Positions 1 to 64,000 of a stretch of DNA of 64,000 nucleotides are shown here, in pieces (within the stretch, counting starts at the first letter, position 1; each line of letters begins with the position of its first letter). A program made the position numbers and the translations under genes. Below the pieces are notes generated by a model, which was not told the origin of the DNA, made no database searches, and worked only from the letters and a program-made list of their open reading frames with translations. The stretch is from a virus: the IMG/VR virus record IMGVR_UViG_3300046170_000391; one strand, 5' to 3'.

Positions 1-56
1 TTTTAAAAATAAACAAGATTAATACACAACTCTACGTTTTACTTTTTTATTTTGTA

Positions 57-767
57 TTAATCATAATTCTTTTTTACATGAGCATGATTTTTGTACCAAT
101 CTTCTCTATCTTTTTGCATTTCTGCACGTTTCTTCTTTGTTTTACGTAGCTCTTGTTTATCTAACCAAGTAACTTTAGAAGTCCAAGTATCTCTACGAAC
201 AGGTATAACCTGACATATAGGAGTGCCAGCAGGAATAATTACTTCCGGACCTCCTGCTTCTAGCATTGAATGGATAAAAGGTATATTTACTATATTATCA
301 AAAGTATCAGTATCCACAAGCCCTGTAAGAGGAATAATAGGATTATCAAGCCTGTTTAGAGGAGGTAAAAATAGTAATGAGTAGTCTTTTGGGGTTTCAA
401 TTCGCCAAGGATTCATCCACTTGAGAACTGTAAATGATTCCATTGGAGATCCGGGTATCTGTCTCATAGGATGAGTCTCGATTGGGGGCCATTTAGAGAT
501 AAGTATTTTGTGCTTTTCATCAATGAAATCTAGCTTTAAAGACAAATCAGAAAGTTGTCTAATAACAATATCAACATGGTTGAGAAGCATATAACCAGCA
601 GTCATTGCATCCAAAAACGGTACACATTTTTTAACTGTTTGGTCGCCATCATTCCAAGCTGGTGTTTTTTTAAACCAGTCTGGTACTGTGCGTTTAGTAG
701 GAATTGGGGGAAGTACAATTTGATCAGGAAAATCCTGCATTAAATGAAATTTGATTAGTTTTTTCAT
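57..767 (-). CDS. Conserved phage hypothetical protein (possible dUTPase-like beta fold)
   Basis: 236-aa ORF; motifs KKCVPFLDAMTAGY, GLVDTD, PAGTPICQVIP recall a common aquatic-phage family; ATGA overlap with upstream ORF. Confidence 0.6.
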   Translation of the reverse strand: MKKLIKFHLMQDFPDQIVLPPIPTKRTVPDWFKKTPAWNDGDQTVKKCVPFLDAMTAGYMLLNHVDIVIRQLSDLSLKLDFIDEKHKILISKWPPIETHPMRQIPGSPMESFTVLKWMNPWRIETPKDYSLLFLPPLNRLDNPIIPLTGLVDTDTFDNIVNIPFIHSMLEAGGPEVIIPAGTPICQVIPVRRDTWTSKVTWLDKQELRKTKKKRAEMQKDREDWYKNHAHVKKNYD

Positions 768-925
768 GCAGAAGCAACATTAGTTGGAGTAAAAAAAGTA
801 GAAGGAACTTCCTCAGATGTAGTACCACAATCGCAAATATCACAACCACACGCACCGTTCTCGCAACAGTCCCACGCACAATGGCAGTTACATCCGCATT
901 TCTTACAATTCTTCGTTTCGATCAT
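764..925 (-). CDS. Metallothionein-like Cys-rich small protein (53 aa, not in ORF track)
   Basis: Manual translation MIETKNCKKCGCNCHCAWDCCENGACGCDICDCGTTSEEVPSTFFTPTNVASA; 11 Cys + 1 His in CxC/CC/CxxC motifs; ATGA overlaps with both neighbours. Confidence 0.75.
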   Translation of the reverse strand: MIETKNCKKCGCNCHCAWDCCENGACGCDICDCGTTSEEVPSTFFTPTNVASA

Positions 926-2010
926 GCAGCTAAACTTTCGGGTAAATGAATTAGGGGATTAGAAGGATTAACACCTAAAAACTTGCCCCATTCTGCATAA
1001 TAATGACGCATACCAACTTCGTCATGAATAGTCGAATTCTCATGTCTACCATGTAGTATGTTTCTTGATTCTGTTCCCTCACGCATCGTAGTACCCTGCC
1101 CAGCAACGCCAATAAGGTCTTCGTGTAGATTACGACCAAAAGGACCCCAGATGGAGTTGTGATGTTTTATGCGTGTTTGTCTTTCTTCTGGTGTATCTTT
1201 TCTTAGTCCATATCCACGAAACTCAATAAGAACTTTATTAGGACCAAGGGGTGTTACCGAGTCTGAACGATATGCGCTCCCACGGAGGTTAAAATTGAAT
1301 CCTGGGAAGAGGTCAACCATGTACCACTGGTTGGGCGGCAGATTGGGAAAAGATAGTTCCCCGCGATCTTCAAATCCATCATACTCTTCATAGTTAACAG
1401 TAAAGCTGCTAACATTAACATGACCATTATCAAAAGGAATATTCTTTCTAGCGAAATACTCATCGTTAAATCCTGACACTCTGTTGAAATAATGCATAAA
1501 GTCATGATAGAACTCGCTGTTAGTATCATGCCATAATTTATAATTAGTATCTATAATAGCTTTATGATAATGAAATACTTCCATTTCTTCAGTATCAATG
1601 GCATCTGCAATACAATCAAATGCACCTGCTGTCCATTCATCTACGCTTTGTGTAGGATTAGGATCAAGTGTTACCCAAACCATTCCACCATGTTTTACTT
1701 CACAGTGTAGTTGTGGTTCGACTGTTACGATTGGTGCAGCGACTGTACCAGATGGAGAATTAAATCCATGATTACAATATGCCTTAACACCGTCTTTGGT
1801 ATTTACTGCAATCACATTCTGTCCAGCAATCTGTGTGGTTCTATAGTTGCCTTCATTGTACATCTCTGAGATATGACACATAGGAACCCAAACTTTACTA
1901 AAGATCATTTCTTGTTCTGCTAGATAAACATCGTGACTATTATAACAGTCACTACTAATATATTCAATTTTCGGTAATTTAGTCCAATTGTTATGGTTTC
2001 TTGGTGCCAT
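922..2010 (-). CDS. msmA: Aromatic ring-hydroxylating oxygenase alpha subunit, methanesulfonate monooxygenase MsmA-like, with truncated Rieske domain
   Basis: NYKLWHDTNSEFYHDFMHYFNRV, WGPFGRNLHEDL and TIHDE.GMRH match MsmA as I recall it; probable start MAPRNH at 2010. Confidence 0.75.
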   Translation of the reverse strand: MAPRNHNNWTKLPKIEYISSDCYNSHDVYLAEQEMIFSKVWVPMCHISEMYNEGNYRTTQIAGQNVIAVNTKDGVKAYCNHGFNSPSGTVAAPIVTVEPQLHCEVKHGGMVWVTLDPNPTQSVDEWTAGAFDCIADAIDTEEMEVFHYHKAIIDTNYKLWHDTNSEFYHDFMHYFNRVSGFNDEYFARKNIPFDNGHVNVSSFTVNYEEYDGFEDRGELSFPNLPPNQWYMVDLFPGFNFNLRGSAYRSDSVTPLGPNKVLIEFRGYGLRKDTPEERQTRIKHHNSIWGPFGRNLHEDLIGVAGQGTTMREGTESRNILHGRHENSTIHDEVGMRHYYAEWGKFLGVNPSNPLIHLPESLAA

Positions 2011-2392
2011 CTTCGTTTCCTTCTTCCATTGCTGATTCATAATAAATTATGATTTCATTTTGTTGATCAATAAAACGTTTAATATCTGCTATGTTAAGTG
2101 CTAAATTTTCATAATCTTTTATAGCTAAAGCGACATAAGCTAACTCACCATTTTCTTCTGTAAAATCTTTTACAAACTGGTCGTAGTTATCTTTATTAAC
2201 CACATAAACTCTAGTATCAACTAGCTGGAGTGGTTTGGGCCTTGCTACTACTGGTACTGTTATTTTCTGAGTCTGAGTTACTACCTTGACTTCCTGTTCG
2301 GGGATCAGGCTGCAACCAGTTAGGAAGAGGCTTGCTATCACTACTGCCAGTGCTTTCCATGAAGTCTCTCCAAAGTTTAGCTGTTGCTCCAT
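1991..2392 (-). CDS. o-spanin-like outer-membrane lipoprotein
   Basis: Hydrophobic stretch with lipobox LTGC; overlaps 3' part of the i-spanin-like gene in another frame. Confidence 0.6.
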   Translation of the reverse strand: MEQQLNFGETSWKALAVVIASLFLTGCSLIPEQEVKVVTQTQKITVPVVARPKPLQLVDTRVYVVNKDNYDQFVKDFTEENGELAYVALAIKDYENLALNIADIKRFIDQQNEIIIYYESAMEEGNEDGTKKP

Positions 2393-2708
2393 TCATTCTA
2401 CCTTCTAAATTTGCAGCATCTCTAAGAGCATCTGCAAGTAAATCTAATTCTCTGAGTTTTTGACGAAGATTATCTCCGTATGCTTCGGCCTTTTGCAAAT
2501 CAGTCTGAAGCTGAATAGTCAGTTGTTGATTTAGCTCTGCTTGTTGAGTAAGTGTTGCAATACTTTGCTCACTGATCATAGCAGCTGTTTCTAATTTAGC
2601 ATTATTTTCAGTTAAAATACTAATGCGAGTTTGCGTGATAGTATAATACCAATAGCCCATGCCTAATATCGCTATTAAAACGCCAATTAGAACCTTACTA
2701 AGCATCAA
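2217..2708 (-). CDS. i-spanin-like protein
   Basis: Single N-terminal TM helix followed by long coiled coil; overlapped by a lipoprotein gene. Confidence 0.6.
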   Translation of the reverse strand: MMLSKVLIGVLIAILGMGYWYYTITQTRISILTENNAKLETAAMISEQSIATLTQQAELNQQLTIQLQTDLQKAEAYGDNLRQKLRELDLLADALRDAANLEGRMNGATAKLWRDFMESTGSSDSKPLPNWLQPDPRTGSQGSNSDSENNSTSSSKAQTTPAS

Positions 2709-3050
2709 TTAGCCTTTTCTATGTTTCTGACCTTTTGGAGGCGACTTTTTAGATCCTGAAGGTCCAGCCCAATAGACTTTATTAGCCCAGTAAGCTGCTG
2801 ACATTTTTCCTTTGGCGATGTTGCGGGCGTGGCGTGCTTTAAAAGATTTTCGTGCCTCTGGAGAGTAGTTATGCCCCATTGAAGAGTCTCCAAAATGTAT
2901 GACTCGCACTTTATCTCCTTCTTTTGCCAAGACCATGCCTTTTTTCTCTGCTCTGTCTGATCTTCGTGGTTTATTGAATCCATCAAATGTCTTCCCTCTA
3001 TAATTGATTTTTCCGCTAGGAGTCCGTTTTAGTCCTGGAATCTTTGCCAT
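2709..3050 (-). CDS. Basic conserved phage protein
   Basis: 113 aa, Lys/Arg-rich, IHFGD...RKSFKARH...SAAYWA motif typical of a widespread phage family. Confidence 0.6.
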   Translation of the reverse strand: MAKIPGLKRTPSGKINYRGKTFDGFNKPRRSDRAEKKGMVLAKEGDKVRVIHFGDSSMGHNYSPEARKSFKARHARNIAKGKMSAAYWANKVYWAGPSGSKKSPPKGQKHRKG

Positions 3051-3216
3051 CTTTATATCTCTTTTCTATATCACATACAATTTGCCATTGACGATGTGTC
3101 AGTTGTGGGTACTTTGTTTGCGCATTTACACAACCTAATATAAAGGATTTTTCAGCATCGGTCAACGACTGATTATCTAAAAAGTCCTTTAATGGTTTCT
3201 TAATTCTTCTTGTCAT
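3016..3216 (-). CDS. Hypothetical protein
   Basis: Fills gap in operon; probable start MTRRIKK. Confidence 0.5.
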   Translation of the reverse strand: MTRRIKKPLKDFLDNQSLTDAEKSFILGCVNAQTKYPQLTHRQWQIVCDIEKRYKDGKDSRTKTDS

Positions 3217-3331
3217 CGTTAGGTATATCATATATGAAGGGATCTAATTTTATAATCTCTTTTTTCTTACGCTCAAACTCACGATTGAACTTCCATTCGT
3301 TGTATTTTTCAAGCAACCAGTTTAAGAACAT
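3200..3331 (-). CDS. Small hypothetical protein (43 aa, not in ORF track)
   Basis: MFLNWLLEKYNEWKFNREFERKKKEIIKLDPFIYDIPNDDKKN; overlaps both neighbours. Confidence 0.55.
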   Translation of the reverse strand: MFLNWLLEKYNEWKFNREFERKKKEIIKLDPFIYDIPNDDKKN

Positions 3332-3815
3332 GACTATCTACCTCCGGGGTTACACATACAGTGACTCTAAAATCTTCACTTAAATTAAATATGCGGTGTT
3401 CTACACCGCTTTTTATTAAATAACTCATTCCTTGCTTATAAGTATATTTTCCGTCATCTTTAAATTCGATAAAGCTATTATCTGTTTTTATGGCTGCTAT
3501 CATAGAAGAACTAAAAGTAACGGTGTCAGACTTATCTACATGCCAAGGTATACTACTTTTTGGGGCCAGAACAGAAAGATATAAAGTTTTGATGCCTCCT
3601 ATCTTTAATGACTTTGACCATTTTTCGATACTCGGAAAATGTTTCATCATAGGCGATGTTTGAGAGTTATGTATGAGATCAAAAGATTTCCACTTTGGGT
3701 TGAAGTAACGTTCTGCAAATAAGTGATTTCCTAATTTATAGAAATACATCACCCGTTCAATATCAACACCTTCAAGTTTAGGTACTGGTATTTCTTTGCA
3801 GTTTGTCAAACTCAT
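3309..3815 (-). CDS. Asp/Asn beta-hydroxylase-like 2OG-Fe(II) oxygenase
   Basis: IPWHVD...HRIFN...R (HxD..H triad). Confidence 0.7.
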   Translation of the reverse strand: MSLTNCKEIPVPKLEGVDIERVMYFYKLGNHLFAERYFNPKWKSFDLIHNSQTSPMMKHFPSIEKWSKSLKIGGIKTLYLSVLAPKSSIPWHVDKSDTVTFSSSMIAAIKTDNSFIEFKDDGKYTYKQGMSYLIKSGVEHRIFNLSEDFRVTVCVTPEVDSHVLKLVA

Positions 3816-4473
3816 CTCTCCTGTTCTTTAACAAAGGTAAAAAGGGAACAGCACTTTTTTCAAAAATAATCGGATCATCGTTTTCAACAGTCATAATAAT
3901 TGCTATATCTTGAATTCCTGTACCATACATTTCATTATGTGCAACAGCGTATGCACAGCCTTGAATATAGTAGTCCGTAATTTGCTTTTGATTCTTTTTC
4001 TTTTTTGATGTTTTAAAATCAATAATTGTAGGCTTGCCTTTCCATATACCTACCATGTCTGTTCTTCCTGCATAGCGGTATTTATTAGACCATAGTACTT
4101 GTTCTTGTCCCCAAACTTCTTCAACACCTGTTTCAGTAGCTCTAATAAGATTAGCGGTCATAGATCTAACATCCAACTGTAATGTCTTGATTTCTTCCCA
4201 GACGTCTTCTCCGTTGAAGTGTCTTTCAGCAAGCTCATGAACAAGCGTGCCTCTATCCGTAGCAAGTTTAGAAATGCGTGCAGCTTCTTCTTCACCAACT
4301 TTATCCTTCCATCTTTGTAACCAAGTTTGATCTGATGTCTTACCTAGTATAGTTGTAATAGATGGGTAGGACCCATCAGGGGTATGATAAGTTCTACCAG
4401 TAGGTAATGTGTCTGTGTCTACTTCAGTTAGATACTTGAACTTCTCTTTTGTAATCTTCCACTGTGTTAACAA
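3778..4473 (-). CDS. PD-(D/E)XK exonuclease (Cas4/lambda-exo-like)
   Basis: YPSITTIL, RGTLVH, AGRTD, IIDFKTS, QGCAYA motifs. Confidence 0.85.
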   Translation of the reverse strand: MLTQWKITKEKFKYLTEVDTDTLPTGRTYHTPDGSYPSITTILGKTSDQTWLQRWKDKVGEEEAARISKLATDRGTLVHELAERHFNGEDVWEEIKTLQLDVRSMTANLIRATETGVEEVWGQEQVLWSNKYRYAGRTDMVGIWKGKPTIIDFKTSKKKKNQKQITDYYIQGCAYAVAHNEMYGTGIQDIAIIMTVENDDPIIFEKSAVPFLPLLKNRRDEFDKLQRNTST

Positions 4474-5791
4474 TAGGTTTTCCTTTTGCGTTTAAACTCG
4501 TGTTTATCAGTATGGGGTATCCATATTGTCTGGTTATCTCTAGTACTTTCCAAATATAAGCATTTTTATTGCGACTAACTAGTTGAAGACGAGCTGATTT
4601 ATCATGAGTAGTAAAATTACCTCCAATAATATCAGCAACAAATAGCATATCATGACTAGGCTGATAAATCTTAAACCACGTATCAGCTTCTTCTTCTTGA
4701 CAAATAGGGGCATAAGGCCTCCAGGAATCTGTATCACGTTTCTTAATTTTGTTTAATTTTTTAATATTATCATTTGTAGGAATACAGAGCAAGCTACGAT
4801 TACCTAATGCACGAGGCCCAAACTCAGCCTTTCCCTGTATAATAGGAACAATTTCTCCTTTTAGTAATCTTTCCGCCGCCTCATCTGTAGTGACATCATT
4901 AGTATCGGTTATCCCTAAATAAGCACTCTCCCATAAAGGTCTACAAATTAATGCCGCTGCTCCTAAAGCACACCCTGCATCTCCTGCTGCAGGTTGTATC
5001 GCTACTGAATCAAATCCTGAGTGTTTTTTTATTTTAGTATTAGCGACACAGTTTAATGCTACTCCTCCTGCATATGCTAAGTTTTTCATACCAGTTTCTT
5101 GTTGGAGCCACGTAGCCAACGCAAGAAGAACATTTTCAGTAACTCTTTGAACTGAAGCAGCAACATCCCAATCTAAAATACCGTAACCAACACCACGTTC
5201 AAGGTTATGCAATAGAGTGTAATCTCCATCCGCATTCCAATCTATTATTTTTTGATTTATCCAAGGTAACCACTTCGGCTCTCCATGAGCAGCTGCTGCC
5301 ATTACTTGAGACTCATCACAAAGAGGTTTAAGTCCCAAGAAACGAGTAGCACTAGAGTAAAATAAACCAATAGAGTTTGGATACATAAACCTTTTAATCC
5401 ATTCAATTTTGCCATTTTGATAAACTCCTAAAGATGTTGAATATTTACCTCCTACGGTATCTACCACCATAACGGCACACTCATACCAATCAGTCAAAAG
5501 GACAGAGCTCATAGCATGTGCTTCATGATGATCTACTAAAACAGGTTGAGCTTTAGTAATCTTTTTAATTTCTGATTTAAAATCGTTGTAAGTAGACTCT
5601 TCATAAAAAGCAGCAAACTCAAAGTCTTCATATACATCTTGCAACCATTTTACTGTATTATGAGGGAAGGATTTATCATATTTTTTACGAGTAAAACGTT
5701 CCTCATGAGAAGCACCAACTATTGAAGTATCTTTTATAAATGCTGCAGCGCTATCGTGGTGATAACAGCTGACTCCTAGTATGTTCATCAA
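4424..5791 (-). CDS. Carbamoyltransferase (NodU/CmcH/TobZ family)
   Basis: HDSAAA, EERFTRKK, HHEAHA, GGVALNC, EFGPRALGNRS, RPYAP, NTSLN. Confidence 0.9.
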   Translation of the reverse strand: MMNILGVSCYHHDSAAAFIKDTSIVGASHEERFTRKKYDKSFPHNTVKWLQDVYEDFEFAAFYEESTYNDFKSEIKKITKAQPVLVDHHEAHAMSSVLLTDWYECAVMVVDTVGGKYSTSLGVYQNGKIEWIKRFMYPNSIGLFYSSATRFLGLKPLCDESQVMAAAAHGEPKWLPWINQKIIDWNADGDYTLLHNLERGVGYGILDWDVAASVQRVTENVLLALATWLQQETGMKNLAYAGGVALNCVANTKIKKHSGFDSVAIQPAAGDAGCALGAAALICRPLWESAYLGITDTNDVTTDEAAERLLKGEIVPIIQGKAEFGPRALGNRSLLCIPTNDNIKKLNKIKKRDTDSWRPYAPICQEEEADTWFKIYQPSHDMLFVADIIGGNFTTHDKSARLQLVSRNKNAYIWKVLEITRQYGYPILINTSLNAKGKPIVNTVEDYKREVQVSN

Positions 5792-6326
5792 AATACCTAT
5801 TAAAAATTGAAGTTAAATCTTTTTTAGATTTACTCATAAAATTTGGTTGATTTATGAAATCAACAAAAGCCCATCTATAATTATCTACTATGGGTTGAAT
5901 TCTATGTACCATGAAACAAGGAAAATATAACGATTTACCAGGTTTAGGGTATATTCTTGCTATAATTTCTTCCGGCTCTGGAGCAGAAAAATCTGTTTGA
6001 AGTACTCTAGATTTTTCAGGATTCCAAGTACCTATTTCAAAAGGTTTACCTTCTGTTAAGTAGATTATATGTGTCCAGTATCTTTGCGGTCGAGAGGTAC
6101 TTAATTTACTATTTGTGTAATCTAGATTATCAAAATGCCACTCGTACCCCTCACCAGGCTTTAGAAGAATAGCTACTTTTCCTGCTACATCACATCTCCA
6201 TTGATGACCGTAGTTATAAAAGTTTTTATCACAATATTCTACAATTCTGCTTGCGCTCTTAGCGATTTTCTCGTTAAACCCAATTTCGACTGCATCTCTC
6301 CACTTACCTGCAATGAAATCTTCCAT
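5751..6326 (-). CDS. 2OG-Fe(II) oxygenase
   Basis: YEWHFD...FPCFMVHRIQPI...RW. Confidence 0.75.
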   Translation of the reverse strand: MEDFIAGKWRDAVEIGFNEKIAKSASRIVEYCDKNFYNYGHQWRCDVAGKVAILLKPGEGYEWHFDNLDYTNSKLSTSRPQRYWTHIIYLTEGKPFEIGTWNPEKSRVLQTDFSAPEPEEIIARIYPKPGKSLYFPCFMVHRIQPIVDNYRWAFVDFINQPNFMSKSKKDLTSIFNRYFDEHTRSQLLSPR

Positions 6327-6883
6327 CTTTCGTATACCTCCAAGGCTAACTCGTCACAAAAGTTATTATGCCCAAGTTGATTCATATGACCCCTACCATC
6401 TGGGTATTCTTTAACGTAGTCTCTTAAGTAGTGTCTCCAAATACAAGGATTTTGGGAAATCATGTCGTTATCAATAACATTAGGCCTATAAATAGGAATA
6501 AGTAATAAGTTATCTGGAGTGGCGTCTCCTAGCACTGCTTTTATAAACAAAGCATTAGTTCGCCAATACCAAGGCATACGAGTAATTTTTTTGAACCAAA
6601 GATCTTGAACTAGTTTACCCCACACATCTCCTTCGCCCCACTTATAGGGTAATAAATAATCTCCTGTTCCTCTAGGATCTGCTCTATGATGATGTCCAAT
6701 AAGCCAAATTACACGATATTTATTGACAAGTTGGTTATTTATAATGTATTCTGCTTGTGCATCTAAGGTTACACCAGCTTTTTCCCACCTATTTTTTAGT
6801 CCTAAAATATCAAACGCGGGATAAGGGGCTTCGTCACTAGGAATAGACCATGAATTACCTACTACAAAAATTTCGCTACTCAT
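6239..6883 (-). CDS. SGNH-hydrolase-like protein
   Basis: VVGNSWS near N-terminus and DGRGHMNQLGH near C-terminus. Confidence 0.45.
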   Translation of the reverse strand: MSSEIFVVGNSWSIPSDEAPYPAFDILGLKNRWEKAGVTLDAQAEYIINNQLVNKYRVIWLIGHHHRADPRGTGDYLLPYKWGEGDVWGKLVQDLWFKKITRMPWYWRTNALFIKAVLGDATPDNLLLIPIYRPNVIDNDMISQNPCIWRHYLRDYVKEYPDGRGHMNQLGHNNFCDELALEVYERWKISLQVSGEMQSKLGLTRKSLRAQAEL

Positions 6884-7541
6884 GCTAATAGTATCCTGTG
6901 GAGATAGTTTTACTCAAGGAGAGGGCTTAAGTTTACGAACTGAAGCTTATCCTTATCTAGTCGCTAAGAGGCTCAAAGCAAGTATTAAAAACTTATCTCA
7001 AAGTGGAGCGTCTGAATATCTTATTACATCACAAATTGAGCAGGCTGTCAAGTTAAAACCTGATTTAATACTTATAGGTCATACGAGTGAGTATCGTTGG
7101 GAGATTTGGGATTACAGAAATAATATCAATCAAGGATTTCTTATCGCCAACCATGTATTACAAAATGAAAAATACTATAGAAATTGGATATTTTCAGAAC
7201 AAATACTAGCAAACCGAAGGAGCGATGATCAAAAACACAAGGCAGCTTGGCACGCTGCAGGAATGTTATATTTTTCAGATGAAGCATTAGTTCGAAGACT
7301 ATGGAGCGGTGCCGTATCAAAACAAATTCTTTTGTGCCAAAGGGCTAATATACCTGTAATTCATCACTGTTGTTTTCCTCATTTACATCCATATTTGAAG
7401 GAATTAACAGACGATTATGTAGAATTTCATCTTGATTTAGAGAAACATAAAGACTTAGCCCCTGACGGATCACATGCAGGGGCGTCTAGTCATTTTAAAT
7501 TAGCAAAAATGCTTATGAACAGGCATCTACCCACTCTTTAA
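6882..7541 (+). CDS. SGNH/GDSL-hydrolase-like protein
   Basis: GDSFTQG, NLSQSGASE, DGSH; only + strand gene inside the leftward block. Confidence 0.65.
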   Translation: MLIVSCGDSFTQGEGLSLRTEAYPYLVAKRLKASIKNLSQSGASEYLITSQIEQAVKLKPDLILIGHTSEYRWEIWDYRNNINQGFLIANHVLQNEKYYRNWIFSEQILANRRSDDQKHKAAWHAAGMLYFSDEALVRRLWSGAVSKQILLCQRANIPVIHHCCFPHLHPYLKELTDDYVEFHLDLEKHKDLAPDGSHAGASSHFKLAKMLMNRHLPTL

Positions 7542-7749
7542 TTTCATCCCATTTTTCCTCTTCTTCTTCAAGAGAATTTTTGCGAACAATAGTTGCTACC
7601 TTAGTAATAGTAGCGACAGGTAAGCCATACTCAGTTTTAATATCCTTTTTTAGTTCTGCAATAGATTCTCGGATTGATTCTGCTTGAATCATCAAGTCTA
7701 CAATACGTGAAATTTCTTTTCTTACTTCTTGTTTTAGTGCTGGTTCCAT
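7513..7749 (-). CDS. DsbA/GapR-like small dsDNA-binding protein
   Basis: 78-aa helical protein, I..L..DIK.EYGL....I.KV..I.RK pattern; SD GAGGA before MEPAL. Confidence 0.55.
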   Translation of the reverse strand: MEPALKQEVRKEISRIVDLMIQAESIRESIAELKKDIKTEYGLPVATITKVATIVRKNSLEEEEEKWDEIKEWVDACS

Positions 7750-7750
7750 T

Positions 7751-8386
7751 TTATTCCTCATAGTTAAAAAGGTTAAAGTCACTCCAATAGTGTTCTTCTA
7801 TTAGTTTTTTCTGATTTCGATTTAGCTCAACAGAAATATTAGATACGTTTGCTCGTTCAAGAGTACATCCGTGAACACTGAGAAAATGCGTTAGGCTGTG
7901 AAGAGTTGCGTCAAAGTCATATATTAGTTTAGGTATTATATTAAAATTTTGATCACATAAGAAGCGATAAATGGGTTGGAAATGGTGGTTACACTCTTCT
8001 AAATTTCGATCTTTGAGAAGATGTTCAATAAAATAAGTTAGGTTATGAACTCTTGCTAAGTTTATTGTTGAGTCTAGCTCTAAACAACGTTCAGTATCTC
8101 GTAATGCAAAGTGTTTATATAATGCTAATATTCTAAGGTAAGGGTGTCTTATAACAGCGAAATTATGTAATCCATTCGTCTCAGCATACTCTGGAGTTAT
8201 ATAGGTTAAATTTATATGGTGATGAACGTAATAATAATCAGTAGAAGATTCATCATGTATCTTCTGTTTTATCAGAGCCGCTTTTACAGCAGTACAACCA
8301 CACTTAGTAACTCCCCAATAATTAAGGTTATAATCAGGGTATTGAGTTATATTGAAAAATTTACTTTTATCATACTTAATCATCAA
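7751..8386 (-). CDS. Sulfotransferase (Sulfotransfer_2 family)
   Basis: 5'-PSB TKCGCTAVK, 3'-PB RHPYLRILALY, HFQP. Confidence 0.75.
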   Translation of the reverse strand: MMIKYDKSKFFNITQYPDYNLNYWGVTKCGCTAVKAALIKQKIHDESSTDYYYVHHHINLTYITPEYAETNGLHNFAVIRHPYLRILALYKHFALRDTERCLELDSTINLARVHNLTYFIEHLLKDRNLEECNHHFQPIYRFLCDQNFNIIPKLIYDFDATLHSLTHFLSVHGCTLERANVSNISVELNRNQKKLIEEHYWSDFNLFNYEE

Positions 8387-9644
8387 TAAATTGTCTCAAT
8401 TTTTTAAGTCGAACTTCAAAATTACTTTGATTGTGCTCAAAAGTAGGAATACATTTCTCTTCAAGTAAGGTAAATTCTTCATCTGACATTTTGATTAATT
8501 TTACACACTCAGCAAATGCTCTCATAATTCTTTCAAAGTCACTAGTAACGTTATCATAAGCCTCATCGATTAATGGGTGAAAAGATTTGTAACCAAGTTG
8601 ATGAAACCACTTTAAAGTATCTTTTTGTCCAACAACGACAAATATTTTTTCTGATGCTATATTTCTCCAGATTTTTTCTGTGATAAGAGGCCAGTCTATT
8701 ACATTATTTGAAAAATAAGCCTCAACAACTAAATTAAATCGAGTAGTCTCATGTGCTTTTGAAATGGTAATAAAATTGTCAGTTGTATGATTTTTTGCAG
8801 TTTTTAAAGCGTCTACTCTAACTTCAGAAAAATTAGTATCGTTACTTGTAAGTTTCAACTGGTCATATAGTTCTGGAATAGTATCACCTTGATAATCTAA
8901 ACTGACTAAACCATGTTTAAGTAAATCATAGCGATCTAATAAATAAGTTATAAATACGGCTCCAAGATGCTTATCTGTTCTTTTATTAAGAAGTAGATAT
9001 CTTTTTGAATCATAACCGTCAATGAGGCCTTTGACGTCAGGATGATCAGGATGTTCATAATCCATTGGAGGTTTAAATCTATAAGATTTATTTTTTTCTT
9101 CGTCTCTAAGAACAAAAGTATCATGAACATCATACAAGTGTCTAGCACAAAAATGAATTTCTAAGAAACTTGGATGACAATGAAAATTTATATTATCTGC
9201 AAATCTTTGATCACTGATGTTGATATGTATTTTATCATTTGGGAACTGAGTACAGTCTTTTAATGCTTCTACTAATTGAGTAAAATCATAAGAGTTAACA
9301 GGCTCCATAGTAGCATCAATAACTATTCTACCTTTACCCGCACGTAATGATTCAGTGACTCGTGGATCTATAAGAGACCAGAAACCAAAGTCGTCATGAT
9401 GATTAGCAATTAAAGATCTTATTTGAACGTAAGGCTCTTGCATTAAAACAGGATATATAAAAGAGTCTACTTTATCTATCTCGTGAGGAGAAATAATATT
9501 AAGATCATCGATAAATATTTGAAACATCCAAGGTATTTGACGGCCATAATCTAAACAATTATGAATATCGTTATCAAAATAGCCGGTTGATTGAGGAAAC
9601 CAGACATTGGTTTTCCAAGCATGATCATACACGAGATTTATCAT
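8376..9644 (-). CDS. Hypothetical protein, glycosyltransferase-like C-terminal domain
   Basis: FNLVVE...ITEKIWR...LGYKSF.PLIDE.YD; similar motifs in 56559..57692. Confidence 0.5.
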   Translation of the reverse strand: MINLVYDHAWKTNVWFPQSTGYFDNDIHNCLDYGRQIPWMFQIFIDDLNIISPHEIDKVDSFIYPVLMQEPYVQIRSLIANHHDDFGFWSLIDPRVTESLRAGKGRIVIDATMEPVNSYDFTQLVEALKDCTQFPNDKIHINISDQRFADNINFHCHPSFLEIHFCARHLYDVHDTFVLRDEEKNKSYRFKPPMDYEHPDHPDVKGLIDGYDSKRYLLLNKRTDKHLGAVFITYLLDRYDLLKHGLVSLDYQGDTIPELYDQLKLTSNDTNFSEVRVDALKTAKNHTTDNFITISKAHETTRFNLVVEAYFSNNVIDWPLITEKIWRNIASEKIFVVVGQKDTLKWFHQLGYKSFHPLIDEAYDNVTSDFERIMRAFAECVKLIKMSDEEFTLLEEKCIPTFEHNQSNFEVRLKKLRQFIDD

Positions 9645-10063
9645 TAAACTATTCTAAAGGTCTCTCTAACCTTTTCTGGACGTTTACGGATCATTTTACG
9701 TTTTTGAAGATCAGACATAACTTCATTAAATAAAGACATGCTCTCTTTACTAGTATCTGTATACTGATCAAGAGAAGTTTGTTGAATAACTAATTTTTGA
9801 TGTAGCATATTGAGTGCAGTAACTAGATTAGCCGAGCCTATGACTCGGGAGCCTTCAAAGTCTCCTTCAGTGCGAGATCGCACAAGTTCCCAAGTATCAT
9901 TTTCCCAGATCTCTCCAGAGTCGTCATCAAACACTTCTATAGGCATACCTTGAAGTATTTTCCATACAATACTTTTAGCGTCAACTAACTGCATCGGCTT
10001 GCTCCCTACGGTCGCAGATTGAAGGCACACGCGTTGCGTAAACCTAAGCGGCGACCCAATCAT
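9644..10063 (-). CDS. Hypothetical protein
   Basis: 139-aa ORF in tight operon. Confidence 0.55.
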   Translation of the reverse strand: MIGSPLRFTQRVCLQSATVGSKPMQLVDAKSIVWKILQGMPIEVFDDDSGEIWENDTWELVRSRTEGDFEGSRVIGSANLVTALNMLHQKLVIQQTSLDQYTDTSKESMSLFNEVMSDLQKRKMIRKRPEKVRETFRIV

Positions 10064-10415
10064 CGCGGTGCGGGTGTTGATAGAACCAGGCTAAAGCAAC
10101 TCCTACATCACGGCAGACACTCTTCGAGCGTAAAGCTAAAACAAACTCACGTTTGAAGTTGAGCCACGGGTTACGACAGTTGTCAACAGGCTTCAACACA
10201 GCTATATCACGCTGGCTCCAGTGCTGACAGCGACTTGCATATGCTGCCTCAGCGTTAAGTGAGCGCGTTGACTCGTCGAGTCTCTTTTCTAACAGTTGGA
10301 ACAGCTCTTGAAAAGCTTCGCTTTTCTCGCTATCACTCAGCTCTGAGATGCTAATGCGACGTGCGTTTCTAACTAAATCACGATATGCGTTCTTCGACAC
10401 AAGCTTAAAATACAT
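10044..10415 (-). CDS. Hypothetical (probable early) protein
   Basis: 123-aa ORF directly downstream of a promoter; SD AAGG. Confidence 0.6.
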   Translation of the reverse strand: MYFKLVSKNAYRDLVRNARRISISELSDSEKSEAFQELFQLLEKRLDESTRSLNAEAAYASRCQHWSQRDIAVLKPVDNCRNPWLNFKREFVLALRSKSVCRDVGVALAWFYQHPHRDDWVAA

Positions 10416-10429
10416 TTTTTATACCTTTA

Positions 10430-10458
10430 TTAATAGCATGGTTTATGGGTAAGTGCAA
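10430..10458 (-). promoter_or_regulatory. Sigma70-type promoter
   Basis: TTGCAC-N17-TATTAA on minus strand with TG extension. Confidence 0.55.
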
Positions 10459-10477
10459 TCTAAAATTATTAAGATGT

Positions 10478-10792
10478 TTACTCGTCATATAATGGTTCTA
10501 ACATCTTTGGCGGCATTGGAAATTTTCCCTTTGCCCAAAACTCTTTCTGGGAATAGAAGCGGGTCTTTGTAATTGACCGCCAATAAGCATTAATACGATG
10601 TACTGCACTGTTATAATCCTCATGAAAAGGTGCATCACGGATATCTAAGCGATTATAAGCTTGTTCCATCCACTCATGAGCTGTCCACGGCGACCAACGA
10701 GCAATATTTTCAGCTTCTCGTATAGTACGTCTTACACTCCAATCTACATAGCCTACGTCAGTTCCAAAAGGTACGGGTTTAGCGCGTGCCAT
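10478..10792 (-). CDS. Hypothetical protein
   Basis: 104-aa ORF, SD GGAG. Confidence 0.6.
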   Translation of the reverse strand: MARAKPVPFGTDVGYVDWSVRRTIREAENIARWSPWTAHEWMEQAYNRLDIRDAPFHEDYNSAVHRINAYWRSITKTRFYSQKEFWAKGKFPMPPKMLEPLYDE

Positions 10793-10970
10793 ATTTTACA
10801 GTCTCCATTACGTTATTTAAATGGTTATAGTGATCAACAATGTCCACAATAAAACGAGCTGCAAAGAACTCGCCATGAGTATTTAGTAGGTCTCCATACT
10901 CCGTCATAATATGAGGTGCGTGTTGATTGAGAAAATTTTTAGCTTCGGGTAGGGTCGGTCTTTTATGCAT
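10779..10970 (-). CDS. Hypothetical protein
   Basis: Probable start MHKRPT at 10970 with SD AAGGA. Confidence 0.6.
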   Translation of the reverse strand: MHKRPTLPEAKNFLNQHAPHIMTEYGDLLNTHGEFFAARFIVDIVDHYNHLNNVMETVKYGTR

Positions 10971-10999
10971 AATGGTCCTTTGTTTAATTGTTATAAGTA

Positions 11000-11028
11000 A
11001 TAATATATAAAAATTTAGCAAATAGCAA
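11000..11028 (-). promoter_or_regulatory. Leftward sigma70-type promoter
   Basis: TTGCTA-N17-TATTAT. Confidence 0.65.
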
Positions 11029-11058
11029 GGCAAAGATTAGGTTAAAATGTGAAAGTTG

Positions 11059-11087
11059 TTGACTTGTCATATAATTATTGATACAGT
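11059..11087 (+). promoter_or_regulatory. Rightward sigma70-type promoter (probably leaderless transcript)
   Basis: TTGACT-N17-TACAGT, ATG 6 nt after the -10 box. Confidence 0.65.
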
Positions 11088-11093
11088 ATTGCT

Positions 11094-11282
11094 ATGTATG
11101 TAAATGAAAAAACACTCAAGACAGAAATAAGAGAAATGCAATCTACAGTGAACGAGGTTGCAAATGATCTAGGAGGAGATATTCGATATCTTCATCAAGA
11201 AATTACAGATCTTCGTAATGAGATAATTATGTTGCGTACAGATTTTGAAGAATTAAAGGAAAAAGTAAATGCCAAATTATAA
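11094..11282 (+). CDS. Small coiled-coil protein
   Basis: Heptad pattern, 62 aa. Confidence 0.55.
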   Translation: MYVNEKTLKTEIREMQSTVNEVANDLGGDIRYLHQEITDLRNEIIMLRTDFEELKEKVNAKL

Positions 11283-11544
11283 AGTAGTACTATTTGCTAA
11301 TATTGGGCAAACTACTGAAGTTCAATATTTAAATAATCAACGTCTTGAATTGTTAGATGCTTTTCCTACAATTACTGTGGATATAAGCAACTCATCTGAT
11401 ACCCGCTTACTGAAATTTGCTAAAAAAGGTGTGCGTTGCCCCTGTGCTATCATATTTAAAGACGGAGCTAAAGTTACGTCTAAACACGGAAAGCTCAATA
11501 ATCAAGAAGCGATTAATTGGGTAAGAACTATAATCAGTAGCTAA
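11269..11544 (+). CDS. Hypothetical (thioredoxin-fold-like) protein
   Basis: GVRCPCAIIFKDG resembles the thioredoxin C-terminal half; no CxxC. Confidence 0.4.
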   Translation: MPNYKVVLFANIGQTTEVQYLNNQRLELLDAFPTITVDISNSSDTRLLKFAKKGVRCPCAIIFKDGAKVTSKHGKLNNQEAINWVRTIISS

Positions 11545-11545
11545 A

Positions 11546-12598
11546 GTGCCTTTATCAATCCCCAGTATTCCCCATAAATCAAGAATGAAGGCTCATAAAC
11601 TTCAATACTTAAGAGCCATATCTGATTCTATGGATTATCCTTTTCAATCTGAAGATGGAAGAGATCCTTCTGCCTCACATCAAGAATTAACAGAAACTTG
11701 TGTTGAATATACTGACATACCTTACTGGCAGTTTACAAACTGTTGTACTGACTCACTACAAATCGCTTTTTCAATGTTGTGCAAAGTAGGAGATACAGTC
11801 ATCGTACCTGCTTATGGTTGGAGAGCGGTAACAAATGCTCCACAGTTTGTAGGTTTAAATGTTATATATTGTGATATTGATGAGACAGGTAACGTTAGTA
11901 TTTCAGAGTTGCATCGTCTAATATATGAAAATCAACCTGCTGCAATACTAATAATTCACAATTTCGGCACGGTAGTAGACGTATCAGAATTAACAGGTAT
12001 TTGTGAAAAGTACGGTGTTAAAATTATTGAAGACGCTGCCCAAGCATTTGTAATGAAAGAACCCTATGACTATAAAATTGGTTCTTGCGCTGACATAGTA
12101 TGTTTTTCTTTTGATTTTACTAAATCTCCTGGTACCTTAGGTGCTGGAGGGGCAATAGCTACTTATAATCCAGATCATTTTACAAAAATTAAATCAATTT
12201 GTTCTCATATCACTAATGAGTTGGGAATTGGGACAAAATCGTATTTAGATACTACTGCAGCAGCAGTGCTCAATTGTGATATAAAACTTATAGAGCAAAT
12301 GCAGTATAGACAGCGTAGAGTCGAAGTTGCTACTTACTATATAAACAAACTTCCTTATGAAACTCTGAGCGGAAAAAATTATATCTTTCATCGTTTTATA
12401 ATTTTACCTGATAAAAGTGAAAAACAAGATCTAATTAACAAACTAAAGTCACAAAAAATTCTAGCTAAACCTGTATATAAACCTAATACAGATGCTTGTA
12501 CTTATGCAAATAGATTCTACGAGAGTGCAATTGAGCTCCCTTGTCATCAGTTTATTGATGTAAATGACTTAAATTCAAGAATTGAAAAAATATTATGA
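11546..12598 (+). CDS. DegT/DnrJ/EryC1/StrS PLP aminotransferase
   Basis: IIEDAAQA, CFSFDFTK, GAGGAI. Confidence 0.85.
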   Translation: MPLSIPSIPHKSRMKAHKLQYLRAISDSMDYPFQSEDGRDPSASHQELTETCVEYTDIPYWQFTNCCTDSLQIAFSMLCKVGDTVIVPAYGWRAVTNAPQFVGLNVIYCDIDETGNVSISELHRLIYENQPAAILIIHNFGTVVDVSELTGICEKYGVKIIEDAAQAFVMKEPYDYKIGSCADIVCFSFDFTKSPGTLGAGGAIATYNPDHFTKIKSICSHITNELGIGTKSYLDTTAAAVLNCDIKLIEQMQYRQRRVEVATYYINKLPYETLSGKNYIFHRFIILPDKSEKQDLINKLKSQKILAKPVYKPNTDACTYANRFYESAIELPCHQFIDVNDLNSRIEKIL

Positions 12599-13527
12599 AG
12601 ATACTAATAACAGGCGGAATGGGTTTTATTGGAGCACACTTAGTAGCAGAATTAGGACGCACTCATGACATAGATATTTTAGACGGTTTTGATGAAAACT
12701 ACGTAGGCTACAAATATATACATAGAGGGACAAAAGGTTTACAAGAAACTAATGAGATTGAAAAACGTCATAGAAAACTAAATCTAAAGTATAGACTTGA
12801 TTTAGTAAAAGGTAAATTCAATCAATACTATAGAAAATGGAGTTTTGAAGATATTCCAAGAGCAAATTATGATTTAGTACTTAACTTTGGGGCTTTATCA
12901 GAAGCTATCTTATCTCAACATTTTCCAAAATTTACTTCAGATTCTATAGTGCAAGGATTAAATCTAATTAAATTGTACCTTCCTAAGACACCTGTCTTAC
13001 ATATAAGTAGTAGCATGGTTTACGGCACTTGGGAAGGAGTAATTGACGAGCAGTACTCTTTAGGAGCTGTGGACCATTACGGGGACAGTAAAATAAAGGC
13101 AGAAACTATCTGCGGAGAGAATGACGTAATTTTGCGACCCATACATGTTTATGGTATGGGAGATGGTAAATTCTCAATCTGGATGAATATAGAAAGACAG
13201 ATTGCAGCTGCAAAACCTGTTATGGTTGAGAGGGCAGGATGTATATACATAGACGATTTCGTTTTAGCAATCAAAAATATTTTAGACAGATGGCGTCCTG
13301 GCATTTATAATATTTCATACACATTCACTAGAAATGCTGAAGCATTAACTAATACTTATCCAGAAACTTTTGACGTTCAATATAAGTCAGGACCCACGGG
13401 TAAACCTAGAGGGCTGCTAGATAATAGCAAACTAATAAATACATTTAATGTGAACTTTAAGTTTACAAATTATATAGATACTGTGAGAGACTATTATAGA
13501 ACATATGAAAATTTTTGTAAGAAATAA
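12595..13527 (+). CDS. NAD-dependent epimerase/dehydratase
   Basis: ITGGMGFIG, SSSMVYG, YGDSK. Confidence 0.85.
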   Translation: MKILITGGMGFIGAHLVAELGRTHDIDILDGFDENYVGYKYIHRGTKGLQETNEIEKRHRKLNLKYRLDLVKGKFNQYYRKWSFEDIPRANYDLVLNFGALSEAILSQHFPKFTSDSIVQGLNLIKLYLPKTPVLHISSSMVYGTWEGVIDEQYSLGAVDHYGDSKIKAETICGENDVILRPIHVYGMGDGKFSIWMNIERQIAAAKPVMVERAGCIYIDDFVLAIKNILDRWRPGIYNISYTFTRNAEALTNTYPETFDVQYKSGPTGKPRGLLDNSKLINTFNVNFKFTNYIDTVRDYYRTYENFCKK

Positions 13528-13834
13528 TGATGTTGGAAAAGCACTTCGCATCTTAAAGAAAAAATTACACAATGAAGGTGTAATGAAAGAAGTAAGAGAT
13601 AGACGTCATTTTATTTCAAAAGGCGAGCAAGATCGTTTAGCTAAAAAAGCAGGGGTTAAACGTTGGCATAAAAAACGAGAAGAATTAGAGAAACAATTTA
13701 TTCGTGAAGAACGAAATATGCTACGTAACAGCAGGAAAAATAAAAGAAATGTTCAAAGATCTAACAAAAGTTCAAATCAACAGCGAACGCAACGCTACTC
13801 TAGCGATAAGAATAAACGATCATCACGTTCATAA
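13505..13834 (+). CDS. rpsU: 30S ribosomal protein bS21 with basic C-terminal extension
   Basis: VRNNDVGKALRILKKKLHNEGVMKEVRDRRHFISKGE. Confidence 0.85.
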   Translation: MKIFVRNNDVGKALRILKKKLHNEGVMKEVRDRRHFISKGEQDRLAKKAGVKRWHKKREELEKQFIREERNMLRNSRKNKRNVQRSNKSSNQQRTQRYSSDKNKRSSRS

Positions 13835-14057
13835 TCTTGTGCTAAGTTTAGACAATTTTGCTTTCATTCTAAATAAGAATGTCAATTCATGGAAAGGTTT
13901 AATTCATAATAAAACATGGGAGTTCAGAAAACTTTCTGATCGTGTTAAATTATATGATCAAAGCTATGAATATCATTACCGTTTCTCCCTTGAAGAATGG
14001 GAAACTATAAGACAACAATTTGCAGCAGCTTTACTTGAAAGTAATCTTGCTAAGTAG
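13749..14057 (+). CDS. Hypothetical protein
   Basis: Probable start MFKDL at 13749. Confidence 0.55.
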   Translation: MFKDLTKVQINSERNATLAIRINDHHVHNLVLSLDNFAFILNKNVNSWKGLIHNKTWEFRKLSDRVKLYDQSYEYHYRFSLEEWETIRQQFAAALLESNLAK

Positions 14058-14076
14058 TTATTTACTTTTCTATAAT
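14047..14076 (+). promoter_or_regulatory. Sigma70-type promoter
   Basis: TTGCTA-N18-TATAAT. Confidence 0.6.
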
Positions 14077-14099
14077 ACCTTATAAATATGGAGGTTTAT

Positions 14100-14348
14100 A
14101 TGAAAGCATACAAAGGTACGTTTAAAAAGAAAAATGGTGAATCACGTGATATGGTTTTTGCTAGACTATATGATTTACCGCAAAAGTTTCTTGACGAAAA
14201 AGTACAAGGAGCAGGTTCTGAGCAAAAATATCCAGAAGGTATGGAACTCGTTTGGGATCTAGAAGCAGATAACTTTAGAATTTTTAATTGGAAATCTGTA
14301 GATAACGACCCGAAAGAATTTGATATTGACGAAACTCTTTTTAGATAA
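14100..14348 (+). CDS. SH3/WYL-like small protein
   Basis: FKKKNGESRDM...VWDLEADNFRIFN; SD GGAGG before ATG 14100. Confidence 0.6.
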   Translation: MKAYKGTFKKKNGESRDMVFARLYDLPQKFLDEKVQGAGSEQKYPEGMELVWDLEADNFRIFNWKSVDNDPKEFDIDETLFR

Positions 14349-14637
14349 TGAACCTTTTATTCTTGTAGAAACAGAAATTGTAAATTTTAAAGAGCTTAAA
14401 GCAGGTAATATTAACTTAATGTACTACATTATTGAAATACATAATACAGAAAATGATGAAATAGGAGTAGTGACAGAAGAGATAGATGGTGAACAGATTA
14501 TCAAAAAATTTGATACCTGGTCTAAGGCAAAGGCTATGTCTGGAACACTAAATAGAGATACCCCTGAAAATCTCTCTACTCACATAGTAACCATTAATGA
14601 AACTGCTACAAAAGATAAAGAAGTGGATAACGATTGA
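14320..14637 (+). CDS. Hypothetical protein
   Basis: ORF in operon; true start may be ATG 14419. Confidence 0.45.
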   Translation: MILTKLFLDNEPFILVETEIVNFKELKAGNINLMYYIIEIHNTENDEIGVVTEEIDGEQIIKKFDTWSKAKAMSGTLNRDTPENLSTHIVTINETATKDKEVDND

Positions 14638-14971
14638 CCATTGTGTTGATCTTGTCGTTGATATATTGTTAATTGTATGGGAAGTTATCAGTAGTCCAAT
14701 ACTTATAGCTATGCGTCTTATAAGGCACTTTGTAGGTGAGTGGATAACAGATAAAATTAAAGCAGGAGTGCGTAAAATAGCACACTGGTTTGAGCATAAA
14801 AGAGAGTATAGATTAAAAAACGGATATGGAATATTTCGTACATATTGGTGGTTAATTATTTCAAGTCCTATAATTATATTTATCAGTATTTTTATTGTAG
14901 CTATACTGTCAGGATTACACGAAGGTTTAAATATAGCTTTCGAAGAAATTAGTGCTTCGTTTGAGGAGTAG
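14597..14971 (+). CDS. Hypothetical membrane protein
   Basis: Two hydrophobic segments. Confidence 0.55.
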   Translation: MKLLQKIKKWITIDHCVDLVVDILLIVWEVISSPILIAMRLIRHFVGEWITDKIKAGVRKIAHWFEHKREYRLKNGYGIFRTYWWLIISSPIIIFISIFIVAILSGLHEGLNIAFEEISASFEE

Positions 14972-14977
14972 TATAAT

Positions 14978-15018
14978 AGACGGACTGGACTCGGGGGCAG
15001 TACCCGACGGCTCCACCA
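14978..15018 (+). ncRNA. ssrA: Two-piece tmRNA, acceptor piece
   Basis: GAC-TCGGG-GGCAGTA-CCCGA-CGGCTCC-A-CCA: T-arm with alphaproteobacterial GGCRGWA loop, acceptor 3' strand, encoded CCA; 5' end uncertain. Confidence 0.9.
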
Positions 15019-15036
15019 TAAACACAGGAATAACAC

Positions 15037-15252
15037 ATGAAAGAATATATGTTAATAATCAGCATGTGGGGAAGTGATGGAAGCACAGAGCATTACATTG
15101 GTCAGATGGTTTTACAACAACCAATGAGTAAATCTCAGTGTGAGTGGATGATTGAGGATGAACAGTGGGGTGCAAGTTTTGATAATGAGTATTACTTCTT
15201 TGCTAGACACTGTATGCCGAAAGATTGTGCTGGAAAAGATTCCTGTGACTAA
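15037..15252 (+). CDS. 71-aa hypothetical protein nested in the tmRNA intervening segment
   Basis: SD AGGA at 15026, ATG 15037, TAA 15250-15252; 4 Cys. Confidence 0.7.
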   Translation: MKEYMLIISMWGSDGSTEHYIGQMVLQQPMSKSQCEWMIEDEQWGASFDNEYYFFARHCMPKDCAGKDSCD

Positions 15253-15274
15253 ACACTATTGGTGTGTTTATGAT

Positions 15275-15446
15275 GGGGCCGAAATAGGATCGACAGACGT
15301 AATAAAAACAATGCCGAGAAGCAGGTGCGCAAGCGACCTCAACCGCAAGAAAACAAACAATTGCAAATGATAATTTCGCAATCGAGGACTACCGCATAGC
15401 GGCATAGTCTCACGGGGTATGGCTCCACCTAGCAACAGAACGGGCC
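15275..15446 (+). ncRNA. ssrA: Two-piece tmRNA, coding piece; tag (A)ANDNFAIEDYRIAA* at 15363..15407
   Basis: GGGGCCGAAATAGGATCGAC 5' end pairs with CGGCTCC giving the G3:U70 Ala identity pair; ANDN...AA tag; terminal GGGGT..CACCTAGCAACAGAA pseudoknot typical of alphaproteobacterial tmRNA. Confidence 0.92.
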
Positions 15447-15469
15447 TTTACAACTCTTATGAGGATTAA

Positions 15470-16612
15470 ATGTTTAATTTTAATACAACTCCACGTTTAG
15501 TAATCGGCGCAAATAGATTACAGTTCTTAGGCACACTTCTTTCCGACCTTGGAATCAAAAACCCTTTAATAGTGACAGGTCCTAATCTTGCAAAATCTAA
15601 AATCATAACTGAGACACAAAAATGGTCTTGGACTGATAATGTATTCTGTGATTTAGTACAGGATCCAACGACTCAGAATGTGTTAGACTGTGTTGAATAT
15701 GGAATAAGTAAAGACGTAGATGGAGTTATTGGTATCGGGGGTGGATCATCTCTTGATGTAGCAAAAGTTGCTTCTGTGTTATTAAAACAGGAAACATCTT
15801 TAGAAAACATTTGGGGTGTAGACAATGTTTATAGTTCAAGACTACCTTTAATTCTTATACCTACCACCTCGGGGTCAGGATCAGAAGTTACCCCAGTTTC
15901 AATTATTACAACAGGTGAGACAACAAAAATGGGAATTGTTTCTCACAGAATCATTCCAGATGCAGCAATTCTTGACCCTCTTCTTACAGTTTCTTGTAAC
16001 CCTCAACTAACTGCATATAGCGCAATAGATGCGATGGTTCATGCTATCGAATCATACACTTCTATAAATCCCAATAACAATCCTTACTCAAAAATGCTTG
16101 CACTTGAAGCTTGTCGCTGGTTAGGTAAATCAACAAAAACTGCCATCTTAGAGCCAAGTAATATCGAAGCAAGAGCTAATGTACAATATGGATCTATGTT
16201 GGCCGGGCAGGCATTTGGTAATTCGCCAGTAGCAGCAGTTCATGCATTAGCCTACCCACTAGGTGGGTACTTTAAACTGCCACATGGTTTAACAAATACT
16301 TTGGTTCTTCCTGGTGTTTTAGAGTATAATCAAGAAAATACAGACTATTCAACTCTTGCTACTGCTTTATTTCCTCATGATGAAGGAGAAATATACTACT
16401 ATAAAGGTGATGTTGTTGAAGTAATGTGCAGAAATATCAAAGAATTAGCAGAGTTAGCAGGAATCGAAACTCGAATGAGTGATTATGGAATCAGTGCAGA
16501 GCATATTCCAATGTTAGCAGAAGAGGCAATGAAACAATCTAGGCTCTTGGTAAATAATCCGAGAGAAATTACAGAAGAAGTTGCAAAAGAAATTTACTGG
16601 GAAGTTCTATAA
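15470..16612 (+). CDS. Iron-containing alcohol dehydrogenase
   Basis: GGGSSLD, PTTSGSGSE, DAMVHAIE, HALAYPLGG, PHG. Confidence 0.9.
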   Translation: MFNFNTTPRLVIGANRLQFLGTLLSDLGIKNPLIVTGPNLAKSKIITETQKWSWTDNVFCDLVQDPTTQNVLDCVEYGISKDVDGVIGIGGGSSLDVAKVASVLLKQETSLENIWGVDNVYSSRLPLILIPTTSGSGSEVTPVSIITTGETTKMGIVSHRIIPDAAILDPLLTVSCNPQLTAYSAIDAMVHAIESYTSINPNNNPYSKMLALEACRWLGKSTKTAILEPSNIEARANVQYGSMLAGQAFGNSPVAAVHALAYPLGGYFKLPHGLTNTLVLPGVLEYNQENTDYSTLATALFPHDEGEIYYYKGDVVEVMCRNIKELAELAGIETRMSDYGISAEHIPMLAEEAMKQSRLLVNNPREITEEVAKEIYWEVL

Positions 16613-17241
16613 TGTATAAAACTTATATTCTAGGGAATGGCGGATACGCTCAAGAATGCTTTGAACAATTTGTACTAGGCAGAGTTATAGAAGATTTCGG
16701 GGGATTTATTATCCTAAAAGAAGGTAAAGCAGTTCTTATTAACGATGAAGGTATAAATAATTTTACTTACCCTAAAGAATCTGCATTTATGCTAGGGACT
16801 GGGCACCGTAAGTGGCGTAAAGTATTTTTAGATCATTTATTTGGTTATTATGAACAGAATATTAATCATTTTCCAAATATGATAGCTAATGAAGCACACT
16901 TATCACAAACTTCTACTCTAGGTATAGGTAATGTACTTAATTGCTTTGCTATGACAAATGCTAATGCTAATATCGGAGATTTTAATCTTTTAAACTGTTA
17001 TGCATCAGTTCATCATGACGTAACGATGGGAAGTCACAATATATTTACAACGTATGCTACCGTGCTAGGGTATTGTACAGTAGGAGATGATAACTGGTTT
17101 GGTAATGCAGTTACAGTAACATCAAAAACAAATATCGGTAATGATAATACACTTAGTTCTGGCGAACATCTTTTTGAAGATATGAGCACTCGTCAATTCT
17201 TTAAACACGGTATTGTTACAGAGAAACCTATAAAACAATGA
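16612..17241 (+). CDS. Sugar O/N-acetyltransferase, NeuD/PglD hexapeptide family
   Basis: GNGGYA N-terminus, IGDF/VHHD/VGDD hexapeptide repeats. Confidence 0.8.
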   Translation: MYKTYILGNGGYAQECFEQFVLGRVIEDFGGFIILKEGKAVLINDEGINNFTYPKESAFMLGTGHRKWRKVFLDHLFGYYEQNINHFPNMIANEAHLSQTSTLGIGNVLNCFAMTNANANIGDFNLLNCYASVHHDVTMGSHNIFTTYATVLGYCTVGDDNWFGNAVTVTSKTNIGNDNTLSSGEHLFEDMSTRQFFKHGIVTEKPIKQ

Positions 17242-18008
17242 TTATTTTTTTTAGAAGCTGTGAAGCAAACTTAAAAGCTGGATCTCTTGGAGACGAAGTT
17301 ACGGGTGATGGTATTCGCTGGAATGGTAAACATAAATTAGAAATTATTCGTAAATGTTATCTTTCAATTCAATCTAGCTTAGATGAGCGTGATTTAATCG
17401 TAGTAATTGATGATAGAACGACTAAAGATACCCTTAACTGGATGAGAGACAACACTAAAGCCCAATTTAGGGTACACCCCATTACCCCCTTACCTGAACT
17501 AAGAGCAAAAGATCCTTATCCTAATTATCATCCTGTTATGGCTAATTCATGTCCAGAAATCATGGAACATTTAGTGAGTGTTTCAGAAGAAAATCCTGAT
17601 GAAATTATATACATCTGTGAGGACGATTATCTTCATCTACCTCAAGCAATACTTGCAATGAAAGCTTTATTTGGTCAAGGATATAGTGGGTTTTATGCCC
17701 CACAAGATTATCCTGATAGATATACCTTAGACTCTAGTAGGGTATGTGAAGTACATGTGGGGCCTTATGGGCATCTAAGATCAATTCCAAGCTCAACACT
17801 TACTATCGCAGCAAAGGGCACTACTTGGCTTCAGTATAAGTATGAAATACTCAGAGCAGGAGCTTTTGCAGATGATACATGGACTTGGAAAGCTTTTAAA
17901 CAAGTTGGCTGTCTATGTCCCCTACCAGGCCACTCTACTCACCTACAAGAAGGGTGTATTAGCCCTTGTATAAACTGGGAACAAGTATATGAAGGCATTA
18001 GTTTATAA
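17238..18008 (+). CDS. Glycosyltransferase, GT-A fold
   Basis: VIDD, YICEDDYLH. Confidence 0.65.
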   Translation: MIIFFRSCEANLKAGSLGDEVTGDGIRWNGKHKLEIIRKCYLSIQSSLDERDLIVVIDDRTTKDTLNWMRDNTKAQFRVHPITPLPELRAKDPYPNYHPVMANSCPEIMEHLVSVSEENPDEIIYICEDDYLHLPQAILAMKALFGQGYSGFYAPQDYPDRYTLDSSRVCEVHVGPYGHLRSIPSSTLTIAAKGTTWLQYKYEILRAGAFADDTWTWKAFKQVGCLCPLPGHSTHLQEGCISPCINWEQVYEGISL

Positions 18009-18011
18009 TAT

Positions 18012-18992
18012 ATGAAATTTATACTTAGAAAAGACATAAAAATAGATCTTTTTGAGAGGCATCTTAGAAAGGCTAGAGCAAGTAATCAATTTTCTAATTA
18101 CGGAGCTGCGGTACAAGACCTAGAATTAAAAGCTCGTGAAATGCTTAAAATTGATGATTCAAAAGCTATAATAGCTGTGAATAACGGCTCTTCATGTGTT
18201 ACTACTATAGTATACGCTTTTCAGAGGGCTTTTGGTAATCATCTTAACGTGCTCACTCAAGATTTTACATTTCCCTCTAATGCACAAATCGGGGCAAGCG
18301 GCGCTCAAAAAACAGATTTTACAGACGCTTTAGATATACATTTGGACTTTCCTTATTGGGATCAAATAAAAATAGTAATTGTAACTAACATATTTGGTCA
18401 CTTGCAAGACTTAAACATGATAATTAATAAATGTAATGATTCAGATAAACTATTAATATTTGATAACGCGGCCACTCCATATTCTTTTTATGAAGGAACT
18501 AATTCGTGTAATTTAGGAACAGCTTCTTATATTTCTCTTCACCATACTAAGCCTCTTGGTTTCGGAGAAGGAGGGTTAGTAATAATCAATAAAGAATACG
18601 AGAAAGAGGCTAGGGCAGTTATAAATTTCGGTCCGACCGAGGGCAATGAGTTTAATGAAAGAGGTAGCAATTTTAAAATGAGTGAGATTGCGGCAGCGGG
18701 AATTCTTCAGTGGTGGGATCAATTCGATATTGAAGACCTAAAAGAAAAATTCCTTAATAATTACTTTAAGAAACGTTATGAGTTAGCAAATCAAAAAGGT
18801 ATTTTTTATCCAAATAAAGGAGATGATAACTTTTTTCCTTCATGTTTACCTTTTATCCACGATAATCCTACAGAAGCAAACAAAGACAATGAAGAATTTA
18901 AGTATTATAAGCCCTTAGTGGGTTTGCAAAATTCTAAACTTGTGTATGAAAACATTATCTGTTATGGGCTAACTGAGGATTGGTATGTATAA
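18012..18992 (+). CDS. DegT-family PLP aminotransferase
   Basis: IFDNAA, SLHHTKPLGFGEGG, NFKMSEIAAA. Confidence 0.85.
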   Translation: MKFILRKDIKIDLFERHLRKARASNQFSNYGAAVQDLELKAREMLKIDDSKAIIAVNNGSSCVTTIVYAFQRAFGNHLNVLTQDFTFPSNAQIGASGAQKTDFTDALDIHLDFPYWDQIKIVIVTNIFGHLQDLNMIINKCNDSDKLLIFDNAATPYSFYEGTNSCNLGTASYISLHHTKPLGFGEGGLVIINKEYEKEARAVINFGPTEGNEFNERGSNFKMSEIAAAGILQWWDQFDIEDLKEKFLNNYFKKRYELANQKGIFYPNKGDDNFFPSCLPFIHDNPTEANKDNEEFKYYKPLVGLQNSKLVYENIICYGLTEDWYV

Positions 18993-19962
18993 TAAATCAG
19001 CAGTAGTTACTGGATGTCTTAGCTTTATTGGGGTAGCGTTGACCGAAAAATTACTTCGCGAAGATTGGCAAGTATATGGTATAGATAAATTAACTTATGT
19101 AGCTAACACTAAATTAATTTCGTATTTTAAAACAACTTACAAAGATAACTTTACTTTGGTCTCGGAAGATATTAAAGATGTTAAATGGCTACCTGCTTGT
19201 GATGTAGTTTTTAATATTGCAGCAGAATCAGATGTTGATAATGGTAATAAAGATTGTTCTCAGTTTATTAGTTCAAATATTGAGGGTGTACGAAACTTAC
19301 TAAGTCTTATTAATTCAAGAATTATTACTAAAGCAGATAAACCTTTATTTTTTCAAATGTCTACAGATGAAGTTTATGGAGATCTTGAAGAAGGAGTTTT
19401 TGACGAAAATGCACCTCTTAGACCATCTAATCCTTATGCCGCTACAAAAGCAAGTGCTGACCTACTTATCCAAAGCTGGGCACGTACTCACGGGTTAGAG
19501 TACCTTATAGCTAGACCTTCAAATAACTACGGATACTATCAGTATCCAGAAAAATTAATTCCTTTAGCAGTAAAACAGTTATCAAGGGGTAAGAAAATAA
19601 AACTTCACAATGAAGGAAAACCTATTAGAAGTTGGACGCACTCAGAAGATACAGCAGAAGCAATCCTAACATTATATGACAACGCTGATAGAAATAAAGT
19701 TTATAATATTTCATCAGAATATGAGCAAACAAATCTCGATACTGTTAAAAAAATCATAAACTCTTACTTTTTAGGAACTATAAGTAGAGAGGTGCCCAAT
19801 TATACTAGTCATATAGATCTGGAGTACTCAAGGCCAGGGCAAGACGTGAGATATGCAATTTCTTGTAATCCTTTAAAAGAATTACAATGGAGACCTAAAA
19901 AAGAATTTAATCAAGAGATAGTAAAGTTAGTGGAAAATTATAAGAAAGGATGGACATGGTAA
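18985..19962 (+). CDS. rfbB: dTDP-glucose 4,6-dehydratase
   Basis: DKLTY, AAESDVD, STDEVYG, PYAATKASAD, NNYG.YQYPEKLIP, RPGQDVRY. Confidence 0.9.
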   Translation: MYNKSAVVTGCLSFIGVALTEKLLREDWQVYGIDKLTYVANTKLISYFKTTYKDNFTLVSEDIKDVKWLPACDVVFNIAAESDVDNGNKDCSQFISSNIEGVRNLLSLINSRIITKADKPLFFQMSTDEVYGDLEEGVFDENAPLRPSNPYAATKASADLLIQSWARTHGLEYLIARPSNNYGYYQYPEKLIPLAVKQLSRGKKIKLHNEGKPIRSWTHSEDTAEAILTLYDNADRNKVYNISSEYEQTNLDTVKKIINSYFLGTISREVPNYTSHIDLEYSRPGQDVRYAISCNPLKELQWRPKKEFNQEIVKLVENYKKGWTW

Positions 19963-20963
19963 TGAGAGTATTTATTACAGGGATAGGAGGATTACTAGGT
20001 AGTAACTTAGCTAATTTCTTAATTGGACAAGGGCATGAAGTAGCGGGTATAGATAATATGATAGGGGGAGTAGATGATAATATTCCTATCGGGGCTAAAT
20101 TTCATGAAGGTGATATTACAGACACAAAGTTGATGAAAGAGATAACTGAAGGGTATGAAGTAATTTTTCATGCAGCTGCTCTCCCATACGAGGGTTTGAG
20201 TGTTTTCTCCCCAGCAGTGACAGTAAATTCAATTGTTTCGGGAACTGTGTCAGTAGCTTCGGCAGCTCTGCACAACAAAGTAAGATTATTAATAAACTGC
20301 TCTTCTATGGCTCGATACGGAGATCAAATACCCCCGTTTACAGAAGATATGCCTACTAAGCCTGTTGATCCTTATGGACTTGCTAAAGTACAGGCTGAAG
20401 AACATTTAGAAATGTTGAGTAATATACATGGACTAAACTATATTACTGTAGTTCCTCATAATGTTATTGGGGTAGGTCAAAGATATTATGACCCTTTTAG
20501 AAATGTGATGGGAATTATGATTAGTCGCTGCTTACAGGGTAAACCTTTAGTGATTTATGGGGATGGAGAACAACAAAGATCATTTTCTAATGTAAGTGAT
20601 TGTATAAAAGCTGTTTATCAAATAATGATAACAGATAGAGATATTTGTGGACAAGTTTATAATATCGGGCCAGATGATAATGAGATATCTATTAAACAAC
20701 TTGCGTATAAAGTAGGACATCATTGCGAGAAATACCCGTCTTTAGAGCATTACCCAGATAGGCCCCAAGAAGTAAAAAATGCTTTTTGTTCTTCAGATAA
20801 GATAAGAAAAGACTTTAACTATAATGCAGCAGTTAAATTAGACACTACTATAATTGATATGGTTTCGTGGATTAAACCACGACTCCGTGAGTTTGAGTAT
20901 CATCTAGAATTAGAATTTATTACAGATAAAACACCTAAAACATGGACAGATAAGTTGATATAA
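19950..20963 (+). CDS. NAD-dependent nucleotide-sugar epimerase/dehydratase
   Basis: ITGIGGLLG, SSMARYG, PYGLAK, GDGEQQRSF. Confidence 0.88.
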   Translation: MDMVMRVFITGIGGLLGSNLANFLIGQGHEVAGIDNMIGGVDDNIPIGAKFHEGDITDTKLMKEITEGYEVIFHAAALPYEGLSVFSPAVTVNSIVSGTVSVASAALHNKVRLLINCSSMARYGDQIPPFTEDMPTKPVDPYGLAKVQAEEHLEMLSNIHGLNYITVVPHNVIGVGQRYYDPFRNVMGIMISRCLQGKPLVIYGDGEQQRSFSNVSDCIKAVYQIMITDRDICGQVYNIGPDDNEISIKQLAYKVGHHCEKYPSLEHYPDRPQEVKNAFCSSDKIRKDFNYNAAVKLDTTIIDMVSWIKPRLREFEYHLELEFITDKTPKTWTDKLI

Positions 20964-20964
20964 A

Positions 20965-21141
20965 ATGAAAAATAGACCAGGAAGTGTAGAACTCAATTTA
21001 TTATACGCTCTTCAATGGGAGCAATACGATTTTCATGTGTCCGATCATAAAAAAAAATGGGATTTATCAGAGGAAGAAGCAAGAGCAGTTAACAAATGGA
21101 TTTCAGCACGAATAAAGGATATCAAAGATAGATGTCTGTAA
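20965..21141 (+). CDS. Small hypothetical protein (58 aa, not in ORF track)
   Basis: MKNRPGSVELNLLYALQWEQYDFHVSDHKKKWDLSEEEARAVNKWISARIKDIKDRCL exactly fills gap. Confidence 0.55.
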   Translation: MKNRPGSVELNLLYALQWEQYDFHVSDHKKKWDLSEEEARAVNKWISARIKDIKDRCL

Positions 21142-21872
21142 AAATAATAACTCCATATGTATTTGAGAATGAAATAAAAAAACACAAAGAAACCTTCTGG
21201 GAATATGATATTTATTATGAGCAGGATATTGCTGGTATAGGTTGCGATTTGATGTTTCAAAAAATGTGGAATCGTTTTCCTGATGATGACATATTTATTT
21301 TACACGCAGACATGGATCTTCACCATGATGGGTGGTTTGAGGAGGTGCTAGAGTATGTCGAAAAGTACCCAGAAGCAGGAATGTTTGGTTGTTTGTTATT
21401 GTACCCAGCAAAAAACGAGAGTAGCAAATATTTCATACAGTGTGCAGGAGGAAAATTCACTGACAATAGACCAGATCACTTCGGAAGTGGGCTCATACTT
21501 GAAAACGGGCAAACTTTCAAACAAGAGTTGGAAATTGATAAGGGACAATACGATACCACGCGATCCGTCGCCTGGACAACATTTGGAGGTTGTTACCTCA
21601 GAAGGGAATTTTTGGATTCCGTGGGCAACTTTGACACCACCTTTGAATGGACGTACAACAGAGATGTCGATTACTGCTTGTCTGGAAGAAAAAATGGTTT
21701 CAGCATCTATCAGATTCCTGTACGACTCTTCCATCATGAATCAAGGGATACTAAAAGAATAAAAGATAAAAGTAAAGCAGCTATGGAGATGAGAAACCTT
21801 GAACGTTTACAGACGAAATGGGCAAACTCAAAATTTTACAAAACGCTGGACAAGGAGATAAAAAGTGAGTAA
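21132..21872 (+). CDS. GT2-family glycosyltransferase
   Basis: ILHADM, RDVDYCL, HHES. Confidence 0.75.
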   Translation: MSVKIITPYVFENEIKKHKETFWEYDIYYEQDIAGIGCDLMFQKMWNRFPDDDIFILHADMDLHHDGWFEEVLEYVEKYPEAGMFGCLLLYPAKNESSKYFIQCAGGKFTDNRPDHFGSGLILENGQTFKQELEIDKGQYDTTRSVAWTTFGGCYLRREFLDSVGNFDTTFEWTYNRDVDYCLSGRKNGFSIYQIPVRLFHHESRDTKRIKDKSKAAMEMRNLERLQTKWANSKFYKTLDKEIKSE

Positions 21873-22086
21873 AGTATTCATAAGTAAAAAAGAATTAGAA
21901 GAAGCGGTATTACGCAAGAAAAATAAAATGACTCCTTTCCTATTTATTTTTGTGTGGTTTTATGCAATAGTATGTTTAGTAACTTTGCTACCTGTAGCAT
22001 TTATATGGTGTGCATTTACTTTAGCAGTTATTCTTGCGTATTTACCGTTTTACTTCATTGATAAAATTTTGTTTGAAAAGGAATAA
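21865..22086 (+). CDS. Small membrane protein
   Basis: Long hydrophobic hairpin. Confidence 0.5.
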   Translation: MSKVFISKKELEEAVLRKKNKMTPFLFIFVWFYAIVCLVTLLPVAFIWCAFTLAVILAYLPFYFIDKILFEKE

Positions 22087-22088
22087 AT

Positions 22089-22829
22089 ATGAGTAAACTA
22101 AATCACGCCTGGGTAAAGGCATCTTTAGAGCAGTCAGATAACGAAAGATCAAAGATATCAGAGAGAGAAAGAGAACTACACGGATTATCCTCTACACGCC
22201 TGAAATGTCTTATTAATAATCTCTGCGCAGCAGAAAAAACAAACTATTTAGAAATTGGGGTATACAAAGGATCTACCATTATATCGGCGGTTATGGGTAA
22301 CGAAGTAAAAGCTATAGGTGTTGATAATTTTATGTACGACGAGAGAGAGCCTAGAAAGTGGGCCCCGGAAGGTGATATTTGGTACAATGTAAAATCTCAA
22401 ATGGAGGCAAATATCAAACGATATGATCTCCATCCAGAAACCAAAATTCCAGGAGCAATAACTCTCATTGAAAAACCTTTTGAGGAAGTAGATTGGGTCA
22501 AGCAGCCTAAGTTTAACGTATGTTTATTTGATATCTCTCCTATAAATCAAAAAGTCTATGATGATTTTTTTGAAAAAGTTATAGTGTCCTTAGCACAAGA
22601 ATGTGTCGTAGTATTTACCGGACAATCAAATGCTCAACATGCAGAAGAGCTTAATAAAAGTTTACTTCGCCACCAAGACAAGTTAGACATTCAGTATAGT
22701 GAACTAAGAATATCTGGAGGATTAGCTGACGCTACTAGATACTACAGCGGAATCAGAGTTATCGGCATTAAGAAAAAATCAGGGTCATTTATCAAAAAAC
22801 CTGTAGCAAATACCACCCCTAAGAACTAA
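22089..22829 (+). CDS. Class I SAM methyltransferase-like (Methyltransf_24)
   Basis: YLEIGVYKGST, GVDNF. Confidence 0.7.
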   Translation: MSKLNHAWVKASLEQSDNERSKISERERELHGLSSTRLKCLINNLCAAEKTNYLEIGVYKGSTIISAVMGNEVKAIGVDNFMYDEREPRKWAPEGDIWYNVKSQMEANIKRYDLHPETKIPGAITLIEKPFEEVDWVKQPKFNVCLFDISPINQKVYDDFFEKVIVSLAQECVVVFTGQSNAQHAEELNKSLLRHQDKLDIQYSELRISGGLADATRYYSGIRVIGIKKKSGSFIKKPVANTTPKN

Positions 22830-22838
22830 GAGGAATTA

Positions 22839-23687
22839 ATGTTAAAAAAATCTGTAATTAGTTTAATTAGTTACGACGCTAATAGGTTTCTAGCTAATAG
22901 CATTAAAACATATTATAACTATGTTGATGAGATTATTTTAGGTCTCGATAAAAATAGAGTAACATGGAGTGGGAATCCCTTCTCTCTTGACGAAGAAACA
23001 TTATGGTCAGACCTTCAAGCTATTGATGGAGACAGTAAAATATCAATTATTGAAGAAGATTTTAAAAAATCTGATGTACCAATTGAGAATGATAATTTTG
23101 AAAGAAATTTTCTAAAAGAACAATGCTCAAATGACTGGATCTTTTCGTTTGATGCAGATGAAGAATTACTTAATGCAAAAGAATTTTTTTATGACTACTG
23201 CCCTATTCTTGAGAAATACTATAACAAGGTAGATATTCTTATGACTTGGTGTACTCCTTACAAAGAAATAGTAAATGATGAAGGAGAGTCTTATACTTTG
23301 ATGATTGCTAATGACGATAGTTCACCATTTTTTGGAGAAAACCAAGGAGTAGTGACTTCTAAAGATAGTACATTTACTTATGCTAGATGGACCGACAAAA
23401 GTGCGCAAGGAACTAATAGAGTAACTTCTCCTCTAGTTTCTTTACATTGGAGCTTATGTAGACCTTCTGATGAACTACACGAGAAAATTCATAATATAGG
23501 TCATTCAGATATAGTAGAAAACGATCCATTTTTTCAAATATGGAAAGATGTTACGTGGGATAATTATCATGAGTTGAGAAACTTTAAAACATCAGGACTA
23601 GGATCTGCGCAATGGCCTAAATTAGAGGCTGTTCCTACACAGCACGTAAAAAATTACGTTAATCAATATTTAGCAGGAGCATACTAA
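22839..23687 (+). CDS. GT2-like glycosyltransferase
   Basis: ERNFL..DWIFSFDADE. Confidence 0.7.
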   Translation: MLKKSVISLISYDANRFLANSIKTYYNYVDEIILGLDKNRVTWSGNPFSLDEETLWSDLQAIDGDSKISIIEEDFKKSDVPIENDNFERNFLKEQCSNDWIFSFDADEELLNAKEFFYDYCPILEKYYNKVDILMTWCTPYKEIVNDEGESYTLMIANDDSSPFFGENQGVVTSKDSTFTYARWTDKSAQGTNRVTSPLVSLHWSLCRPSDELHEKIHNIGHSDIVENDPFFQIWKDVTWDNYHELRNFKTSGLGSAQWPKLEAVPTQHVKNYVNQYLAGAY

Positions 23688-23688
23688 T

Positions 23689-24852
23689 ATGATAATTGAG
23701 ATTATTGGTAAATTTTTCGATAACCACTCGTTATCTATAATTAATAGAAATATAGCAATTAGATTAATGAATAATGATTCTGTTGAATTATTAATTACTC
23801 CATTAGACACTTATGACCCAGTACATAAAGTAGATAAAAACACTATCAAAAAGCTAAAAGAGCTTAATAATAAAGAAGCTTCTGATACTCCTGATATACA
23901 AGTTAGACATTGTTACCCACCTGTATGGACATGGCCTGTTCACGAAAAAACAAAGGTTATATTTATACAGCCTTGGGAATTTTTAAAAGCACCATTTGAG
24001 TGGCAATACAAATTTGAAACTTTTGCTGACGCGCTAATCGTACCTAGTAACTATGAAGCTGATGTTTTCAAACTAGGAGGACTTAATCCTTCAAATCTTT
24101 TTGTAGTACCTAATGGCTATGATGAAAATATCTTTAATACAGAAGATACTAATAATAATCATCCGTCAGTTAATAAAGATAAATTCAATTTTATATATGT
24201 AGGTAATCCGCAATGGAGAAAAGGGCTAGATATATTAATTAATGTATGGGGAAAAGCGTTTAAGAAATATGATAATGCGCATCTCATCATTAAGGATACT
24301 CCTCGTATATATGGAAAAAATAATATACTTAGTGAGATTATTAAAATGCAGTACAAATCGGGATGCGCTGGTATTACCTATTTAGATGATGATATGTCTG
24401 ATTTAGAAATGGCAGAATTATTTAAAAGTTGTGATATTGTCGCACACCCCTATAGAGCTGAAGGATTTGGTATGCATGTACAAGAAGCTATAGCGTGCGG
24501 ATGTGTCCCTATTATACCTGATCAAGGTCCTACAAATGATTTTGTTCCCGAGGGTGCTGGTATTAAATTCAAAACTAATAAAGAAGCGATTGATATAACT
24601 AATGGACAGATCTTTGCTACTAAACCTGGAGATGCTATGACTTTAATGAGCAGTCATACTTTTACAAATGAACCTGATGGACAAAGTGTCGAAGGTGCTT
24701 TAAAATACGTATATCATCATCATGATAAAAAAGAATTATTTAAGTGTATATCAAATGCAGAACTCAATACATGGGACTCAGTAGTAGATAAGTATATGGA
24801 GGTATTTTTAAATGTCGGACAACGTGAAAAAGCTAATAGATTCAGATATTGA
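23689..24852 (+). CDS. GT4 (GT-B) glycosyltransferase
   Basis: VVPNG, RKGLD, PYRAEGFGMHVQEAIACG. Confidence 0.85.
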   Translation: MIIEIIGKFFDNHSLSIINRNIAIRLMNNDSVELLITPLDTYDPVHKVDKNTIKKLKELNNKEASDTPDIQVRHCYPPVWTWPVHEKTKVIFIQPWEFLKAPFEWQYKFETFADALIVPSNYEADVFKLGGLNPSNLFVVPNGYDENIFNTEDTNNNHPSVNKDKFNFIYVGNPQWRKGLDILINVWGKAFKKYDNAHLIIKDTPRIYGKNNILSEIIKMQYKSGCAGITYLDDDMSDLEMAELFKSCDIVAHPYRAEGFGMHVQEAIACGCVPIIPDQGPTNDFVPEGAGIKFKTNKEAIDITNGQIFATKPGDAMTLMSSHTFTNEPDGQSVEGALKYVYHHHDKKELFKCISNAELNTWDSVVDKYMEVFLNVGQREKANRFRY

Positions 24853-25366
24853 TAAGTTTTTCGCAGAGCTAGAAGCAGAAGCAGAAAAAAACGTAAATCA
24901 AGCGGAAGTTAGTAGATTAGCACAACAAGTGCTTAATAGGCATAACGCACATACCCCTACCTTAGAAGAAAAAGTTCTAGCAGATTTTCATGGTAATGCC
25001 CCTATTATAGAAGAAAAATATGATGGAGAGCTTCCAGGTCTTACTGCAAAAGCTAAAATCTACATACTAACTAACTTAGAACCTGGACAGATGTTCAGAC
25101 TCGGGGTATCTGGTGGTGGATGTAGTGGTTTTAACTATATATTTGATGTATGTGAAGAATGGGAAGACGGTGATATCAAGTTTTGTGACGATCCTCCATC
25201 AGTAGTAGACTCTGAAAGCATAAAATTCTTATACGGAAGCACAATAGACTTAGTAGAAAATGGAATGAATAAACAGCTATCTGTAGAAAATCCTGGAGCA
25301 AGAGCCTCGTGTGGTTGTGGAACAAGTTTTGCTTTTGACGAAGACTTGTTAGATATGTACTCATGA
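24812..25366 (+). CDS. A-type Fe-S carrier (IscA/ErpA/HesB) with N-terminal extension
   Basis: GVSGGGCSGFNY and NPGARASCGCGTSF. Confidence 0.88.
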   Translation: MSDNVKKLIDSDIDKFFAELEAEAEKNVNQAEVSRLAQQVLNRHNAHTPTLEEKVLADFHGNAPIIEEKYDGELPGLTAKAKIYILTNLEPGQMFRLGVSGGGCSGFNYIFDVCEEWEDGDIKFCDDPPSVVDSESIKFLYGSTIDLVENGMNKQLSVENPGARASCGCGTSFAFDEDLLDMYS

Positions 25367-25999
25367 CTAATTATAAATGGATCATAAATGAAAGTAAACT
25401 ACCCTGGTTAGATCTAGATATTGAAGTACCTCATCTCGAAATGTTAGAAGAGGCGAAGGCCTTAAAAAACGAATTTGTAGCACACAGAGATCAAGACTAT
25501 CACGGAGGGTACAGGCATGAGGGCTGGAAAAGCCTCTGTATTCATGGGATAGACGCATACAAAACAAATCACTATGATCAATACGGTTTCAAAAGTCACG
25601 AAGAAACTCCTTATACGTGGACACACATTATTGATAGGATGCCCGATTACCTATAATTATTTTAATAGTGTATTTCCATTTAAAAAATACTATAGACTGC
25701 GTTTCATGCTACTAGAACCAGGAGGTTATATCACTCCACATGCGGATCAGGATATCAATAGATTATCTCCAGTTAATATTGCTCTTAATACTCCTAAAAA
25801 TTGTTTATTTAAAATGAAAGGTCATAACGGGTTTGTACCTTTAACAGATGGTAAAGCAGTTTTATTAGATGTTGGTAATATTCACGCAGTATATAATAAG
25901 AGTGATGAAGATAGATTTCATATTATAGTTCATGGAGTCAAAAATAAAGAATACGAGGATTTAGTAGAACGTAGTTATGCGAAAAATGGGATTGAATAA
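25363..25999 (+). CDS. Asp/Asn beta-hydroxylase-like 2OG-Fe(II) oxygenase, split by an apparent 1-nt insertion near 25637
   Basis: ORF 25363..25656 joins 25574..25999 as IDRCPIT if one G is removed; ITPHAD..HAVYN..R. Confidence 0.7.
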
Positions 26000-27347
26000 A
26001 AACTATGTAGTGGGTATCTATGATGATTCTAAGTTCTTTAATCATCTCTCACGAGCAGAAAAGTTTAAAGAAATAACTGAGTTTTTTACTAGATTTAAAT
26101 ACTTTGGACCTATAGTTGTAGGAACTTCAGTTAATGAAGTATTAGATAAAGCGTGTGAACATAGTGTAGATTATTGCATTGTACAATCTGTAGGACATAT
26201 AATCAAAGATGCTTTCTTTTTTAGGCACATTGAAAAATGGATTGAAAAGCAGAATTTTTTTATCACTGGTCATATTATGGATAAAAATTCTAAAAATATG
26301 AATAATCCAGAAGGTAAAGAAGGTTATTACGGACTTCACAAGCAGTGTATGTTAGTGAATTTAGAATATTATAAAAAGTTTGATCGCCCAGTATTTGGCG
26401 ATAAAAAATCATCAAAAGAAGAGGTGGTCGCAAAAGCAAAGCGTCATGCTAAAGATATTCATGACGATTACACTCCTTTATCTTTAATTCCTACAGAAGA
26501 ATCTCTAGTATGTACCCCTTTAGTAGATGGTTGGAACTTTATAAATACTAGTCTTGAAAACGGATTAATAGTATATAATTTTCATCCAAAGATTAGAGAA
26601 TCAAAACAATATTTATATCCTAATTCTAGTGCAGAAGAGTTATCAATGCAACTTAGTTGGATTATTAATATAGTTGAATATGCTCCTACATGTGTTTTTT
26701 TCTGGAACACTGAAGAGTATGTAGATTTAAAGTATGTTACTATTAAAAACCCTCTTAAAAAACTATATTCAGTAGCTGCTAGTTTTAAACCTAATATGAT
26801 TCTTAATACTTATGATTTTGAAGATGATACAGAAGTTGTATTTTTTGATTATAGTAAGCAAGCTTTGGCTTTCAAAAAACTTTTACTTAATCACTGGGAT
26901 GGAGAAGACTATCCAAGCTTTCTTAACTGGGCGGAGAAAAAGTATAGAATTAATGAAACAAAAGGCATTGAAACAGAAACTAATACTAGACAGGGGCTCT
27001 GGAAAAGAGAGATTAGATGGTGGGGTTCTGAGAAGATAATCAAAGAACACTGGGACAGGTATAAAAAACTAAAACACTCTTATATTCATCTTGATATATG
27101 CGATAGTCCAGAACTACTTACTTCAAAAATAACACCAGATGCTAACTCTGCAATATGGTGGAGTAACGCTTTTCATACTGTTAATGCTCAGTACCTAAGA
27201 GGTTTACAAGGGGTAACGGAATGTTATAATACTTGGATTGATCAAATAAATAATAAAAATCCTAACATATACATATTCGGTAAGGATCATTTAGACAGGC
27301 CAGTAGAGGGTGGGACGTTAAAGGAGTATTTAAATGGATACAGATAG
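25977..27347 (+). CDS. Hypothetical protein
   Basis: 456-aa ORF, no motif recognised. Confidence 0.6.
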   Translation: MRKMGLNKNYVVGIYDDSKFFNHLSRAEKFKEITEFFTRFKYFGPIVVGTSVNEVLDKACEHSVDYCIVQSVGHIIKDAFFFRHIEKWIEKQNFFITGHIMDKNSKNMNNPEGKEGYYGLHKQCMLVNLEYYKKFDRPVFGDKKSSKEEVVAKAKRHAKDIHDDYTPLSLIPTEESLVCTPLVDGWNFINTSLENGLIVYNFHPKIRESKQYLYPNSSAEELSMQLSWIINIVEYAPTCVFFWNTEEYVDLKYVTIKNPLKKLYSVAASFKPNMILNTYDFEDDTEVVFFDYSKQALAFKKLLLNHWDGEDYPSFLNWAEKKYRINETKGIETETNTRQGLWKREIRWWGSEKIIKEHWDRYKKLKHSYIHLDICDSPELLTSKITPDANSAIWWSNAFHTVNAQYLRGLQGVTECYNTWIDQINNKNPNIYIFGKDHLDRPVEGGTLKEYLNGYR

Positions 27348-27534
27348 ACTTAAACTATTTAAAACAGAAGAAGAACTCAGGTCATATGCGAGGGTAAGTG
27401 GACATGACCAAGGAGGTGCTGATAAATTAGTAGCTCAATGGAAAGTGTTACAAAGTGGTGACCCAAAAGAAGTAAAAAAAGGATTTAAAAAATTTGGAAT
27501 TATAGATCGTAATGCTTATTCGTCCAAAGACTAA
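27334..27534 (+). CDS. Hypothetical protein
   Basis: SD AAGGAG. Confidence 0.55.
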   Translation: MDTDRLKLFKTEEELRSYARVSGHDQGGADKLVAQWKVLQSGDPKEVKKGFKKFGIIDRNAYSSKD

Positions 27535-28105
27535 ATTAGCTTTTGATAATAGCTGGCTAAATACATTAAAATTTGAAGAGCATTCAGATTGTGATTTAGC
27601 GGGTCATGTAAGTGCTATAGCTGTTAAAAGTGAGTCTGGAAAAGTATTTGATTTTTATAGGTCTGCTCCGTTAGAAATGCCTGAAGACTTTAAATATACT
27701 GCTTTGTATAGCAAGATAGAGGCAGTTAAAAAAATAACAGACTTTTTCCAAATAGAAACGACTAGAGTTAGGATACATCGACAACTACCGGGTCAAAGTA
27801 TTCCTATGCATACAGATGATAATAATATTAAAGCTACTGACTCTGATCACTATAGATTAAGAATGTTAACAGCACTTTCTGAAAGTGAAGATTTTAAATA
27901 CAGGTTTTCAGTAGATAATGAAATAGAAGAATATTCTCTTAAAAAAGGAGAAAGTATTATATTTGATCCAGATAAAGTAGCCCACGGTATGATTAATAAC
28001 TCTAAAACAGATATCAGATACTGTTTTGTTCAAATTTTTAAAGCATACCCAATATCGAACTGGACAAAAAAATTTATTAACGATGAAACAACAATAGTGT
28101 TATGA
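27512..28105 (+). CDS. Asp/Asn beta-hydroxylase-like 2OG-Fe(II) oxygenase
   Basis: IPMHTD...HGMIN...R. Confidence 0.7.
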   Translation: MLIRPKTKLAFDNSWLNTLKFEEHSDCDLAGHVSAIAVKSESGKVFDFYRSAPLEMPEDFKYTALYSKIEAVKKITDFFQIETTRVRIHRQLPGQSIPMHTDDNNIKATDSDHYRLRMLTALSESEDFKYRFSVDNEIEEYSLKKGESIIFDPDKVAHGMINNSKTDIRYCFVQIFKAYPISNWTKKFINDETTIVL

Positions 28106-28380
28106 ATAAAGACTTTGGAACCGCTTTTCATAAACCAAACGGTAATGCAGTAAAAGTAACTATAAATGAATTTAGAGATAAACTGTATTTACATATCAGA
28201 GAATATACAATGGACGGTGATACAGGTCAGTGGTTTCCTACAAAAACAGGGTTTTCTATACCTGCTGACGAAGTTAGCTCTCTAGTACCTTTACTAGAGG
28301 AGGCAGGGGACTTAGTAGCTAAAAAATATATATGGAATACCCAATTAGAATTAGATTTGGAGAATGAAAATGAGTATTAA
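28102..28380 (+). CDS. PC4/p15-like ssDNA-binding protein
   Basis: VTINEFRDKLYLHIREY...WFPTKTGFSI. Confidence 0.8.
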   Translation: MNKDFGTAFHKPNGNAVKVTINEFRDKLYLHIREYTMDGDTGQWFPTKTGFSIPADEVSSLVPLLEEAGDLVAKKYIWNTQLELDLENENEY

Positions 28381-28678
28381 AGCTTGGAGCGATGACCAAG
28401 AAGTTGAACTAATAAAAATGTATAATGAAGAAAATCAAAAAGACGTACATAAATTGGCTGAACACTTCTCAAAAGGTTATAGAAGTGTTATAAGTAAGTT
28501 AGTACAACTAAAAATATACGAAAAGCCAGAGATTTCAGAAGAAGATAAGTCTCAGACGGTTAAAGTCATGCTTAGAGAACTTGAAGATATTTTAGGTATG
28601 CAAGTTGAGGGTACTAATCTCAACAAAAAAGAAAATTTAAGTCAACTTTTAGAAGCTATTAAAAAGAGGATAGAATGA
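28370..28678 (+). CDS. T5 D3-like DNA-binding protein
   Basis: W..E..L..MY...RSVISKL pattern; position near PC4/ligase as in T5. Confidence 0.55.
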   Translation: MSIKAWSDDQEVELIKMYNEENQKDVHKLAEHFSKGYRSVISKLVQLKIYEKPEISEEDKSQTVKVMLRELEDILGMQVEGTNLNKKENLSQLLEAIKKRIE

Positions 28679-29244
28679 GAGAAAGACACGAAGAATACAT
28701 GAAACGTCGTTTACGTGAGGAAGAACAATTAGAAGATCTAGCTCATGATAGTAAGTATGTTTATGAGTCACCTGATGGGGGTAAAACTGTATACGCCCAT
28801 CCTTTTGGGCAACCTCTTACCAAAGTTATAATTAAATCTTCTCCTGAAGAGCAAAAGATATACGACTATCTTGATGTTAAGATTCCTGCTAAGTACCCGC
28901 AGCCAAAACAAAGAAAACCTAGTAAAGAGTTTAGTGAGGCTGTACAAAATTTATATTCCGACAATAAACCTAAAAATATTAAGTATAAATACAACGAAGA
29001 TGTTTTACTCAAAGAGTTCAAAACATACATAGACGCAACATATGGCGAGCATTATTCAAAAGATAAATTTCAAGCAACAGAGTTTATCATGGACGGAGGA
29101 CACGGTACAGGGTTCTGTATCGGCAATGTTCTAAAGTATGCTCAAAGATATGGTAAAAAAGGAACACGTGAAGATGCGCGTAAAGACTTAATGAAAGTAC
29201 TTCATTATGCACTAATGCAACTATATGTTCATGACTCTAAATAA
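28675..29244 (+). CDS. DUF3310-family protein
   Basis: HY, GFCIGNVLKYAQRYGKK, DLMKVLHY. Confidence 0.75.
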   Translation: MRERHEEYMKRRLREEEQLEDLAHDSKYVYESPDGGKTVYAHPFGQPLTKVIIKSSPEEQKIYDYLDVKIPAKYPQPKQRKPSKEFSEAVQNLYSDNKPKNIKYKYNEDVLLKEFKTYIDATYGEHYSKDKFQATEFIMDGGHGTGFCIGNVLKYAQRYGKKGTREDARKDLMKVLHYALMQLYVHDSK

Positions 29245-30346
29245 TAGAATTCTTTTCTTAAATTCTACCGCAGCAGGCTCTGTGTTTATACATCATTGTT
29301 TAGTAAATCAAATACCTTTTGTAAGTATTATAGCAGATGTCAAAGTACCTAATGTAAGAAAGCTAATAACACATTCTAAAAGTTATAAAAGTATATATGA
29401 AAAAGTTTCTGAGCAAAGTTCTTATACTATAGAGTATGAAAAGTTTTACAATCTAGACTTTTTAATTAAGTTCTTAGATCAATTAGGCTTTGAACCTAAT
29501 TTTATTGTAAGTCCTTCTGAATTACCAGAGAATCTAAACATTGAAGAGAAACTTAATGCTTTTTACGCATGTAATACTTATTTCGATAAAACAGCTAAGA
29601 AATTCTTTTTAGCAAAATCATACCAAAATCAATTATGTAAAGAAATAGGCATAAAAGTATTACCCAGTTATGGGGACTTACTATGCGTAAAAAGAGATTG
29701 CAAAAACCGTGGTTTGTCTGATGATATACCAAAATTTAGATGTGAGCCTAGTACTTACAAAGCTAAAGAAGGAGAATTCGTACAAAAGTGGGCTAAAAAA
29801 GAAGCTACATACGGTGTAAGGACTTATATAGATGATATAGGTAATTTTTATGTACTCTCTACAGTGAAATGCTTATATGAAAAAGAGTTACCTGTAACTA
29901 TTCTTGATCCTTATAAATTTGCTAAGAATGAAAATGAATTGATCCTAGACTATATTAGAAAATTATGCGGTAAAATTTACGTTAGAAATAGGTTAGTATA
30001 TTGGGAATTTATAAAAGAAAAAGGTGACGAAAATATATACCATCAAGACTTTAATTGTAGGCCGGGAGGTGATTTGCATCACCATAGGAGAGATATTACT
30101 GTGTTAGAAACAGACTTTCCTACAATACTTTTTGGAGGAGCCGAAAAAATTACACAAACTTTTAGAGTATTTAAGCAAGGAATAGTTCATTGTGTAGCAA
30201 AAAGACTAGTTGAAAGAGTTTCTGCAGAGAAAGTTAGAAAACTTATATGGTATGAAGACCCAATGATTATTGAAAATCCTAACGATCATATAACTCAAAG
30301 CTCTCCCGAAACCACTTTACTTCGACATGATGGTTTAGTCAGATAA
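29225..30346 (+). CDS. ATP-grasp-like hypothetical protein
   Basis: FVQKW, YWEF, DFNCRPGG. Confidence 0.45.
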   Translation: MFMTLNNRILFLNSTAAGSVFIHHCLVNQIPFVSIIADVKVPNVRKLITHSKSYKSIYEKVSEQSSYTIEYEKFYNLDFLIKFLDQLGFEPNFIVSPSELPENLNIEEKLNAFYACNTYFDKTAKKFFLAKSYQNQLCKEIGIKVLPSYGDLLCVKRDCKNRGLSDDIPKFRCEPSTYKAKEGEFVQKWAKKEATYGVRTYIDDIGNFYVLSTVKCLYEKELPVTILDPYKFAKNENELILDYIRKLCGKIYVRNRLVYWEFIKEKGDENIYHQDFNCRPGGDLHHHRRDITVLETDFPTILFGGAEKITQTFRVFKQGIVHCVAKRLVERVSAEKVRKLIWYEDPMIIENPNDHITQSSPETTLLRHDGLVR

Positions 30347-30390
30347 AAATATAACTTTCCCAATTGTTAACTTTAAGATATTATCTTTAT

Positions 30391-32133
30391 ATGAATTACA
30401 GAGAACTCAAACAACTTATCCAAAAACACAATCAAGCTTATTATGACAACTCAGCGTCTATGATTACAGATACTGAGTATGATCAGTTATATGATAAACT
30501 CGAAGCGATGGAAAAGGCACAAGGTTGGAGAGACCATGATTCCCCTACTAAACATGTAGGCGGGTCTGGGGGTAAGATTACGCATCCACATAAGCTCTAT
30601 TCTCTTCGAAAGGTTTACGATATTGCTGAAGTAGATGATTTTATGTCAGTCAAACTTCCTAAAATTGATGGAGCTAATCTAACTCTTATATATCGTAGAG
30701 GCAGATTGCGGATGGGATTAACTCGTGGTAATGGTGAGCAAGGCACAGATGTAACACACCTAGTTGGTATGTTGATTGGTGCTCCCGTAAAGATTGACAC
30801 AGAAGAAGATGAAGTTGTACTTAATGGTGAGTGTGTAACTGAGAATGATGTAGAAAATTATCGTAACTATGTGAGTGGCGCACTCGGACTTGATAGGCCT
30901 GGTGAGTTTGCGGAACGTAATATAAAATTTATTGTTCATGATTGGTTAGGCGTCAATATGAACTATACAACACGTATGAAAATTGTTAAGAACATGGGAT
31001 TCTATACTGTTCTTGATGATGAATCTTGGAACTACCCACAAGACGGTGTAGTGTATCGTACAGACTCTTGGGAACAAGAGCGTAGTCTTGGTCACACTTC
31101 AAAATATCCAAAGTTTGCAGTAGCTCTAAAAGAGCGTGAAACGCAAACAGCAATAACAATGCTAAAAGCAGTACAATGGACTATTGGACGCACAGGTCAA
31201 GTTAGTCCAACAGGTATTATCGACCCTGTAACTCTTGACGATGCAGAGATTAGGCGTGTAACTCTTCATAATATTGGAATTATTCAAGAGCACAATCTTG
31301 GTCTAGGTGACATGATTGAGATTGAACGTGCAGGCGGGGTGATTCCAAAGTTTCTAAGAGTTATAGAACACTCACTACACAATGAAAAGATTACAAAACT
31401 ATCTGCTGAAAAGGCCATAGGAGCAACTACAAAGCGAGATGGTCCTAGACTAGTGGTCGCAGATAAGAATAATATAAACACATCAAAAGTTTTAGAACAT
31501 TTTATCAAAACTATTGATATTAAAGGATTAGGCCCAGCCTCTGTAAAGAAGTTAGGCTTAACACACCCAGTCGATCTATTTGATGGATTTTGTGACTGGG
31601 ATAAGCTTGGTGCTAACGGCATCAAAGTGGAAGCTGAGATAGAAAGAACAAAGACTAAACCTTATGAAATTGTTCTTGCATCCCTTGGCATACCTGGACT
31701 AGGAAGATCTGCTAGTAAACTTGTTATTAGTAAGATTCCCGCGTTCAGAAATCTAAGAGATATTGAAACCACTTATATAAAAGGTATTGGTCCATCGACG
31801 ATAGAATCAGTACTGTCTTGGCTTGAAGAAAACGAGGACTGGGTACTAACCTTGCCTCTCCAACTGGAACAGAATGTGACAGTTGAAGAAGTAGTTGGAA
31901 CCCCTGCTCGTAAAGTATGTATTACAGGTAAGATGGATATGACGCGAGGTCAACTGTCAGATATACTGCAAGAAAAAGGATTTAAAGTTACTTCAACAGT
32001 CACTAAAGATTGTTACGCTTTAATAACCGGCGGAGATACTACATCTTCTAAATATAAAAAAGCAGTAACTCTAGGAGTAACCATTGTGGACTATTGGTCA
32101 AGCAAAAAGGATGTGATATCTGGTGATTTTTAA
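30391..32133 (+). CDS. ligA: NAD-dependent DNA ligase (single chain)
   Basis: YY...ITDTEYD domain Ia, KIDG, DGVV, VALK, GRTG, TLHN, RAGGVIP, HhH and BRCT. Confidence 0.93.
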   Translation: MNYRELKQLIQKHNQAYYDNSASMITDTEYDQLYDKLEAMEKAQGWRDHDSPTKHVGGSGGKITHPHKLYSLRKVYDIAEVDDFMSVKLPKIDGANLTLIYRRGRLRMGLTRGNGEQGTDVTHLVGMLIGAPVKIDTEEDEVVLNGECVTENDVENYRNYVSGALGLDRPGEFAERNIKFIVHDWLGVNMNYTTRMKIVKNMGFYTVLDDESWNYPQDGVVYRTDSWEQERSLGHTSKYPKFAVALKERETQTAITMLKAVQWTIGRTGQVSPTGIIDPVTLDDAEIRRVTLHNIGIIQEHNLGLGDMIEIERAGGVIPKFLRVIEHSLHNEKITKLSAEKAIGATTKRDGPRLVVADKNNINTSKVLEHFIKTIDIKGLGPASVKKLGLTHPVDLFDGFCDWDKLGANGIKVEAEIERTKTKPYEIVLASLGIPGLGRSASKLVISKIPAFRNLRDIETTYIKGIGPSTIESVLSWLEENEDWVLTLPLQLEQNVTVEEVVGTPARKVCITGKMDMTRGQLSDILQEKGFKVTSTVTKDCYALITGGDTTSSKYKKAVTLGVTIVDYWSSKKDVISGDF

Positions 32134-32177
32134 TATATTTAATAATGACCACGAAAGCAGATGCTGTCACATTTCAG

Positions 32178-32206
32178 TTGCTTCTCATAAAGTTTTTCTG
32201 TAATAT
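32178..32206 (+). promoter_or_regulatory. Sigma70-type promoter
   Basis: TTGCTT-N17-TAATAT. Confidence 0.65.
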
Positions 32207-32280
32207 CTATATATAAAGTCAAGAGAGACAGTAATCTCTTGGAAACATTCAATAACTAAATGATCGAGGGGATCAACAAT

Positions 32281-32964
32281 ATGTCAAAATTTGAATATAC
32301 TGAAGATATGGTAACCCGCATGCACGATGTAGCTGCATCAGGCGTTACCGAAGAATCAATCGAAGGTCTTATGACTGAATTCGATTTTCCACGTCGTTCT
32401 GTAACTGCAAAGCTTCGTAAGCTTGGTTACGACGTACCTAAGAAGCCGGGCGCAGCTCCTGTTTTCTCTGCTGATGAGACAGACGCACTTGCTTCATTCT
32501 TGAATGATAATTCAGGAAACATGACCGCAGAAGAAATTGCTGAAGGATTCATGAGCGGCAAATTCACTGCGCGTCAGATCAACGGTAAAGCACTTTCATT
32601 GGAAATGACTTCACATGTGAAGCCAGCTGAAAAGAAAGTAACTCCACGTACTTACTCTGAAGATGAAGAAGCTAAGATCAGTGATATGGTCGAAGGTGGT
32701 TCTTATCTTGAAGAAGTTGCAGATGCAATGGGTCGTTCAGTCAACTCAATTCGTGGTAAACTGTTGTCAATGGGTCTTAAAGCTCCACAGCGTGATAAGA
32801 AGGCTGTTAAGTCAGATCCATATGAGGGTATCGAAGATATGCTCGACCAAACTGTTGAAGAGATTGCAGAATCATTCGACAAAACAGTACGCGGTGTAAA
32901 GACTGTTCTTACACGCCGTGGACTTAGCTGTGCAGACTACACTCCGAAAGCTGCTGGCGAGTAA
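32281..32964 (+). CDS. D5: T5 D5-like DNA-binding transcription regulator
   Basis: RSVTAKLRKLGYDV, QINGKALSLEMTSHVKPAEK, RGVKTVLTRRGL closely match T5 D5 as recalled. Confidence 0.85.
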   Translation: MSKFEYTEDMVTRMHDVAASGVTEESIEGLMTEFDFPRRSVTAKLRKLGYDVPKKPGAAPVFSADETDALASFLNDNSGNMTAEEIAEGFMSGKFTARQINGKALSLEMTSHVKPAEKKVTPRTYSEDEEAKISDMVEGGSYLEEVADAMGRSVNSIRGKLLSMGLKAPQRDKKAVKSDPYEGIEDMLDQTVEEIAESFDKTVRGVKTVLTRRGLSCADYTPKAAGE

Positions 32965-32991
32965 TTAATACTCACAATTGTGAATATTAAT
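32964..32991. repeat. 28-bp near-perfect palindrome
   Basis: ATTAATACTCACAATTGTGAATATTAAT, one mismatched pair. Confidence 0.8.
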
Positions 32992-32993
32992 AG

Positions 32994-33024
32994 GGGATGG
33001 CGGTAACGTCATCCCTCATCTTTT
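32994..33024 (+). terminator. Probable intrinsic terminator
   Basis: GGGATGGCG-GTAA-CGTCATCCC hairpin followed by TCATCTTTT. Confidence 0.6.
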
Positions 33025-33336
33025 ATGACAGAAAAAACTTTTATACTTGAATCCTTACCTGACGAAGCCTTAGATGCTATACTGTCTCTTCCTCCAGAGG
33101 CCAAGGACAAGTACTTTTCAAAATTAGCATCTAAGCAATACCCAAAGATGAATAAAGACTCAGATCAGTTTAAAGACCTTGTAGAAACTTTTATTAGTTC
33201 ATTTTATATTGAAAAATTGTACAGAACTAATAGATTCTTTAATGAGAAGTTTACTCCGGTTTACACACAAAGCGGACTTATCAGAAACATTATCGCTGAT
33301 ATTTATTTTACCGATGACGACTTAATCACCCACTAA
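33025..33336 (+). CDS. Hypothetical protein
   Basis: 103-aa ORF. Confidence 0.55.
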   Translation: MTEKTFILESLPDEALDAILSLPPEAKDKYFSKLASKQYPKMNKDSDQFKDLVETFISSFYIEKLYRTNRFFNEKFTPVYTQSGLIRNIIADIYFTDDDLITH

Positions 33337-33351
33337 TAAACAACAATCAAT

Positions 33352-33380
33352 TTGCACTCTTCTCTGTTTTTTGTTATTAT
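33352..33380 (+). promoter_or_regulatory. Sigma70-type promoter
   Basis: TTGCAC-N17-TATTAT, then SD AGGAG. Confidence 0.65.
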
Positions 33381-33403
33381 ATACAAAATAACAGGAGATA
33401 TGT

Positions 33404-34168
33404 ATGGCTGAAATCACAGAAGCAAAAATTCGCCAAGCAGTCTGGATGATCAAAGCAAAAAAGACTAAAAAGTCTATTTGTGAACATCTAGGTATTGCTT
33501 ATAATACAAAGCGTTTAGATCAAATCATTACCGACTTTTTTGCTAAAGAAGAGCGCGAAAAAGAACTACGTAAAAAAGCCTCTAGAAAAATATTTACTAA
33601 AGTAGAGAAGCAAAGTATTGCTGATCACTATCTAGAAGGTGAAACTCAGTCAGCAATCGCAAAACAATACTACATTACGCCTGCACGTGTTAAAAAGTTC
33701 CTAATGGAAATGAACGTGCCTATTCGTGCGCGTGGAAAAAATAAAGAAGCACAAACAGACCATATTATACAAGATTTAGAAGTCCGTTTTAAAGAGGGAG
33801 AGCGCGTATTTCTTGCTGAGAAAAACTGTTTTGCGGAAGTTCGTGAAGTATATGATGAAGACTGGTTAGACACTCATGAAAATGGGTTTCAAAAATATGT
33901 AGAAACATACCCTTTTAAACCGGGACGTAATGGCATGGCTGGTAGATACGCTGAACCAGCACATGGAATACACTATGAAATATATTGGATGCTAGAAGGT
34001 GAAGTTTTACCTACACGTAAACTAAACGCCTTCTTGCGTCAGCGTGAAAAAGTAAGTAAAATAATTGAAGAAACGGGTAGAGAATCCTATTTAGTATATC
34101 GTAAAGATGACTACGGAGGATATATGAGCGTTACTCGTGATAAACTATTTCCAGTCAAGGCTACTTAA
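33404..34168 (+). CDS. HTH-containing hypothetical protein
   Basis: TKKSICEHLGIAYNTKRL and QSAIAKQYYITPARVK. Confidence 0.55.
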   Translation: MAEITEAKIRQAVWMIKAKKTKKSICEHLGIAYNTKRLDQIITDFFAKEEREKELRKKASRKIFTKVEKQSIADHYLEGETQSAIAKQYYITPARVKKFLMEMNVPIRARGKNKEAQTDHIIQDLEVRFKEGERVFLAEKNCFAEVREVYDEDWLDTHENGFQKYVETYPFKPGRNGMAGRYAEPAHGIHYEIYWMLEGEVLPTRKLNAFLRQREKVSKIIEETGRESYLVYRKDDYGGYMSVTRDKLFPVKAT

Positions 34169-35556
34169 TGGCAATTGATTTACAAAAACTGACTCTGCGT
34201 AGATTATTAGATACGCAGAGTAACGATCTATACTCTAAATTACTGAATCAGTATTTCACAGGTATCAATTCGGTTCTATATGATAAAATCAAATCATTTT
34301 ATAAAGCTAATACTCGTTTGCCTTCTACAGACGAGATTTTAACGTTGCGTAAAGATGCAGGTCTTCAAGAATATATTGAAAATCAAATATGTGCAGAAGA
34401 TAATCACAACGAGCAAATTGCAGATGAATTTCTAGTAGCGCAACTTCAGGATTATTACATCAGGGATGAGACTATTCATTTTATGGATAAGTTTATAGAT
34501 CAGATGGATAATATGGAAAAAGTTGAAGTAGTAGATAAATTTCAAAATCATTTGTTACACCTAAATCAAGCTATTCCTCATGATGATGAGCTTTATGATG
34601 TAGCGGAACTTGAATTTTTTCCTAGCGAAGACGACTTTAAAATTTATCCTTCAGGATTATCTAATGAATTCGACTCAGTTAATGGAGGATTTGCAACACA
34701 AGAGCTTGTAATGCTAGGTGGTCGACGTGGATCAGGTAAGTCTATTATCTCTTTAAATCTTGCTTTAAATAGGTTCTTGCAAGGAAATACAGTAGCCTTT
34801 TTTACTATTGAAATGCGATATAAAGAAGTTTATGACAGAGTACTGTCGATTATATCTGGTGTACCTTTTCTTGATATTTTTAGAAATCAGCTAACAGACG
34901 GTCAGAAGATTCAAATGGCTAAGTCTAAATTTGAAAATTTCTACAAACCATCAGATAAAATAACTGAAATGATTAGTGAGTTAGGATACACCAAAGACTT
35001 TAAGAACTTCGAGAAAAGAGTTAAAATTGAAAGACCAGAACTTAAAGATAATAGACTATTTATGATTGACGATGAATCTCTTACTCTTAATCGTATTGAT
35101 CACTATTGTAATATGTTCTCATCTAAGTATCCGAACTATAATATGGCAGTAGTCGATTATGTAAATATTATTAAACATGACGATCAAAAAGATTGGAAAA
35201 CACAAATTACTATTGCAGATAATCTGAAATCTTTATCAAGAAAATATGATCTCACTATGATATCGCCTTATCAGATTGATGCTTCTGGAGAAGCTAGATT
35301 TGCAAAAGGTATTCTTGATGCAGCAGATCGTAGCTTTAACTTCTTTCCTCCCCCAGAAGATTCAGATAGAGAACTAGAAAGTAAAATATCAATTCATACT
35401 ACTAAGATGAGAAACGGTAAACATATGAGTTTTGATGTTCTCATGGATTGGAGTTGCGTTAAGATTAATCCAAATTCTTCTGAATTAATTAGTGAAAAAC
35501 CGCACAATGCTGTAAAGTTCGGAACTGATAAGCAGGAAGGTGCGAAAGATTTATGA
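34168..35556 (+). CDS. DnaB-like replicative helicase (T5 D6-like)
   Basis: GRRGSGKS, FTIEM, VVDYVN, PYQID, KMRNG. Confidence 0.88.
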   Translation: MAIDLQKLTLRRLLDTQSNDLYSKLLNQYFTGINSVLYDKIKSFYKANTRLPSTDEILTLRKDAGLQEYIENQICAEDNHNEQIADEFLVAQLQDYYIRDETIHFMDKFIDQMDNMEKVEVVDKFQNHLLHLNQAIPHDDELYDVAELEFFPSEDDFKIYPSGLSNEFDSVNGGFATQELVMLGGRRGSGKSIISLNLALNRFLQGNTVAFFTIEMRYKEVYDRVLSIISGVPFLDIFRNQLTDGQKIQMAKSKFENFYKPSDKITEMISELGYTKDFKNFEKRVKIERPELKDNRLFMIDDESLTLNRIDHYCNMFSSKYPNYNMAVVDYVNIIKHDDQKDWKTQITIADNLKSLSRKYDLTMISPYQIDASGEARFAKGILDAADRSFNFFPPPEDSDRELESKISIHTTKMRNGKHMSFDVLMDWSCVKINPNSSELISEKPHNAVKFGTDKQEGAKDL

Positions 35557-35996
35557 ACGTAGTTTTGGTAACTGGAGGATTTGACCCTATACATTCCGGT
35601 CATATTGCGTATTTTAAGGCGGCACAAGAACTAGGTGATGAATTATGGGTAGGTATAAATAGTAATGAGTGGCTTATTCGTAAAAAAGGTAAGTATTTTA
35701 TGCACTTACGTGAGCGAGCTATTATTATAAAAAATCTACGTATGGTTGATCGTGTCATTACGAACTTTGACGATAGTAATGATAGTGCGAGTGGAGCAAT
35801 ACACAAAGCATATACTTTAGGAGCGGAACACATTATATTTGCTAATGGCGGTGATAGAGGTAATGCTAACACACCAGAACAGTATGATTTTAGATACACA
35901 CCTAACATAGAATTTATATTCGGAGTAGGTGGAGAAGATAAGAAAAATTCATCAAGTAAAATATTAAGGGAGTGGGAAAATGACAGCAGCAGCTGA
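35553..35996 (+). CDS. Cytidylyltransferase-like (HIGH) protein
   Basis: TGGFDPIHSGH, FANGGDR, KKNSSS. Confidence 0.85.
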   Translation: MNVVLVTGGFDPIHSGHIAYFKAAQELGDELWVGINSNEWLIRKKGKYFMHLRERAIIIKNLRMVDRVITNFDDSNDSASGAIHKAYTLGAEHIIFANGGDRGNANTPEQYDFRYTPNIEFIFGVGGEDKKNSSSKILREWENDSSS

Positions 35997-36207
35997 AATA
36001 CGAAAAAATATACTAACCGATAGAATGGATCAGTTACAAGCCTTTATGGAAGCAAATCATCACATGAAAAATGAGGCAGGTAATCAAGAAGTTTGGGATC
36101 TAATACTTAAGTTACAAAGATTTTGGGGAGCAATGGGTGACGAGGATAAGGATTATATAGAAGTCGCTAAAGTTGCTGTATTGGAGAGACGTTCTTGGAA
36201 CTTATAG
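35980..36207 (+). CDS. Hypothetical protein
   Basis: 75-aa ORF in operon. Confidence 0.5.
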   Translation: MTAAAEIRKNILTDRMDQLQAFMEANHHMKNEAGNQEVWDLILKLQRFWGAMGDEDKDYIEVAKVAVLERRSWNL

Positions 36208-37052
36208 AGTTATTAAATCATAGAGGGATAGAGTATAGAAAAACAAATAATCCTTCAGAGATTCTAATATCATGTACTAGTGGTGAACATATAGATAAAT
36301 CTCCTAGTTTATCTTATAATTTAGATAAGAATATGTTTCACTGTTGGAGTTGTAATTTCAGCGGAGGCATAACTAAGTTTATGGCTTCTATTGGAGAAAC
36401 TATAGTACTGGACGTTGACAGTAAACAACCGTATAAAATTAAAAAACTTAAAGATAAATTAAGAAAGATTATCGAAATTGATGATATACACTTACCAACT
36501 GAACGCAAGATCTTTGCAGGAGAATTTAAACAAATTGATGGCAAAACCCTAAAAGAATTTCAAGCTTTTACAACAGATCAGATGGGAATGACAGATTACA
36601 TTTGCTTTCCGGTCTATCAATTTGGTAAACTTAAGTTCATAGAAGGAAGATTATCAAAGAATATCAGCGGTAAACCTAAATATTATCGTCGCCCACAAGC
36701 TGCCGCTGTTGCAGATTGTTTATTTCCTTTAGATAAAGTTAAAAACACTAATTACGTAATCTTAGTAGAAGGTATATTTGATATGCTTAATATGTGGCAA
36801 CTTGGATATCATAACACTCTTTGTATATTTGGTGCTACTAATTTTGGTCGTAAGAAATTAGAAATATTAGACAGAATTGGCGTTACAAGAGTAGATATAT
36901 TAATGGACCCAGATGCTCCAGGTCAAATGGCGGCAGGTAAGATAGCTGACGCACTTGATTCTAAAAACATTTTCTCTAGGAACATTAAGCTACCATTAGG
37001 TACAGACCCCGGCGATTTAAACAAGAGACAAGCGGAGAAATATTTAATATGA
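36195..37052 (+). CDS. DNA primase (Zn finger + TOPRIM)
   Basis: C..H..HCWSC, VEGIFD, MDPDAPG, DPGD. Confidence 0.88.
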   Translation: MELIELLNHRGIEYRKTNNPSEILISCTSGEHIDKSPSLSYNLDKNMFHCWSCNFSGGITKFMASIGETIVLDVDSKQPYKIKKLKDKLRKIIEIDDIHLPTERKIFAGEFKQIDGKTLKEFQAFTTDQMGMTDYICFPVYQFGKLKFIEGRLSKNISGKPKYYRRPQAAAVADCLFPLDKVKNTNYVILVEGIFDMLNMWQLGYHNTLCIFGATNFGRKKLEILDRIGVTRVDILMDPDAPGQMAAGKIADALDSKNIFSRNIKLPLGTDPGDLNKRQAEKYLI

Positions 37053-39304
37053 ATGATGTATGTTTTGTGTTCGCAAGTGCGACAGAAAAAGACCCAGAAA
37101 AACTAATTAATAAGTATCTTAAAGGTGTAGACTATGATGTAAAGTTTCTACACTCAGGTAAGAAAGAAAAAATTCTAAAGAAAGATATCGATCTTGATTT
37201 GGAAGAATTGAAAGAGTATAAAATACTTTCTTTAGTAGGCGCAGACCCTCTTAAGTATGTTGCAGGGATGACGGGTATTCAAAAATATAATGGAGTGTTT
37301 ATTGAGAAGAAATACTTACCAATTATGAACCCAAATATGGTTATTTTTAAACCACAACTTGAAGATGATATTGTAAGAGCATTTAATCAGATTCCTAAAC
37401 TCTTAAGCGGTGAAGGTATTGGAGAACAGGCTGAAAAAGATTATTGTTTTATCGAAACAGAAGAACAGTTTTTACAATATAAAGAGCAATTATCAGACGC
37501 AAACACTCTTGTTGTTGATATCGAAACTACATCTGTATCACCACATACAGGGACAATTCTAGGTATAGCTATTTCTACTCGACCCCACCAAGGTTTGTAC
37601 GTATCTATCGATATAGTAGAAAAACATAAACAATGGTTCTTTGATCTTTTTGCTGAACGTAAGTGTATTTTTCATAACTCAAAGTTTGATACTAATTATA
37701 TGGAAACTGAACTTAATTTTGAATTTCCTGATTATGAAGATACTATGTTACTTCATTATTGTTTAGAAGAAGCTGTTGGAACTCACGGTCTCAAACCTTT
37801 GGCCCTACGTTTTACTGACTTAGGTGATTATGAGCGCGAACTCGATGATTATAAAAAGTCATGGGCAAGAAAAAATAAAGTTAAGTTAGAAAACTTTAAC
37901 TATGGTATGCTACCGAGTGACATTCTCGCACCTTATGCGTGTAAAGATGCTGACGCTACTTTTCAACTTTATGGTAAGTTTAAACCTTTAGTCGAGAATA
38001 GTGAAGAATTTACAAAACTGTACGAAAACATCTTAAAACCTGCGACACATGCCATGAAGCGCCTTGAAAAGAATGGTGGCCCTATTAACATTGAACAAGT
38101 TACTTGGTTAGCAGAACAGTATCAAATTGATGTTGAAGAATGTTTAGCAGAAATATCTCAACACGAAGCAGTGCAACGATTTGAGCGTGTATATGAAAAA
38201 ACATTCAATCCAAATTCTACTATGCAACTTCGTGATCTATTCTTTAACATTCTCAAACTAAAACCATCTAAGAAAACAGACACAGGTGCATATTCTGTAG
38301 ATAAAGAAGTCTTATCTAATCTAGGACATCCTCTGTCTGAAGCAATTTTGGAGTTACGAGAAAAATCTAAAATGGCGGGGACTTATATTAATAACATTAG
38401 AAAAGGAGTAGATAAAGATGGTAGGCTTCGTTCTGGCTTTAATATTCATGGTACTACTTCTGGGCGTCTTTCTAGCAGTGGAAACCTTAACTATCAGAAT
38501 ATTCCACGGGATAACAAAGACATCAAAAAATTGTTCAGAGCACGACCAGGATACAAGATAATTCAATGTGACCTAGGAACTGCCGAGGTTTATTACGCAG
38601 CTATGCTCAGTGGCGATCAATTTTTACAGAAAGCTTTTATTGATAAACTTGACTTTCACTCGTATGTAGCTAAACAAATGTTTAATCTTCCGGTAGAGGT
38701 AAATGAAGTAAAAAAACAATATGCAGCACAGAGACAGTACGCTAAAGCTATTACCTTTGGTATTATGTACCAAGCAGGCCCTGCAAAAATTGCTGAAACT
38801 GTGAATAAAGATGCTAAGGCAGGCGAAGAGATCACGTCAAATCAATCTAAACAATTTATTCAGAAGTATTTTAATGAGGCAAAGGCTCTTAAACGCTTTA
38901 TTGATTCTTCTAATAAGCAGATTGAAACTTCTGCTTACATATACTCTTTCTTTGGCCGCAAGCGTAGACTCCCAGAAGCAAAATCTCCGAACCGTGGGGT
39001 AGCCCAGCACGCAATTCGTTCAGGAGTTAATTTTCTTGTTCAGTCTGTAGCTTCTGATATTAATATTATGGGTGTGATTGACTTGGTGAAGTGGATTGAA
39101 GATAATGACTATTTAGAGGTTATCAAACCCTTTACTGTAGTTCACGATTCAATTGTGTCAGAAGTCAGAGAAGATCTTGTTGATGAATATATTAAAAATG
39201 CTAAAGAGTGTATTCAACGAGATAGAGGACTTTCTATTCCAAATTGTCCTATTAAGGTAGATTTTGAAGTTGGTCCAAGTTGGGGTGAGTTGACAGAGCT
39301 ATGA
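37049..39304 (+). CDS. polA: Family A DNA polymerase with 3'-5' exonuclease
   Basis: DIET, HNSKFD, YACKD; TTSGRLSS, QCDLGTAE, RQYAKAITFGIMY (Phe at E. coli 762 position), VHDS. Confidence 0.95.
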   Translation: MNDVCFVFASATEKDPEKLINKYLKGVDYDVKFLHSGKKEKILKKDIDLDLEELKEYKILSLVGADPLKYVAGMTGIQKYNGVFIEKKYLPIMNPNMVIFKPQLEDDIVRAFNQIPKLLSGEGIGEQAEKDYCFIETEEQFLQYKEQLSDANTLVVDIETTSVSPHTGTILGIAISTRPHQGLYVSIDIVEKHKQWFFDLFAERKCIFHNSKFDTNYMETELNFEFPDYEDTMLLHYCLEEAVGTHGLKPLALRFTDLGDYERELDDYKKSWARKNKVKLENFNYGMLPSDILAPYACKDADATFQLYGKFKPLVENSEEFTKLYENILKPATHAMKRLEKNGGPINIEQVTWLAEQYQIDVEECLAEISQHEAVQRFERVYEKTFNPNSTMQLRDLFFNILKLKPSKKTDTGAYSVDKEVLSNLGHPLSEAILELREKSKMAGTYINNIRKGVDKDGRLRSGFNIHGTTSGRLSSSGNLNYQNIPRDNKDIKKLFRARPGYKIIQCDLGTAEVYYAAMLSGDQFLQKAFIDKLDFHSYVAKQMFNLPVEVNEVKKQYAAQRQYAKAITFGIMYQAGPAKIAETVNKDAKAGEEITSNQSKQFIQKYFNEAKALKRFIDSSNKQIETSAYIYSFFGRKRRLPEAKSPNRGVAQHAIRSGVNFLVQSVASDINIMGVIDLVKWIEDNDYLEVIKPFTVVHDSIVSEVREDLVDEYIKNAKECIQRDRGLSIPNCPIKVDFEVGPSWGELTEL

Positions 39305-39417
39305 GACACTACATCGCTTGGTTTAAAAAGTTATATAAACAGTATGGTTTTTGGAGCGCAGTTATGTTCGCTCATTATAACGCTAAACATTATGATATAG
39401 ATGGAAATTATAAATGA
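39301..39417 (+). CDS. Small hypothetical protein (38 aa, not in track)
   Basis: MRHYIAWFKKLYKQYGFWSAVMFAHYNAKHYDIDGNYK, ATGA overlaps at both ends. Confidence 0.5.
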   Translation: MRHYIAWFKKLYKQYGFWSAVMFAHYNAKHYDIDGNYK

Positions 39418-39833
39418 AAGTCGGCTTTACGTGTTCTACTTTTGATTTACTTCATGCGGGGCATGTACAAATGCTACGTGAAGCAAAAGAGCATTGTGAA
39501 TATTTGATATGTGGACTACAAATTGATCCGTCAGTAGATAGATCAGAAAAAAATTCACCTATACAAACAGTAGTTGAACGTTACACACAACTCAATGCAG
39601 TAGGTTATGTAGACGAAATCATACCATATAGCACAGAAGAAGATCTCAAAGACATACTCAGTATGTACCACATAGATGTACGTATACTAGGTGAAGAGTA
39701 CAGAGATAAAGAGTTTACAGGAAAAGACATTTGTCGTAAACGAGATATATCACTTTACTTTAATAAGCGTGAGCATAGATTCAGCTCAAGTGACTTAAGA
39801 AGACGAGTTACAGAGCAATGTTCGAGCACATAA
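39414..39833 (+). CDS. tagD: Glycerol-3-phosphate cytidylyltransferase-like
   Basis: TFDLLHAGH, RILGEEY, RFSSSDLR. Confidence 0.8.
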   Translation: MKVGFTCSTFDLLHAGHVQMLREAKEHCEYLICGLQIDPSVDRSEKNSPIQTVVERYTQLNAVGYVDEIIPYSTEEDLKDILSMYHIDVRILGEEYRDKEFTGKDICRKRDISLYFNKREHRFSSSDLRRRVTEQCSST

Positions 39834-40306
39834 AGTTTCCTTTTTTTGGGTTAAAGAAAAAACCTTACTCAGTTGAGTTTACGCTGGATAAGATTTTTGT
39901 TATCAGAACAGAAGGAAGCCACAAAGAAACTGTTGATGATAAAAATTTAGAAGGAGATTACTTTGCAAGACTTTCACAAATAGAACTTAGGTTAAATTTT
40001 GATTGTACTTGTAAAAACATACAACAACTAGTATATGAAAGGCCTAAATGGGGAATGGATGCATGGGCTAAATCTCATGACATGTCAGAATCTTTATTTT
40101 GTAAGGCGATTAAAAGGAAGATTGTCAAGACACATGACAATCTTGTTTGGTTTAAGTCTATATCTTACCCTTTTAGTATACCAACAGATCAAAAATTAGA
40201 TCTTGACGAAGAAATGTATGGTATTCTCATCAGTATCAATAACGAATGGTTCATAAAAGAATTTACTCTTGATGAGGAACAAATTAATAGAAAAATAAGG
40301 ATATAA
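39818..40306 (+). CDS. Hypothetical protein
   Basis: 162-aa ORF; position like the T5 gene between pol and D10. Confidence 0.5.
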   Translation: MFEHIKFPFFGLKKKPYSVEFTLDKIFVIRTEGSHKETVDDKNLEGDYFARLSQIELRLNFDCTCKNIQQLVYERPKWGMDAWAKSHDMSESLFCKAIKRKIVKTHDNLVWFKSISYPFSIPTDQKLDLDEEMYGILISINNEWFIKEFTLDEEQINRKIRI

Positions 40307-40308
40307 AA

Positions 40309-40746
40309 ATGAAATATTTAGAAAAAACACTACACGCACTTATTTTAAGTACTTCAATAGGATTTTGCTCTTCAATAGCTTTTGCAGACCCTATTAACGG
40401 TGATGTTACAGATCACTATAAGACCGTAATTAATAAAACTCCCTACAATGTAGAGGTTTGTGAAAACGTATCAGTATCAGGAGATAAAACTGGTGATACT
40501 TTGATGGGGGCAATTATTGGTGGTGCTATTGGTAATAACGTTACAAAAAATGTTGATAATGGAGGAGCCGTTGGTGCTTTACTGGGAGGAATGTTAGCAC
40601 ATCAAAACTCGGATGCTACAGCAGGAACAAAACGAGTTTGTAAAATGGAAACCAGATATAATGAATCATCTACACAAGTTTATTCTCACTCTGTCATCAC
40701 TTTCTTTTCTAATGGTAAACAATATAGTTTGAGATTTAATAAGTGA
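40309..40746 (+). CDS. Glycine-zipper 2TM exported protein
   Basis: Signal peptide, GAIIGGAIGN..GAVGALLGG. Confidence 0.75.
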   Translation: MKYLEKTLHALILSTSIGFCSSIAFADPINGDVTDHYKTVINKTPYNVEVCENVSVSGDKTGDTLMGAIIGGAIGNNVTKNVDNGGAVGALLGGMLAHQNSDATAGTKRVCKMETRYNESSTQVYSHSVITFFSNGKQYSLRFNK

Positions 40747-40889
40747 AAACTTGTACTAAATGTAGTAGAGAAATAATTACTGAACTACCAGAGATTGTCT
40801 GGAGAGCTTCTTGTGCTGGTTGTAATGAACGAATAGTTATACTGCCAAACAATGACTGTAGGCAGTATAAATATGAGGAACAAGAATGA
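40743..40889 (+). CDS. Small zinc-ribbon-like protein (48 aa, not in track)
   Basis: GTG start; MKTCTKCSRE...SCAGCNER; overlaps both neighbours by 4 nt. Confidence 0.5.
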   Translation: MKTCTKCSREIITELPEIVWRASCAGCNERIVILPNNDCRQYKYEEQE

Positions 40890-41320
40890 AAATTTTAATA
40901 TTTGGATTACCAGGCTCAGGTAAAACTACTTTAGCTAAACCTTTTGCAGAACTACTTGGGGCAGTTCACTTAAACGGTGATGATATAAGAAAAAAGTATA
41001 ATGACGAAGATTTTAGTATAAAAGGTAGGCTAAGACAAAGTTTGCGAATGAGGCATTTAGCGGATGGTGTAGTTTTAGCAGGTAGAATTGTTGTGGCAGA
41101 CTTTATATGTCCCACGCAATTGACAAGAGATTGGTTTGAGGCAGACTACACAATATGGATGGATACAATTGATAAAGGGCGCTACAACGACACGAATATC
41201 ATATTCCAAAAACCAGAGGCAGTTAATTATCATGTTGCTGAATGGTTTAATGATACTCATGCTCAACTAGCTGATGTCGTTAATAATTATATGCGCAAAA
41301 AGAAAGAGGAGAAGCTATGA
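40886..41320 (+). CDS. cysC: Adenylylsulfate kinase-like
   Basis: GLPGSGKTT, LNGDDIR, DFS..GR. Confidence 0.75.
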   Translation: MKILIFGLPGSGKTTLAKPFAELLGAVHLNGDDIRKKYNDEDFSIKGRLRQSLRMRHLADGVVLAGRIVVADFICPTQLTRDWFEADYTIWMDTIDKGRYNDTNIIFQKPEAVNYHVAEWFNDTHAQLADVVNNYMRKKKEEKL

Positions 41321-42378
41321 TTAAAAGACTACTCGCTGCAGGTGCATTAGCACTATCTGTAGTAACAACAGCCTACGCAGAACCAGTAAAAGTGGGTTTT
41401 GTATATGTCGGACCAATTGGGGACCATGGTTGGACGTATAGACATGACATTGGTCGTCAACAAGTAGAAGAAGCACACGGAGACAAAGTGGAAACATTTT
41501 ATGCTGAAAGCGTATCATATGGTCCTGATGCAGAACGTGTGATCCGGCAGATGGCAAAAGAAGGTGCTGACATCATCTTTGCTACAAGTTTTGGTTATAT
41601 GGAACCAATGCTAAAAGTTGCAAAAGACTTTCCAGATGTAAAGTTTGAACATGCAACAGGTTACAAACGTGCAGACAACATGAGCACATACGGCTTGCGC
41701 CTATACCAAGCACGTCATGTGCAAGGTGTTATTGCAGGACTAATGACAAAGACAAACAAGATTTGTTATGTTGGTGCTTATCCTATTCCAGAAGTTATCC
41801 GTGAAATCAACACTTACTACATGGGCGCAAAGAGCGTAAATCCAAAAGTAGACATCGATGTCATTTGGGTTAACACTTGGTATGATCCTAGTAAAGAAGC
41901 AGATGCTGCAAACGTGATGATGGCTGAAGGTTGTGACATGATGGCACAACATACTGATTCACCTGCACCGCTACAGGCTGCTGAACTAAAAGGCAAGTTG
42001 GGTTTTGGTCAAGCAAGTGATCAGATCAAGTTTGCTCCTAAAGCACAACTCACAGCAACCATTGACAATTGGGGTCCTTACTACATTAAGAAAGTAGGAC
42101 AAGTTATTGATGGCGACTGGCAAGTTGAAGACTATTTTGGTCATATGAATGAAGATGCTGTGCAAATGGCGCCTTTCACAAATATGCCAGCAGATGTAGA
42201 AGCAAAAGCACAAGCAATTAAAGATGCTATTTCTAATGGCGAGTACTTTGCATTTACAGGTCCAATTAGAGACAACACTGGTAAACTGCAACTTGCAGAC
42301 GGCGTTGTTGCTGATGATGCACACCTCAACAGCATGATGTATTATGTTGAAGGTATTGATGCGACGGTGCCTAAGTAA
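41317..42378 (+). CDS. BMP-family ABC transporter substrate-binding protein (purine nucleoside type)
   Basis: Signal peptide, VGPIGDHGWTYRH, FATSFGY, FEHATGYK, QHTDS. Confidence 0.9.
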   Translation: MIKRLLAAGALALSVVTTAYAEPVKVGFVYVGPIGDHGWTYRHDIGRQQVEEAHGDKVETFYAESVSYGPDAERVIRQMAKEGADIIFATSFGYMEPMLKVAKDFPDVKFEHATGYKRADNMSTYGLRLYQARHVQGVIAGLMTKTNKICYVGAYPIPEVIREINTYYMGAKSVNPKVDIDVIWVNTWYDPSKEADAANVMMAEGCDMMAQHTDSPAPLQAAELKGKLGFGQASDQIKFAPKAQLTATIDNWGPYYIKKVGQVIDGDWQVEDYFGHMNEDAVQMAPFTNMPADVEAKAQAIKDAISNGEYFAFTGPIRDNTGKLQLADGVVADDAHLNSMMYYVEGIDATVPK

Positions 42379-43238
42379 TGATTCCAGTAATTGATTTCAA
42401 AAGTGAATCAGTATTGGACGAGATTCGCGAGGCCTACACAACTGTAGGCTTCGCAGTCTTCACCAATGCACTTAATAAACAAGATCAAACAGATATGACT
42501 GTTTGGTGGAAACTAATGCAGGACTTTTTTGATATTGACGCTGAAACAAAACAAAAATACAAATATCAAAAAGAAAATAATTTAGGGTACAGCATGGTTG
42601 GGGACGAAAATGTAGATCCAACTGCTCCCAAAGATATCAAAGAAAGTTTTAATTATAATAATAGTAGAATGCCTGAGGAACTGTGGCCTACTGGTATAAA
42701 CGGATTTAAAGCAACTGCTCTGCAATCAATAGATATTGCAGACAAACTAACATTAAAGATATTAGAAAAGTTTGATACAATACTAAACTGCGGCACCACA
42801 CTAGTAGACGCGCACCTAAAACCTTACAATACAACTAGGGTTATTCACTATCCTGCATCAACAGGCAAGTTAGAAGACAGACAGCTAAGGATAGGAGAAC
42901 ACAGTGATTATGGTACTATTACATTACTGTGGCAGATTAATGATGTTCCTGGACTTCAAGTTCAAGATCTCAAAGAAGAGTGGCACTCGGTTCCGTATGC
43001 AGATGATGGAGTAGTAGTGAATATTGGAGATTTACTACAAAGATGGACTAATGATTACTTTGTATCAACTAAACACAGAGTAGTAAATAGTCACATCCAT
43101 CTTCCAAGATATTCTATGCCTCACTTTGTAGATCCAACCCCAGGAACTATAGTTAAGAACTTAACAGATCAAGAAAATAAATATGAACCTATTGAAAGTT
43201 TAGAGTATCTAAACTGGAGATTATCACAGAGTTACTAA
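42378..43238 (+). CDS. Isopenicillin-N-synthase-family 2OG-Fe(II) oxygenase
   Basis: HSDYGTITLL, NIGDLLQRWTND, STKHRV, RYS. Confidence 0.88.
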   Translation: MIPVIDFKSESVLDEIREAYTTVGFAVFTNALNKQDQTDMTVWWKLMQDFFDIDAETKQKYKYQKENNLGYSMVGDENVDPTAPKDIKESFNYNNSRMPEELWPTGINGFKATALQSIDIADKLTLKILEKFDTILNCGTTLVDAHLKPYNTTRVIHYPASTGKLEDRQLRIGEHSDYGTITLLWQINDVPGLQVQDLKEEWHSVPYADDGVVVNIGDLLQRWTNDYFVSTKHRVVNSHIHLPRYSMPHFVDPTPGTIVKNLTDQENKYEPIESLEYLNWRLSQSY

Positions 43239-43762
43239 TGTTTAAAAAATACATCAAAAGTTATAAAGATTTCCCAGTAAACGGTATAGATTTTAAATGT
43301 ACAGCCAGTCTATGTGCCTCTAAAGGTTTCAACCCAGCTAATGAGTATCTTTATAGTGTAATTAAAGCTAGAAGTTTTGATAAAATTGTAGGAGTTGACG
43401 CAAGAGGCTTTATTTTTGCCTCTATCTTAGCCTATAGAACAGAAAAACCTTTAATTTTAGCTAGAAAAGCAGGAAAATTACCAGGAAAAACAGTATCAAA
43501 ATCTTACTCTCTTGAATATGGAGAAGCTTGTATAGAAATCAAAGAAGAAGATATTAAAAAAGGTGAAAAAATTATAATAGTTGATGACTTAATGGCAACA
43601 GGAGGTACAGTTGAAACAATCATAGATATGATTGAAGAAAAAGAGGCTATTGTAGATTCTGTGATCTGTGTAATGGATCTTAAATTTCTTGGCGGCTCTG
43701 ATAGAATCAGAACTAGAAAGATAAATTTTTTTCATGGGATATTATATAATGGATTGGACTAA
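43238..43762 (+). CDS. apt: Adenine phosphoribosyltransferase
   Basis: DARGF, RKAGKLPG, YSLEYG, VDDLMATGGT. Confidence 0.9.
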   Translation: MFKKYIKSYKDFPVNGIDFKCTASLCASKGFNPANEYLYSVIKARSFDKIVGVDARGFIFASILAYRTEKPLILARKAGKLPGKTVSKSYSLEYGEACIEIKEEDIKKGEKIIIVDDLMATGGTVETIIDMIEEKEAIVDSVICVMDLKFLGGSDRIRTRKINFFHGILYNGLD

Positions 43763-44102
43763 GCCAACAGTACAATTATTAGGGAGATGGCAACCTTGGC
43801 ATGAAGGGCATACAGAGTTATTCAAACGTGCTCACGCAAAAACAGGGCAAGTTGTTATAATGGTTAGGGAGAGTGATAAAAATGAAAATAACCCTCATTC
43901 TTATGCTTTAAGAGAGCTATTTATTAAACAAGCACTACAAAGAGAAGGTTACTATATTCGTAAAGATTTTATTGTGATGCCTGTTCCTAACATTATAAAC
44001 ATTACTTATGGACGAGATGTGGGGTATAGTATAGAACAAGAAGTCTTAGACGAAAATATAGAAGCTATAAGTGCTACAGAGATTAGAAATGCAAATAAGT
44101 AA
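43749..44102 (+). CDS. HIGH-superfamily nucleotidyltransferase-like protein
   Basis: GRWQPWHEGH, YGRDVGY, ISATEIR. Confidence 0.75.
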   Translation: MDWTKPTVQLLGRWQPWHEGHTELFKRAHAKTGQVVIMVRESDKNENNPHSYALRELFIKQALQREGYYIRKDFIVMPVPNIINITYGRDVGYSIEQEVLDENIEAISATEIRNANK

Positions 44103-44412
44103 ACTAAAAGACGCAGGTAAAAATGGATGGTATATCGGCGACTTTGACTCTGCTATAGTAAAGTCTACCGACGTAGAGGTATGTTATAACACAATAAAAA
44201 GAGGGTATACTGACCCGCATTATCATACAAAGTGTGATGAAATTCTCTTAGTTACAAAAGGTAAGGCTATAATAAATAATACAAAAGTTAAAAAGGGTGA
44301 TATAATAGTTATTAGTCAGGGCGAGGTGAATGATATCGCTGCTATAACAAAAAAATTCACTGCTGTAGGGGTGAAAATTCCTGCAGGAGGAAACGATAAG
44401 GTTAGAATATGA
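44089..44412 (+). CDS. Cupin-domain protein
   Basis: GWYIGDF, HYHTKCDE. Confidence 0.7.
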   Translation: MQISKLKDAGKNGWYIGDFDSAIVKSTDVEVCYNTIKRGYTDPHYHTKCDEILLVTKGKAIINNTKVKKGDIIVISQGEVNDIAAITKKFTAVGVKIPAGGNDKVRI

Positions 44413-44654
44413 AAATAAGATACTATAAAAAGATTGATGGTTGGCGTTGGATTGGCTTTTTGCTTGCTATGTTAGGAGCGTTTACTTTATCAAATGCAAA
44501 CGTAGAAACTCAATGGATTGGTTGGTCATTGGGGCTTGCAAGCGGCTCTATATGGATTTATATGGGGTATAAAGATGGTGACCTTCCTAGAACTTTGATG
44601 GAAGTGATGTGGTTTGCAATCGGTATTAGGGCAGTTTGGAATTGGCTACAGTGA
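44409..44654 (+). CDS. Small membrane protein
   Basis: Three short hydrophobic helices. Confidence 0.55.
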   Translation: MKIRYYKKIDGWRWIGFLLAMLGAFTLSNANVETQWIGWSLGLASGSIWIYMGYKDGDLPRTLMEVMWFAIGIRAVWNWLQ

Positions 44655-45937
44655 AAAAAGCAAAAGTAAAAAAGATTACATTAGCTGAAAAAATATATAT
44701 CGCTAAAGAAGATGTAGAAGATGTTGACCATCTTTTAGGTTTATATACTTATGATAACGGAGATGAGTTTTTATCTACCATAACAGAAGATGAATATCAC
44801 TATATAGTACCCTCTAATTCTTATCATAAACTTGAATGGGATGAGATAGAGGATAATCGTAATTTTGAACAAACCGATGCTGATCTTACTTTTACAGGTA
44901 CACTACGCTGGGAACAACAAGAGGTAGTCGATAAGTTTTTTAGTAGAGGTAGAGCTAGATCAGGCATTTTACAAGCTCCTTGTGGTTGGGGTAAGACTTT
45001 TACTGGTTGTGAAATAATATCCAGTAATAAGACTAAAACATTGGTATTAGTCCATACTAAACTTTTATTTAGACAATGGATTGAAGAGCTTGAAAGACAA
45101 ATTCCAACAGTAAAGATAGGCCGTATCGGAGATGGATTATTCGATATTCAAGATATTACAGTAGGTATCTATAAATCTGTATATAATCGAAGAGATGAGT
45201 TGGAAAACTCATTCTCAATGATCTTAGTTGATGAAGCACATCTTTGCCCTGCTGAGATGTTTTCTACAGCGTTAAATTCTTTAAACGCTAAAATTAAAAT
45301 TGGTATTAGCGCAACACCTAGAAGAAAAGATGGAAAACATGTATTTCTGTCCGATTATTTTTCGCCGTTTATAGTTGAAGCACGTGATCCAAGACAGTTA
45401 CAAGACCCCGTAGTTCAAGTTAAACGCACAGACTTCCGATTCCCTGTTATAGATCCAAAACGAGATTGGTCGCGCCAGCTGAACAAACTTTGCGCTAACA
45501 AAGATTACTTGAAAGCTATCGCTAATTTTGCCAAAAGTCAGATAGCCACGGGTCGTTGTCCTTTGATACTTGGGGAGCGTGTACAGATGTTAAAAGATTT
45601 ACAGGAACTGATTCCTGAAAGTGTATGTTTAATAGGAGAATCTGATGAATCAACTAGAAGTGATGTTCTTCAAAATGTTGGAGGTAAATACAAATGTGTA
45701 CTCTCAACAAAGCTCTTTGATGAGGGTATTTCGTGTCATAGGCTTGATACTTTGTATCTTACTTGTCCTAGTAATAATCCTATAAAATTAGAACAAAGAG
45801 TAGGAAGAATTATACGTGAACACCCAGAGAAACAAGTTCCTATGATTGTAGATTTTTGGTTATCAGGAGGTATTGTAGCTCGTCAACAAACAAAAAGACT
45901 TGAATGGTATAAACAGCGTGGATATTATATACTTTAA
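44651..45937 (+). CDS. D10: SF2 DNA helicase (T5 D10-like)
   Basis: APCGWGKT, VDEAH, SAT, EGIS, QRVGRIIR. Confidence 0.88.
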   Translation: MKKAKVKKITLAEKIYIAKEDVEDVDHLLGLYTYDNGDEFLSTITEDEYHYIVPSNSYHKLEWDEIEDNRNFEQTDADLTFTGTLRWEQQEVVDKFFSRGRARSGILQAPCGWGKTFTGCEIISSNKTKTLVLVHTKLLFRQWIEELERQIPTVKIGRIGDGLFDIQDITVGIYKSVYNRRDELENSFSMILVDEAHLCPAEMFSTALNSLNAKIKIGISATPRRKDGKHVFLSDYFSPFIVEARDPRQLQDPVVQVKRTDFRFPVIDPKRDWSRQLNKLCANKDYLKAIANFAKSQIATGRCPLILGERVQMLKDLQELIPESVCLIGESDESTRSDVLQNVGGKYKCVLSTKLFDEGISCHRLDTLYLTCPSNNPIKLEQRVGRIIREHPEKQVPMIVDFWLSGGIVARQQTKRLEWYKQRGYYIL

Positions 45938-46367
45938 TTGGTACGAATTATTATCAAAGGCAAGAAAAGATCAGACAGCAATATTAATCTTGGCATTTGC
46001 GCAAACTAAATTGTATAATGCAAGAACAACTAAAGGATTAATGGGTGCATTAAAAATAAATCATATACCAATACACTTATTCACCACAGGTCTTTTAGAG
46101 CAGAAAAAAGAAAAACTTGTTTGTAATTATCAAACAGAAGAACCGATGAGTTATTTTAAGAACCCTTGGTTTTTGACACAAAATGTTTCTATAATACAAA
46201 AGACAGAATATCTTCAACTTTTATCTATGAGAAGAATCAGTGAAGAACAAGATTACATCGCTAAAAATTATATCAGAAAAGATATAAAAAATCACTTTAT
46301 CTCTATTAAAGGAGATAAGATCTATTATACACAAGAGTCCTCGGTTTCGAGGAAATCCTACACATAA
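45918..46367 (+). CDS. Hypothetical protein
   Basis: Between D10 and D11 as in T5; probable GTG start. Confidence 0.5.
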   Translation: MDIIYFNWYELLSKARKDQTAILILAFAQTKLYNARTTKGLMGALKINHIPIHLFTTGLLEQKKEKLVCNYQTEEPMSYFKNPWFLTQNVSIIQKTEYLQLLSMRRISEEQDYIAKNYIRKDIKNHFISIKGDKIYYTQESSVSRKSYT

Positions 46368-46396
46368 GTTCTAACGAACAACAAAGGAGAAACAAC

Positions 46397-47053
46397 ATGG
46401 TCGCATGGGATAAAGCTAAAGGAAAGCAAACCTCAAGCAACGAACGTCGTGAAATTCAACGACTCTCACTCGGTATCGGAGATACCAAAGTACGTCTTCT
46501 TGGAGACGTAATGCCTCGCTACTGTTATTGGGTAGTAACAAAAGAAGGAAAGAAGATGCCTGTTGAGTGTCTTCAATTTTCTCGTGAAAACGAAACTTTT
46601 GATAATTCTGCTCAAGACCCTTTCAAAGAAATTGATGAGGCTATCTATTCAGATAAACCACAATTCTCATATGTTTGCAACGTGATTGATCGTTCAGACG
46701 GACAAATTAAACTGTTCGATCTTCGCTCAACTATATATTCTCAGATTGTAGATTATGCTACTAATCCTGATTATGGAAATCCAGCAGATAGCGAAGGTGG
46801 TTATGATATTACCATTAAAAAAGAAAAGACAGGACCTCTTCCACAAAATGTGAAATACTCCTGTCTGCCTGCTCGTAATAACTCTGCTCTTACAGATGCA
46901 GAAAAAGCTCTTGAGCTTTATGAATTATCAAAAATTTATAAACGTCAAACATATGATGAGCAAAAAGAGTGGTTGTTAAATAACACCTCTTATTTCGCAG
47001 GTGATGTATCTGACGAATTTAAACCAGCAGAAGATGTGGATGACCTAGCTTAA
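46397..47053 (+). CDS. D11: ssDNA-binding protein (T5 D11-like)
   Basis: VRLLGDVMPRYCYWV, KTGPLPQNVKY, acidic C-terminus. Confidence 0.75.
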   Translation: MVAWDKAKGKQTSSNERREIQRLSLGIGDTKVRLLGDVMPRYCYWVVTKEGKKMPVECLQFSRENETFDNSAQDPFKEIDEAIYSDKPQFSYVCNVIDRSDGQIKLFDLRSTIYSQIVDYATNPDYGNPADSEGGYDITIKKEKTGPLPQNVKYSCLPARNNSALTDAEKALELYELSKIYKRQTYDEQKEWLLNNTSYFAGDVSDEFKPAEDVDDLA

Positions 47054-47874
47054 TGAAAAAATCACTATCAGAGATGAAACCACCAAAGCCAGTAGTAGAA
47101 GGTGAGAAAAAAGTTACATCTTTTGGCGCTTTTTCACAAGTTGAAGGTGATCAAGCTACAATTGATTTGAATAAATTAAGAGAGTACAATGTATTCTTTG
47201 CAACTCCTTGTTATGGGGGCATGTTAACAGATCAATTCTTCTTATCGATGTTTAGGATGAGCCAAGCTTTTATTCAGCATGGTATCAATTTTAGGATTAC
47301 TACACTTCGTAACGAATCTCTGGTTACGCGTGCAAGGAATATCTTAACTGCGATGTTTCTTGAGTCTGACTGTACACATTTGATGTTTATTGATTCTGAT
47401 ATTGAATTTGACGTAGAGTCTATTCTAAGAGCCTTAGCGTATGACAAACCCATAATGGCAGCGGCATACCCTAAAAAAGCACTACCAATTCAATATGCAA
47501 TTAATTTCAAGTTCGTTGATGCTGAAACTAGAAAAATTAGAATTGAAAATGGAGCTGTAGAAGTACTTGACGCATCTACTGGTTTCTTTCTTGTAAAAAG
47601 AGAGACAGTCGAAAAGATGTGTCAAGCATACCCAGAACTTCATTATCGTAATGATTCTAACATTGACGAAAAGTTCAATAAACATTGCTATGCACTATTC
47701 GATACTTGGTTAGACCCTGATGATAATCGTTATCTTTCTGAAGACTATACTTTCTGTCGTAGATGGCAAAAGATTGGGGGAGAAATTTGGTTAGATCCAA
47801 ATACGAAACTGAATCATGTTGGAAGTTACACTTTTGAGGGTGATGTCGGTATGATCATTAACAAGAAAAACTAA
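47053..47874 (+). CDS. Phage glycosyltransferase-like protein (GT-A)
   Basis: ATPCYGG, ESLVTRARN, FIDSDI, LSEDYTFCRRW. Confidence 0.7.
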   Translation: MKKSLSEMKPPKPVVEGEKKVTSFGAFSQVEGDQATIDLNKLREYNVFFATPCYGGMLTDQFFLSMFRMSQAFIQHGINFRITTLRNESLVTRARNILTAMFLESDCTHLMFIDSDIEFDVESILRALAYDKPIMAAAYPKKALPIQYAINFKFVDAETRKIRIENGAVEVLDASTGFFLVKRETVEKMCQAYPELHYRNDSNIDEKFNKHCYALFDTWLDPDDNRYLSEDYTFCRRWQKIGGEIWLDPNTKLNHVGSYTFEGDVGMIINKKN

Positions 47875-47878
47875 AAAT

Positions 47879-48016
47879 AAGGCGTAGTTCTGGCGTGGCT
47901 AAGGCTATGTGGAACTACGTTCCTTGCTGCGGCACTACGTGCCGACGCTAACACACATAGGCAAGTCGTGTTCAACAGCTTTTCACCTGCCGGTGTAGCG
48001 CTGTTCACAAGCTAGT
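47879..48016. other. GC-rich multi-hairpin intergenic element (candidate ncRNA or origin)
   Basis: About 55% GC over 47881-48010 in an AT-rich genome; several perfect stems; strand ambiguous. Confidence 0.6.
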
Positions 48017-48022
48017 AAACAT

Positions 48023-48051
48023 AAATTAGCATATATTTTGAGGAGAGGCAA
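48023..48051 (-). promoter_or_regulatory. Possible antisense promoter reading into the structured element
   Basis: TTGCCT-N17-TAATTT with TG extension; overlaps D12 SD. Confidence 0.4.
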
Positions 48052-48057
48052 ATTCAA

Positions 48058-49020
48058 ATGACTAAGATTATCTGTTCTGCAGATTGGCACATAAATTTAC
48101 ACAAGAAAAAAGTACCTTACGAATGGCAAGTTAGTAGGTTTAAAGCAATGTTCCGTAAACTTATCGCACTTGAACAAAGTTGTGATGTACATATTATAGC
48201 TGGTGACATATTTGATAAAAAACCAGAACCAGATGAAATCTGTTTGTTTCTAAGCTATATCAATTCTGTCACAATACCAACCTACATCATTCCAGGAAAT
48301 CATGAAGCCACTAAAAAAGGAGAATCTTTCTTTGAACATTTTAATGAAGATAATGCCATCAAAAATGAGAACGTCAATTTATTTACTAGAAACGGACGTG
48401 CGACTGTGGGTAAAACGTCGTTTCAATTCTACCCGTATGGCGAAATGCAGCTCGATAATCTACCAACATATGTCAACGATGATATATTGGTTACGCATAT
48501 TCGTGGAGAAGTGCCTCCGCATATTACGCCGGAATATGATTTCTCCCGTCTCTCCCCTTGGGGCTTATGTCTACTTGGCGATCTACACTTTAATCATCGT
48601 TATGGCGACACTAACTGTTACTATCCTGGTTCTCCGTTAAACACTACATTTGATCGTGATGAACATCGTGAATATGGAGTAGATATTTTTAACGTAGTAG
48701 ATTCACACAACTACACACGTGAGTTCTATGACTTAAAACTACCTAAACTTATACGCCGTAAGATTGCTGTTGGAGAAGAAATGCGCCCTGCTGAGTATGA
48801 CCATGTGGTATATGAAGTTACTGGATCTCTGGATCAACTAGCTAAGATGGAAAATTCTGAGTTGCTAGATAAAAAGATGGTAGAAAAGCCAGCGGAGGAG
48901 TCCACCCTTGATCTTAAAAATAAAACAATTTATGAAGAACTAGAGATTTATCTTAAGCATATTAAAGTTGCAGATACAGAACAAGTACTAACGGAGTTCA
49001 AATCTCTAAATGCCCTCTGA
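48058..49020 (+). CDS. D12: Mre11/SbcD-like nuclease (T5 D12)
   Basis: SADWH, AGDIFD, PGNHE, GDLH, YPGS. Confidence 0.88.
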   Translation: MTKIICSADWHINLHKKKVPYEWQVSRFKAMFRKLIALEQSCDVHIIAGDIFDKKPEPDEICLFLSYINSVTIPTYIIPGNHEATKKGESFFEHFNEDNAIKNENVNLFTRNGRATVGKTSFQFYPYGEMQLDNLPTYVNDDILVTHIRGEVPPHITPEYDFSRLSPWGLCLLGDLHFNHRYGDTNCYYPGSPLNTTFDRDEHREYGVDIFNVVDSHNYTREFYDLKLPKLIRRKIAVGEEMRPAEYDHVVYEVTGSLDQLAKMENSELLDKKMVEKPAEESTLDLKNKTIYEELEIYLKHIKVADTEQVLTEFKSLNAL

Positions 49021-49831
49021 TTTATCTTTAAACCGCGTTTATTGGGAATATCCCCAAAGTGGTACTTATCTTCGCCCTCAATATAATTATTGTTGTACTT
49101 CGTTTATTCCCTCACTAGGAGTTAGGGCTAACATACCTGAGTACTCAAAGCGTAGTTCATCTTTTAGAGAAGACCTCAAAAAGTTAGCGGTTTCTTTTGC
49201 AGAAAAATATAAAGACCATCGTTTCGTATTAGCCTTGTCAGGAGGTATAGATTCTGAGGTTACAGCAGAACAGTTTTATGAACTAAATATCCCTTTTCGT
49301 GGATTATCTCTAAGATTATTTGATGGAACTAATGATCATGATATTTTATGTGCGGCTAAGTACTGTAGAGATAGAGAGATACCGCTAAAAATTGTGAATC
49401 TAGGATGGGATAGGATGATAGATGAAACTATACCAGACGCAGTTGAGCGCGGACAGTTTACCCACGCATATTCACAGATTGCACTCACCCACCTATTTCA
49501 ACACGTTGATGAGGATGAAATATTAATATTTTCAGGGCATAATCCTGACTTTCATAGAGGTATTGGTGTAGGTTGGTGGGAGGACTCTCCTAACATGGTT
49601 AAGTATGCTATCTCTAAAAGTAAAAAATTCTTTACTTTTACATCGCTCGAACCAATCTTTTGTCACTATGCAGCTAACTTCGATGATACACAGCCTGGAG
49701 ACAAGAATAATGATTTTATTTATGAAGCATTCCCACAACTCAAACGTAGAGTCAAAATGACAGGATGGGAAAAGAATGCTAAAATTATACCAGACTTAGA
49801 AGATAGAATTAGAGAATGTTCTACACTATAG
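49010..49831 (+). CDS. PP-loop (adenine nucleotide alpha-hydrolase) protein
   Basis: LALSGGIDSE; 3' end runs into an error-rich region. Confidence 0.6.
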   Translation: MPSDLSLNRVYWEYPQSGTYLRPQYNYCCTSFIPSLGVRANIPEYSKRSSSFREDLKKLAVSFAEKYKDHRFVLALSGGIDSEVTAEQFYELNIPFRGLSLRLFDGTNDHDILCAAKYCRDREIPLKIVNLGWDRMIDETIPDAVERGQFTHAYSQIALTHLFQHVDEDEILIFSGHNPDFHRGIGVGWWEDSPNMVKYAISKSKKFFTFTSLEPIFCHYAANFDDTQPGDKNNDFIYEAFPQLKRRVKMTGWEKNAKIIPDLEDRIRECSTL

Positions 49832-49913
49832 ACGAGCAATCATTTATTACATGGGAAAGATTTACCTTAAATTTTATGAGAGAATTTTTATGAAAGGAAA
49901 TTAAAGGATCACT

Positions 49914-51738
49914 ATGAGTAACATAGTATTAAAACATTAAAATTTTCTAATATGTTTAGTTATGGAAAAGATAATGTAATTGATTTATCATAAAATCGTA
50001 TTACACAACTTACTGCACCTAATGGTAGTGGTAAATCTTCTATTGCGATGATTATTCAAGAAGCTACTATTTAATAAAAACTTAAAGGAATTAAGAAAAC
50101 TGATATTCTTAATCGTTGGACAAAGATAAGTCTTGGTCTACGCTCACTTACTTTTACTAAGATCGATAATGATTATGAAGTTATAGTTACAGATCAGGGG
50201 CACAAACTAAAGTTAACTTAATTGAAAATGGTATTGATATATCGGATCATAAAGTACTAGATACTTACAAAAAAATTGCAGATATTATAGGCACAGATTT
50301 TGAGGTATTTTCACAGCTTACATATCAATCATCTACAGATTTACTAGAGTTCTTAAAGGCCACCGATGCTAATAGAAAGAAATTCTTAATCAATTTATTT
50401 AACCTAGAGAAGTATATTACTATTGGAGAAAAAATTAAGTCTAAGTCCACAGAAACTGATAGAGAATATAATAGGCTTATCGGTGAGCTAAAAACTATTG
50501 AAGATTTTCTTGCCCTCACCTCAATACCTACTAAGAAAACTGAGCAAGAAGTACCTGAAGTTAATGAAGCACTACAAAGACAGATAGGCGTACTACAGCA
50601 AGAATTACAAAATTACGAATCAACATGTAAAAAAATTGATCGTAATAATATGTACATAGAAGAGCGAGATACCCTAGATTTCAACCCTGGAATGACTGTC
50701 CCAGATGAGTTTTTATACTATGATGAGTATCAAACACTAAAACAAGATTTAATCATGTTACAACGAGATATGCATAAAATTAAAAGTGACATAGGTAATA
50801 TAAGAGTTAACGATACCTGCCCATCTTGTGGACAAACTATTGACACTTCTCACCTTGAAAAACTAAAAGCAGATTTAGAAGATCAGCTAAATGAAAAAAC
50901 AACTCTATATTCAGAAGGAATGACCAAAGCTACTAAATGGTCTAATGAAGTAAAAGAAATTGAAAATAAAAAACTAGAATATAATGAGAATAAAAGAAAA
51001 ATTGAAAGATTCGAGCATTTGTCACAGTTAATTGATTCTTCTATTCCAAATGAGTATCCTGATATAGGCAACATTGAAACAAGGATTAAAGATTTACAAA
51101 GTGAATATAACATTCAATCAAGAGAGTCTAAAGTAGCGCAAGAACATAATAAACAAGTCGGAATCCACAATGCGAGAGTAGACGCCCTAATTGACCAAAA
51201 AAATGATTTTACTGTTAGACAACAAAGTGTGAAAGATGATACTCTAACTAAATCAAATCAGATAAATTCTTTAAATATTCTTAAAAAAGCCTTTAGCACG
51301 TCTGGTATCGTAGCATTTAAGCTTGAGAATTTAACTAAAGAACTAGAAGTTTCGATAAATTATTATTTATCAATATTAAGTGATGGTCAATTTCAAGTAG
51401 AATTTAAACTTGATAAAGAAAAACTAAACATATCCGTTATCAATAACGGAATCGCAACACCAATAGAAACTGTGTCAGGAGGTGAATTCTCAAGAATTCA
51501 GACCTCCATTCTTTTAGCTATTAGAAGTCTGCTATCGAAACTAGGTGGTAGTAGTGTTAACCTTCTATTCCTTGATGAGATTACTGGTGTTCTTGACGAT
51601 GAAGGAAAAGAGAAACTAGTAGAGGTTCTTCAAAAAGAAGGTAATCTTAATGTATTTCTCATTTCACATGATTTTACCCATCCATTAATTGATAAAGTTT
51701 CTATCGTTAAAGACGATAATATAAGTTCTATACAGTAA
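49914..51738 (+). CDS. D13: Rad50/SbcC-like ATPase (T5 D13); 5' ~300 nt has several apparent indels
   Basis: FSNMFSYG and Walker A PNGSGKS near 50020 in broken frames; open from ~50218; zinc hook CPSCG, VSGGE, LFLDE, ISH. Confidence 0.85.
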
Positions 51739-51747
51739 GGAAGTCAA

Positions 51748-54030
51748 ATGACTGAAGTTATTAAACGTGATAATACACGTGAGTCTTTAAATATTGAAAA
51801 ACTACATAAAGTAGTTACTTTTGCTTGTGAAGATATTGCCGGTGTCAGTGCAAGTGAGGTAGAGATTCATTCACAGATTCAATTCTTTGACGGTATTAAA
51901 ACTGAAGATGTACAAGAAACATTAATCAAATCAGCAGCAGATTTGATCTCTGAAGAAACTCCTAATTATCAATGGGTCGCAGGACGCTTAATTAACTATC
52001 ACTTACGTAAAATGGTTTACGGACAATTCGATCCTTGGGATTTATACACGTTAGTTACAAAAAACGTTGAAAATGGATTCTATGATAAGCATATTCTTAA
52101 TTCGTATACTAAAGCAGAATTTAGTAAACTAAATAGTTATATAAAACATCAAAGAGATAATACCTTAACTTATGCAGCTATGGAACAGTTTAGAGGAAAA
52201 TATCTAGTCCAAAACCGTGTCACTAAACAAATATTTGAAACCCCACAAATGGCTTATATGCTTATTGCTATGACACTTTTTCAAAGTTATCCTAAAGAAA
52301 CAAGAATTAAGTGGGTGAAAGATTATTACGATGCAATATCTACATTTGATTTATCGTTGCCCACTCCTGTTATGGCAGGGGTACGCACTCCACAAAGACA
52401 ATTTTCTTCCTGCGTTCTTATCGAAACAGATGATTCGCTGGATAGTATTAATGCTAGTACTAGCTCAATTGTTAAGTATGTCAGTCAAAAAGCAGGCATC
52501 GGCATCGGAGCTGGTAGAATTAGAGCCCTTGGAAGCCCAATCCGAAGTGGGGATGCTTACCATACAGGAGTTATTCCGTTCTATAAAATGTTTCAAAGTG
52601 CGACACGATCCTGCTCTCAAGGCGGTGTGCGAAATGGTGCCGCCACCTTGTACTACCCAATCTGGCATCTGGAAGTTGAAGATCTCTTGGTGTTGAAAAA
52701 TAATAAAGGCACTGAAGATAATAGGGTTCGTCACATGGACTACGGAGTTCAGTTTAATAAACTGATGTATGAAAGATTACTTTCTGGAGGAGATATCACA
52801 CTATTTTCTCCAAGCGATGTTCCTGGTTTGTATGAGGCGTTTTTTAATGATCAAGAACAGTTTAAGTATTTATATGAAAAAGCTGAAGTGCATCCTAGTA
52901 TCCGTAAGAAGACTATTCCTGCAATTGAGTTATTTTCATCTTTTATGGAAGAACGCAAAAATACAGGACGTATCTATTTGATGAACGTAGATCATGCAAA
53001 CACACACTCCTCCTTTGAGGAGACTATTGCTCCCGTGCATCAATCAAATTTGTGTTGTGAAATCAACCTACCTACAAAACCTTTAAATGATTTTAATGAC
53101 GAGCAAGGAGAGATTGCATTATGTACCCTTTCTGCAATTAACTGGGGTAAAATCAAAAAACCAGAAGACTTTGCAAAACCATGTGAATTAGCAGTGCGTG
53201 GTCTAGATGCCTTGCTGGACTACCAAGACTATCCTGTGAAAGCTGCATACAATGCTACAATGAATCGTAGACCTCTTGGTGTTGGAATTATTAATCTTGC
53301 ATACTGGCTAGCAAAAAATGGAACTAATTATCAGGATCCAGACTTAGAGTTAGTCAATAGATATGCAGAAGCATGGAGTTACTATCTGATCAAAGCTAGT
53401 GCAGATTTAGCACAAGAACAAGGAGCGTGCTTAAGAAGTAATGAAACTAAGTATGCCAATGGAAGACTACCTATCGATACCTATAAAACAGATATAGACG
53501 AACTGGTAGCTCCTACATATATGATGGATTGGAGTGATTTACGAGAACAAATGCAGATTCATGGTATTCGTAATTCAACCCTCATGGCTCTTATGCCTTC
53601 CGAAACATCTGCACAAATATCTAATGCTACTAATGGTGTTGAGCCTCCTCGTTCGTTTGTGTCTGTTAAACAATCAAAAGACGGAGTATTAAAACAAGTG
53701 GTTCCAGGTATACATAAGCTAAGAAATAAATATGACCTGTTGTGGGATCAACGTTCCCCTCAAGGATACTTAAAAATTATGGCTATTCTTCAAAAATACA
53801 TTGATCAAGGAATTAGTGTTAATACTAGTTACAATCCTACGTTTTTTGAAGATGAAAAAATACCAATGAGCACCATGATTCAAGACTTACTAATGTTTTA
53901 CAAATATGGTGGAAAACAACTATATTATTTTAATACTTTTGATGGTCAAGGCGAAATAGATATTAACAAACTTGATGACTTACCACAAGAAGAAATTGAT
54001 GACGCTGACTGCGACAGTTGCGTATTATAA
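51748..54030 (+). CDS. nrdA: Class Ia ribonucleotide reductase alpha subunit (ATP cone)
   Basis: VIKRD, FSSCVL, SNLCCEI, KQLYY, CDSC. Confidence 0.97.
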   Translation: MTEVIKRDNTRESLNIEKLHKVVTFACEDIAGVSASEVEIHSQIQFFDGIKTEDVQETLIKSAADLISEETPNYQWVAGRLINYHLRKMVYGQFDPWDLYTLVTKNVENGFYDKHILNSYTKAEFSKLNSYIKHQRDNTLTYAAMEQFRGKYLVQNRVTKQIFETPQMAYMLIAMTLFQSYPKETRIKWVKDYYDAISTFDLSLPTPVMAGVRTPQRQFSSCVLIETDDSLDSINASTSSIVKYVSQKAGIGIGAGRIRALGSPIRSGDAYHTGVIPFYKMFQSATRSCSQGGVRNGAATLYYPIWHLEVEDLLVLKNNKGTEDNRVRHMDYGVQFNKLMYERLLSGGDITLFSPSDVPGLYEAFFNDQEQFKYLYEKAEVHPSIRKKTIPAIELFSSFMEERKNTGRIYLMNVDHANTHSSFEETIAPVHQSNLCCEINLPTKPLNDFNDEQGEIALCTLSAINWGKIKKPEDFAKPCELAVRGLDALLDYQDYPVKAAYNATMNRRPLGVGIINLAYWLAKNGTNYQDPDLELVNRYAEAWSYYLIKASADLAQEQGACLRSNETKYANGRLPIDTYKTDIDELVAPTYMMDWSDLREQMQIHGIRNSTLMALMPSETSAQISNATNGVEPPRSFVSVKQSKDGVLKQVVPGIHKLRNKYDLLWDQRSPQGYLKIMAILQKYIDQGISVNTSYNPTFFEDEKIPMSTMIQDLLMFYKYGGKQLYYFNTFDGQGEIDINKLDDLPQEEIDDADCDSCVL

Positions 54031-54040
54031 GGAAAAAACA

Positions 54041-55216
54041 ATGACAGTACTAAATACAAGTTCATACGATCACACTGAATCAAAAATGTTCTTTGATGAT
54101 GCACTCGGAATGCAAAGATTTGACACACTTAAATACAGAGCCTTTGATAAACTTACAGATAAACAACTTGGTTTCTTTTGGAGACCAGAAGAAATAGATA
54201 TTCTTCGTGATGCTGCGGATTTTAAAAATCTTACAGAACATGAGCAGCACATATTCACTTCTAATCTAAAACGCCAGATCGTGTTAGACTCAGTTCAAGG
54301 ACGTGCTCCCGCAGAAAGTTTTGGTTCTATCGTGTCTTTACCAGAGCTTGAAAACTGGATTATTACTTGGACATTTAGCGAAACTATTCACTCTCGCTCT
54401 TATACACATATCATACGTAATATCTACCCTAATCCTTCAAAAATATTTGATGAGATGATGGATATTCAAGAGATTGTAGATTGTGCAGATTCAATTTCTG
54501 AACACTATGACGATTTGATAGAAATGACAAAGTGGTATCAACTATTTGGAGAAGGTAACCATGCGGTTGTAAGCCAAGAAGACTGTGATCCTGTAGACGG
54601 GATGAAGCTTGGAATTGTCCAAAGAAATAAAAGCAAATCTATTTCTTTGTATGAGTTAAAAAAGAAGCTATATCTTTGTATGGCTAGTGTTAACATCCTA
54701 GAAGGTGTACGTTTCTATGTTTCATTTGCTTGCTCCTGGGCATTTGCTGAACTTAAGAAGATGGAAGGTAATGCTAAAATTATCAAGTTGATCGCCCGTG
54801 ATGAAAATGTACACCTTGGTTCTACTCAGCAGATTCTAAAGCTACTACCACAAGATGATCCTGATTTTGCTAAAATTGCAAAAGAGTGCGAGCAAGAAGT
54901 CGTTAATATGTTCGTAGAGGCAGTTAACCAAGAAAAAGAGTGGGCTAATTATTTATTCAAAGATGGCTCAATGATCGGTCTCAATACACAACTATTGTCA
55001 GACTACATAGAATGGATTGCACACAAACGAATGACTGCTATTGGAGTAAAGTGCCCTTATTCAGTACCGCGTGCTAACCCATTACCTTGGACACAAAAAT
55101 GGATTTCAGGTGCTGAAGTTCAAGTAGCTCCACAAGAAACAGAAATTTCCAGTTATGTAATTGGAGGAACCAAACAAGACGTATCAAAAGATACATTTAA
55201 AGGATTTTCTTTATGA
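54041..55216 (+). CDS. nrdB: Class Ia ribonucleotide reductase beta subunit
   Basis: FFWRPEE, ETIHSRSY, EGVRFYVSF, RDENVH, APQETEISSY. Confidence 0.97.
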   Translation: MTVLNTSSYDHTESKMFFDDALGMQRFDTLKYRAFDKLTDKQLGFFWRPEEIDILRDAADFKNLTEHEQHIFTSNLKRQIVLDSVQGRAPAESFGSIVSLPELENWIITWTFSETIHSRSYTHIIRNIYPNPSKIFDEMMDIQEIVDCADSISEHYDDLIEMTKWYQLFGEGNHAVVSQEDCDPVDGMKLGIVQRNKSKSISLYELKKKLYLCMASVNILEGVRFYVSFACSWAFAELKKMEGNAKIIKLIARDENVHLGSTQQILKLLPQDDPDFAKIAKECEQEVVNMFVEAVNQEKEWANYLFKDGSMIGLNTQLLSDYIEWIAHKRMTAIGVKCPYSVPRANPLPWTQKWISGAEVQVAPQETEISSYVIGGTKQDVSKDTFKGFSL

Positions 55217-55611
55217 TTGATCTAAATAAATATAAAGAGTTTGTTAGTGCTGTTACAAGTCAAGAGAGTAACAATGTTAGAAAACTTACAGATAAATTAC
55301 ACGAACTTGACAGAAAAATTAATATATCTTTACTAATGACTGGAGGAATTGGTCTAGCTTCAGAAGGTGGTGAATTTAATGAGATCGTAAAAAAGTGCGT
55401 GTTTCAAGGTAAGCCTTTAGATGATGATACAATTTTTCATATGAAGCGTGAGCTGGGAGATATTATATGGTACTGGGTAAATGCTTGTAGAGCACTAGAA
55501 CTAGATCCTAATGATGTCGTAGCAGAAAATGTTAAAAAACTTGAGTCTAGATATCCTCATGGAGAATTCGATGTTCATTATTCAGAAAATCGTCAAGAAG
55601 GCGACCTATGA
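55213..55611 (+). CDS. MazG-like NTP pyrophosphohydrolase
   Basis: GLASEGGEFNEIVKK, ELGDIIWY. Confidence 0.85.
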   Translation: MIDLNKYKEFVSAVTSQESNNVRKLTDKLHELDRKINISLLMTGGIGLASEGGEFNEIVKKCVFQGKPLDDDTIFHMKRELGDIIWYWVNACRALELDPNDVVAENVKKLESRYPHGEFDVHYSENRQEGDL

Positions 55612-55844
55612 TGAAAATAATAATCTGGAGTAAACCAGATTGTCCATTTTGTGTGCGGGCTAAACACGAGTGTGATAAACGTGGGATTGCTTATGATGAA
55701 AAATTAATTGGATTTAATGGTTTAACCAAAGAAGATTTATTAAGTGTTGCCCCCAATGCAAGGTCAGTTCCACAAATATTTATTGATGGAGAATTGATCG
55801 GAGGTTATAATGAATTAATGAAATCGGGGATACTCGATTCTTAA
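55608..55844 (+). CDS. Glutaredoxin
   Basis: CPFC, SVPQIF, GGY. Confidence 0.92.
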   Translation: MMKIIIWSKPDCPFCVRAKHECDKRGIAYDEKLIGFNGLTKEDLLSVAPNARSVPQIFIDGELIGGYNELMKSGILDS

Positions 55845-55861
55845 TAAAGGAGAAGTAGCGT

Positions 55862-56566
55862 TTGGCTAACGGCAACGGTAACGGGCAAAAGCCCCTCAAA
55901 AAAGTCAGAATTGACGATCTCTTAACATTCTCACCCATTACAGATAATCAACAAAAAACATATAATGCCTATAAAAGTGATAAACATCTACTATTACACG
56001 GAATAGCTGGTACAGGAAAAACATTTCTATCTTTATACTTAGCACTAGAAGAAGTGTTAGATCCTTCTACTGTATTTAACGACGTATTTATTGTTCGTTC
56101 AGTTGTTTCTACTAGAGACATCGGATTTTTACCTGGTGATGAGCAAGATAAAGTATCTTTGTACGAAGCACCTTATCGATCAATATGTAGTGAATTATTT
56201 AATTATAAAGAATCATATGATGCTCTTAAACAACAAGGTAATGTAAAATTTATGAGTACCTCATTTATCAGAGGAATCACTATTAATAATGCTGTTGTTA
56301 TAGTAGATGAATGTCAGAATTTAAATTTTCATGAATTAGACAGTATTATTACACGCATTGGTAAAAACTCAAAAATTATATTCTGTGGTGATTATACTCA
56401 AACAGATTTAACAAGAGATAATGATAAACGTGGTATAGTAAACTTTATGAAGATATTGAAATCTATTAAAGAATTTGAAACTATTGAGTTTGGTATAGAC
56501 GATATTGTAAGGAGTGATTTTTTAAAATCATATATTATAGCTAAATACAAGTTTGGGTATGCGTAG
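55862..56566 (+). CDS. phoH: PhoH-like ATPase
   Basis: GIAGTGKT, GFLPG, FIRG, DECQN, GDYTQTD, DIVRS. Confidence 0.93.
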   Translation: MANGNGNGQKPLKKVRIDDLLTFSPITDNQQKTYNAYKSDKHLLLHGIAGTGKTFLSLYLALEEVLDPSTVFNDVFIVRSVVSTRDIGFLPGDEQDKVSLYEAPYRSICSELFNYKESYDALKQQGNVKFMSTSFIRGITINNAVVIVDECQNLNFHELDSIITRIGKNSKIIFCGDYTQTDLTRDNDKRGIVNFMKILKSIKEFETIEFGIDDIVRSDFLKSYIIAKYKFGYA

Positions 56567-57692
56567 AGAGATAAATTTTTTAATTGATAACATTGATCCT
56601 GATTATGGGATTACAAATAATGTTTTTGGTAAAATTGAAAAAAATCACACACATATATTAGAGAAAATTATAGACCATGTATTTTCTGGATTCACCATTA
56701 AATATATTCCATCTTATTTTTATAATCATGTTAATCACTGGATTTACCCAATTCTTTTCTCAACAAATAATTACGTGTACTTAAACTCACTTTTTAATTT
56801 CGGACATGACTCACTATCTATTTATGATAATATTCCTAAACAAATTGTAAAAGAGTTGAAAAACAAAAAAGGTAAACTACTTATAATAATATGTGAACCT
56901 TTTCCAGACATTAGACAATTTGTTAGAATTTGTAATAGTAAATTTAATGATGTTTTGTTTATGACAATCCACCATACGGACGCGCCTAATTTTTTTAGAA
57001 TTAACACGTTTCCGCTGGACATCGAATATACAATAAGAAACGTTGACGTAGATGATATCTCTACATACCCTAACAGAAATTTTTCAATGTTCTTAAGAAA
57101 TTACAATGAAACGTTTGAAAGAAAATTTGTCTTACATTATTTAGAAAAAAATAACTTATTATCAAAAGGTTTTGTATCGGCAGAGAATAGAGGTAAAAAT
57201 TTTAACACAGTAGAAACAATTAATGCTAATCTTTTATTTGATAATATAAAATTAACATTTAATTCTCAGGACAAAGTGTTTAACTACTTACCAATTAAAG
57301 AAGGTTTAGAAAAATCCTTATTCAATATAATAATAGAAACAGAGTATTTTTATGTTGACCATATGATCATTACAGAAAAAATTTATAGATGTTTTAAATA
57401 CAAAAAACCTTTTATAATTTTTTCTCAACACAATATAATTAAGCATTTAAATGATATGGGATTTAAAACATTTTCTCCTGTCTTTAATGAAAACTATGAT
57501 AAATGTTCAGATCCCTACAAAAGATTTAATGAATTTCTAAAAGAAGTTAAAAGATTGGGTTCAAAATCTTTTAACACACTGGATAGGGAAATAAATGAAT
57601 TAAAAAACTCATTAGAACACAATAAAAATCTTCTTACTGAATTAGAGGAAAAAACTAAAAATGAAATTTTCAGGATAGTTAATAGTGCATAA
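56559..57692 (+). CDS. Hypothetical protein related to 8376..9644
   Basis: FNIIIET..ITEKIYR..KKPF..GFKTF..DENYD-like motifs; very AT-rich. Confidence 0.55.
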   Translation: MRREINFLIDNIDPDYGITNNVFGKIEKNHTHILEKIIDHVFSGFTIKYIPSYFYNHVNHWIYPILFSTNNYVYLNSLFNFGHDSLSIYDNIPKQIVKELKNKKGKLLIIICEPFPDIRQFVRICNSKFNDVLFMTIHHTDAPNFFRINTFPLDIEYTIRNVDVDDISTYPNRNFSMFLRNYNETFERKFVLHYLEKNNLLSKGFVSAENRGKNFNTVETINANLLFDNIKLTFNSQDKVFNYLPIKEGLEKSLFNIIIETEYFYVDHMIITEKIYRCFKYKKPFIIFSQHNIIKHLNDMGFKTFSPVFNENYDKCSDPYKRFNEFLKEVKRLGSKSFNTLDREINELKNSLEHNKNLLTELEEKTKNEIFRIVNSA

Positions 57693-58791
57693 TACGTTTA
57701 AAAACAATTGGGAAAATAAAACCTTAGAATACGATCTGAATAAGTATAACTTTTCAAGTTGGGTGTTGAATGTAATCCAACAAGACTACCCAAATGTTTC
57801 TGATCTATCAACAATTCATAATTTTGTTCCCTCAACAGATTTAGTCAAAATTACAGATAAGGTACAACTCTCATTTTCAAGTGAATCTTTTGGAAAGATG
57901 ATTGATGATTTTGCTGAAGAGTATATCAAACCTCTAATCGATAATAAACAGTACTTAGTAAAGAGATTTCCTACTTTGAATCTTGTAGTACCAAACCAGC
58001 AAAAATTAGGACGTAGGTTACATTTTCACCAAGGTATTTTCTATAATAATGGTAGGGGACAAGGAACTATTTGGATGCCTTTAACTAAGTGTTATAATAC
58101 TAATTCAATGTGGATAGTAGACTATAATAATTCAAAGAGTATCACTAAAAAAGCAGTTGAAGGTAGATTATCTCAAAAGCAGTTTGAAAAAATGAGTATA
58201 GATAAGGCATTTCCAGTCACTCTTAACCCTGGGCAGGCTCATTTGTTTCATCAAGAACACATCCACGGTAATCTTAACAACGAAACTAATATTACCAGAA
58301 TGGCAATAGATTGGCACGTTTTAGTGGAGGGACAGGAGTTTGGAGGTAGATACCCAGGTGGTTTCTTCAGATTATCTGGGGATTATAAGCAAGAAAAGGT
58401 AAAGACTACAAATGCTACAATTTATCTCTCTAATAATAGCTCTTTTGATAAGTATATTCCTCTTCATATACAACGTAATTATATTTTAGACTATTGTAAG
58501 CAGAATAATATTGAATACTCAAGCTATACCTTTGAAAATGAACATCTTAAACATTTACCCATTCTAGAGGATATAATAAATAAGAAGCAAAACGTTATTA
58601 TGCTAAGTATATACTCTCTACCTGACGATAAAGAGCTAAGAAATCATTATTTGAACTTGGCAATTAATAAGAATGTTGATATAATTTTTGTAAATGAATT
58701 GCTAAAGCTATCAAAAGACAGCCTTGCTAATATTAACACATATTTAGAATTCGGGGTTAAACAAAAAGGATGGCACTCATGGGAGTCTTAA
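57685..58791 (+). CDS. StrG-like 2OG-Fe(II) oxygenase fused to a LIC12192-like (sporadic carbohydrate cluster) domain
   Basis: FH..IWMPLT..TNSMW..HGN.NN.T..TR N-domain; PLHIQR..ILDYC..SIYSLP..E C-domain. Confidence 0.6.
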   Translation: MHNTFKNNWENKTLEYDLNKYNFSSWVLNVIQQDYPNVSDLSTIHNFVPSTDLVKITDKVQLSFSSESFGKMIDDFAEEYIKPLIDNKQYLVKRFPTLNLVVPNQQKLGRRLHFHQGIFYNNGRGQGTIWMPLTKCYNTNSMWIVDYNNSKSITKKAVEGRLSQKQFEKMSIDKAFPVTLNPGQAHLFHQEHIHGNLNNETNITRMAIDWHVLVEGQEFGGRYPGGFFRLSGDYKQEKVKTTNATIYLSNNSSFDKYIPLHIQRNYILDYCKQNNIEYSSYTFENEHLKHLPILEDIINKKQNVIMLSIYSLPDDKELRNHYLNLAINKNVDIIFVNELLKLSKDSLANINTYLEFGVKQKGWHSWES

Positions 58792-59319
58792 ATGTTTCTT
58801 AAAGAAGTATCTATAAATTATGACTTTGATTTTATCTACGATATTGAGTGGGAACAGTTTGAGCATGACTGTTTAGGGCACCAACAAGTAGAACTCAAAG
58901 ATATTCATGATAAGGTTGGCGGTTTTCCTAAGTCACTAACTCACTATAACACTATGTTTTATCAAAAATTTTTTGATAACAATGAGATAGATTTTACAGA
59001 TTTAGGTAATCAATTAGGTATAGAAGCAATCACTGTGTCAATGATCAAGCAACCACCTGGTATGACTAATCCTATGCACCGCGATACTTTTTATCAGATT
59101 AATAAGAAATTCCCAAACGAAGAAAGAGTAAAAGTTAGAGCTAATATACAATTATTAGATTGGAAAGCAGGACACTTCCTGCAATTTAATGACACAGTAG
59201 TAACGCACTGGAAAGCAAACACTGGACATATGTGGGACTCCACCGTTCTCCACTTAGCGGCAAACGCAGGCCTAGAAGATCGTTACTCTTTACAAGTTTC
59301 AGGATTTCTTAACTCGTAA
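58792..59319 (+). CDS. 2OG-Fe(II) oxygenase-like
   Basis: PMHRD..DWKAGH..HLAANAG..RYSLQVSG. Confidence 0.7.
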   Translation: MFLKEVSINYDFDFIYDIEWEQFEHDCLGHQQVELKDIHDKVGGFPKSLTHYNTMFYQKFFDNNEIDFTDLGNQLGIEAITVSMIKQPPGMTNPMHRDTFYQINKKFPNEERVKVRANIQLLDWKAGHFLQFNDTVVTHWKANTGHMWDSTVLHLAANAGLEDRYSLQVSGFLNS

Positions 59320-60245
59320 TGGCTCGTTACACAAATCTTCCTGATAATAAAGATAAACCTTTTGGAGGTGCTTACAGTGTTTATGACAGTGATACTCTTT
59401 ATATGCGAGACTATTTAGTTCAGAAATATGCTGTCAATAGTTCATACCACGATTTTGAGAGTATTAAACAAGACTATTTTAGTCAGTTTAAGTATTTTTT
59501 ATCTGACCCCCACAAACTAAATGGTTTATCGTTGTATAAACATGCCTGTTTTACCCAAGGCACAACAGAGTCATTTGCTCATTTTTATACCAGATATAGA
59601 AATAAAAATAGACTTAGATTAGCCCGTGGCGAGTATTTTTATCACCAGATGATTAAAACTATGTACTTTTCCATGCGCTTTGATTGGTTAGAAGATGATG
59701 AGCTAAAGTCAGGAGATGTTCTGGTTATAAGTGCGCCCTTTTCTGATACCTGCGATCTCTACCCAAATCTTGAACAAATTTTAACAGAATGTGATGACAA
59801 GGAAATTCCAGTACTTCTTGATTTAGCATATATCAATATAGCTGCTGAAATAGAGATTGATTTATCTCATCCCTGTATTGAGTACGTAGTGTCTTCTCTA
59901 TCAAAAGTTTTTCCTGTAGAAAACTACAGGATAGGTATAAGATTACAAAAAGAAATGTTTGAAGACCCTTTATATGTAATTAACGAGCCGCACTATAATT
60001 ATATCAATATGTGTAGCGTGTATCTTGGGCGTGGATTGATGCAAGAATTTAGCCCTATGTATATATACGATAAATACGCGCCTAAACAAGACCTATACTG
60101 TAAATTATACAATTTAGAGAAAACTAAATGTGTCTACTTTGGTCTGGACACTACTAATGAGTATCCTGAGTACAATAGAGGTAGAGACACTAGTCGTCTT
60201 TGCTTTTCAAGACTCTGGGATGGGAGAATGACTTTTGACATGTAA
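59319..60245 (+). CDS. PLP-dependent (fold type I) enzyme
   Basis: GTTESF, LDLAY, SSLSK, RIG. Confidence 0.65.
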   Translation: MARYTNLPDNKDKPFGGAYSVYDSDTLYMRDYLVQKYAVNSSYHDFESIKQDYFSQFKYFLSDPHKLNGLSLYKHACFTQGTTESFAHFYTRYRNKNRLRLARGEYFYHQMIKTMYFSMRFDWLEDDELKSGDVLVISAPFSDTCDLYPNLEQILTECDDKEIPVLLDLAYINIAAEIEIDLSHPCIEYVVSSLSKVFPVENYRIGIRLQKEMFEDPLYVINEPHYNYINMCSVYLGRGLMQEFSPMYIYDKYAPKQDLYCKLYNLEKTKCVYFGLDTTNEYPEYNRGRDTSRLCFSRLWDGRMTFDM

Positions 60246-61261
60246 TAATGACTGGGACCCTTTAGAGGAAATCATTGTAGGGACTGCTGACTATGCTACT
60301 ATTTCTATTCCTAACATCAGTACAATGAAATGTCAATTTCCTGAGTATGAAGAGTCTTTTATCAAAGAGTTTACTGGTTTTTACCCAGATCAAATTATTG
60401 AAGAACAAAATGAAGACTTAGAGAATTTATCAGATGTACTCAAAAATTTGGGAGTTGTAGTTCACCGTCCTGATACTACCTATGCTACAGCTGAAACTAC
60501 TTCCCCTACTTGGCATGGAAAGAATTGGCATTATCATTGCCCTAGAGATTTAACTCTCGTTGTAGGCGACACACTCATTGAAACACCGTCTCCTATTTGG
60601 AATAGACAGTTTGAAACTTGGGCCTATAGAGATATATTTACGAAGCTTTGGAATGAAGGTTATAATTGGATTAAAGCACCTGTCCCACTTCTTTATGATG
60701 AAAACTACAAGGAAGATACTAAAGGTGTTCCTTCTTTGCACAATGAAGAAATACTTTTTGAAGCTGCTAATTGTGTTCGATTGAATAATGACATACTATA
60801 TCAAGTATCGAACACCGGTAACGAAAACGGGAGCTAAGTGGTTACAACGAGTTCTTGGCGATTCTTATAAGGTACATCTAGCAAAAAATCTTTATTCTTA
60901 CGCACACCTTGATAGTACTATTGTTCCTATTAGAGAAGGTCTTGTATTATATAACGCCGATAGGGTGACTCCCGAAAACGAACCTGAATTATTTAAGAAT
61001 TGGGATAAGATATGGATTAATGAGTGTGTAGGCCCGACTACGCCTCCCCTAGGCCTTCCATGGGGGGCTAGTGAGTGGATTGGTATGAATCTCCTCAGTG
61101 TCAATGAGAATCTTGCTATCGTAGATAAGAAACAAACGCAGATTCATGAAAAACTTAACTATTTTGGTGTTGAGACCATCCCGCTTGAATTAAGGCACGA
61201 TAGAATTATAAGCGGAGGATTTCATTGCGTAACTTTGGATCTAAAAAGAACAAGCTCGTAA
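60235..61261 (+). CDS. Amidinotransferase (StrB1/AGAT family), apparent 1-nt insertion near 60830
   Basis: WDPLEEIIVG, CPRD, FEAAN; then GAKWL, HLDST, GGFHCVTLD. Confidence 0.85.
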
Positions 61262-61914
61262 TTTGTGGAGAAAGTTTTAGTTACGGTACTGACAGCACTC
61301 ATTGGCCTAGTTTAGTATCAGATTTTTATGACTTTGAATTGGTTAATCTTGCAATTGTAGGGTGTAGTAATTATGCAATATGTTTTCAGTTACAACATGC
61401 CTTAAAAATGCTTAATCCAGATGATTTAGTTATTATCACCCTGACAACTGCGGAAAGATTTGAAATTGATGATGACGATCACGCAGCACCTGCATCTCTT
61501 GAAGATTTCAGACATAATATAGATGAGATTAAGCACTCGCCTTTTTCTAAAACACCTACTATAACTTCTGGTAATATATCATCCCAATTACGTAATTATC
61601 ACTTAGAACAAATGAAAAAATATCTAATGTGTAGCTCCTATAGGCTAGCTGCACAATATCAATCTTGGTGTATTCAGCATCTTATCTCTTCTCTTCCTTG
61701 TGATTTTCTACTTTATAGAAATATATATCCACGCTATCACGAAGATGTAAATAAATATTCCAACGAATATTTTTTTGGATTAGAATCATACTTAATCAAT
61801 TCTGGTCCTTACGACTTTGAAAAAGAACATGCAAAAACAACAAATCACTTATCTGAAAAAGAAAATAAAATGTTTGCGGATAAAGTAGTGAAAGACATGA
61901 ATGGCACACAATAA
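61225..61914 (+). CDS. SGNH-like protein
   Basis: ICGESFS, NLAIVGCSN, TNH. Confidence 0.55.
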   Translation: MRNFGSKKNKLVICGESFSYGTDSTHWPSLVSDFYDFELVNLAIVGCSNYAICFQLQHALKMLNPDDLVIITLTTAERFEIDDDDHAAPASLEDFRHNIDEIKHSPFSKTPTITSGNISSQLRNYHLEQMKKYLMCSSYRLAAQYQSWCIQHLISSLPCDFLLYRNIYPRYHEDVNKYSNEYFFGLESYLINSGPYDFEKEHAKTTNHLSEKENKMFADKVVKDMNGTQ

Positions 61915-62353
61915 AAGTAAAGCTAAAGGGTCAGCTTATGAACAAAAAATAGCTACGAGATTATCAAGCGAGTTTGGTAAAGAATTTAGACGAGTACCTT
62001 TATCTGGTGCGATAGACTATTTAAAAGGGGATATATGGACTCCTCACGATACAGCTTGGTGGCCTTATGCTATTGAGTGTAAACATTATAAGAATATTGA
62101 ATGGAATAATTTACTAACTTCAAAAACTACAGACATGCTTCAGTTCTGGAAACAAACAATCAGAGAAGCCGAAGTAATGCAAAAGAAACCATTACTTATT
62201 TTTAGATGGAATCGTTCAAAAGATTTTGTAGCCTTTAACGATAATATTGAAGTCCCTTTTTATATCGAAGTAAAATCTTTTGGATGTCACTTTAAAATTA
62301 CAAAACTTGATGACTGGATTATGTCTGTTAAAAAACAAACTAACCTTGCTTAA
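61901..62353 (+). CDS. D14: Holliday-junction-resolvase-like nuclease (T5 D14)
   Basis: SKAKGSAYE, RVPLSGA, GD, IECKHY. Confidence 0.85.
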   Translation: MAHNKSKAKGSAYEQKIATRLSSEFGKEFRRVPLSGAIDYLKGDIWTPHDTAWWPYAIECKHYKNIEWNNLLTSKTTDMLQFWKQTIREAEVMQKKPLLIFRWNRSKDFVAFNDNIEVPFYIEVKSFGCHFKITKLDDWIMSVKKQTNLA

Positions 62354-62374
62354 TTGTTAATAAATTGGTATAGT
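62346..62374 (+). promoter_or_regulatory. Sigma70-type promoter
   Basis: TTGCTT-N17-TATAGT, then SD AGGAG. Confidence 0.65.
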
Positions 62375-62398
62375 TATTTATAAATATAGGAGATAACT

Positions 62399-63241
62399 AT
62401 GACAAAATCTTGGAATGACCTTGCAGACTTGCAAGAGCCAGACTATTCAACTTACAATAATCTATTAATTATTGATGCTAATAACCTATCTTATCGTTGG
62501 CTACAGCGTCCTAACTTTGATTCTTTTGGAGATGACTTCGTTAGAACAGTCCAATCACTTGCTAAATCATACGAAGCTACTCGTACTATAGTCTGTTTTG
62601 ACTTTGGTAAAAGCTACTATCGTATGGATATGCATGATGAATACAAAGGTACTCGTAAAAAACCACAAGATGAGGATGAAATTAAAAAATATGAAAGTTT
62701 CTTTGCTGTACTCAACTCACTACCTGAAGAACTTGATGAAGAAGTCTTAAAGTTTAGAGGAGTAGAAGCTGATGATATCCTTGCATGGATAACTCAGAAT
62801 ATTTCTGAAAGATATGACCATACATGGATTGTTTCGTCTGACCGTGACTTATATCAGCTAATTGATAATAACGTTTCAGTATTTAATATTTTTAGTAGAC
62901 GTGAAATAACCTTACAAACACTGGAAGATGACTTTGATATCACTCCTGACCTATATATGTTATCTAGAATCATTGAGGGAGATAAATCAGATAATATTCT
63001 TGGGATTGATGGGATTGGACCAAAACGTGCTCAAGCTTTGGCAAAAGAGTATAGAAGTTTAGATAATCTTATTGATGCGCTGCCTATAAAAGGGAGATCT
63101 AAGTATATACAGAATCTTAACGCGGGAAAAGAACAGCTCATAAGAAATGAGAAACTAATCAATCTAAAAGCATATTGTGTTGATGCGATATGTGCTGGAA
63201 AAGAAGGTAATGAACCAATTAACAGATTATCTAGTTTGTAA
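62399..63241 (+). CDS. D15: 5'-3' flap endonuclease (T5 D15)
   Basis: EYKGTR, GVEADD, SSDRD, GDKSDNILGIDGIGPKRA. Confidence 0.92.
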   Translation: MTKSWNDLADLQEPDYSTYNNLLIIDANNLSYRWLQRPNFDSFGDDFVRTVQSLAKSYEATRTIVCFDFGKSYYRMDMHDEYKGTRKKPQDEDEIKKYESFFAVLNSLPEELDEEVLKFRGVEADDILAWITQNISERYDHTWIVSSDRDLYQLIDNNVSVFNIFSRREITLQTLEDDFDITPDLYMLSRIIEGDKSDNILGIDGIGPKRAQALAKEYRSLDNLIDALPIKGRSKYIQNLNAGKEQLIRNEKLINLKAYCVDAICAGKEGNEPINRLSSL

Positions 63242-63896
63242 ATTAAATATTGAAAAAAGCACTACCGCTTTACTTTTAGAGAGAGAATATGGTCTAGAAT
63301 GGGGATTTGATCAAAAAACCCCTCTAGACGGGCATTTTCATTTAAGAGCGTGTATTCAAAAACCTGTTACCATTGAAGAAAAAGGAATAATTCCTTTGCC
63401 AACAGGGATTTATCCACATATACAAAATCCAAACTTTGAGCTTGAAGTAAACACTCTATCCAGTGCTTTGTATGATCAAGGCCTAGCACTTGCTGAAGGA
63501 GTAACTTACTTTTCACATACATTTAGAAATGAAATATGGCTACTAATTGAAAATAAATTTAAGAAGCCTCAAGTAATACAGCCTACTCAAAATATAGCAC
63601 TTTTATCTGTAAAGTTACGTCCTCGAATAGTAATAAATTACGTTAATGAGATAGAAAAAATGGAAATAAATATTGGCAGTTCAAAAACTTATATTCAAAA
63701 AATAAAAAAAAAATTGAATCCAGAACTTTATGACAACAAAAAAGCAAAACATGGAACTCTATCTGCTGATTATACTAGAGAGAATATTTCTCTATACACC
63801 AAAGGAGAGATGGGGCATGATGAACTTCGTGAAAAAAAGCAATTTAGAGGTGCTAAAGGTAGGCACTTCCCATCTACAGGAGATGATAAAAAATGA
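63210..63896 (+). CDS. Degenerate dUTPase-like protein
   Basis: LRA, LPTGI, FRNEI, IA; T5 dut position; catalytic motifs altered. Confidence 0.55.
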   Translation: MNQLTDYLVCKLNIEKSTTALLLEREYGLEWGFDQKTPLDGHFHLRACIQKPVTIEEKGIIPLPTGIYPHIQNPNFELEVNTLSSALYDQGLALAEGVTYFSHTFRNEIWLLIENKFKKPQVIQPTQNIALLSVKLRPRIVINYVNEIEKMEINIGSSKTYIQKIKKKLNPELYDNKKAKHGTLSADYTRENISLYTKGEMGHDELREKKQFRGAKGRHFPSTGDDKK

Positions 63897-64000
63897 ACGT
63901 AAAATTAATATCTTATTCAAATGTTAACACAGAAGTGTTTGAAGGCACAGAGATACAAAATATTGAAGATTTAGTTGCGTATTGTGCTAGAGTATCAAAT
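63893..64000 (+). CDS. thyX: Flavin-dependent thymidylate synthase (partial, runs off window)
   Basis: MNVKLISYS...DLVAYCARVSN. Confidence 0.75.
   Translation, partial: MNVKLISYSNVNTEVFEGTEIQNIEDLVAYCARVSN

What the first reader, a model, noticed from the sequence alone, without database searches (positions are those of the whole stretch)
14978..15446. Protein gene nested inside the intervening segment of a permuted two-piece tmRNA
Seen: the acceptor piece ends in CCA at 15018 and the coding piece starts GGGGCCG at 15275. The 256-nt spacer holds an SD (AGGA) and an intact 71-aa ORF (15037-15252). The spacer ends pair as a 10-bp helix extending the acceptor stem (CATAAACACA 15017-15026 with TGTGTTTATG 15263-15272), so the ORF is looped out of the pre-tmRNA. 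TAAACAC occurs twice (15019-15025 and 15250-15256, the second supplying the ORF stop codon). Removing one copy plus the insert restores a short hairpin spacer, TAAACAC-tattggt-GTGTTTA. Established: alphaproteobacterial ssrA is permuted and the spacer is excised during maturation (RNase P at the coding-piece 5' end, 3' processing to CCA). Inference: a gene was inserted with a 7-bp duplication, and maturation would release a free mini-mRNA. The second TAAACAC competes for the same GTGTTTA, so a ribosome terminating on the ORF stop could switch folding and couple translation to tmRNA maturation.
Basis: partly seen in the sequence, partly recalled or inferred. Interest (0 to 1): 0.9.

Follow-up and report, generated by a model that had tools for sequence, protein, structure and literature searches.

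The report
Protein gene inside phage tmRNA spacer
An uncultured marine phage carries a working-looking two-piece tmRNA gene whose cut-out spacer holds a real, selected 71-codon protein gene; related phages have that spacer empty or holding other small genes, a layout I did not find described in the papers I could search.

Summary
Rfam finds an alpha-type permuted tmRNA at 14903-15449. The acceptor piece ends in CCA at 15018 and the coding piece starts at 15275. The 256-nt spacer holds a ribosome-binding site and a 71-codon ORF (15037-15252).

The ORF is a real gene. Full-length homologues (63-77% identical) stand alone in small-gene arrays of other phages. A syntenic relative, L350, keeps the same spacer. 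It has 31 changes in the ORF, 21 of them at third codon positions. It has none in the 40 non-coding spacer bases and none in the mature acceptor piece.

Equally close relatives have a 111-nt spacer with a different ORF, or an empty 25-nt hairpin. Of 215 distinct phage or metagenome spacers, 91 hold an ORF, from well over 20 families. None of 107 distinct bacterial spacers holds a convincing one.

The proposed 7-bp target duplication is not supported. The second TAAACAC lies in a remnant of an earlier cargo ORF. The ribosome-driven switch is untested, although predicted folding does change on excision. No RNA data could be obtained, so expression is inferred.

This scan has flagged the same layout on other genomes. 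I found no paper describing it.

The parts
14954..15018 (+). tmRNA acceptor piece (tRNA-like 3' half). T stem-loop 14991-15007, acceptor 3' strand 15008-15014, discriminator A 15015, encoded CCA 15016-15018.
   Evidence: Rfam RF04321 starts at 14954 and RF01849 aligns the T arm and acceptor strand. From 14963 to 15018 there is no difference from syntenic relative L350, whose flanks are 14-18% diverged.
15019..15274 (+). Intervening segment (256 nt), absent from the mature tmRNA.
   Evidence: It lies between the encoded CCA and the 5' G of the acceptor stem, and is modelled by Rfam as one insertion. The same 256-nt segment is in L040, L430 and L350.
15017..15026 (+). 5' strand of the 10-bp closing helix that extends the acceptor stem.
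   Evidence: Exact complement of 15263-15272. Pairing probability in the folded precursor is 0.42-0.99. The helix is conserved with covariation across phage spacers.
15026..15029 (+). Shine-Dalgarno-like AGGA, 7 nt before the start codon, abutting the closing helix.
   Evidence: Read from the sequence. The 18 nt at 15019-15036 are identical in L350.
15037..15252 (+). 71-aa ORF (P0001), a small phage protein of unknown function. Predicted strand-strand-helix-strand fold.
   Evidence: Homologues at 77, 65 and 63% identity over the full length. A profile search finds 44 representative clusters. pN is 0.10-0.37 against pS 0.70-0.88. 21 of 31 differences from L350 are at codon position 3. AlphaFold2 pLDDT is 86.7. 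No Pfam, PHROG, PDB-fold or Atlas name.
15250..15270 (+). Second TAAACAC (15250-15256), 7-nt loop, and GTGTTTA (15264-15270). This is a local hairpin and a remnant of an earlier cargo ORF's 3' end.
   Evidence: The hairpin is -6.0 kcal/mol and has pairing probability 0.87-0.98 in the excised spacer alone. The region 15251-15262 matches the family-H ORF ends of L332, L420, L394, L418, L296 and L448 at 8-10 of 12 positions. It is unchanged in L350.
15263..15272 (+). 3' strand of the closing helix. The bases at 15271-15274 are the conserved TGAT just before the RNase P site.
   Evidence: TGAT ends 87 of 129 phage spacers.
15275..15449 (+). tmRNA coding piece. Acceptor 5' strand 15275-15281 (with G3, which pairs with U). 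Tag reading frame 15363-15407.
   Evidence: Rfam. The tag translates to ANDNFAIEDYRIAA plus stop. There are 4 differences from L350 in 180 nt. The three in the tag are one synonymous, one Ile to Val, and TAG to TAA.

Best explanation
This is a functional, phage-encoded, alphaproteobacterial-type two-piece tmRNA gene. Its intervening segment serves as a slot for a small protein-coding gene.

Shown:
- The two tmRNA pieces, the closing helix and the tag frame are intact and under purifying selection.
- The 71-codon ORF in the spacer is a bona fide protein gene, and it stays under protein-level selection while in the spacer.
- Equally close phage relatives carry a different ORF or an empty hairpin in the same place.
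- Across marine phage tmRNAs the spacer holds well over 20 unrelated small ORF families, always on the tmRNA strand. Bacterial spacers are short and non-coding.

Inferred:
- The gene is transcribed as part of the pre-tmRNA.
- RNase P cutting at 15274/15275 and 3' trimming to CCA at 15018 free both tmRNA pieces and a roughly 256-nt RNA. That RNA has an 18-nt leader, the ORF and a 3' hairpin.
- The ORF is translated from the nascent precursor, from the excised RNA, or from both.
- Cargo is exchanged by recombination between phages, with the conserved tmRNA halves acting as homology arms. The swapped unit includes the T arm and the acceptor-stem pairs.
- In this lineage the gene displaced most of an earlier cargo ORF, whose last codons remain as the local hairpin.
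For: tmRNA identity and integrity:
- Rfam scores are 110.7 and 95 bits.
- The acceptor stem has the G3:U pair and CCA is encoded.
- The tag is ANDNFAIEDYRIAA.

Selection, from the comparison with syntenic L350 (flanks 82-86% identical):
- 0 differences in the mature acceptor piece.
- 0 of 18 and 0 of 22 in the non-coding spacer ends.
- 31 of 216 in the ORF, 21 of them at position 3.
- 4 of 180 in the coding piece, conservative within the tag.

The gene is real:
- Full-length homologues sit in other contexts with no tmRNA nearby.
- pN is far below pS.
- The family has 44 representative clusters.
- A confident fold is predicted.

The spacer behaves as a slot:
- L431, L388 and L303 have a 111-nt spacer with another ORF. 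L441 and L315 have an empty 25-nt spacer. Both groups have flanks 81-86% identical to the window, as close as L350.
- One tight tmRNA subclade holds at least 12 cargo families.
- 91 of 215 distinct spacers hold an ORF of at least 25 aa covering at least 65% of the spacer, including 33 of 35 at 201-260 nt.
- The longest ORF has a median of 61 aa on the tmRNA strand and 26 aa on the other strand.
- Other spacer ORF families also show dN/dS of 0.1-0.3.

Bacterial control: median spacer 28 nt, maximum 139 nt, no convincing ORF.

A single precursor cleaved by tRNA-processing enzymes is the published model for permuted tmRNA (PMC11915505, PMC9004378).
Against: - There is no RNA or protein evidence.
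- The protein's function is unknown.
- The ribosome-binding site abuts the closing helix, so translation and helix formation may interfere. Which RNA species is translated is open.
- The loci were collected with sequence patterns and capped at 120 rows per scan. The frequencies describe those samples, not all phages or bacteria.
- Phage origin rests on a T5-like replication module and on IMG/VR membership of near-identical L040. No structural genes lie in the window.
Confidence: 0.8

Rival explanations
1. A gene inserted into an empty hairpin spacer with a 7-bp target-site duplication. A ribosome terminating on the stop codon inside the second repeat then switches the fold and couples translation to tmRNA maturation.
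For: - The repeat exists and is conserved in L040, L430 and L350.
- Removing one copy plus the insert gives a 25-nt hairpin of the same size as real empty spacers (24-29 nt), some with the same helix, such as L391.
- Folding predicts two mutually exclusive pairings for GTGTTTA.
Against: - The sequence around the second repeat is homologous to the 3' end of family-H spacer ORFs in sister tmRNAs (8-10 of 12 matches against 7 or fewer for 160 others). Five of the seven repeated bases are already present in those ORFs.
- No transposase, terminal inverted repeats or other mobile-element marks are present.
- A second family member in a spacer, L093, has no such repeat.
- The local hairpin is seen only in this lineage and L059, against 78 spacers predicted to form panhandles.
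- The predicted switch follows from excision alone and needs no ribosome.
Confidence: 0.08
2. The ORF is a passenger that is not translated from this position. It would be a recently captured gene fragment or a selfish cassette kept only because the spacer tolerates it.
For: - The closest known analogue, the S23p ORF in the Coxiella 23S rRNA intervening sequence, appears not to be made in vivo (PMC4990558 abstract).
- The ribosome-binding site abuts a stable helix.
- Decaying cargo exists elsewhere. L418 has lost its start codon.
Against: Within the spacer context itself (window against L350), substitutions are biased to the third position and the frame is intact over divergence as deep as the neighbouring genes. 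The divergent member in L093's spacer is also intact, with dN/dS about 0.2.
Confidence: 0.07
3. The two tmRNA pieces and the ORF are separate transcription units. The ORF, or the ORF plus the coding piece, has its own promoter, and the pieces assemble in trans, so nothing is 'excised'.
For: Weak sigma-70-like matches (9 of 12) lie inside the spacer at 15030-15059, 15159-15186 and 15245-15274. No RNA data exclude this.
Against: - The count of promoter-like matches is within about 1.6 sd of shuffled sequence (18 found, mean 12.8, sd 3.3).
- A transcript started from the last match would begin inside the mature 5' end, and the acceptor stem needs G15275.
- The complementary spacer ends are perfectly conserved and covary across the family, as expected for pairing in cis within a precursor.
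Confidence: 0.08
4. The insertion has inactivated the tmRNA, and the locus is a decaying ssrA relic that now serves only as a small gene.
For: ARAGORN does not call it. The spacer is about nine times the bacterial median.
Against: - Both pieces score well above the Rfam cut-offs.
- They are far better conserved than the flanking genes, and changes in the tag are conservative.
- The acceptor-stem pairs covary between alleles.
- ARAGORN also misses relatives with empty spacers.
Confidence: 0.03

Closest known systems
Phage-encoded two-piece (permuted) tmRNA of marine T4-like myophages: OM43 phage Melnitz and pelagimyophages (PMC9004378)
   Same: An alpha-type permuted ssrA carried by a marine phage, with an ANDN...AA-type tag. 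Melnitz's own 142-nt spacer also starts with TAAACAC, ends with GTGTTTATGAT and contains an ORF.
   Different: The paper and the GenBank record annotate only the tmRNA and a downstream glutamine riboswitch, with no spacer ORF. The present phage is a different lineage (T5-like PolA at 40% identity, no nucleotide match to any cultured phage) and has no riboswitch.
Bacterial alphaproteobacterial two-piece tmRNA (Rfam RF01849; Caulobacter model, Keiler et al. 2000, as cited in PMC9004378 and PMC11915505)
   Same: The same gene order, acceptor stem, encoded CCA and tag frame. One precursor is cut by tRNA-processing enzymes.
   Different: In 107 distinct bacterial spacers sampled with the same motif, the spacer is a short non-coding hairpin (median 28 nt, maximum 139 nt, no convincing ORF).
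Intervening sequences of bacterial 23S rRNA that carry the S23p ORF (Coxiella burnetii, Leptospira; PMC4990558)
   Same: A protein ORF sits in a segment that is cut out of a stable-RNA precursor without re-ligation, closed by a stem.
   Different: That segment is in rRNA helix 45 rather than a tmRNA. It carries one ORF family, and the Coxiella protein seems not to be made. Here there are many unrelated cargo families, clear purifying selection, and presumed excision by RNase P and 3' trimming. The RNase III role and the Leptospira case are from my own knowledge.
tmRNA genes interrupted by group I introns, some with LAGLIDADG homing endonuclease genes (PMC11915505)
   Same: A protein gene is nested inside a tmRNA gene and removed from the mature RNA.
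   Different: The intron sits in the T loop, self-splices and re-ligates, and its cargo is a homing nuclease. Here there is no intron, no ligation is needed, and the cargo has no nuclease features.
Permuted tmRNA spacers with non-protein cargo: a tRNA-Ala gene, a repetitive element (PMC11915505)
   Same: These show that the spacer tolerates large inserts. The longest tmRNA gene reported there is 1152 bp.
   Different: That cargo is RNA or repeat sequence, and each case was reported as a single oddity. No protein-coding spacer is mentioned in a database of 97,179 sequences.

Membership tests
Alphaproteobacterial-type permuted (two-piece) tmRNA (RF01849 / RF04321) | Covariance-model score above the curated gathering cut-off | tested here: met
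   110.7 bits against 50, and 95 bits against 47
Alphaproteobacterial-type permuted (two-piece) tmRNA (RF01849 / RF04321) | Permuted order: T arm, acceptor 3' strand and CCA lie upstream of the acceptor 5' strand and tag-coding part | tested here: met
   T arm 14991-15007, CCA 15016-15018, GGGGCCG at 15275, tag at 15363-15407
Alphaproteobacterial-type permuted (two-piece) tmRNA (RF01849 / RF04321) | Seven-pair acceptor stem with the G3:U pair that marks alanine identity | tested here: met
   15275-15281 pairs with 15008-15014, with G15277 opposite T15012. Stem pairs covary in L431 and L441.
Alphaproteobacterial-type permuted (two-piece) tmRNA (RF01849 / RF04321) | Tag reading frame starting at an alanine resume codon and ending in a hydrophobic ...AA degron plus stop | tested here: met
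   ANDNFAIEDYRIAA plus stop. L350 differs by one synonymous change, Ile to Val, and TAG to TAA.
Alphaproteobacterial-type permuted (two-piece) tmRNA (RF01849 / RF04321) | Processing into two base-paired RNAs, alanylation, SmpB binding and trans-translation | not testable with these tools
   No RNA data.
Small phage protein family of P0001 (unnamed) | Full-length sequence homology with the conserved WG, GQ, C35, N50, Y53 and C59 positions | tested here: met
   E-values 1.6e-36 to 7e-28. Profile search finds 44 clusters. Conserved columns in A3.
23S rRNA intervening sequence with S23p ORF | ORF belongs to the S23p family and the element sits in 23S rRNA helix 25 or 45 | tested here: not met
   No Pfam family matches the ORF. 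The host RNA is a tmRNA. The resemblance is by mechanism only.
Group I intron-interrupted tmRNA | Group I intron core inserted in the T loop | tested here: not met
   No intron family reached its cut-off in the window. The insert lies between CCA and the 5' acceptor strand, not in the T loop.
Transposable element with target-site duplication | Transposase or terminal inverted repeats, with a direct repeat created on insertion | tested here: not met
   The only ORF is the 71-aa protein, which matches no family. The direct repeat is accounted for by a remnant of an earlier ORF.

The most novel reading that the evidence does not exclude
The spacer may be a timing device and not only a passive slot. 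Cutting by RNase P and 3' trimming would turn a helix-closed precursor into a discrete mini-mRNA. Its predicted fold switches to a protective 3' hairpin, so the cargo protein would be made in step with tmRNA maturation. In 39 of the 91 ORF-bearing spacers the ORF runs across the RNase P site. The same cut would turn those into non-stop messages that the tmRNA itself would tag for degradation. That would be a self-referential circuit between a rescue RNA and the gene nested in it.
Probability: 0.15. Interest if true: 0.85.

Novelty: new variant of a known kind. Interest (0 to 1): 0.72.

Why it matters
The spacer of permuted tmRNA genes has been treated as disposable. Here it is a recurrent, exchangeable home for small protein genes in marine phages. 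One transcript would therefore serve both as a stable-RNA precursor and as a messenger.

Three consequences follow:
- **Annotation.** tmRNA finders can miss these genes. Gene callers split them or produce chimeric 'proteins' that read into the tmRNA, such as P0005.
- **Phage evolution.** Conserved RNA halves acting as recombination arms would give a simple route for shuffling small genes between phages.
- **RNA biology.** The layout offers a natural test of how translation and tRNA-type processing share one RNA.

The cultured phage Melnitz has the same layout, so this can be tested at the bench.

Tried and rejected
- ARAGORN on the window found nothing. It also misses relatives with empty spacers, so this is uninformative.
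- No whole genome is held for the window.
- An exact search for the predicted 25-nt empty spacer found nothing in viral contigs.
- Nucleotide and protein searches of cultured phages with the tmRNA region, 20 kb of the window, P0001 and two other cargo families gave no useful match.
- Pfam and PHROGs gave no family for P0001. Foldseek against the PDB gave no significant match (best E 0.22). The ESM Atlas gave only unnamed viral clusters. Function stays unknown.
- The whole-precursor fold energy is not unusual (z = -1.1), as expected with a coding insert.
- Host inference by comparing the tmRNA with 109 bacterial tmRNAs gave no clear nearest relative.
- The original two-piece tmRNA papers (PMC16621, PMC516066) are not held. 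Their content is cited through PMC9004378 and PMC11915505.
- One clustering artefact was set aside. ORFs that read into the tmRNA share a tmRNA-encoded tail, which merges unrelated families (FAM0).

Full report
**Observation.**
- The acceptor piece ends in CCA at 15016-15018 and the coding piece starts with GGGGCCG at 15275.
- The 256-nt spacer (15019-15274) has AGGA at 15026-15029 and an ATG-to-TAA ORF of 71 codons at 15037-15252.
- 15017-15026 is the exact complement of 15263-15272.
- TAAACAC occurs at 15019-15025 and 15250-15256.
- Rfam calls an alpha-type permuted tmRNA at 110.7 bits (cut-off 50) and 95 bits (cut-off 47), treating the ORF as one insertion between the acceptor strands.
- ARAGORN finds nothing. 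It also misses relatives with empty spacers, so its silence means little.

**The tmRNA looks functional.**
- The seven-pair acceptor stem has the G3:U pair and CCA is encoded.
- The tag frame reads ANDNFAIEDYRIAA followed by a stop.
- L350, from a 46-kb Tara scaffold, is syntenic with the window over about 12.6 kb at 76-80% nucleotide identity. Its flanking kilobases are 82-86% identical.
- Against L350 there are no differences in the mature acceptor piece (14963-15018) and only four in 180 nt of the coding piece. The three in the tag are one synonymous, one Ile to Val, and TAG to TAA.

**The ORF is a real gene.**
- A search of 5.8 billion proteins finds full-length homologues at 77, 65 and 63% identity.
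- Their contigs show them as ordinary members of tightly packed small-gene arrays, with no tmRNA nearby.
- A profile search finds 44 representative clusters. Three more members that I checked also stand alone.
- Pairwise comparisons give pN 0.10-0.37 against pS 0.70-0.88.
- Most tellingly, selection acts while the gene is in the spacer. Against L350 the ORF has 31 differences in 216 nt, 21 of them at third positions and with no frame disruption. The 18 nt before it and the 22 nt after it have none.
- A divergent family member (about 45% identity) sits intact in the spacer of a different tmRNA, L093.
- The protein folds confidently as strand-strand-helix-strand (pLDDT 86.7). It has no named relative by Pfam, PHROGs, PDB fold or Atlas, so its function is unknown.

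**Empty, filled and differently filled alleles.** I collected phage and metagenome tmRNAs with three sequence patterns and extracted the spacer of each. The tmRNA sits in a conserved gene neighbourhood shared by many contigs.
- L040, L430 and L350 share the window's 256-nt cargo.
- L431, L388 and L303 carry a 111-nt spacer with a different ORF, a 34-codon hydrophobic peptide. Their flanks are 81-86% identical to the window, which is as close as L350.
- L441 and L315 carry an empty 25-nt hairpin, with flanks 82-85% identical.
- The alignment shows a near-identical tmRNA body. The varying block comprises the T stem, the acceptor-stem pairs (which covary) and the spacer.
- Within the tight subclade that shares the window's coding-piece start, spacers run from 24 to 311 nt and hold at least 12 unrelated ORF families. 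Some hold two ORFs in tandem.

**A general, phage-specific pattern.**
- Of 215 distinct spacers, 91 hold an ORF of at least 25 codons covering at least 65% of the spacer.
- By spacer length, the fraction is 0 of 48 at 40 nt or less, 18 of 25 at 121-160 nt, and 33 of 35 at 201-260 nt.
- ORFs lie on the tmRNA strand. The median longest ORF is 61 codons on that strand and 26 on the other, and the tmRNA strand is longer in 74 of 87 spacers.
- Clustering gives well over 20 families. Those with several members show dN/dS of about 0.1-0.3.
- The closing helix between the spacer ends is paired in 86% of cells at the true register against 33-60% at shifted ones, with multiple pair types per position.
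- As a control, 120 bacterial genome loci found with the same motif yielded 109 readable spacers (107 distinct). The median is 28 nt, the maximum 139 nt, and none holds a convincing ORF.
- All scans were capped and pattern-dependent, so these are sample frequencies.

**The 7-bp duplication.** The arithmetic is right, and real empty spacers of 24-29 nt exist, one with the same helix (L391). The repeat is still better explained otherwise.
- In the frame that reads through the 3' helix strand, the window's last 27 nt encode the same ending as a spacer ORF family (here 'family H') found in sister tmRNAs L332, L420, L296, L394 and L448.
- The 12 nt before the helix strand match those six family-H spacers (L418 included) at 8-10 positions. 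All 160 other spacers match at 7 or fewer, with a mode of 3-4.
- Five of the seven repeated bases are already present in the family-H ends of L296 and L418.
- The likeliest history is that the present gene replaced most of an earlier cargo ORF. A clean insertion into an empty hairpin with a target duplication is less likely.

**Folding.**
- In the modelled precursor the long-range helix dominates, with pair probabilities of 0.42-0.99.
- In the excised spacer alone the local hairpin formed by the second TAAACAC dominates (0.87-0.98), and the long-range pairs vanish.
- So a fold switch is predicted from excision itself. Nothing shows that a terminating ribosome drives it.
- This local hairpin occurs only in the window's lineage and L059. 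Seventy-eight other ORF-bearing spacers are predicted to form a panhandle.

**How it most likely works.**
- Published work holds that permuted tmRNA genes give one precursor, which tRNA-processing enzymes cut into two pieces (PMC11915505, PMC9004378).
- On that basis the ORF is transcribed within the pre-tmRNA.
- It would be translated on the nascent precursor, before the 3' helix strand exists, or from the released spacer RNA.
- That RNA would have an 18-nt leader with the ribosome-binding site and a 3' hairpin.
- These steps are inferred. I could obtain no RNA data.
- Cargo turnover by recombination between the conserved tmRNA halves fits the block-wise differences but is also inferred.

**Comparison with what is known.**
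- Phage two-piece tmRNAs are known from Melnitz and pelagimyophages (PMC9004378).
- The 2025 tmRNA database paper notes a tRNA gene and a repetitive element in spacers, and homing endonuclease genes in T-loop introns. It mentions no protein-coding spacer.
- Two further full-text searches found none.
- The nearest mechanistic analogue is the S23p ORF in 23S rRNA intervening sequences (PMC4990558).
- Melnitz, which is cultured, has a 142-nt spacer with the same helix and an unannotated ORF that resembles a spacer ORF in L088. A homologue of another cargo family lies just upstream of its ssrA.
- Earlier notes of this scan report the same layout on other genomes. I treated them as leads only.

Noticed in passing
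window 13505-13834 (+): A phage-encoded ribosomal protein bS21 homologue (Pfam PF01165, 42.5 bits against a cut-off of 27) lies 1.1 kb upstream of the tmRNA. The phage therefore carries two translation-related genes close together.
   Followed up: partly
window 4424-5791 (-) and 11546-24852 (+): The tmRNA sits inside a sugar-modification cluster. It includes a DegT-type aminotransferase, an NAD epimerase, an iron alcohol dehydrogenase (15470-16612), a hexapeptide transferase, a glycosyltransferase and a carbamoyltransferase. Downstream is a T5-like replication module with PolA, DnaB, an NAD ligase, SbcCD, ribonucleotide reductase and ThyX.
   Followed up: partly
L454 (Melnitz MZ577097) 1486-1627; ORF 1505-1669: The cultured OM43 phage Melnitz has a 142-nt tmRNA spacer with GGAG plus an unannotated ORF. 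About 41 codons lie in the spacer and the ORF reads on into the coding piece. Gene 85, immediately upstream of its ssrA, is a homologue of a cargo family that sits inside the spacer in L002, L155 and others.
   Followed up: partly
91 ORF-bearing spacers among loci L001-L449: Where the spacer ORFs stop falls into classes. 27 stop inside the spacer. 25 use the TGA of the conserved TGAT just before the RNase P site. 25 stop at the conserved TAG 11-13 nt into the mature coding piece. 14 stop at other positions in the coding piece, mostly further in. The ORFs that cross the site would become non-stop messages after RNase P cleavage.
   Followed up: partly
L332, L420 (213 nt); L394, L448 (311 nt); L344, L446 (402 nt); L088 (499 nt): Some spacers hold two ORFs in tandem. 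One spacer, in L088, holds a 120-codon membrane-protein-like ORF. L418 carries a family-H ORF whose start codon has changed from ATG to ATA, which looks like decaying cargo.
   Followed up: no
window 15023-15031 and 15239-15247: The 9 nt that include the ribosome-binding site are the exact complement of 9 nt at the end of the ORF, and they pair in the minimum-energy fold of the excised spacer. In L350 one pair becomes G-U and one is lost, so this may be chance.
   Followed up: partly
P0005 (Pacific Ocean Virome protein) and window 15152-15370 (+): Public protein sets contain chimeric 'proteins' that read from the spacer ORF region into the tmRNA. They carry a tmRNA-encoded tail (...YDGAEIGST...), which links unrelated spacer ORFs in clustering (FAM0).
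   Followed up: partly
alignment A4 (window, L350, L431, L441): Between alleles the T stem and two acceptor-stem pairs change together with the spacer, while the rest of the tmRNA is nearly identical. This suggests recombination breakpoints inside the tRNA-like domain.
   Followed up: partly

Follow-up and report, generated by a model that had tools for sequence, protein, structure and literature searches.

The window analysed here, a 64,000-nt stretch of viral DNA, comes from an uncultured marine T5-like phage, and its gene order is that of T5 itself. Just before the gene for the D12 nuclease lies an ORF-free gap of 183 nt (47875-48057), and all annotated genes near this gap are encoded on the plus strand (Table 1). 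Genes for an NAD ligase, a D5-like regulator, a DnaB-like helicase, a DnaG-like primase and PolA are found further upstream; measured from the element described below, the SSB gene is 820 bp away, and the primase, the DnaB-like helicase and PolA are at 9-14 kb. The nearest cultured D12 proteins, those of Vibrio T5-like phages, are merely 40% identical, and a blastn search of the site against cultured phages gave no match.

Table 1 Genes and features at the D12 junction of the window, in window coordinates
Feature	Position	Strand	Basis or remark
D10-type helicase	44636-45937	+	Gene annotation
gp32-like SSB	46397-47053	+	Gene annotation
phrog_1574 protein	47053-47874	+	Gene annotation; directly upstream of the gap
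U-run UUAUUUUUAGUUUUU	47866-47878	-	Overlaps the stop codon of the upstream plus-strand gene
3' segment GAACUACG-CCUU, candidate terminator stem	47879-47890	-	Pairs with plus-strand 47912-47925; competes with H1'
Hairpin H1' (GGAAC-GUA-GUUCC)	47911-47923	-	3 of 5 pairs with two-sided changes
Hairpin H2' (CGGCAC-GUA-GUGCCG, 47930-47944) with two outer G-C pairs	47926-47948	-	6 of 6 pairs with two-sided changes
5' module: H3' (CACC-GGCA-GGUG, plus-strand 47984-47995) between two AGCU..UGAACA boxes	47969-48008	-	Most conserved block; invariant columns
Two AGCU..UGAACA boxes	Plus-strand 47969-47979 and 48002-48013	-	Invariant columns
Predicted transcription start, ~48016	48014-48018	-	Placed 7 nt downstream of the -10
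Putative extended -10, TATGC-TAATTT	48023-48033	-	T, G, T and A of TGnTA each in 75 of 75 copies
Putative -35 box, TTGCCT	48046-48051	-	TTG in 73-74 of 75 unique copies; variants include TTGACG
D12 SbcD-like nuclease	48058-49020	+	Gene annotation; directly downstream of the gap, followed by a D13 SbcC-like protein

An earlier note on this DNA had called the site the only long GC-rich non-coding stretch besides the tmRNA, which is roughly true but not strictly so: the gap has the highest GC content among the ORF-free gaps of the window (0.46 overall and 0.55 in its best 100 nt), followed by a gap of 154 nt at 768-921 (0.44) and by the tmRNA gap (0.42). At gathering thresholds, Rfam 15 matches the window with tmRNA models only (14903-15449), and nothing overlaps the element over 47700-48200 at E values up to 10; a scan for tRNA and tmRNA genes likewise finds nothing at the gap. 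Coding potential was considered and discarded: a 45-codon minus-strand ORF and the plus-strand ORFs of some relatives are broken by 1-nt indels or are absent in other copies, and no ORF is common to all copies of the element. The 64-kb window carries the element once, and repeats of its promoter box or of its UGAACA box elsewhere in the window do not exceed chance.

Downstream of D12, between 49010 and 51738, the D13 (SbcC-like) gene seems to be broken. Its main ORF (50179/50650-51738) is in a different frame from the Walker-A segment (APNGSGKSS, ~49994-50074) and from the piece after it (50078-50221), so that at least two frameshifts or assembly errors are needed to account for them. An unrelated ORF of 273 aa with an SGGxDS PP-loop motif (49010-49831) is placed between D12 and D13, and Rfam gives no match over 49600-50800.

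Relatives and gene neighbourhoods

With D12 as bait, we retrieved 80 related IMG/VR loci, of which 57 carry the element according to blastn (74-95% identity). When the viral collection was scanned by pattern, 81 stretches emerged; pooled with the D12 loci, they make up 75 unique copies. The relatives that carry the element are uncultured marine viruses; each contig has one copy and, among the 75 unique sequences, this copy is always on the strand opposite to D12. A match to an Acidobacteria MAG in a scan of a genome collection was taken as chance, as the covariance model did not match it. RNA libraries of two or more studies also yielded contigs with relatives of the element; as such contigs carry no information on strand, ends or expression level and may derive partly from DNA, we do not count them as evidence of expression.

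The element is often not adjacent to D12. Depending on the locus, various plus-strand genes are inserted on either side of it, and the flanking genes found across loci include D11-like and radical-SAM-like genes and genes for proteins of 214, 240 and 618 aa. Since the neighbours differ on both sides among loci, the element is an autonomous module at a gene-exchange hot spot. It is also accessory, because some close relatives do without it at the D12 junction: in the loci L065, L068, L069 and L071-73, whose D12 proteins are 66-67% identical, a D11-like gene abuts D12 and the covariance model has no match within 3 kb, though a copy may be located further away in these genomes. T5 and Vibrio phage Brizo are likewise without the element at the D11-D12 junction and have a small gene-sense terminator there instead. 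At the other end of the range, the distant members L080 and L074-78 keep the promoter and the GNA hairpins, with stems that differ.

Across the loci L001-L060, the accessory genes that flank the element include those for radical-SAM-like proteins of ~307-311 aa, another family of ~613-618 aa and proteins of 214, 240 and 190 aa. Three relatives without the element (L066:2566-2998, L067 and L070) have a different gap of 430 nt before D12, which ends in an 11-bp inverted repeat (CCTCGTTATTA / TAATAACGAGG) around a gene-sense consensus promoter, TTGCAT-17-TATAAT.

Covarying hairpins and the folding strand

Folded as a single sequence, the site is only moderately better than its shuffled versions (z of -2.8 for plus-strand RNA, -1.3 for minus-strand RNA and -2.3 for minus-strand DNA), so the case for a structure rests on comparison with relatives. 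The earlier note had advised collecting homologues and looking for covariation, and across the 75 unique copies three hairpins do covary strongly. We built a covariance model from 43 diverse copies and realigned 86 matches to it; in this alignment, 91% of cells are paired and two-sided changes occur in 14 of the 26 pairs. None of 500 shuffles reaches any of these measures, and slid partners pair in 32-58% of cells; judged by these controls, the conservation is not due to chance. The structured non-coding element that the note had proposed is thus real and conserved, and has no match in Rfam.

The arms that had been spelled out are all present in the window: GGAAC-TAC-GTTCC (47911-47923), CGGCAC-TAC-GTGCCG (47930-47944) and AACAGC..CACC-TGCC-GGTG..GCTGTT (47974-48005). 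The sequences CTATGT (47905-47910) and ACATAG (47955-47960) are there too, but the three-way junction that they were thought to close around the first two arms is not conserved; their helix forms in a subset of sequences, without compensation elsewhere, and we rejected it.

H1' exchanges its stem freely among copies (GGAAC/GUUCC, GGCAAC/GUUGCC, AUGCGC/GCGCAU, GGAAAC/GUUUCC and GAGCAC/GUGCUC). Among its loops, 45 are GUA and 27 are GGA, and C-G closes the loop in 73 of 73 distinct copies. The stems of H2' include GGCAC, GGCGC, GUCUC, AGAAC and GUUUC, under a GGA, GUA or GAA loop and rarely a GUUA loop. In the cap helix of H3', every cell is paired and three of the four pairs show two-sided changes, from CACC/GGUG to CAAC/GUUG. 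Read on the minus strand, the loops of the three hairpins are GUA, GGA, GAA or GCA, rarely GGCA, GCCA or GUUA, and all three hairpins close a GNA or GNNA loop with C-G in 69-73 of the 73 distinct copies; about half of the loops have U or C as their central base. The C-GNA-G reading of the minus-strand loops, which the earlier note had taken from two hairpins in one genome, is therefore obeyed across the family. RNA hairpins are expected to use GNRA or UUCG loops, and the T5 terminator at the D11-D12 junction has a UUCG loop, unlike the C(GNA)G of the element.

The strand that folds can be read from the wobble pairs. Modelled pairs include 108 G-U cells against 26 A-C cells on the minus strand, where A-C corresponds to G-U on the plus strand. 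When stems are extended from the loops free of any alignment, the pair next to perfect H2' or H1' stems is a minus-strand wobble in about 20 copies and the opposite in 0-1. Because of this excess of G-U over A-C, the minus strand is the folding strand, though the plus strand of the window itself has the lower predicted energy. The same wobbles speak against the long G-U-rich plus-strand hairpin of the earlier note, which we rejected. In the core stem pairs, G-U is nearly absent and pairing is almost purely Watson-Crick.

Hairpins of the same loop type were also seen outside the three described here. Loci L012, L025, L028, L021 and others have a fourth small hairpin just before the start codon (plus-strand CTTTTC-TAC-GAAAGG). 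It occupies part of the spacer between the -35 and -10 boxes of the minus strand and reaches into the ribosome-binding region of the gene that follows; pairing is slightly better on the plus strand, and as the sequence is identical in all copies, no covariation is seen. Counting stems of 5 bp or more, five C(GNA)G hairpins are found in the window, compared to a chance expectation of about one. A 6-bp hairpin with a C(GGA)G loop, GGTATC-GGA-GATACC, is located in the SSB gene (46465-46479, plus strand), and a 7-bp hairpin on the minus strand at ~10303-10335, GAAAAGC-GAA-GCTTTTC, contains the exact GCGAAGC DNA mini-hairpin. The latter is near a switch of GC skew and gene orientation and may be a bidirectional terminator or another strand-specific signal.

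Promoter, 5' module and 3' end

The promoter-like site that the earlier note had seen pointing into the hairpins on the minus strand proved to be the best-conserved feature of the whole element. With the 75 copies anchored on the minus-strand TGCTA, the spacer between -35 and -10 is exactly 17 nt in every copy, whatever its sequence, and the -10 hexamer always consists of A and T only (TAATTT, TAAATT, TATATA or TATTAT), preceded by an invariant T-R-T-G-n. A 17-nt spacer, TRTGnTA and TTG together read as the signature of a sigma-70 extended -10 promoter. The match to the covariance model begins at 48017, and length variation is confined to a short stretch at the predicted start. In locus L105, a consensus scan finds TTGACG-17-TATTAT with an upstream TG (10/12), ending 6 nt before the model match, and the promoter motif is retained in the distant L080, L074-77 and L078. 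Whichever plus-strand gene follows, its start codon is 7-20 nt away from the -35 box.

In the window itself, the minus-strand promoter is weak by consensus score (its -10 is TAATTT), and the only promoter that the scan lists there is on the plus strand, TTCACA-17-TAGCAT (48004-48032, 9/12). This candidate shares its central TA with the minus-strand -10, its own spacer varies from 15 to 17 nt among copies, and its -10 has an invariant G and C at the centre, which is atypical; its -35 belongs to a box that recurs 33 nt away, where a promoter role is impossible. No conserved position requires a plus-strand promoter as its explanation, and the plus-strand site may also fire.

Within the 5' module, the two boxes could pair with each other in a lower helix, with a tandem A-A internal loop; this helix is paired in 87.5% of cells, shows almost no covariation and is hence unproven. 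The motif TGTTCAC resembles DnaA boxes and the UL9 boxes of herpesviruses, but it is too short for this to be given weight.

At the other end, YURYG-YCY is the final conserved segment; by complementarity, it can pair with the 5' strand and loop of H1', and this pairing excludes H1'. The earlier note had noticed that CGTAGTTC at 47883-47890 is complementary to GAACTACG at 47912-47919, as it is, and had proposed a mutually exclusive fold; the family does keep this pairing, but on the minus strand, where it would form a helix just 5' of the U-run. Five core pairs are formed in 69-100% of the 75 copies, nearly all changes on the 3' side are transitions that retain a minus-strand G-U, and the helix pairs 73% of cells compared to 32-58% in slid controls; it is also part of the predicted minimum-energy fold of the minus strand of the window. 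Tested against 500 shuffles, its pairing and covariation score are borderline (21 and 47 shuffles reach them), and its counts of pairs and of pair types do not rise above the chance level of the shuffles.

A run of 4-6 U follows a conserved YGYGYCY in most gene contexts, ~140 nt downstream of the promoter, and is weaker (AUUUC) in one subgroup. The U-run is part of the element, as seen in several different gene contexts. The scan detects a canonical terminator at the same place in L078, a 14-pair minus-strand hairpin with a U-run; the 3' end in the window is a long interrupted stem followed by the U-run, and one subgroup is without a clear terminator. A long-range pairing between the linker and the 3' end was also tried and dropped, subgroups being inconsistent.

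A small RNA, an origin or an operon signal

The reading that we favour, with a probability of roughly 0.6, is that the gap is a self-contained gene for a new non-coding small RNA of ~145 nt, encoded on the minus strand and antisense to all its neighbours. What leads to a small-RNA gene of this length is that a conserved promoter, a U-rich end and a fold that covaries on the sense strand of the promoter occur together in a unit that is independent of the surrounding genes and lacks coding potential. Direct observation supports its conservation and autonomy, its hairpins and the strand on which they fold, and a promoter-like pattern of conserved positions; from these, we infer a transcription start, termination and a discrete, stable RNA species.

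Host RNA polymerase would initiate at the T5-style extended -10 promoter, whose -35 is a few bases from the D12 start codon, and the predicted RNA would start near 48016 and proceed leftwards. The almost invariant 5' module would fold first, as a short capped hairpin between the AGCU..UGAACA boxes, followed by the two freely covarying hairpins, so that C(GNA)G triloops would cap all three; the RNA would end at the U-run, after the 3' segment that competes with the last hairpin for pairing. As to function, we can speculate that it is a regulatory RNA made early in infection, that it works through the invariant 5' module, by seeding on a target RNA or by binding a protein, and that the GNA-capped hairpins give stability and set the 3' end.

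Several observations count against a small RNA. In the window, the plus strand folds better as RNA and the minus-strand promoter has a weak consensus score, and one subgroup has no clear terminator. The near-absence of G-U in the core stems also has to be weighed, as does the loop motif, which is a hallmark of DNA: C(GNA)G and C(GNNA)G form extraordinarily stable DNA mini-hairpins at the complementary-strand origins of G4, St-1 and alpha3, at RSF1010 ssiA and at N4 promoters (PMC13037366), and their RNA counterparts are much less stable (PMC13037366; PMC10085684).

The loops and the Watson-Crick stems would suit a transcription-activated replication origin or single-strand initiation signal, which we regard as less likely than the small RNA, and indeed as unlikely. 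The minus-strand promoter would open the duplex, and the displaced non-template strand, which has the sequence of the RNA, would fold three SSB-resistant C(GNA)G DNA mini-hairpins to be read by the phage DnaG-type primase or a helicase loader; the transcript may also prime leftward synthesis. With the same low odds, the element would be the first sequence-defined replication start of a T5-like phage, its promoter-exposed mini-hairpins resisting SSB and recruiting the DnaG-type primase and the helicase. All three hairpins have exactly the DNA motif, including the C-G closure, it is the non-template strand that folds, relative to the conserved promoter, and the element is inside the replication module, with SSB, primase, helicase and PolA upstream; moreover, the replication origins of T5 are internal, multiple and not defined by sequence (PMC3632103). 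However, the relatives in which the model has no match within 3 kb of D12 would be odd for an essential origin, and T5 and Brizo carry only the small terminator at this junction. GC skew, by which the earlier note had suggested mapping an origin, has no inflection here, and cumulative skew climbs smoothly through 48 kb. The RNA-sense strand is not G-rich, leaving nothing to favour a persistent R-loop, and we see no AT-rich unwinding block above the background of the genome and no iteron array beyond the two boxes. Finally, the conserved U-run and the canonical terminator of L078 suggest release of the transcript rather than an annealed primer. The smooth skew, the close relatives without the element and the RNA terminator of a distant member are what tip the balance from an essential origin to a discrete small RNA.

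Known signals made of DNA mini-hairpins (the G4, St-1 and alpha3 origins, RSF1010 ssiA and the N4 early promoters; PMC13037366) resemble the element in their cluster of short, strand-specific hairpins with G-N-A or G-N-N-A loops closed by C-G, and the element has replication genes beside it, including SSB and a DnaG-type primase. Those signals are found on single-stranded genomes, at plasmid oriV or with a virion RNA polymerase, whereas the element belongs to a large double-stranded DNA phage of the T5 type, is situated between a host-type promoter and a U-run, and is dispensed with in close relatives. Stem and loop sizes fit N4 promoters (5-7 bp and 3 nt), but N4 loops must have a central purine, and in the element GUA and GCA loops are common. 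Among those ORFs of the window that were scanned, none matches an RNA polymerase family.

Less probable again is a cis-antisense regulator of the operon junction, whose minus-strand RNA would act only by pairing with read-through mRNA or through collision of polymerases, with the effect that expression of the D12/D13 nuclease is uncoupled from, or damped relative to, the upstream genes. The short distance between the -35 box and the following start codon would suit such a role, as would the neighbours being all on the plus strand, which makes any read-through RNA fully complementary to the small RNA. The terminator of T5 and Brizo points the same way by marking an operon boundary in T5-like phages, at the same junction where the D11-side operon ends right before D12. 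That terminator is a single gene-sense GC hairpin (UUCG loop in T5, UUCU in Brizo) with a U-run, in gaps of 36 and 46 nt, whereas the gap in the window measures 183 nt and contains three hairpins and an antisense promoter, but no gene-sense U-run. Simple antisense could do without covarying hairpins, a strict loop rule and an invariant 5' module, and the genes on either side vary among loci.

A plus-strand boundary cassette similar to the PeSLs of T4-type phages is very doubtful. Its hairpins would end the mRNA from upstream or stabilise it, transcription of D12 would begin anew at TTCACA-17-TAGCAT, and the conserved block would double as a recombination anchor for swaps of neighbouring genes. 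The listed plus-strand promoter, the variable genes on either side, as at PeSLs (PMC2839356, PMC4122927), and the better plus-strand pairing of the extra hairpin before the start codon in one subgroup agree with it. The -12 T and -11 A of that promoter are also invariant, being positions that it shares with the minus-strand -10. On the other side, the wobble asymmetry indicates the minus strand, the plus-strand spacer varies in length, the G and C in mid -10 are atypical, no plus-strand U-run follows the hairpins, and the element is single-copy rather than a dispersed family. PeSLs and the element have in common a conserved intergenic block of promoter and stem-loop that borders variable genes (PMC2839356, PMC4122927); PeSLs are short, gene-sense and present in multiple copies per genome, whereas the element has 180 nt, a single copy and a best-supported promoter that is antisense.

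The small-RNA gene that we favour compares best with the stand-alone small RNA genes of bacteria and phages, with which the element shares a conserved promoter of its own, covarying hairpins, a 5' region that is the most conserved, an end in a U-run, a canonical terminator in one subfamily and independence from flanking genes. It differs from them in that it resembles no Rfam 15 family even at E below 10, in that its hairpins all have C(GNA)G triloops and not GNRA or UNCG loops, and in that it is antisense inside a one-directional replication operon.

The element adds a well-supported new family of structured RNA, one that covaries strongly and has a clearly defined promoter, to an abundant clade of uncultured marine T5-like phages. 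It also marks a hot spot at which accessory genes are exchanged on two sides, and this makes it useful for understanding how modules are shuffled in these genomes. Its strict C(GNA)G loop rule is unusual for RNA and offers a clean test case for whether such mini-hairpins work as RNA, as extruded DNA or as both. If the origin reading were true, the element would be the first defined origin of a T5-like phage and would link transcription to G4-type priming in a large double-stranded DNA phage, its G4/ssiA-type priming signal lying within a transcription unit that activates it.
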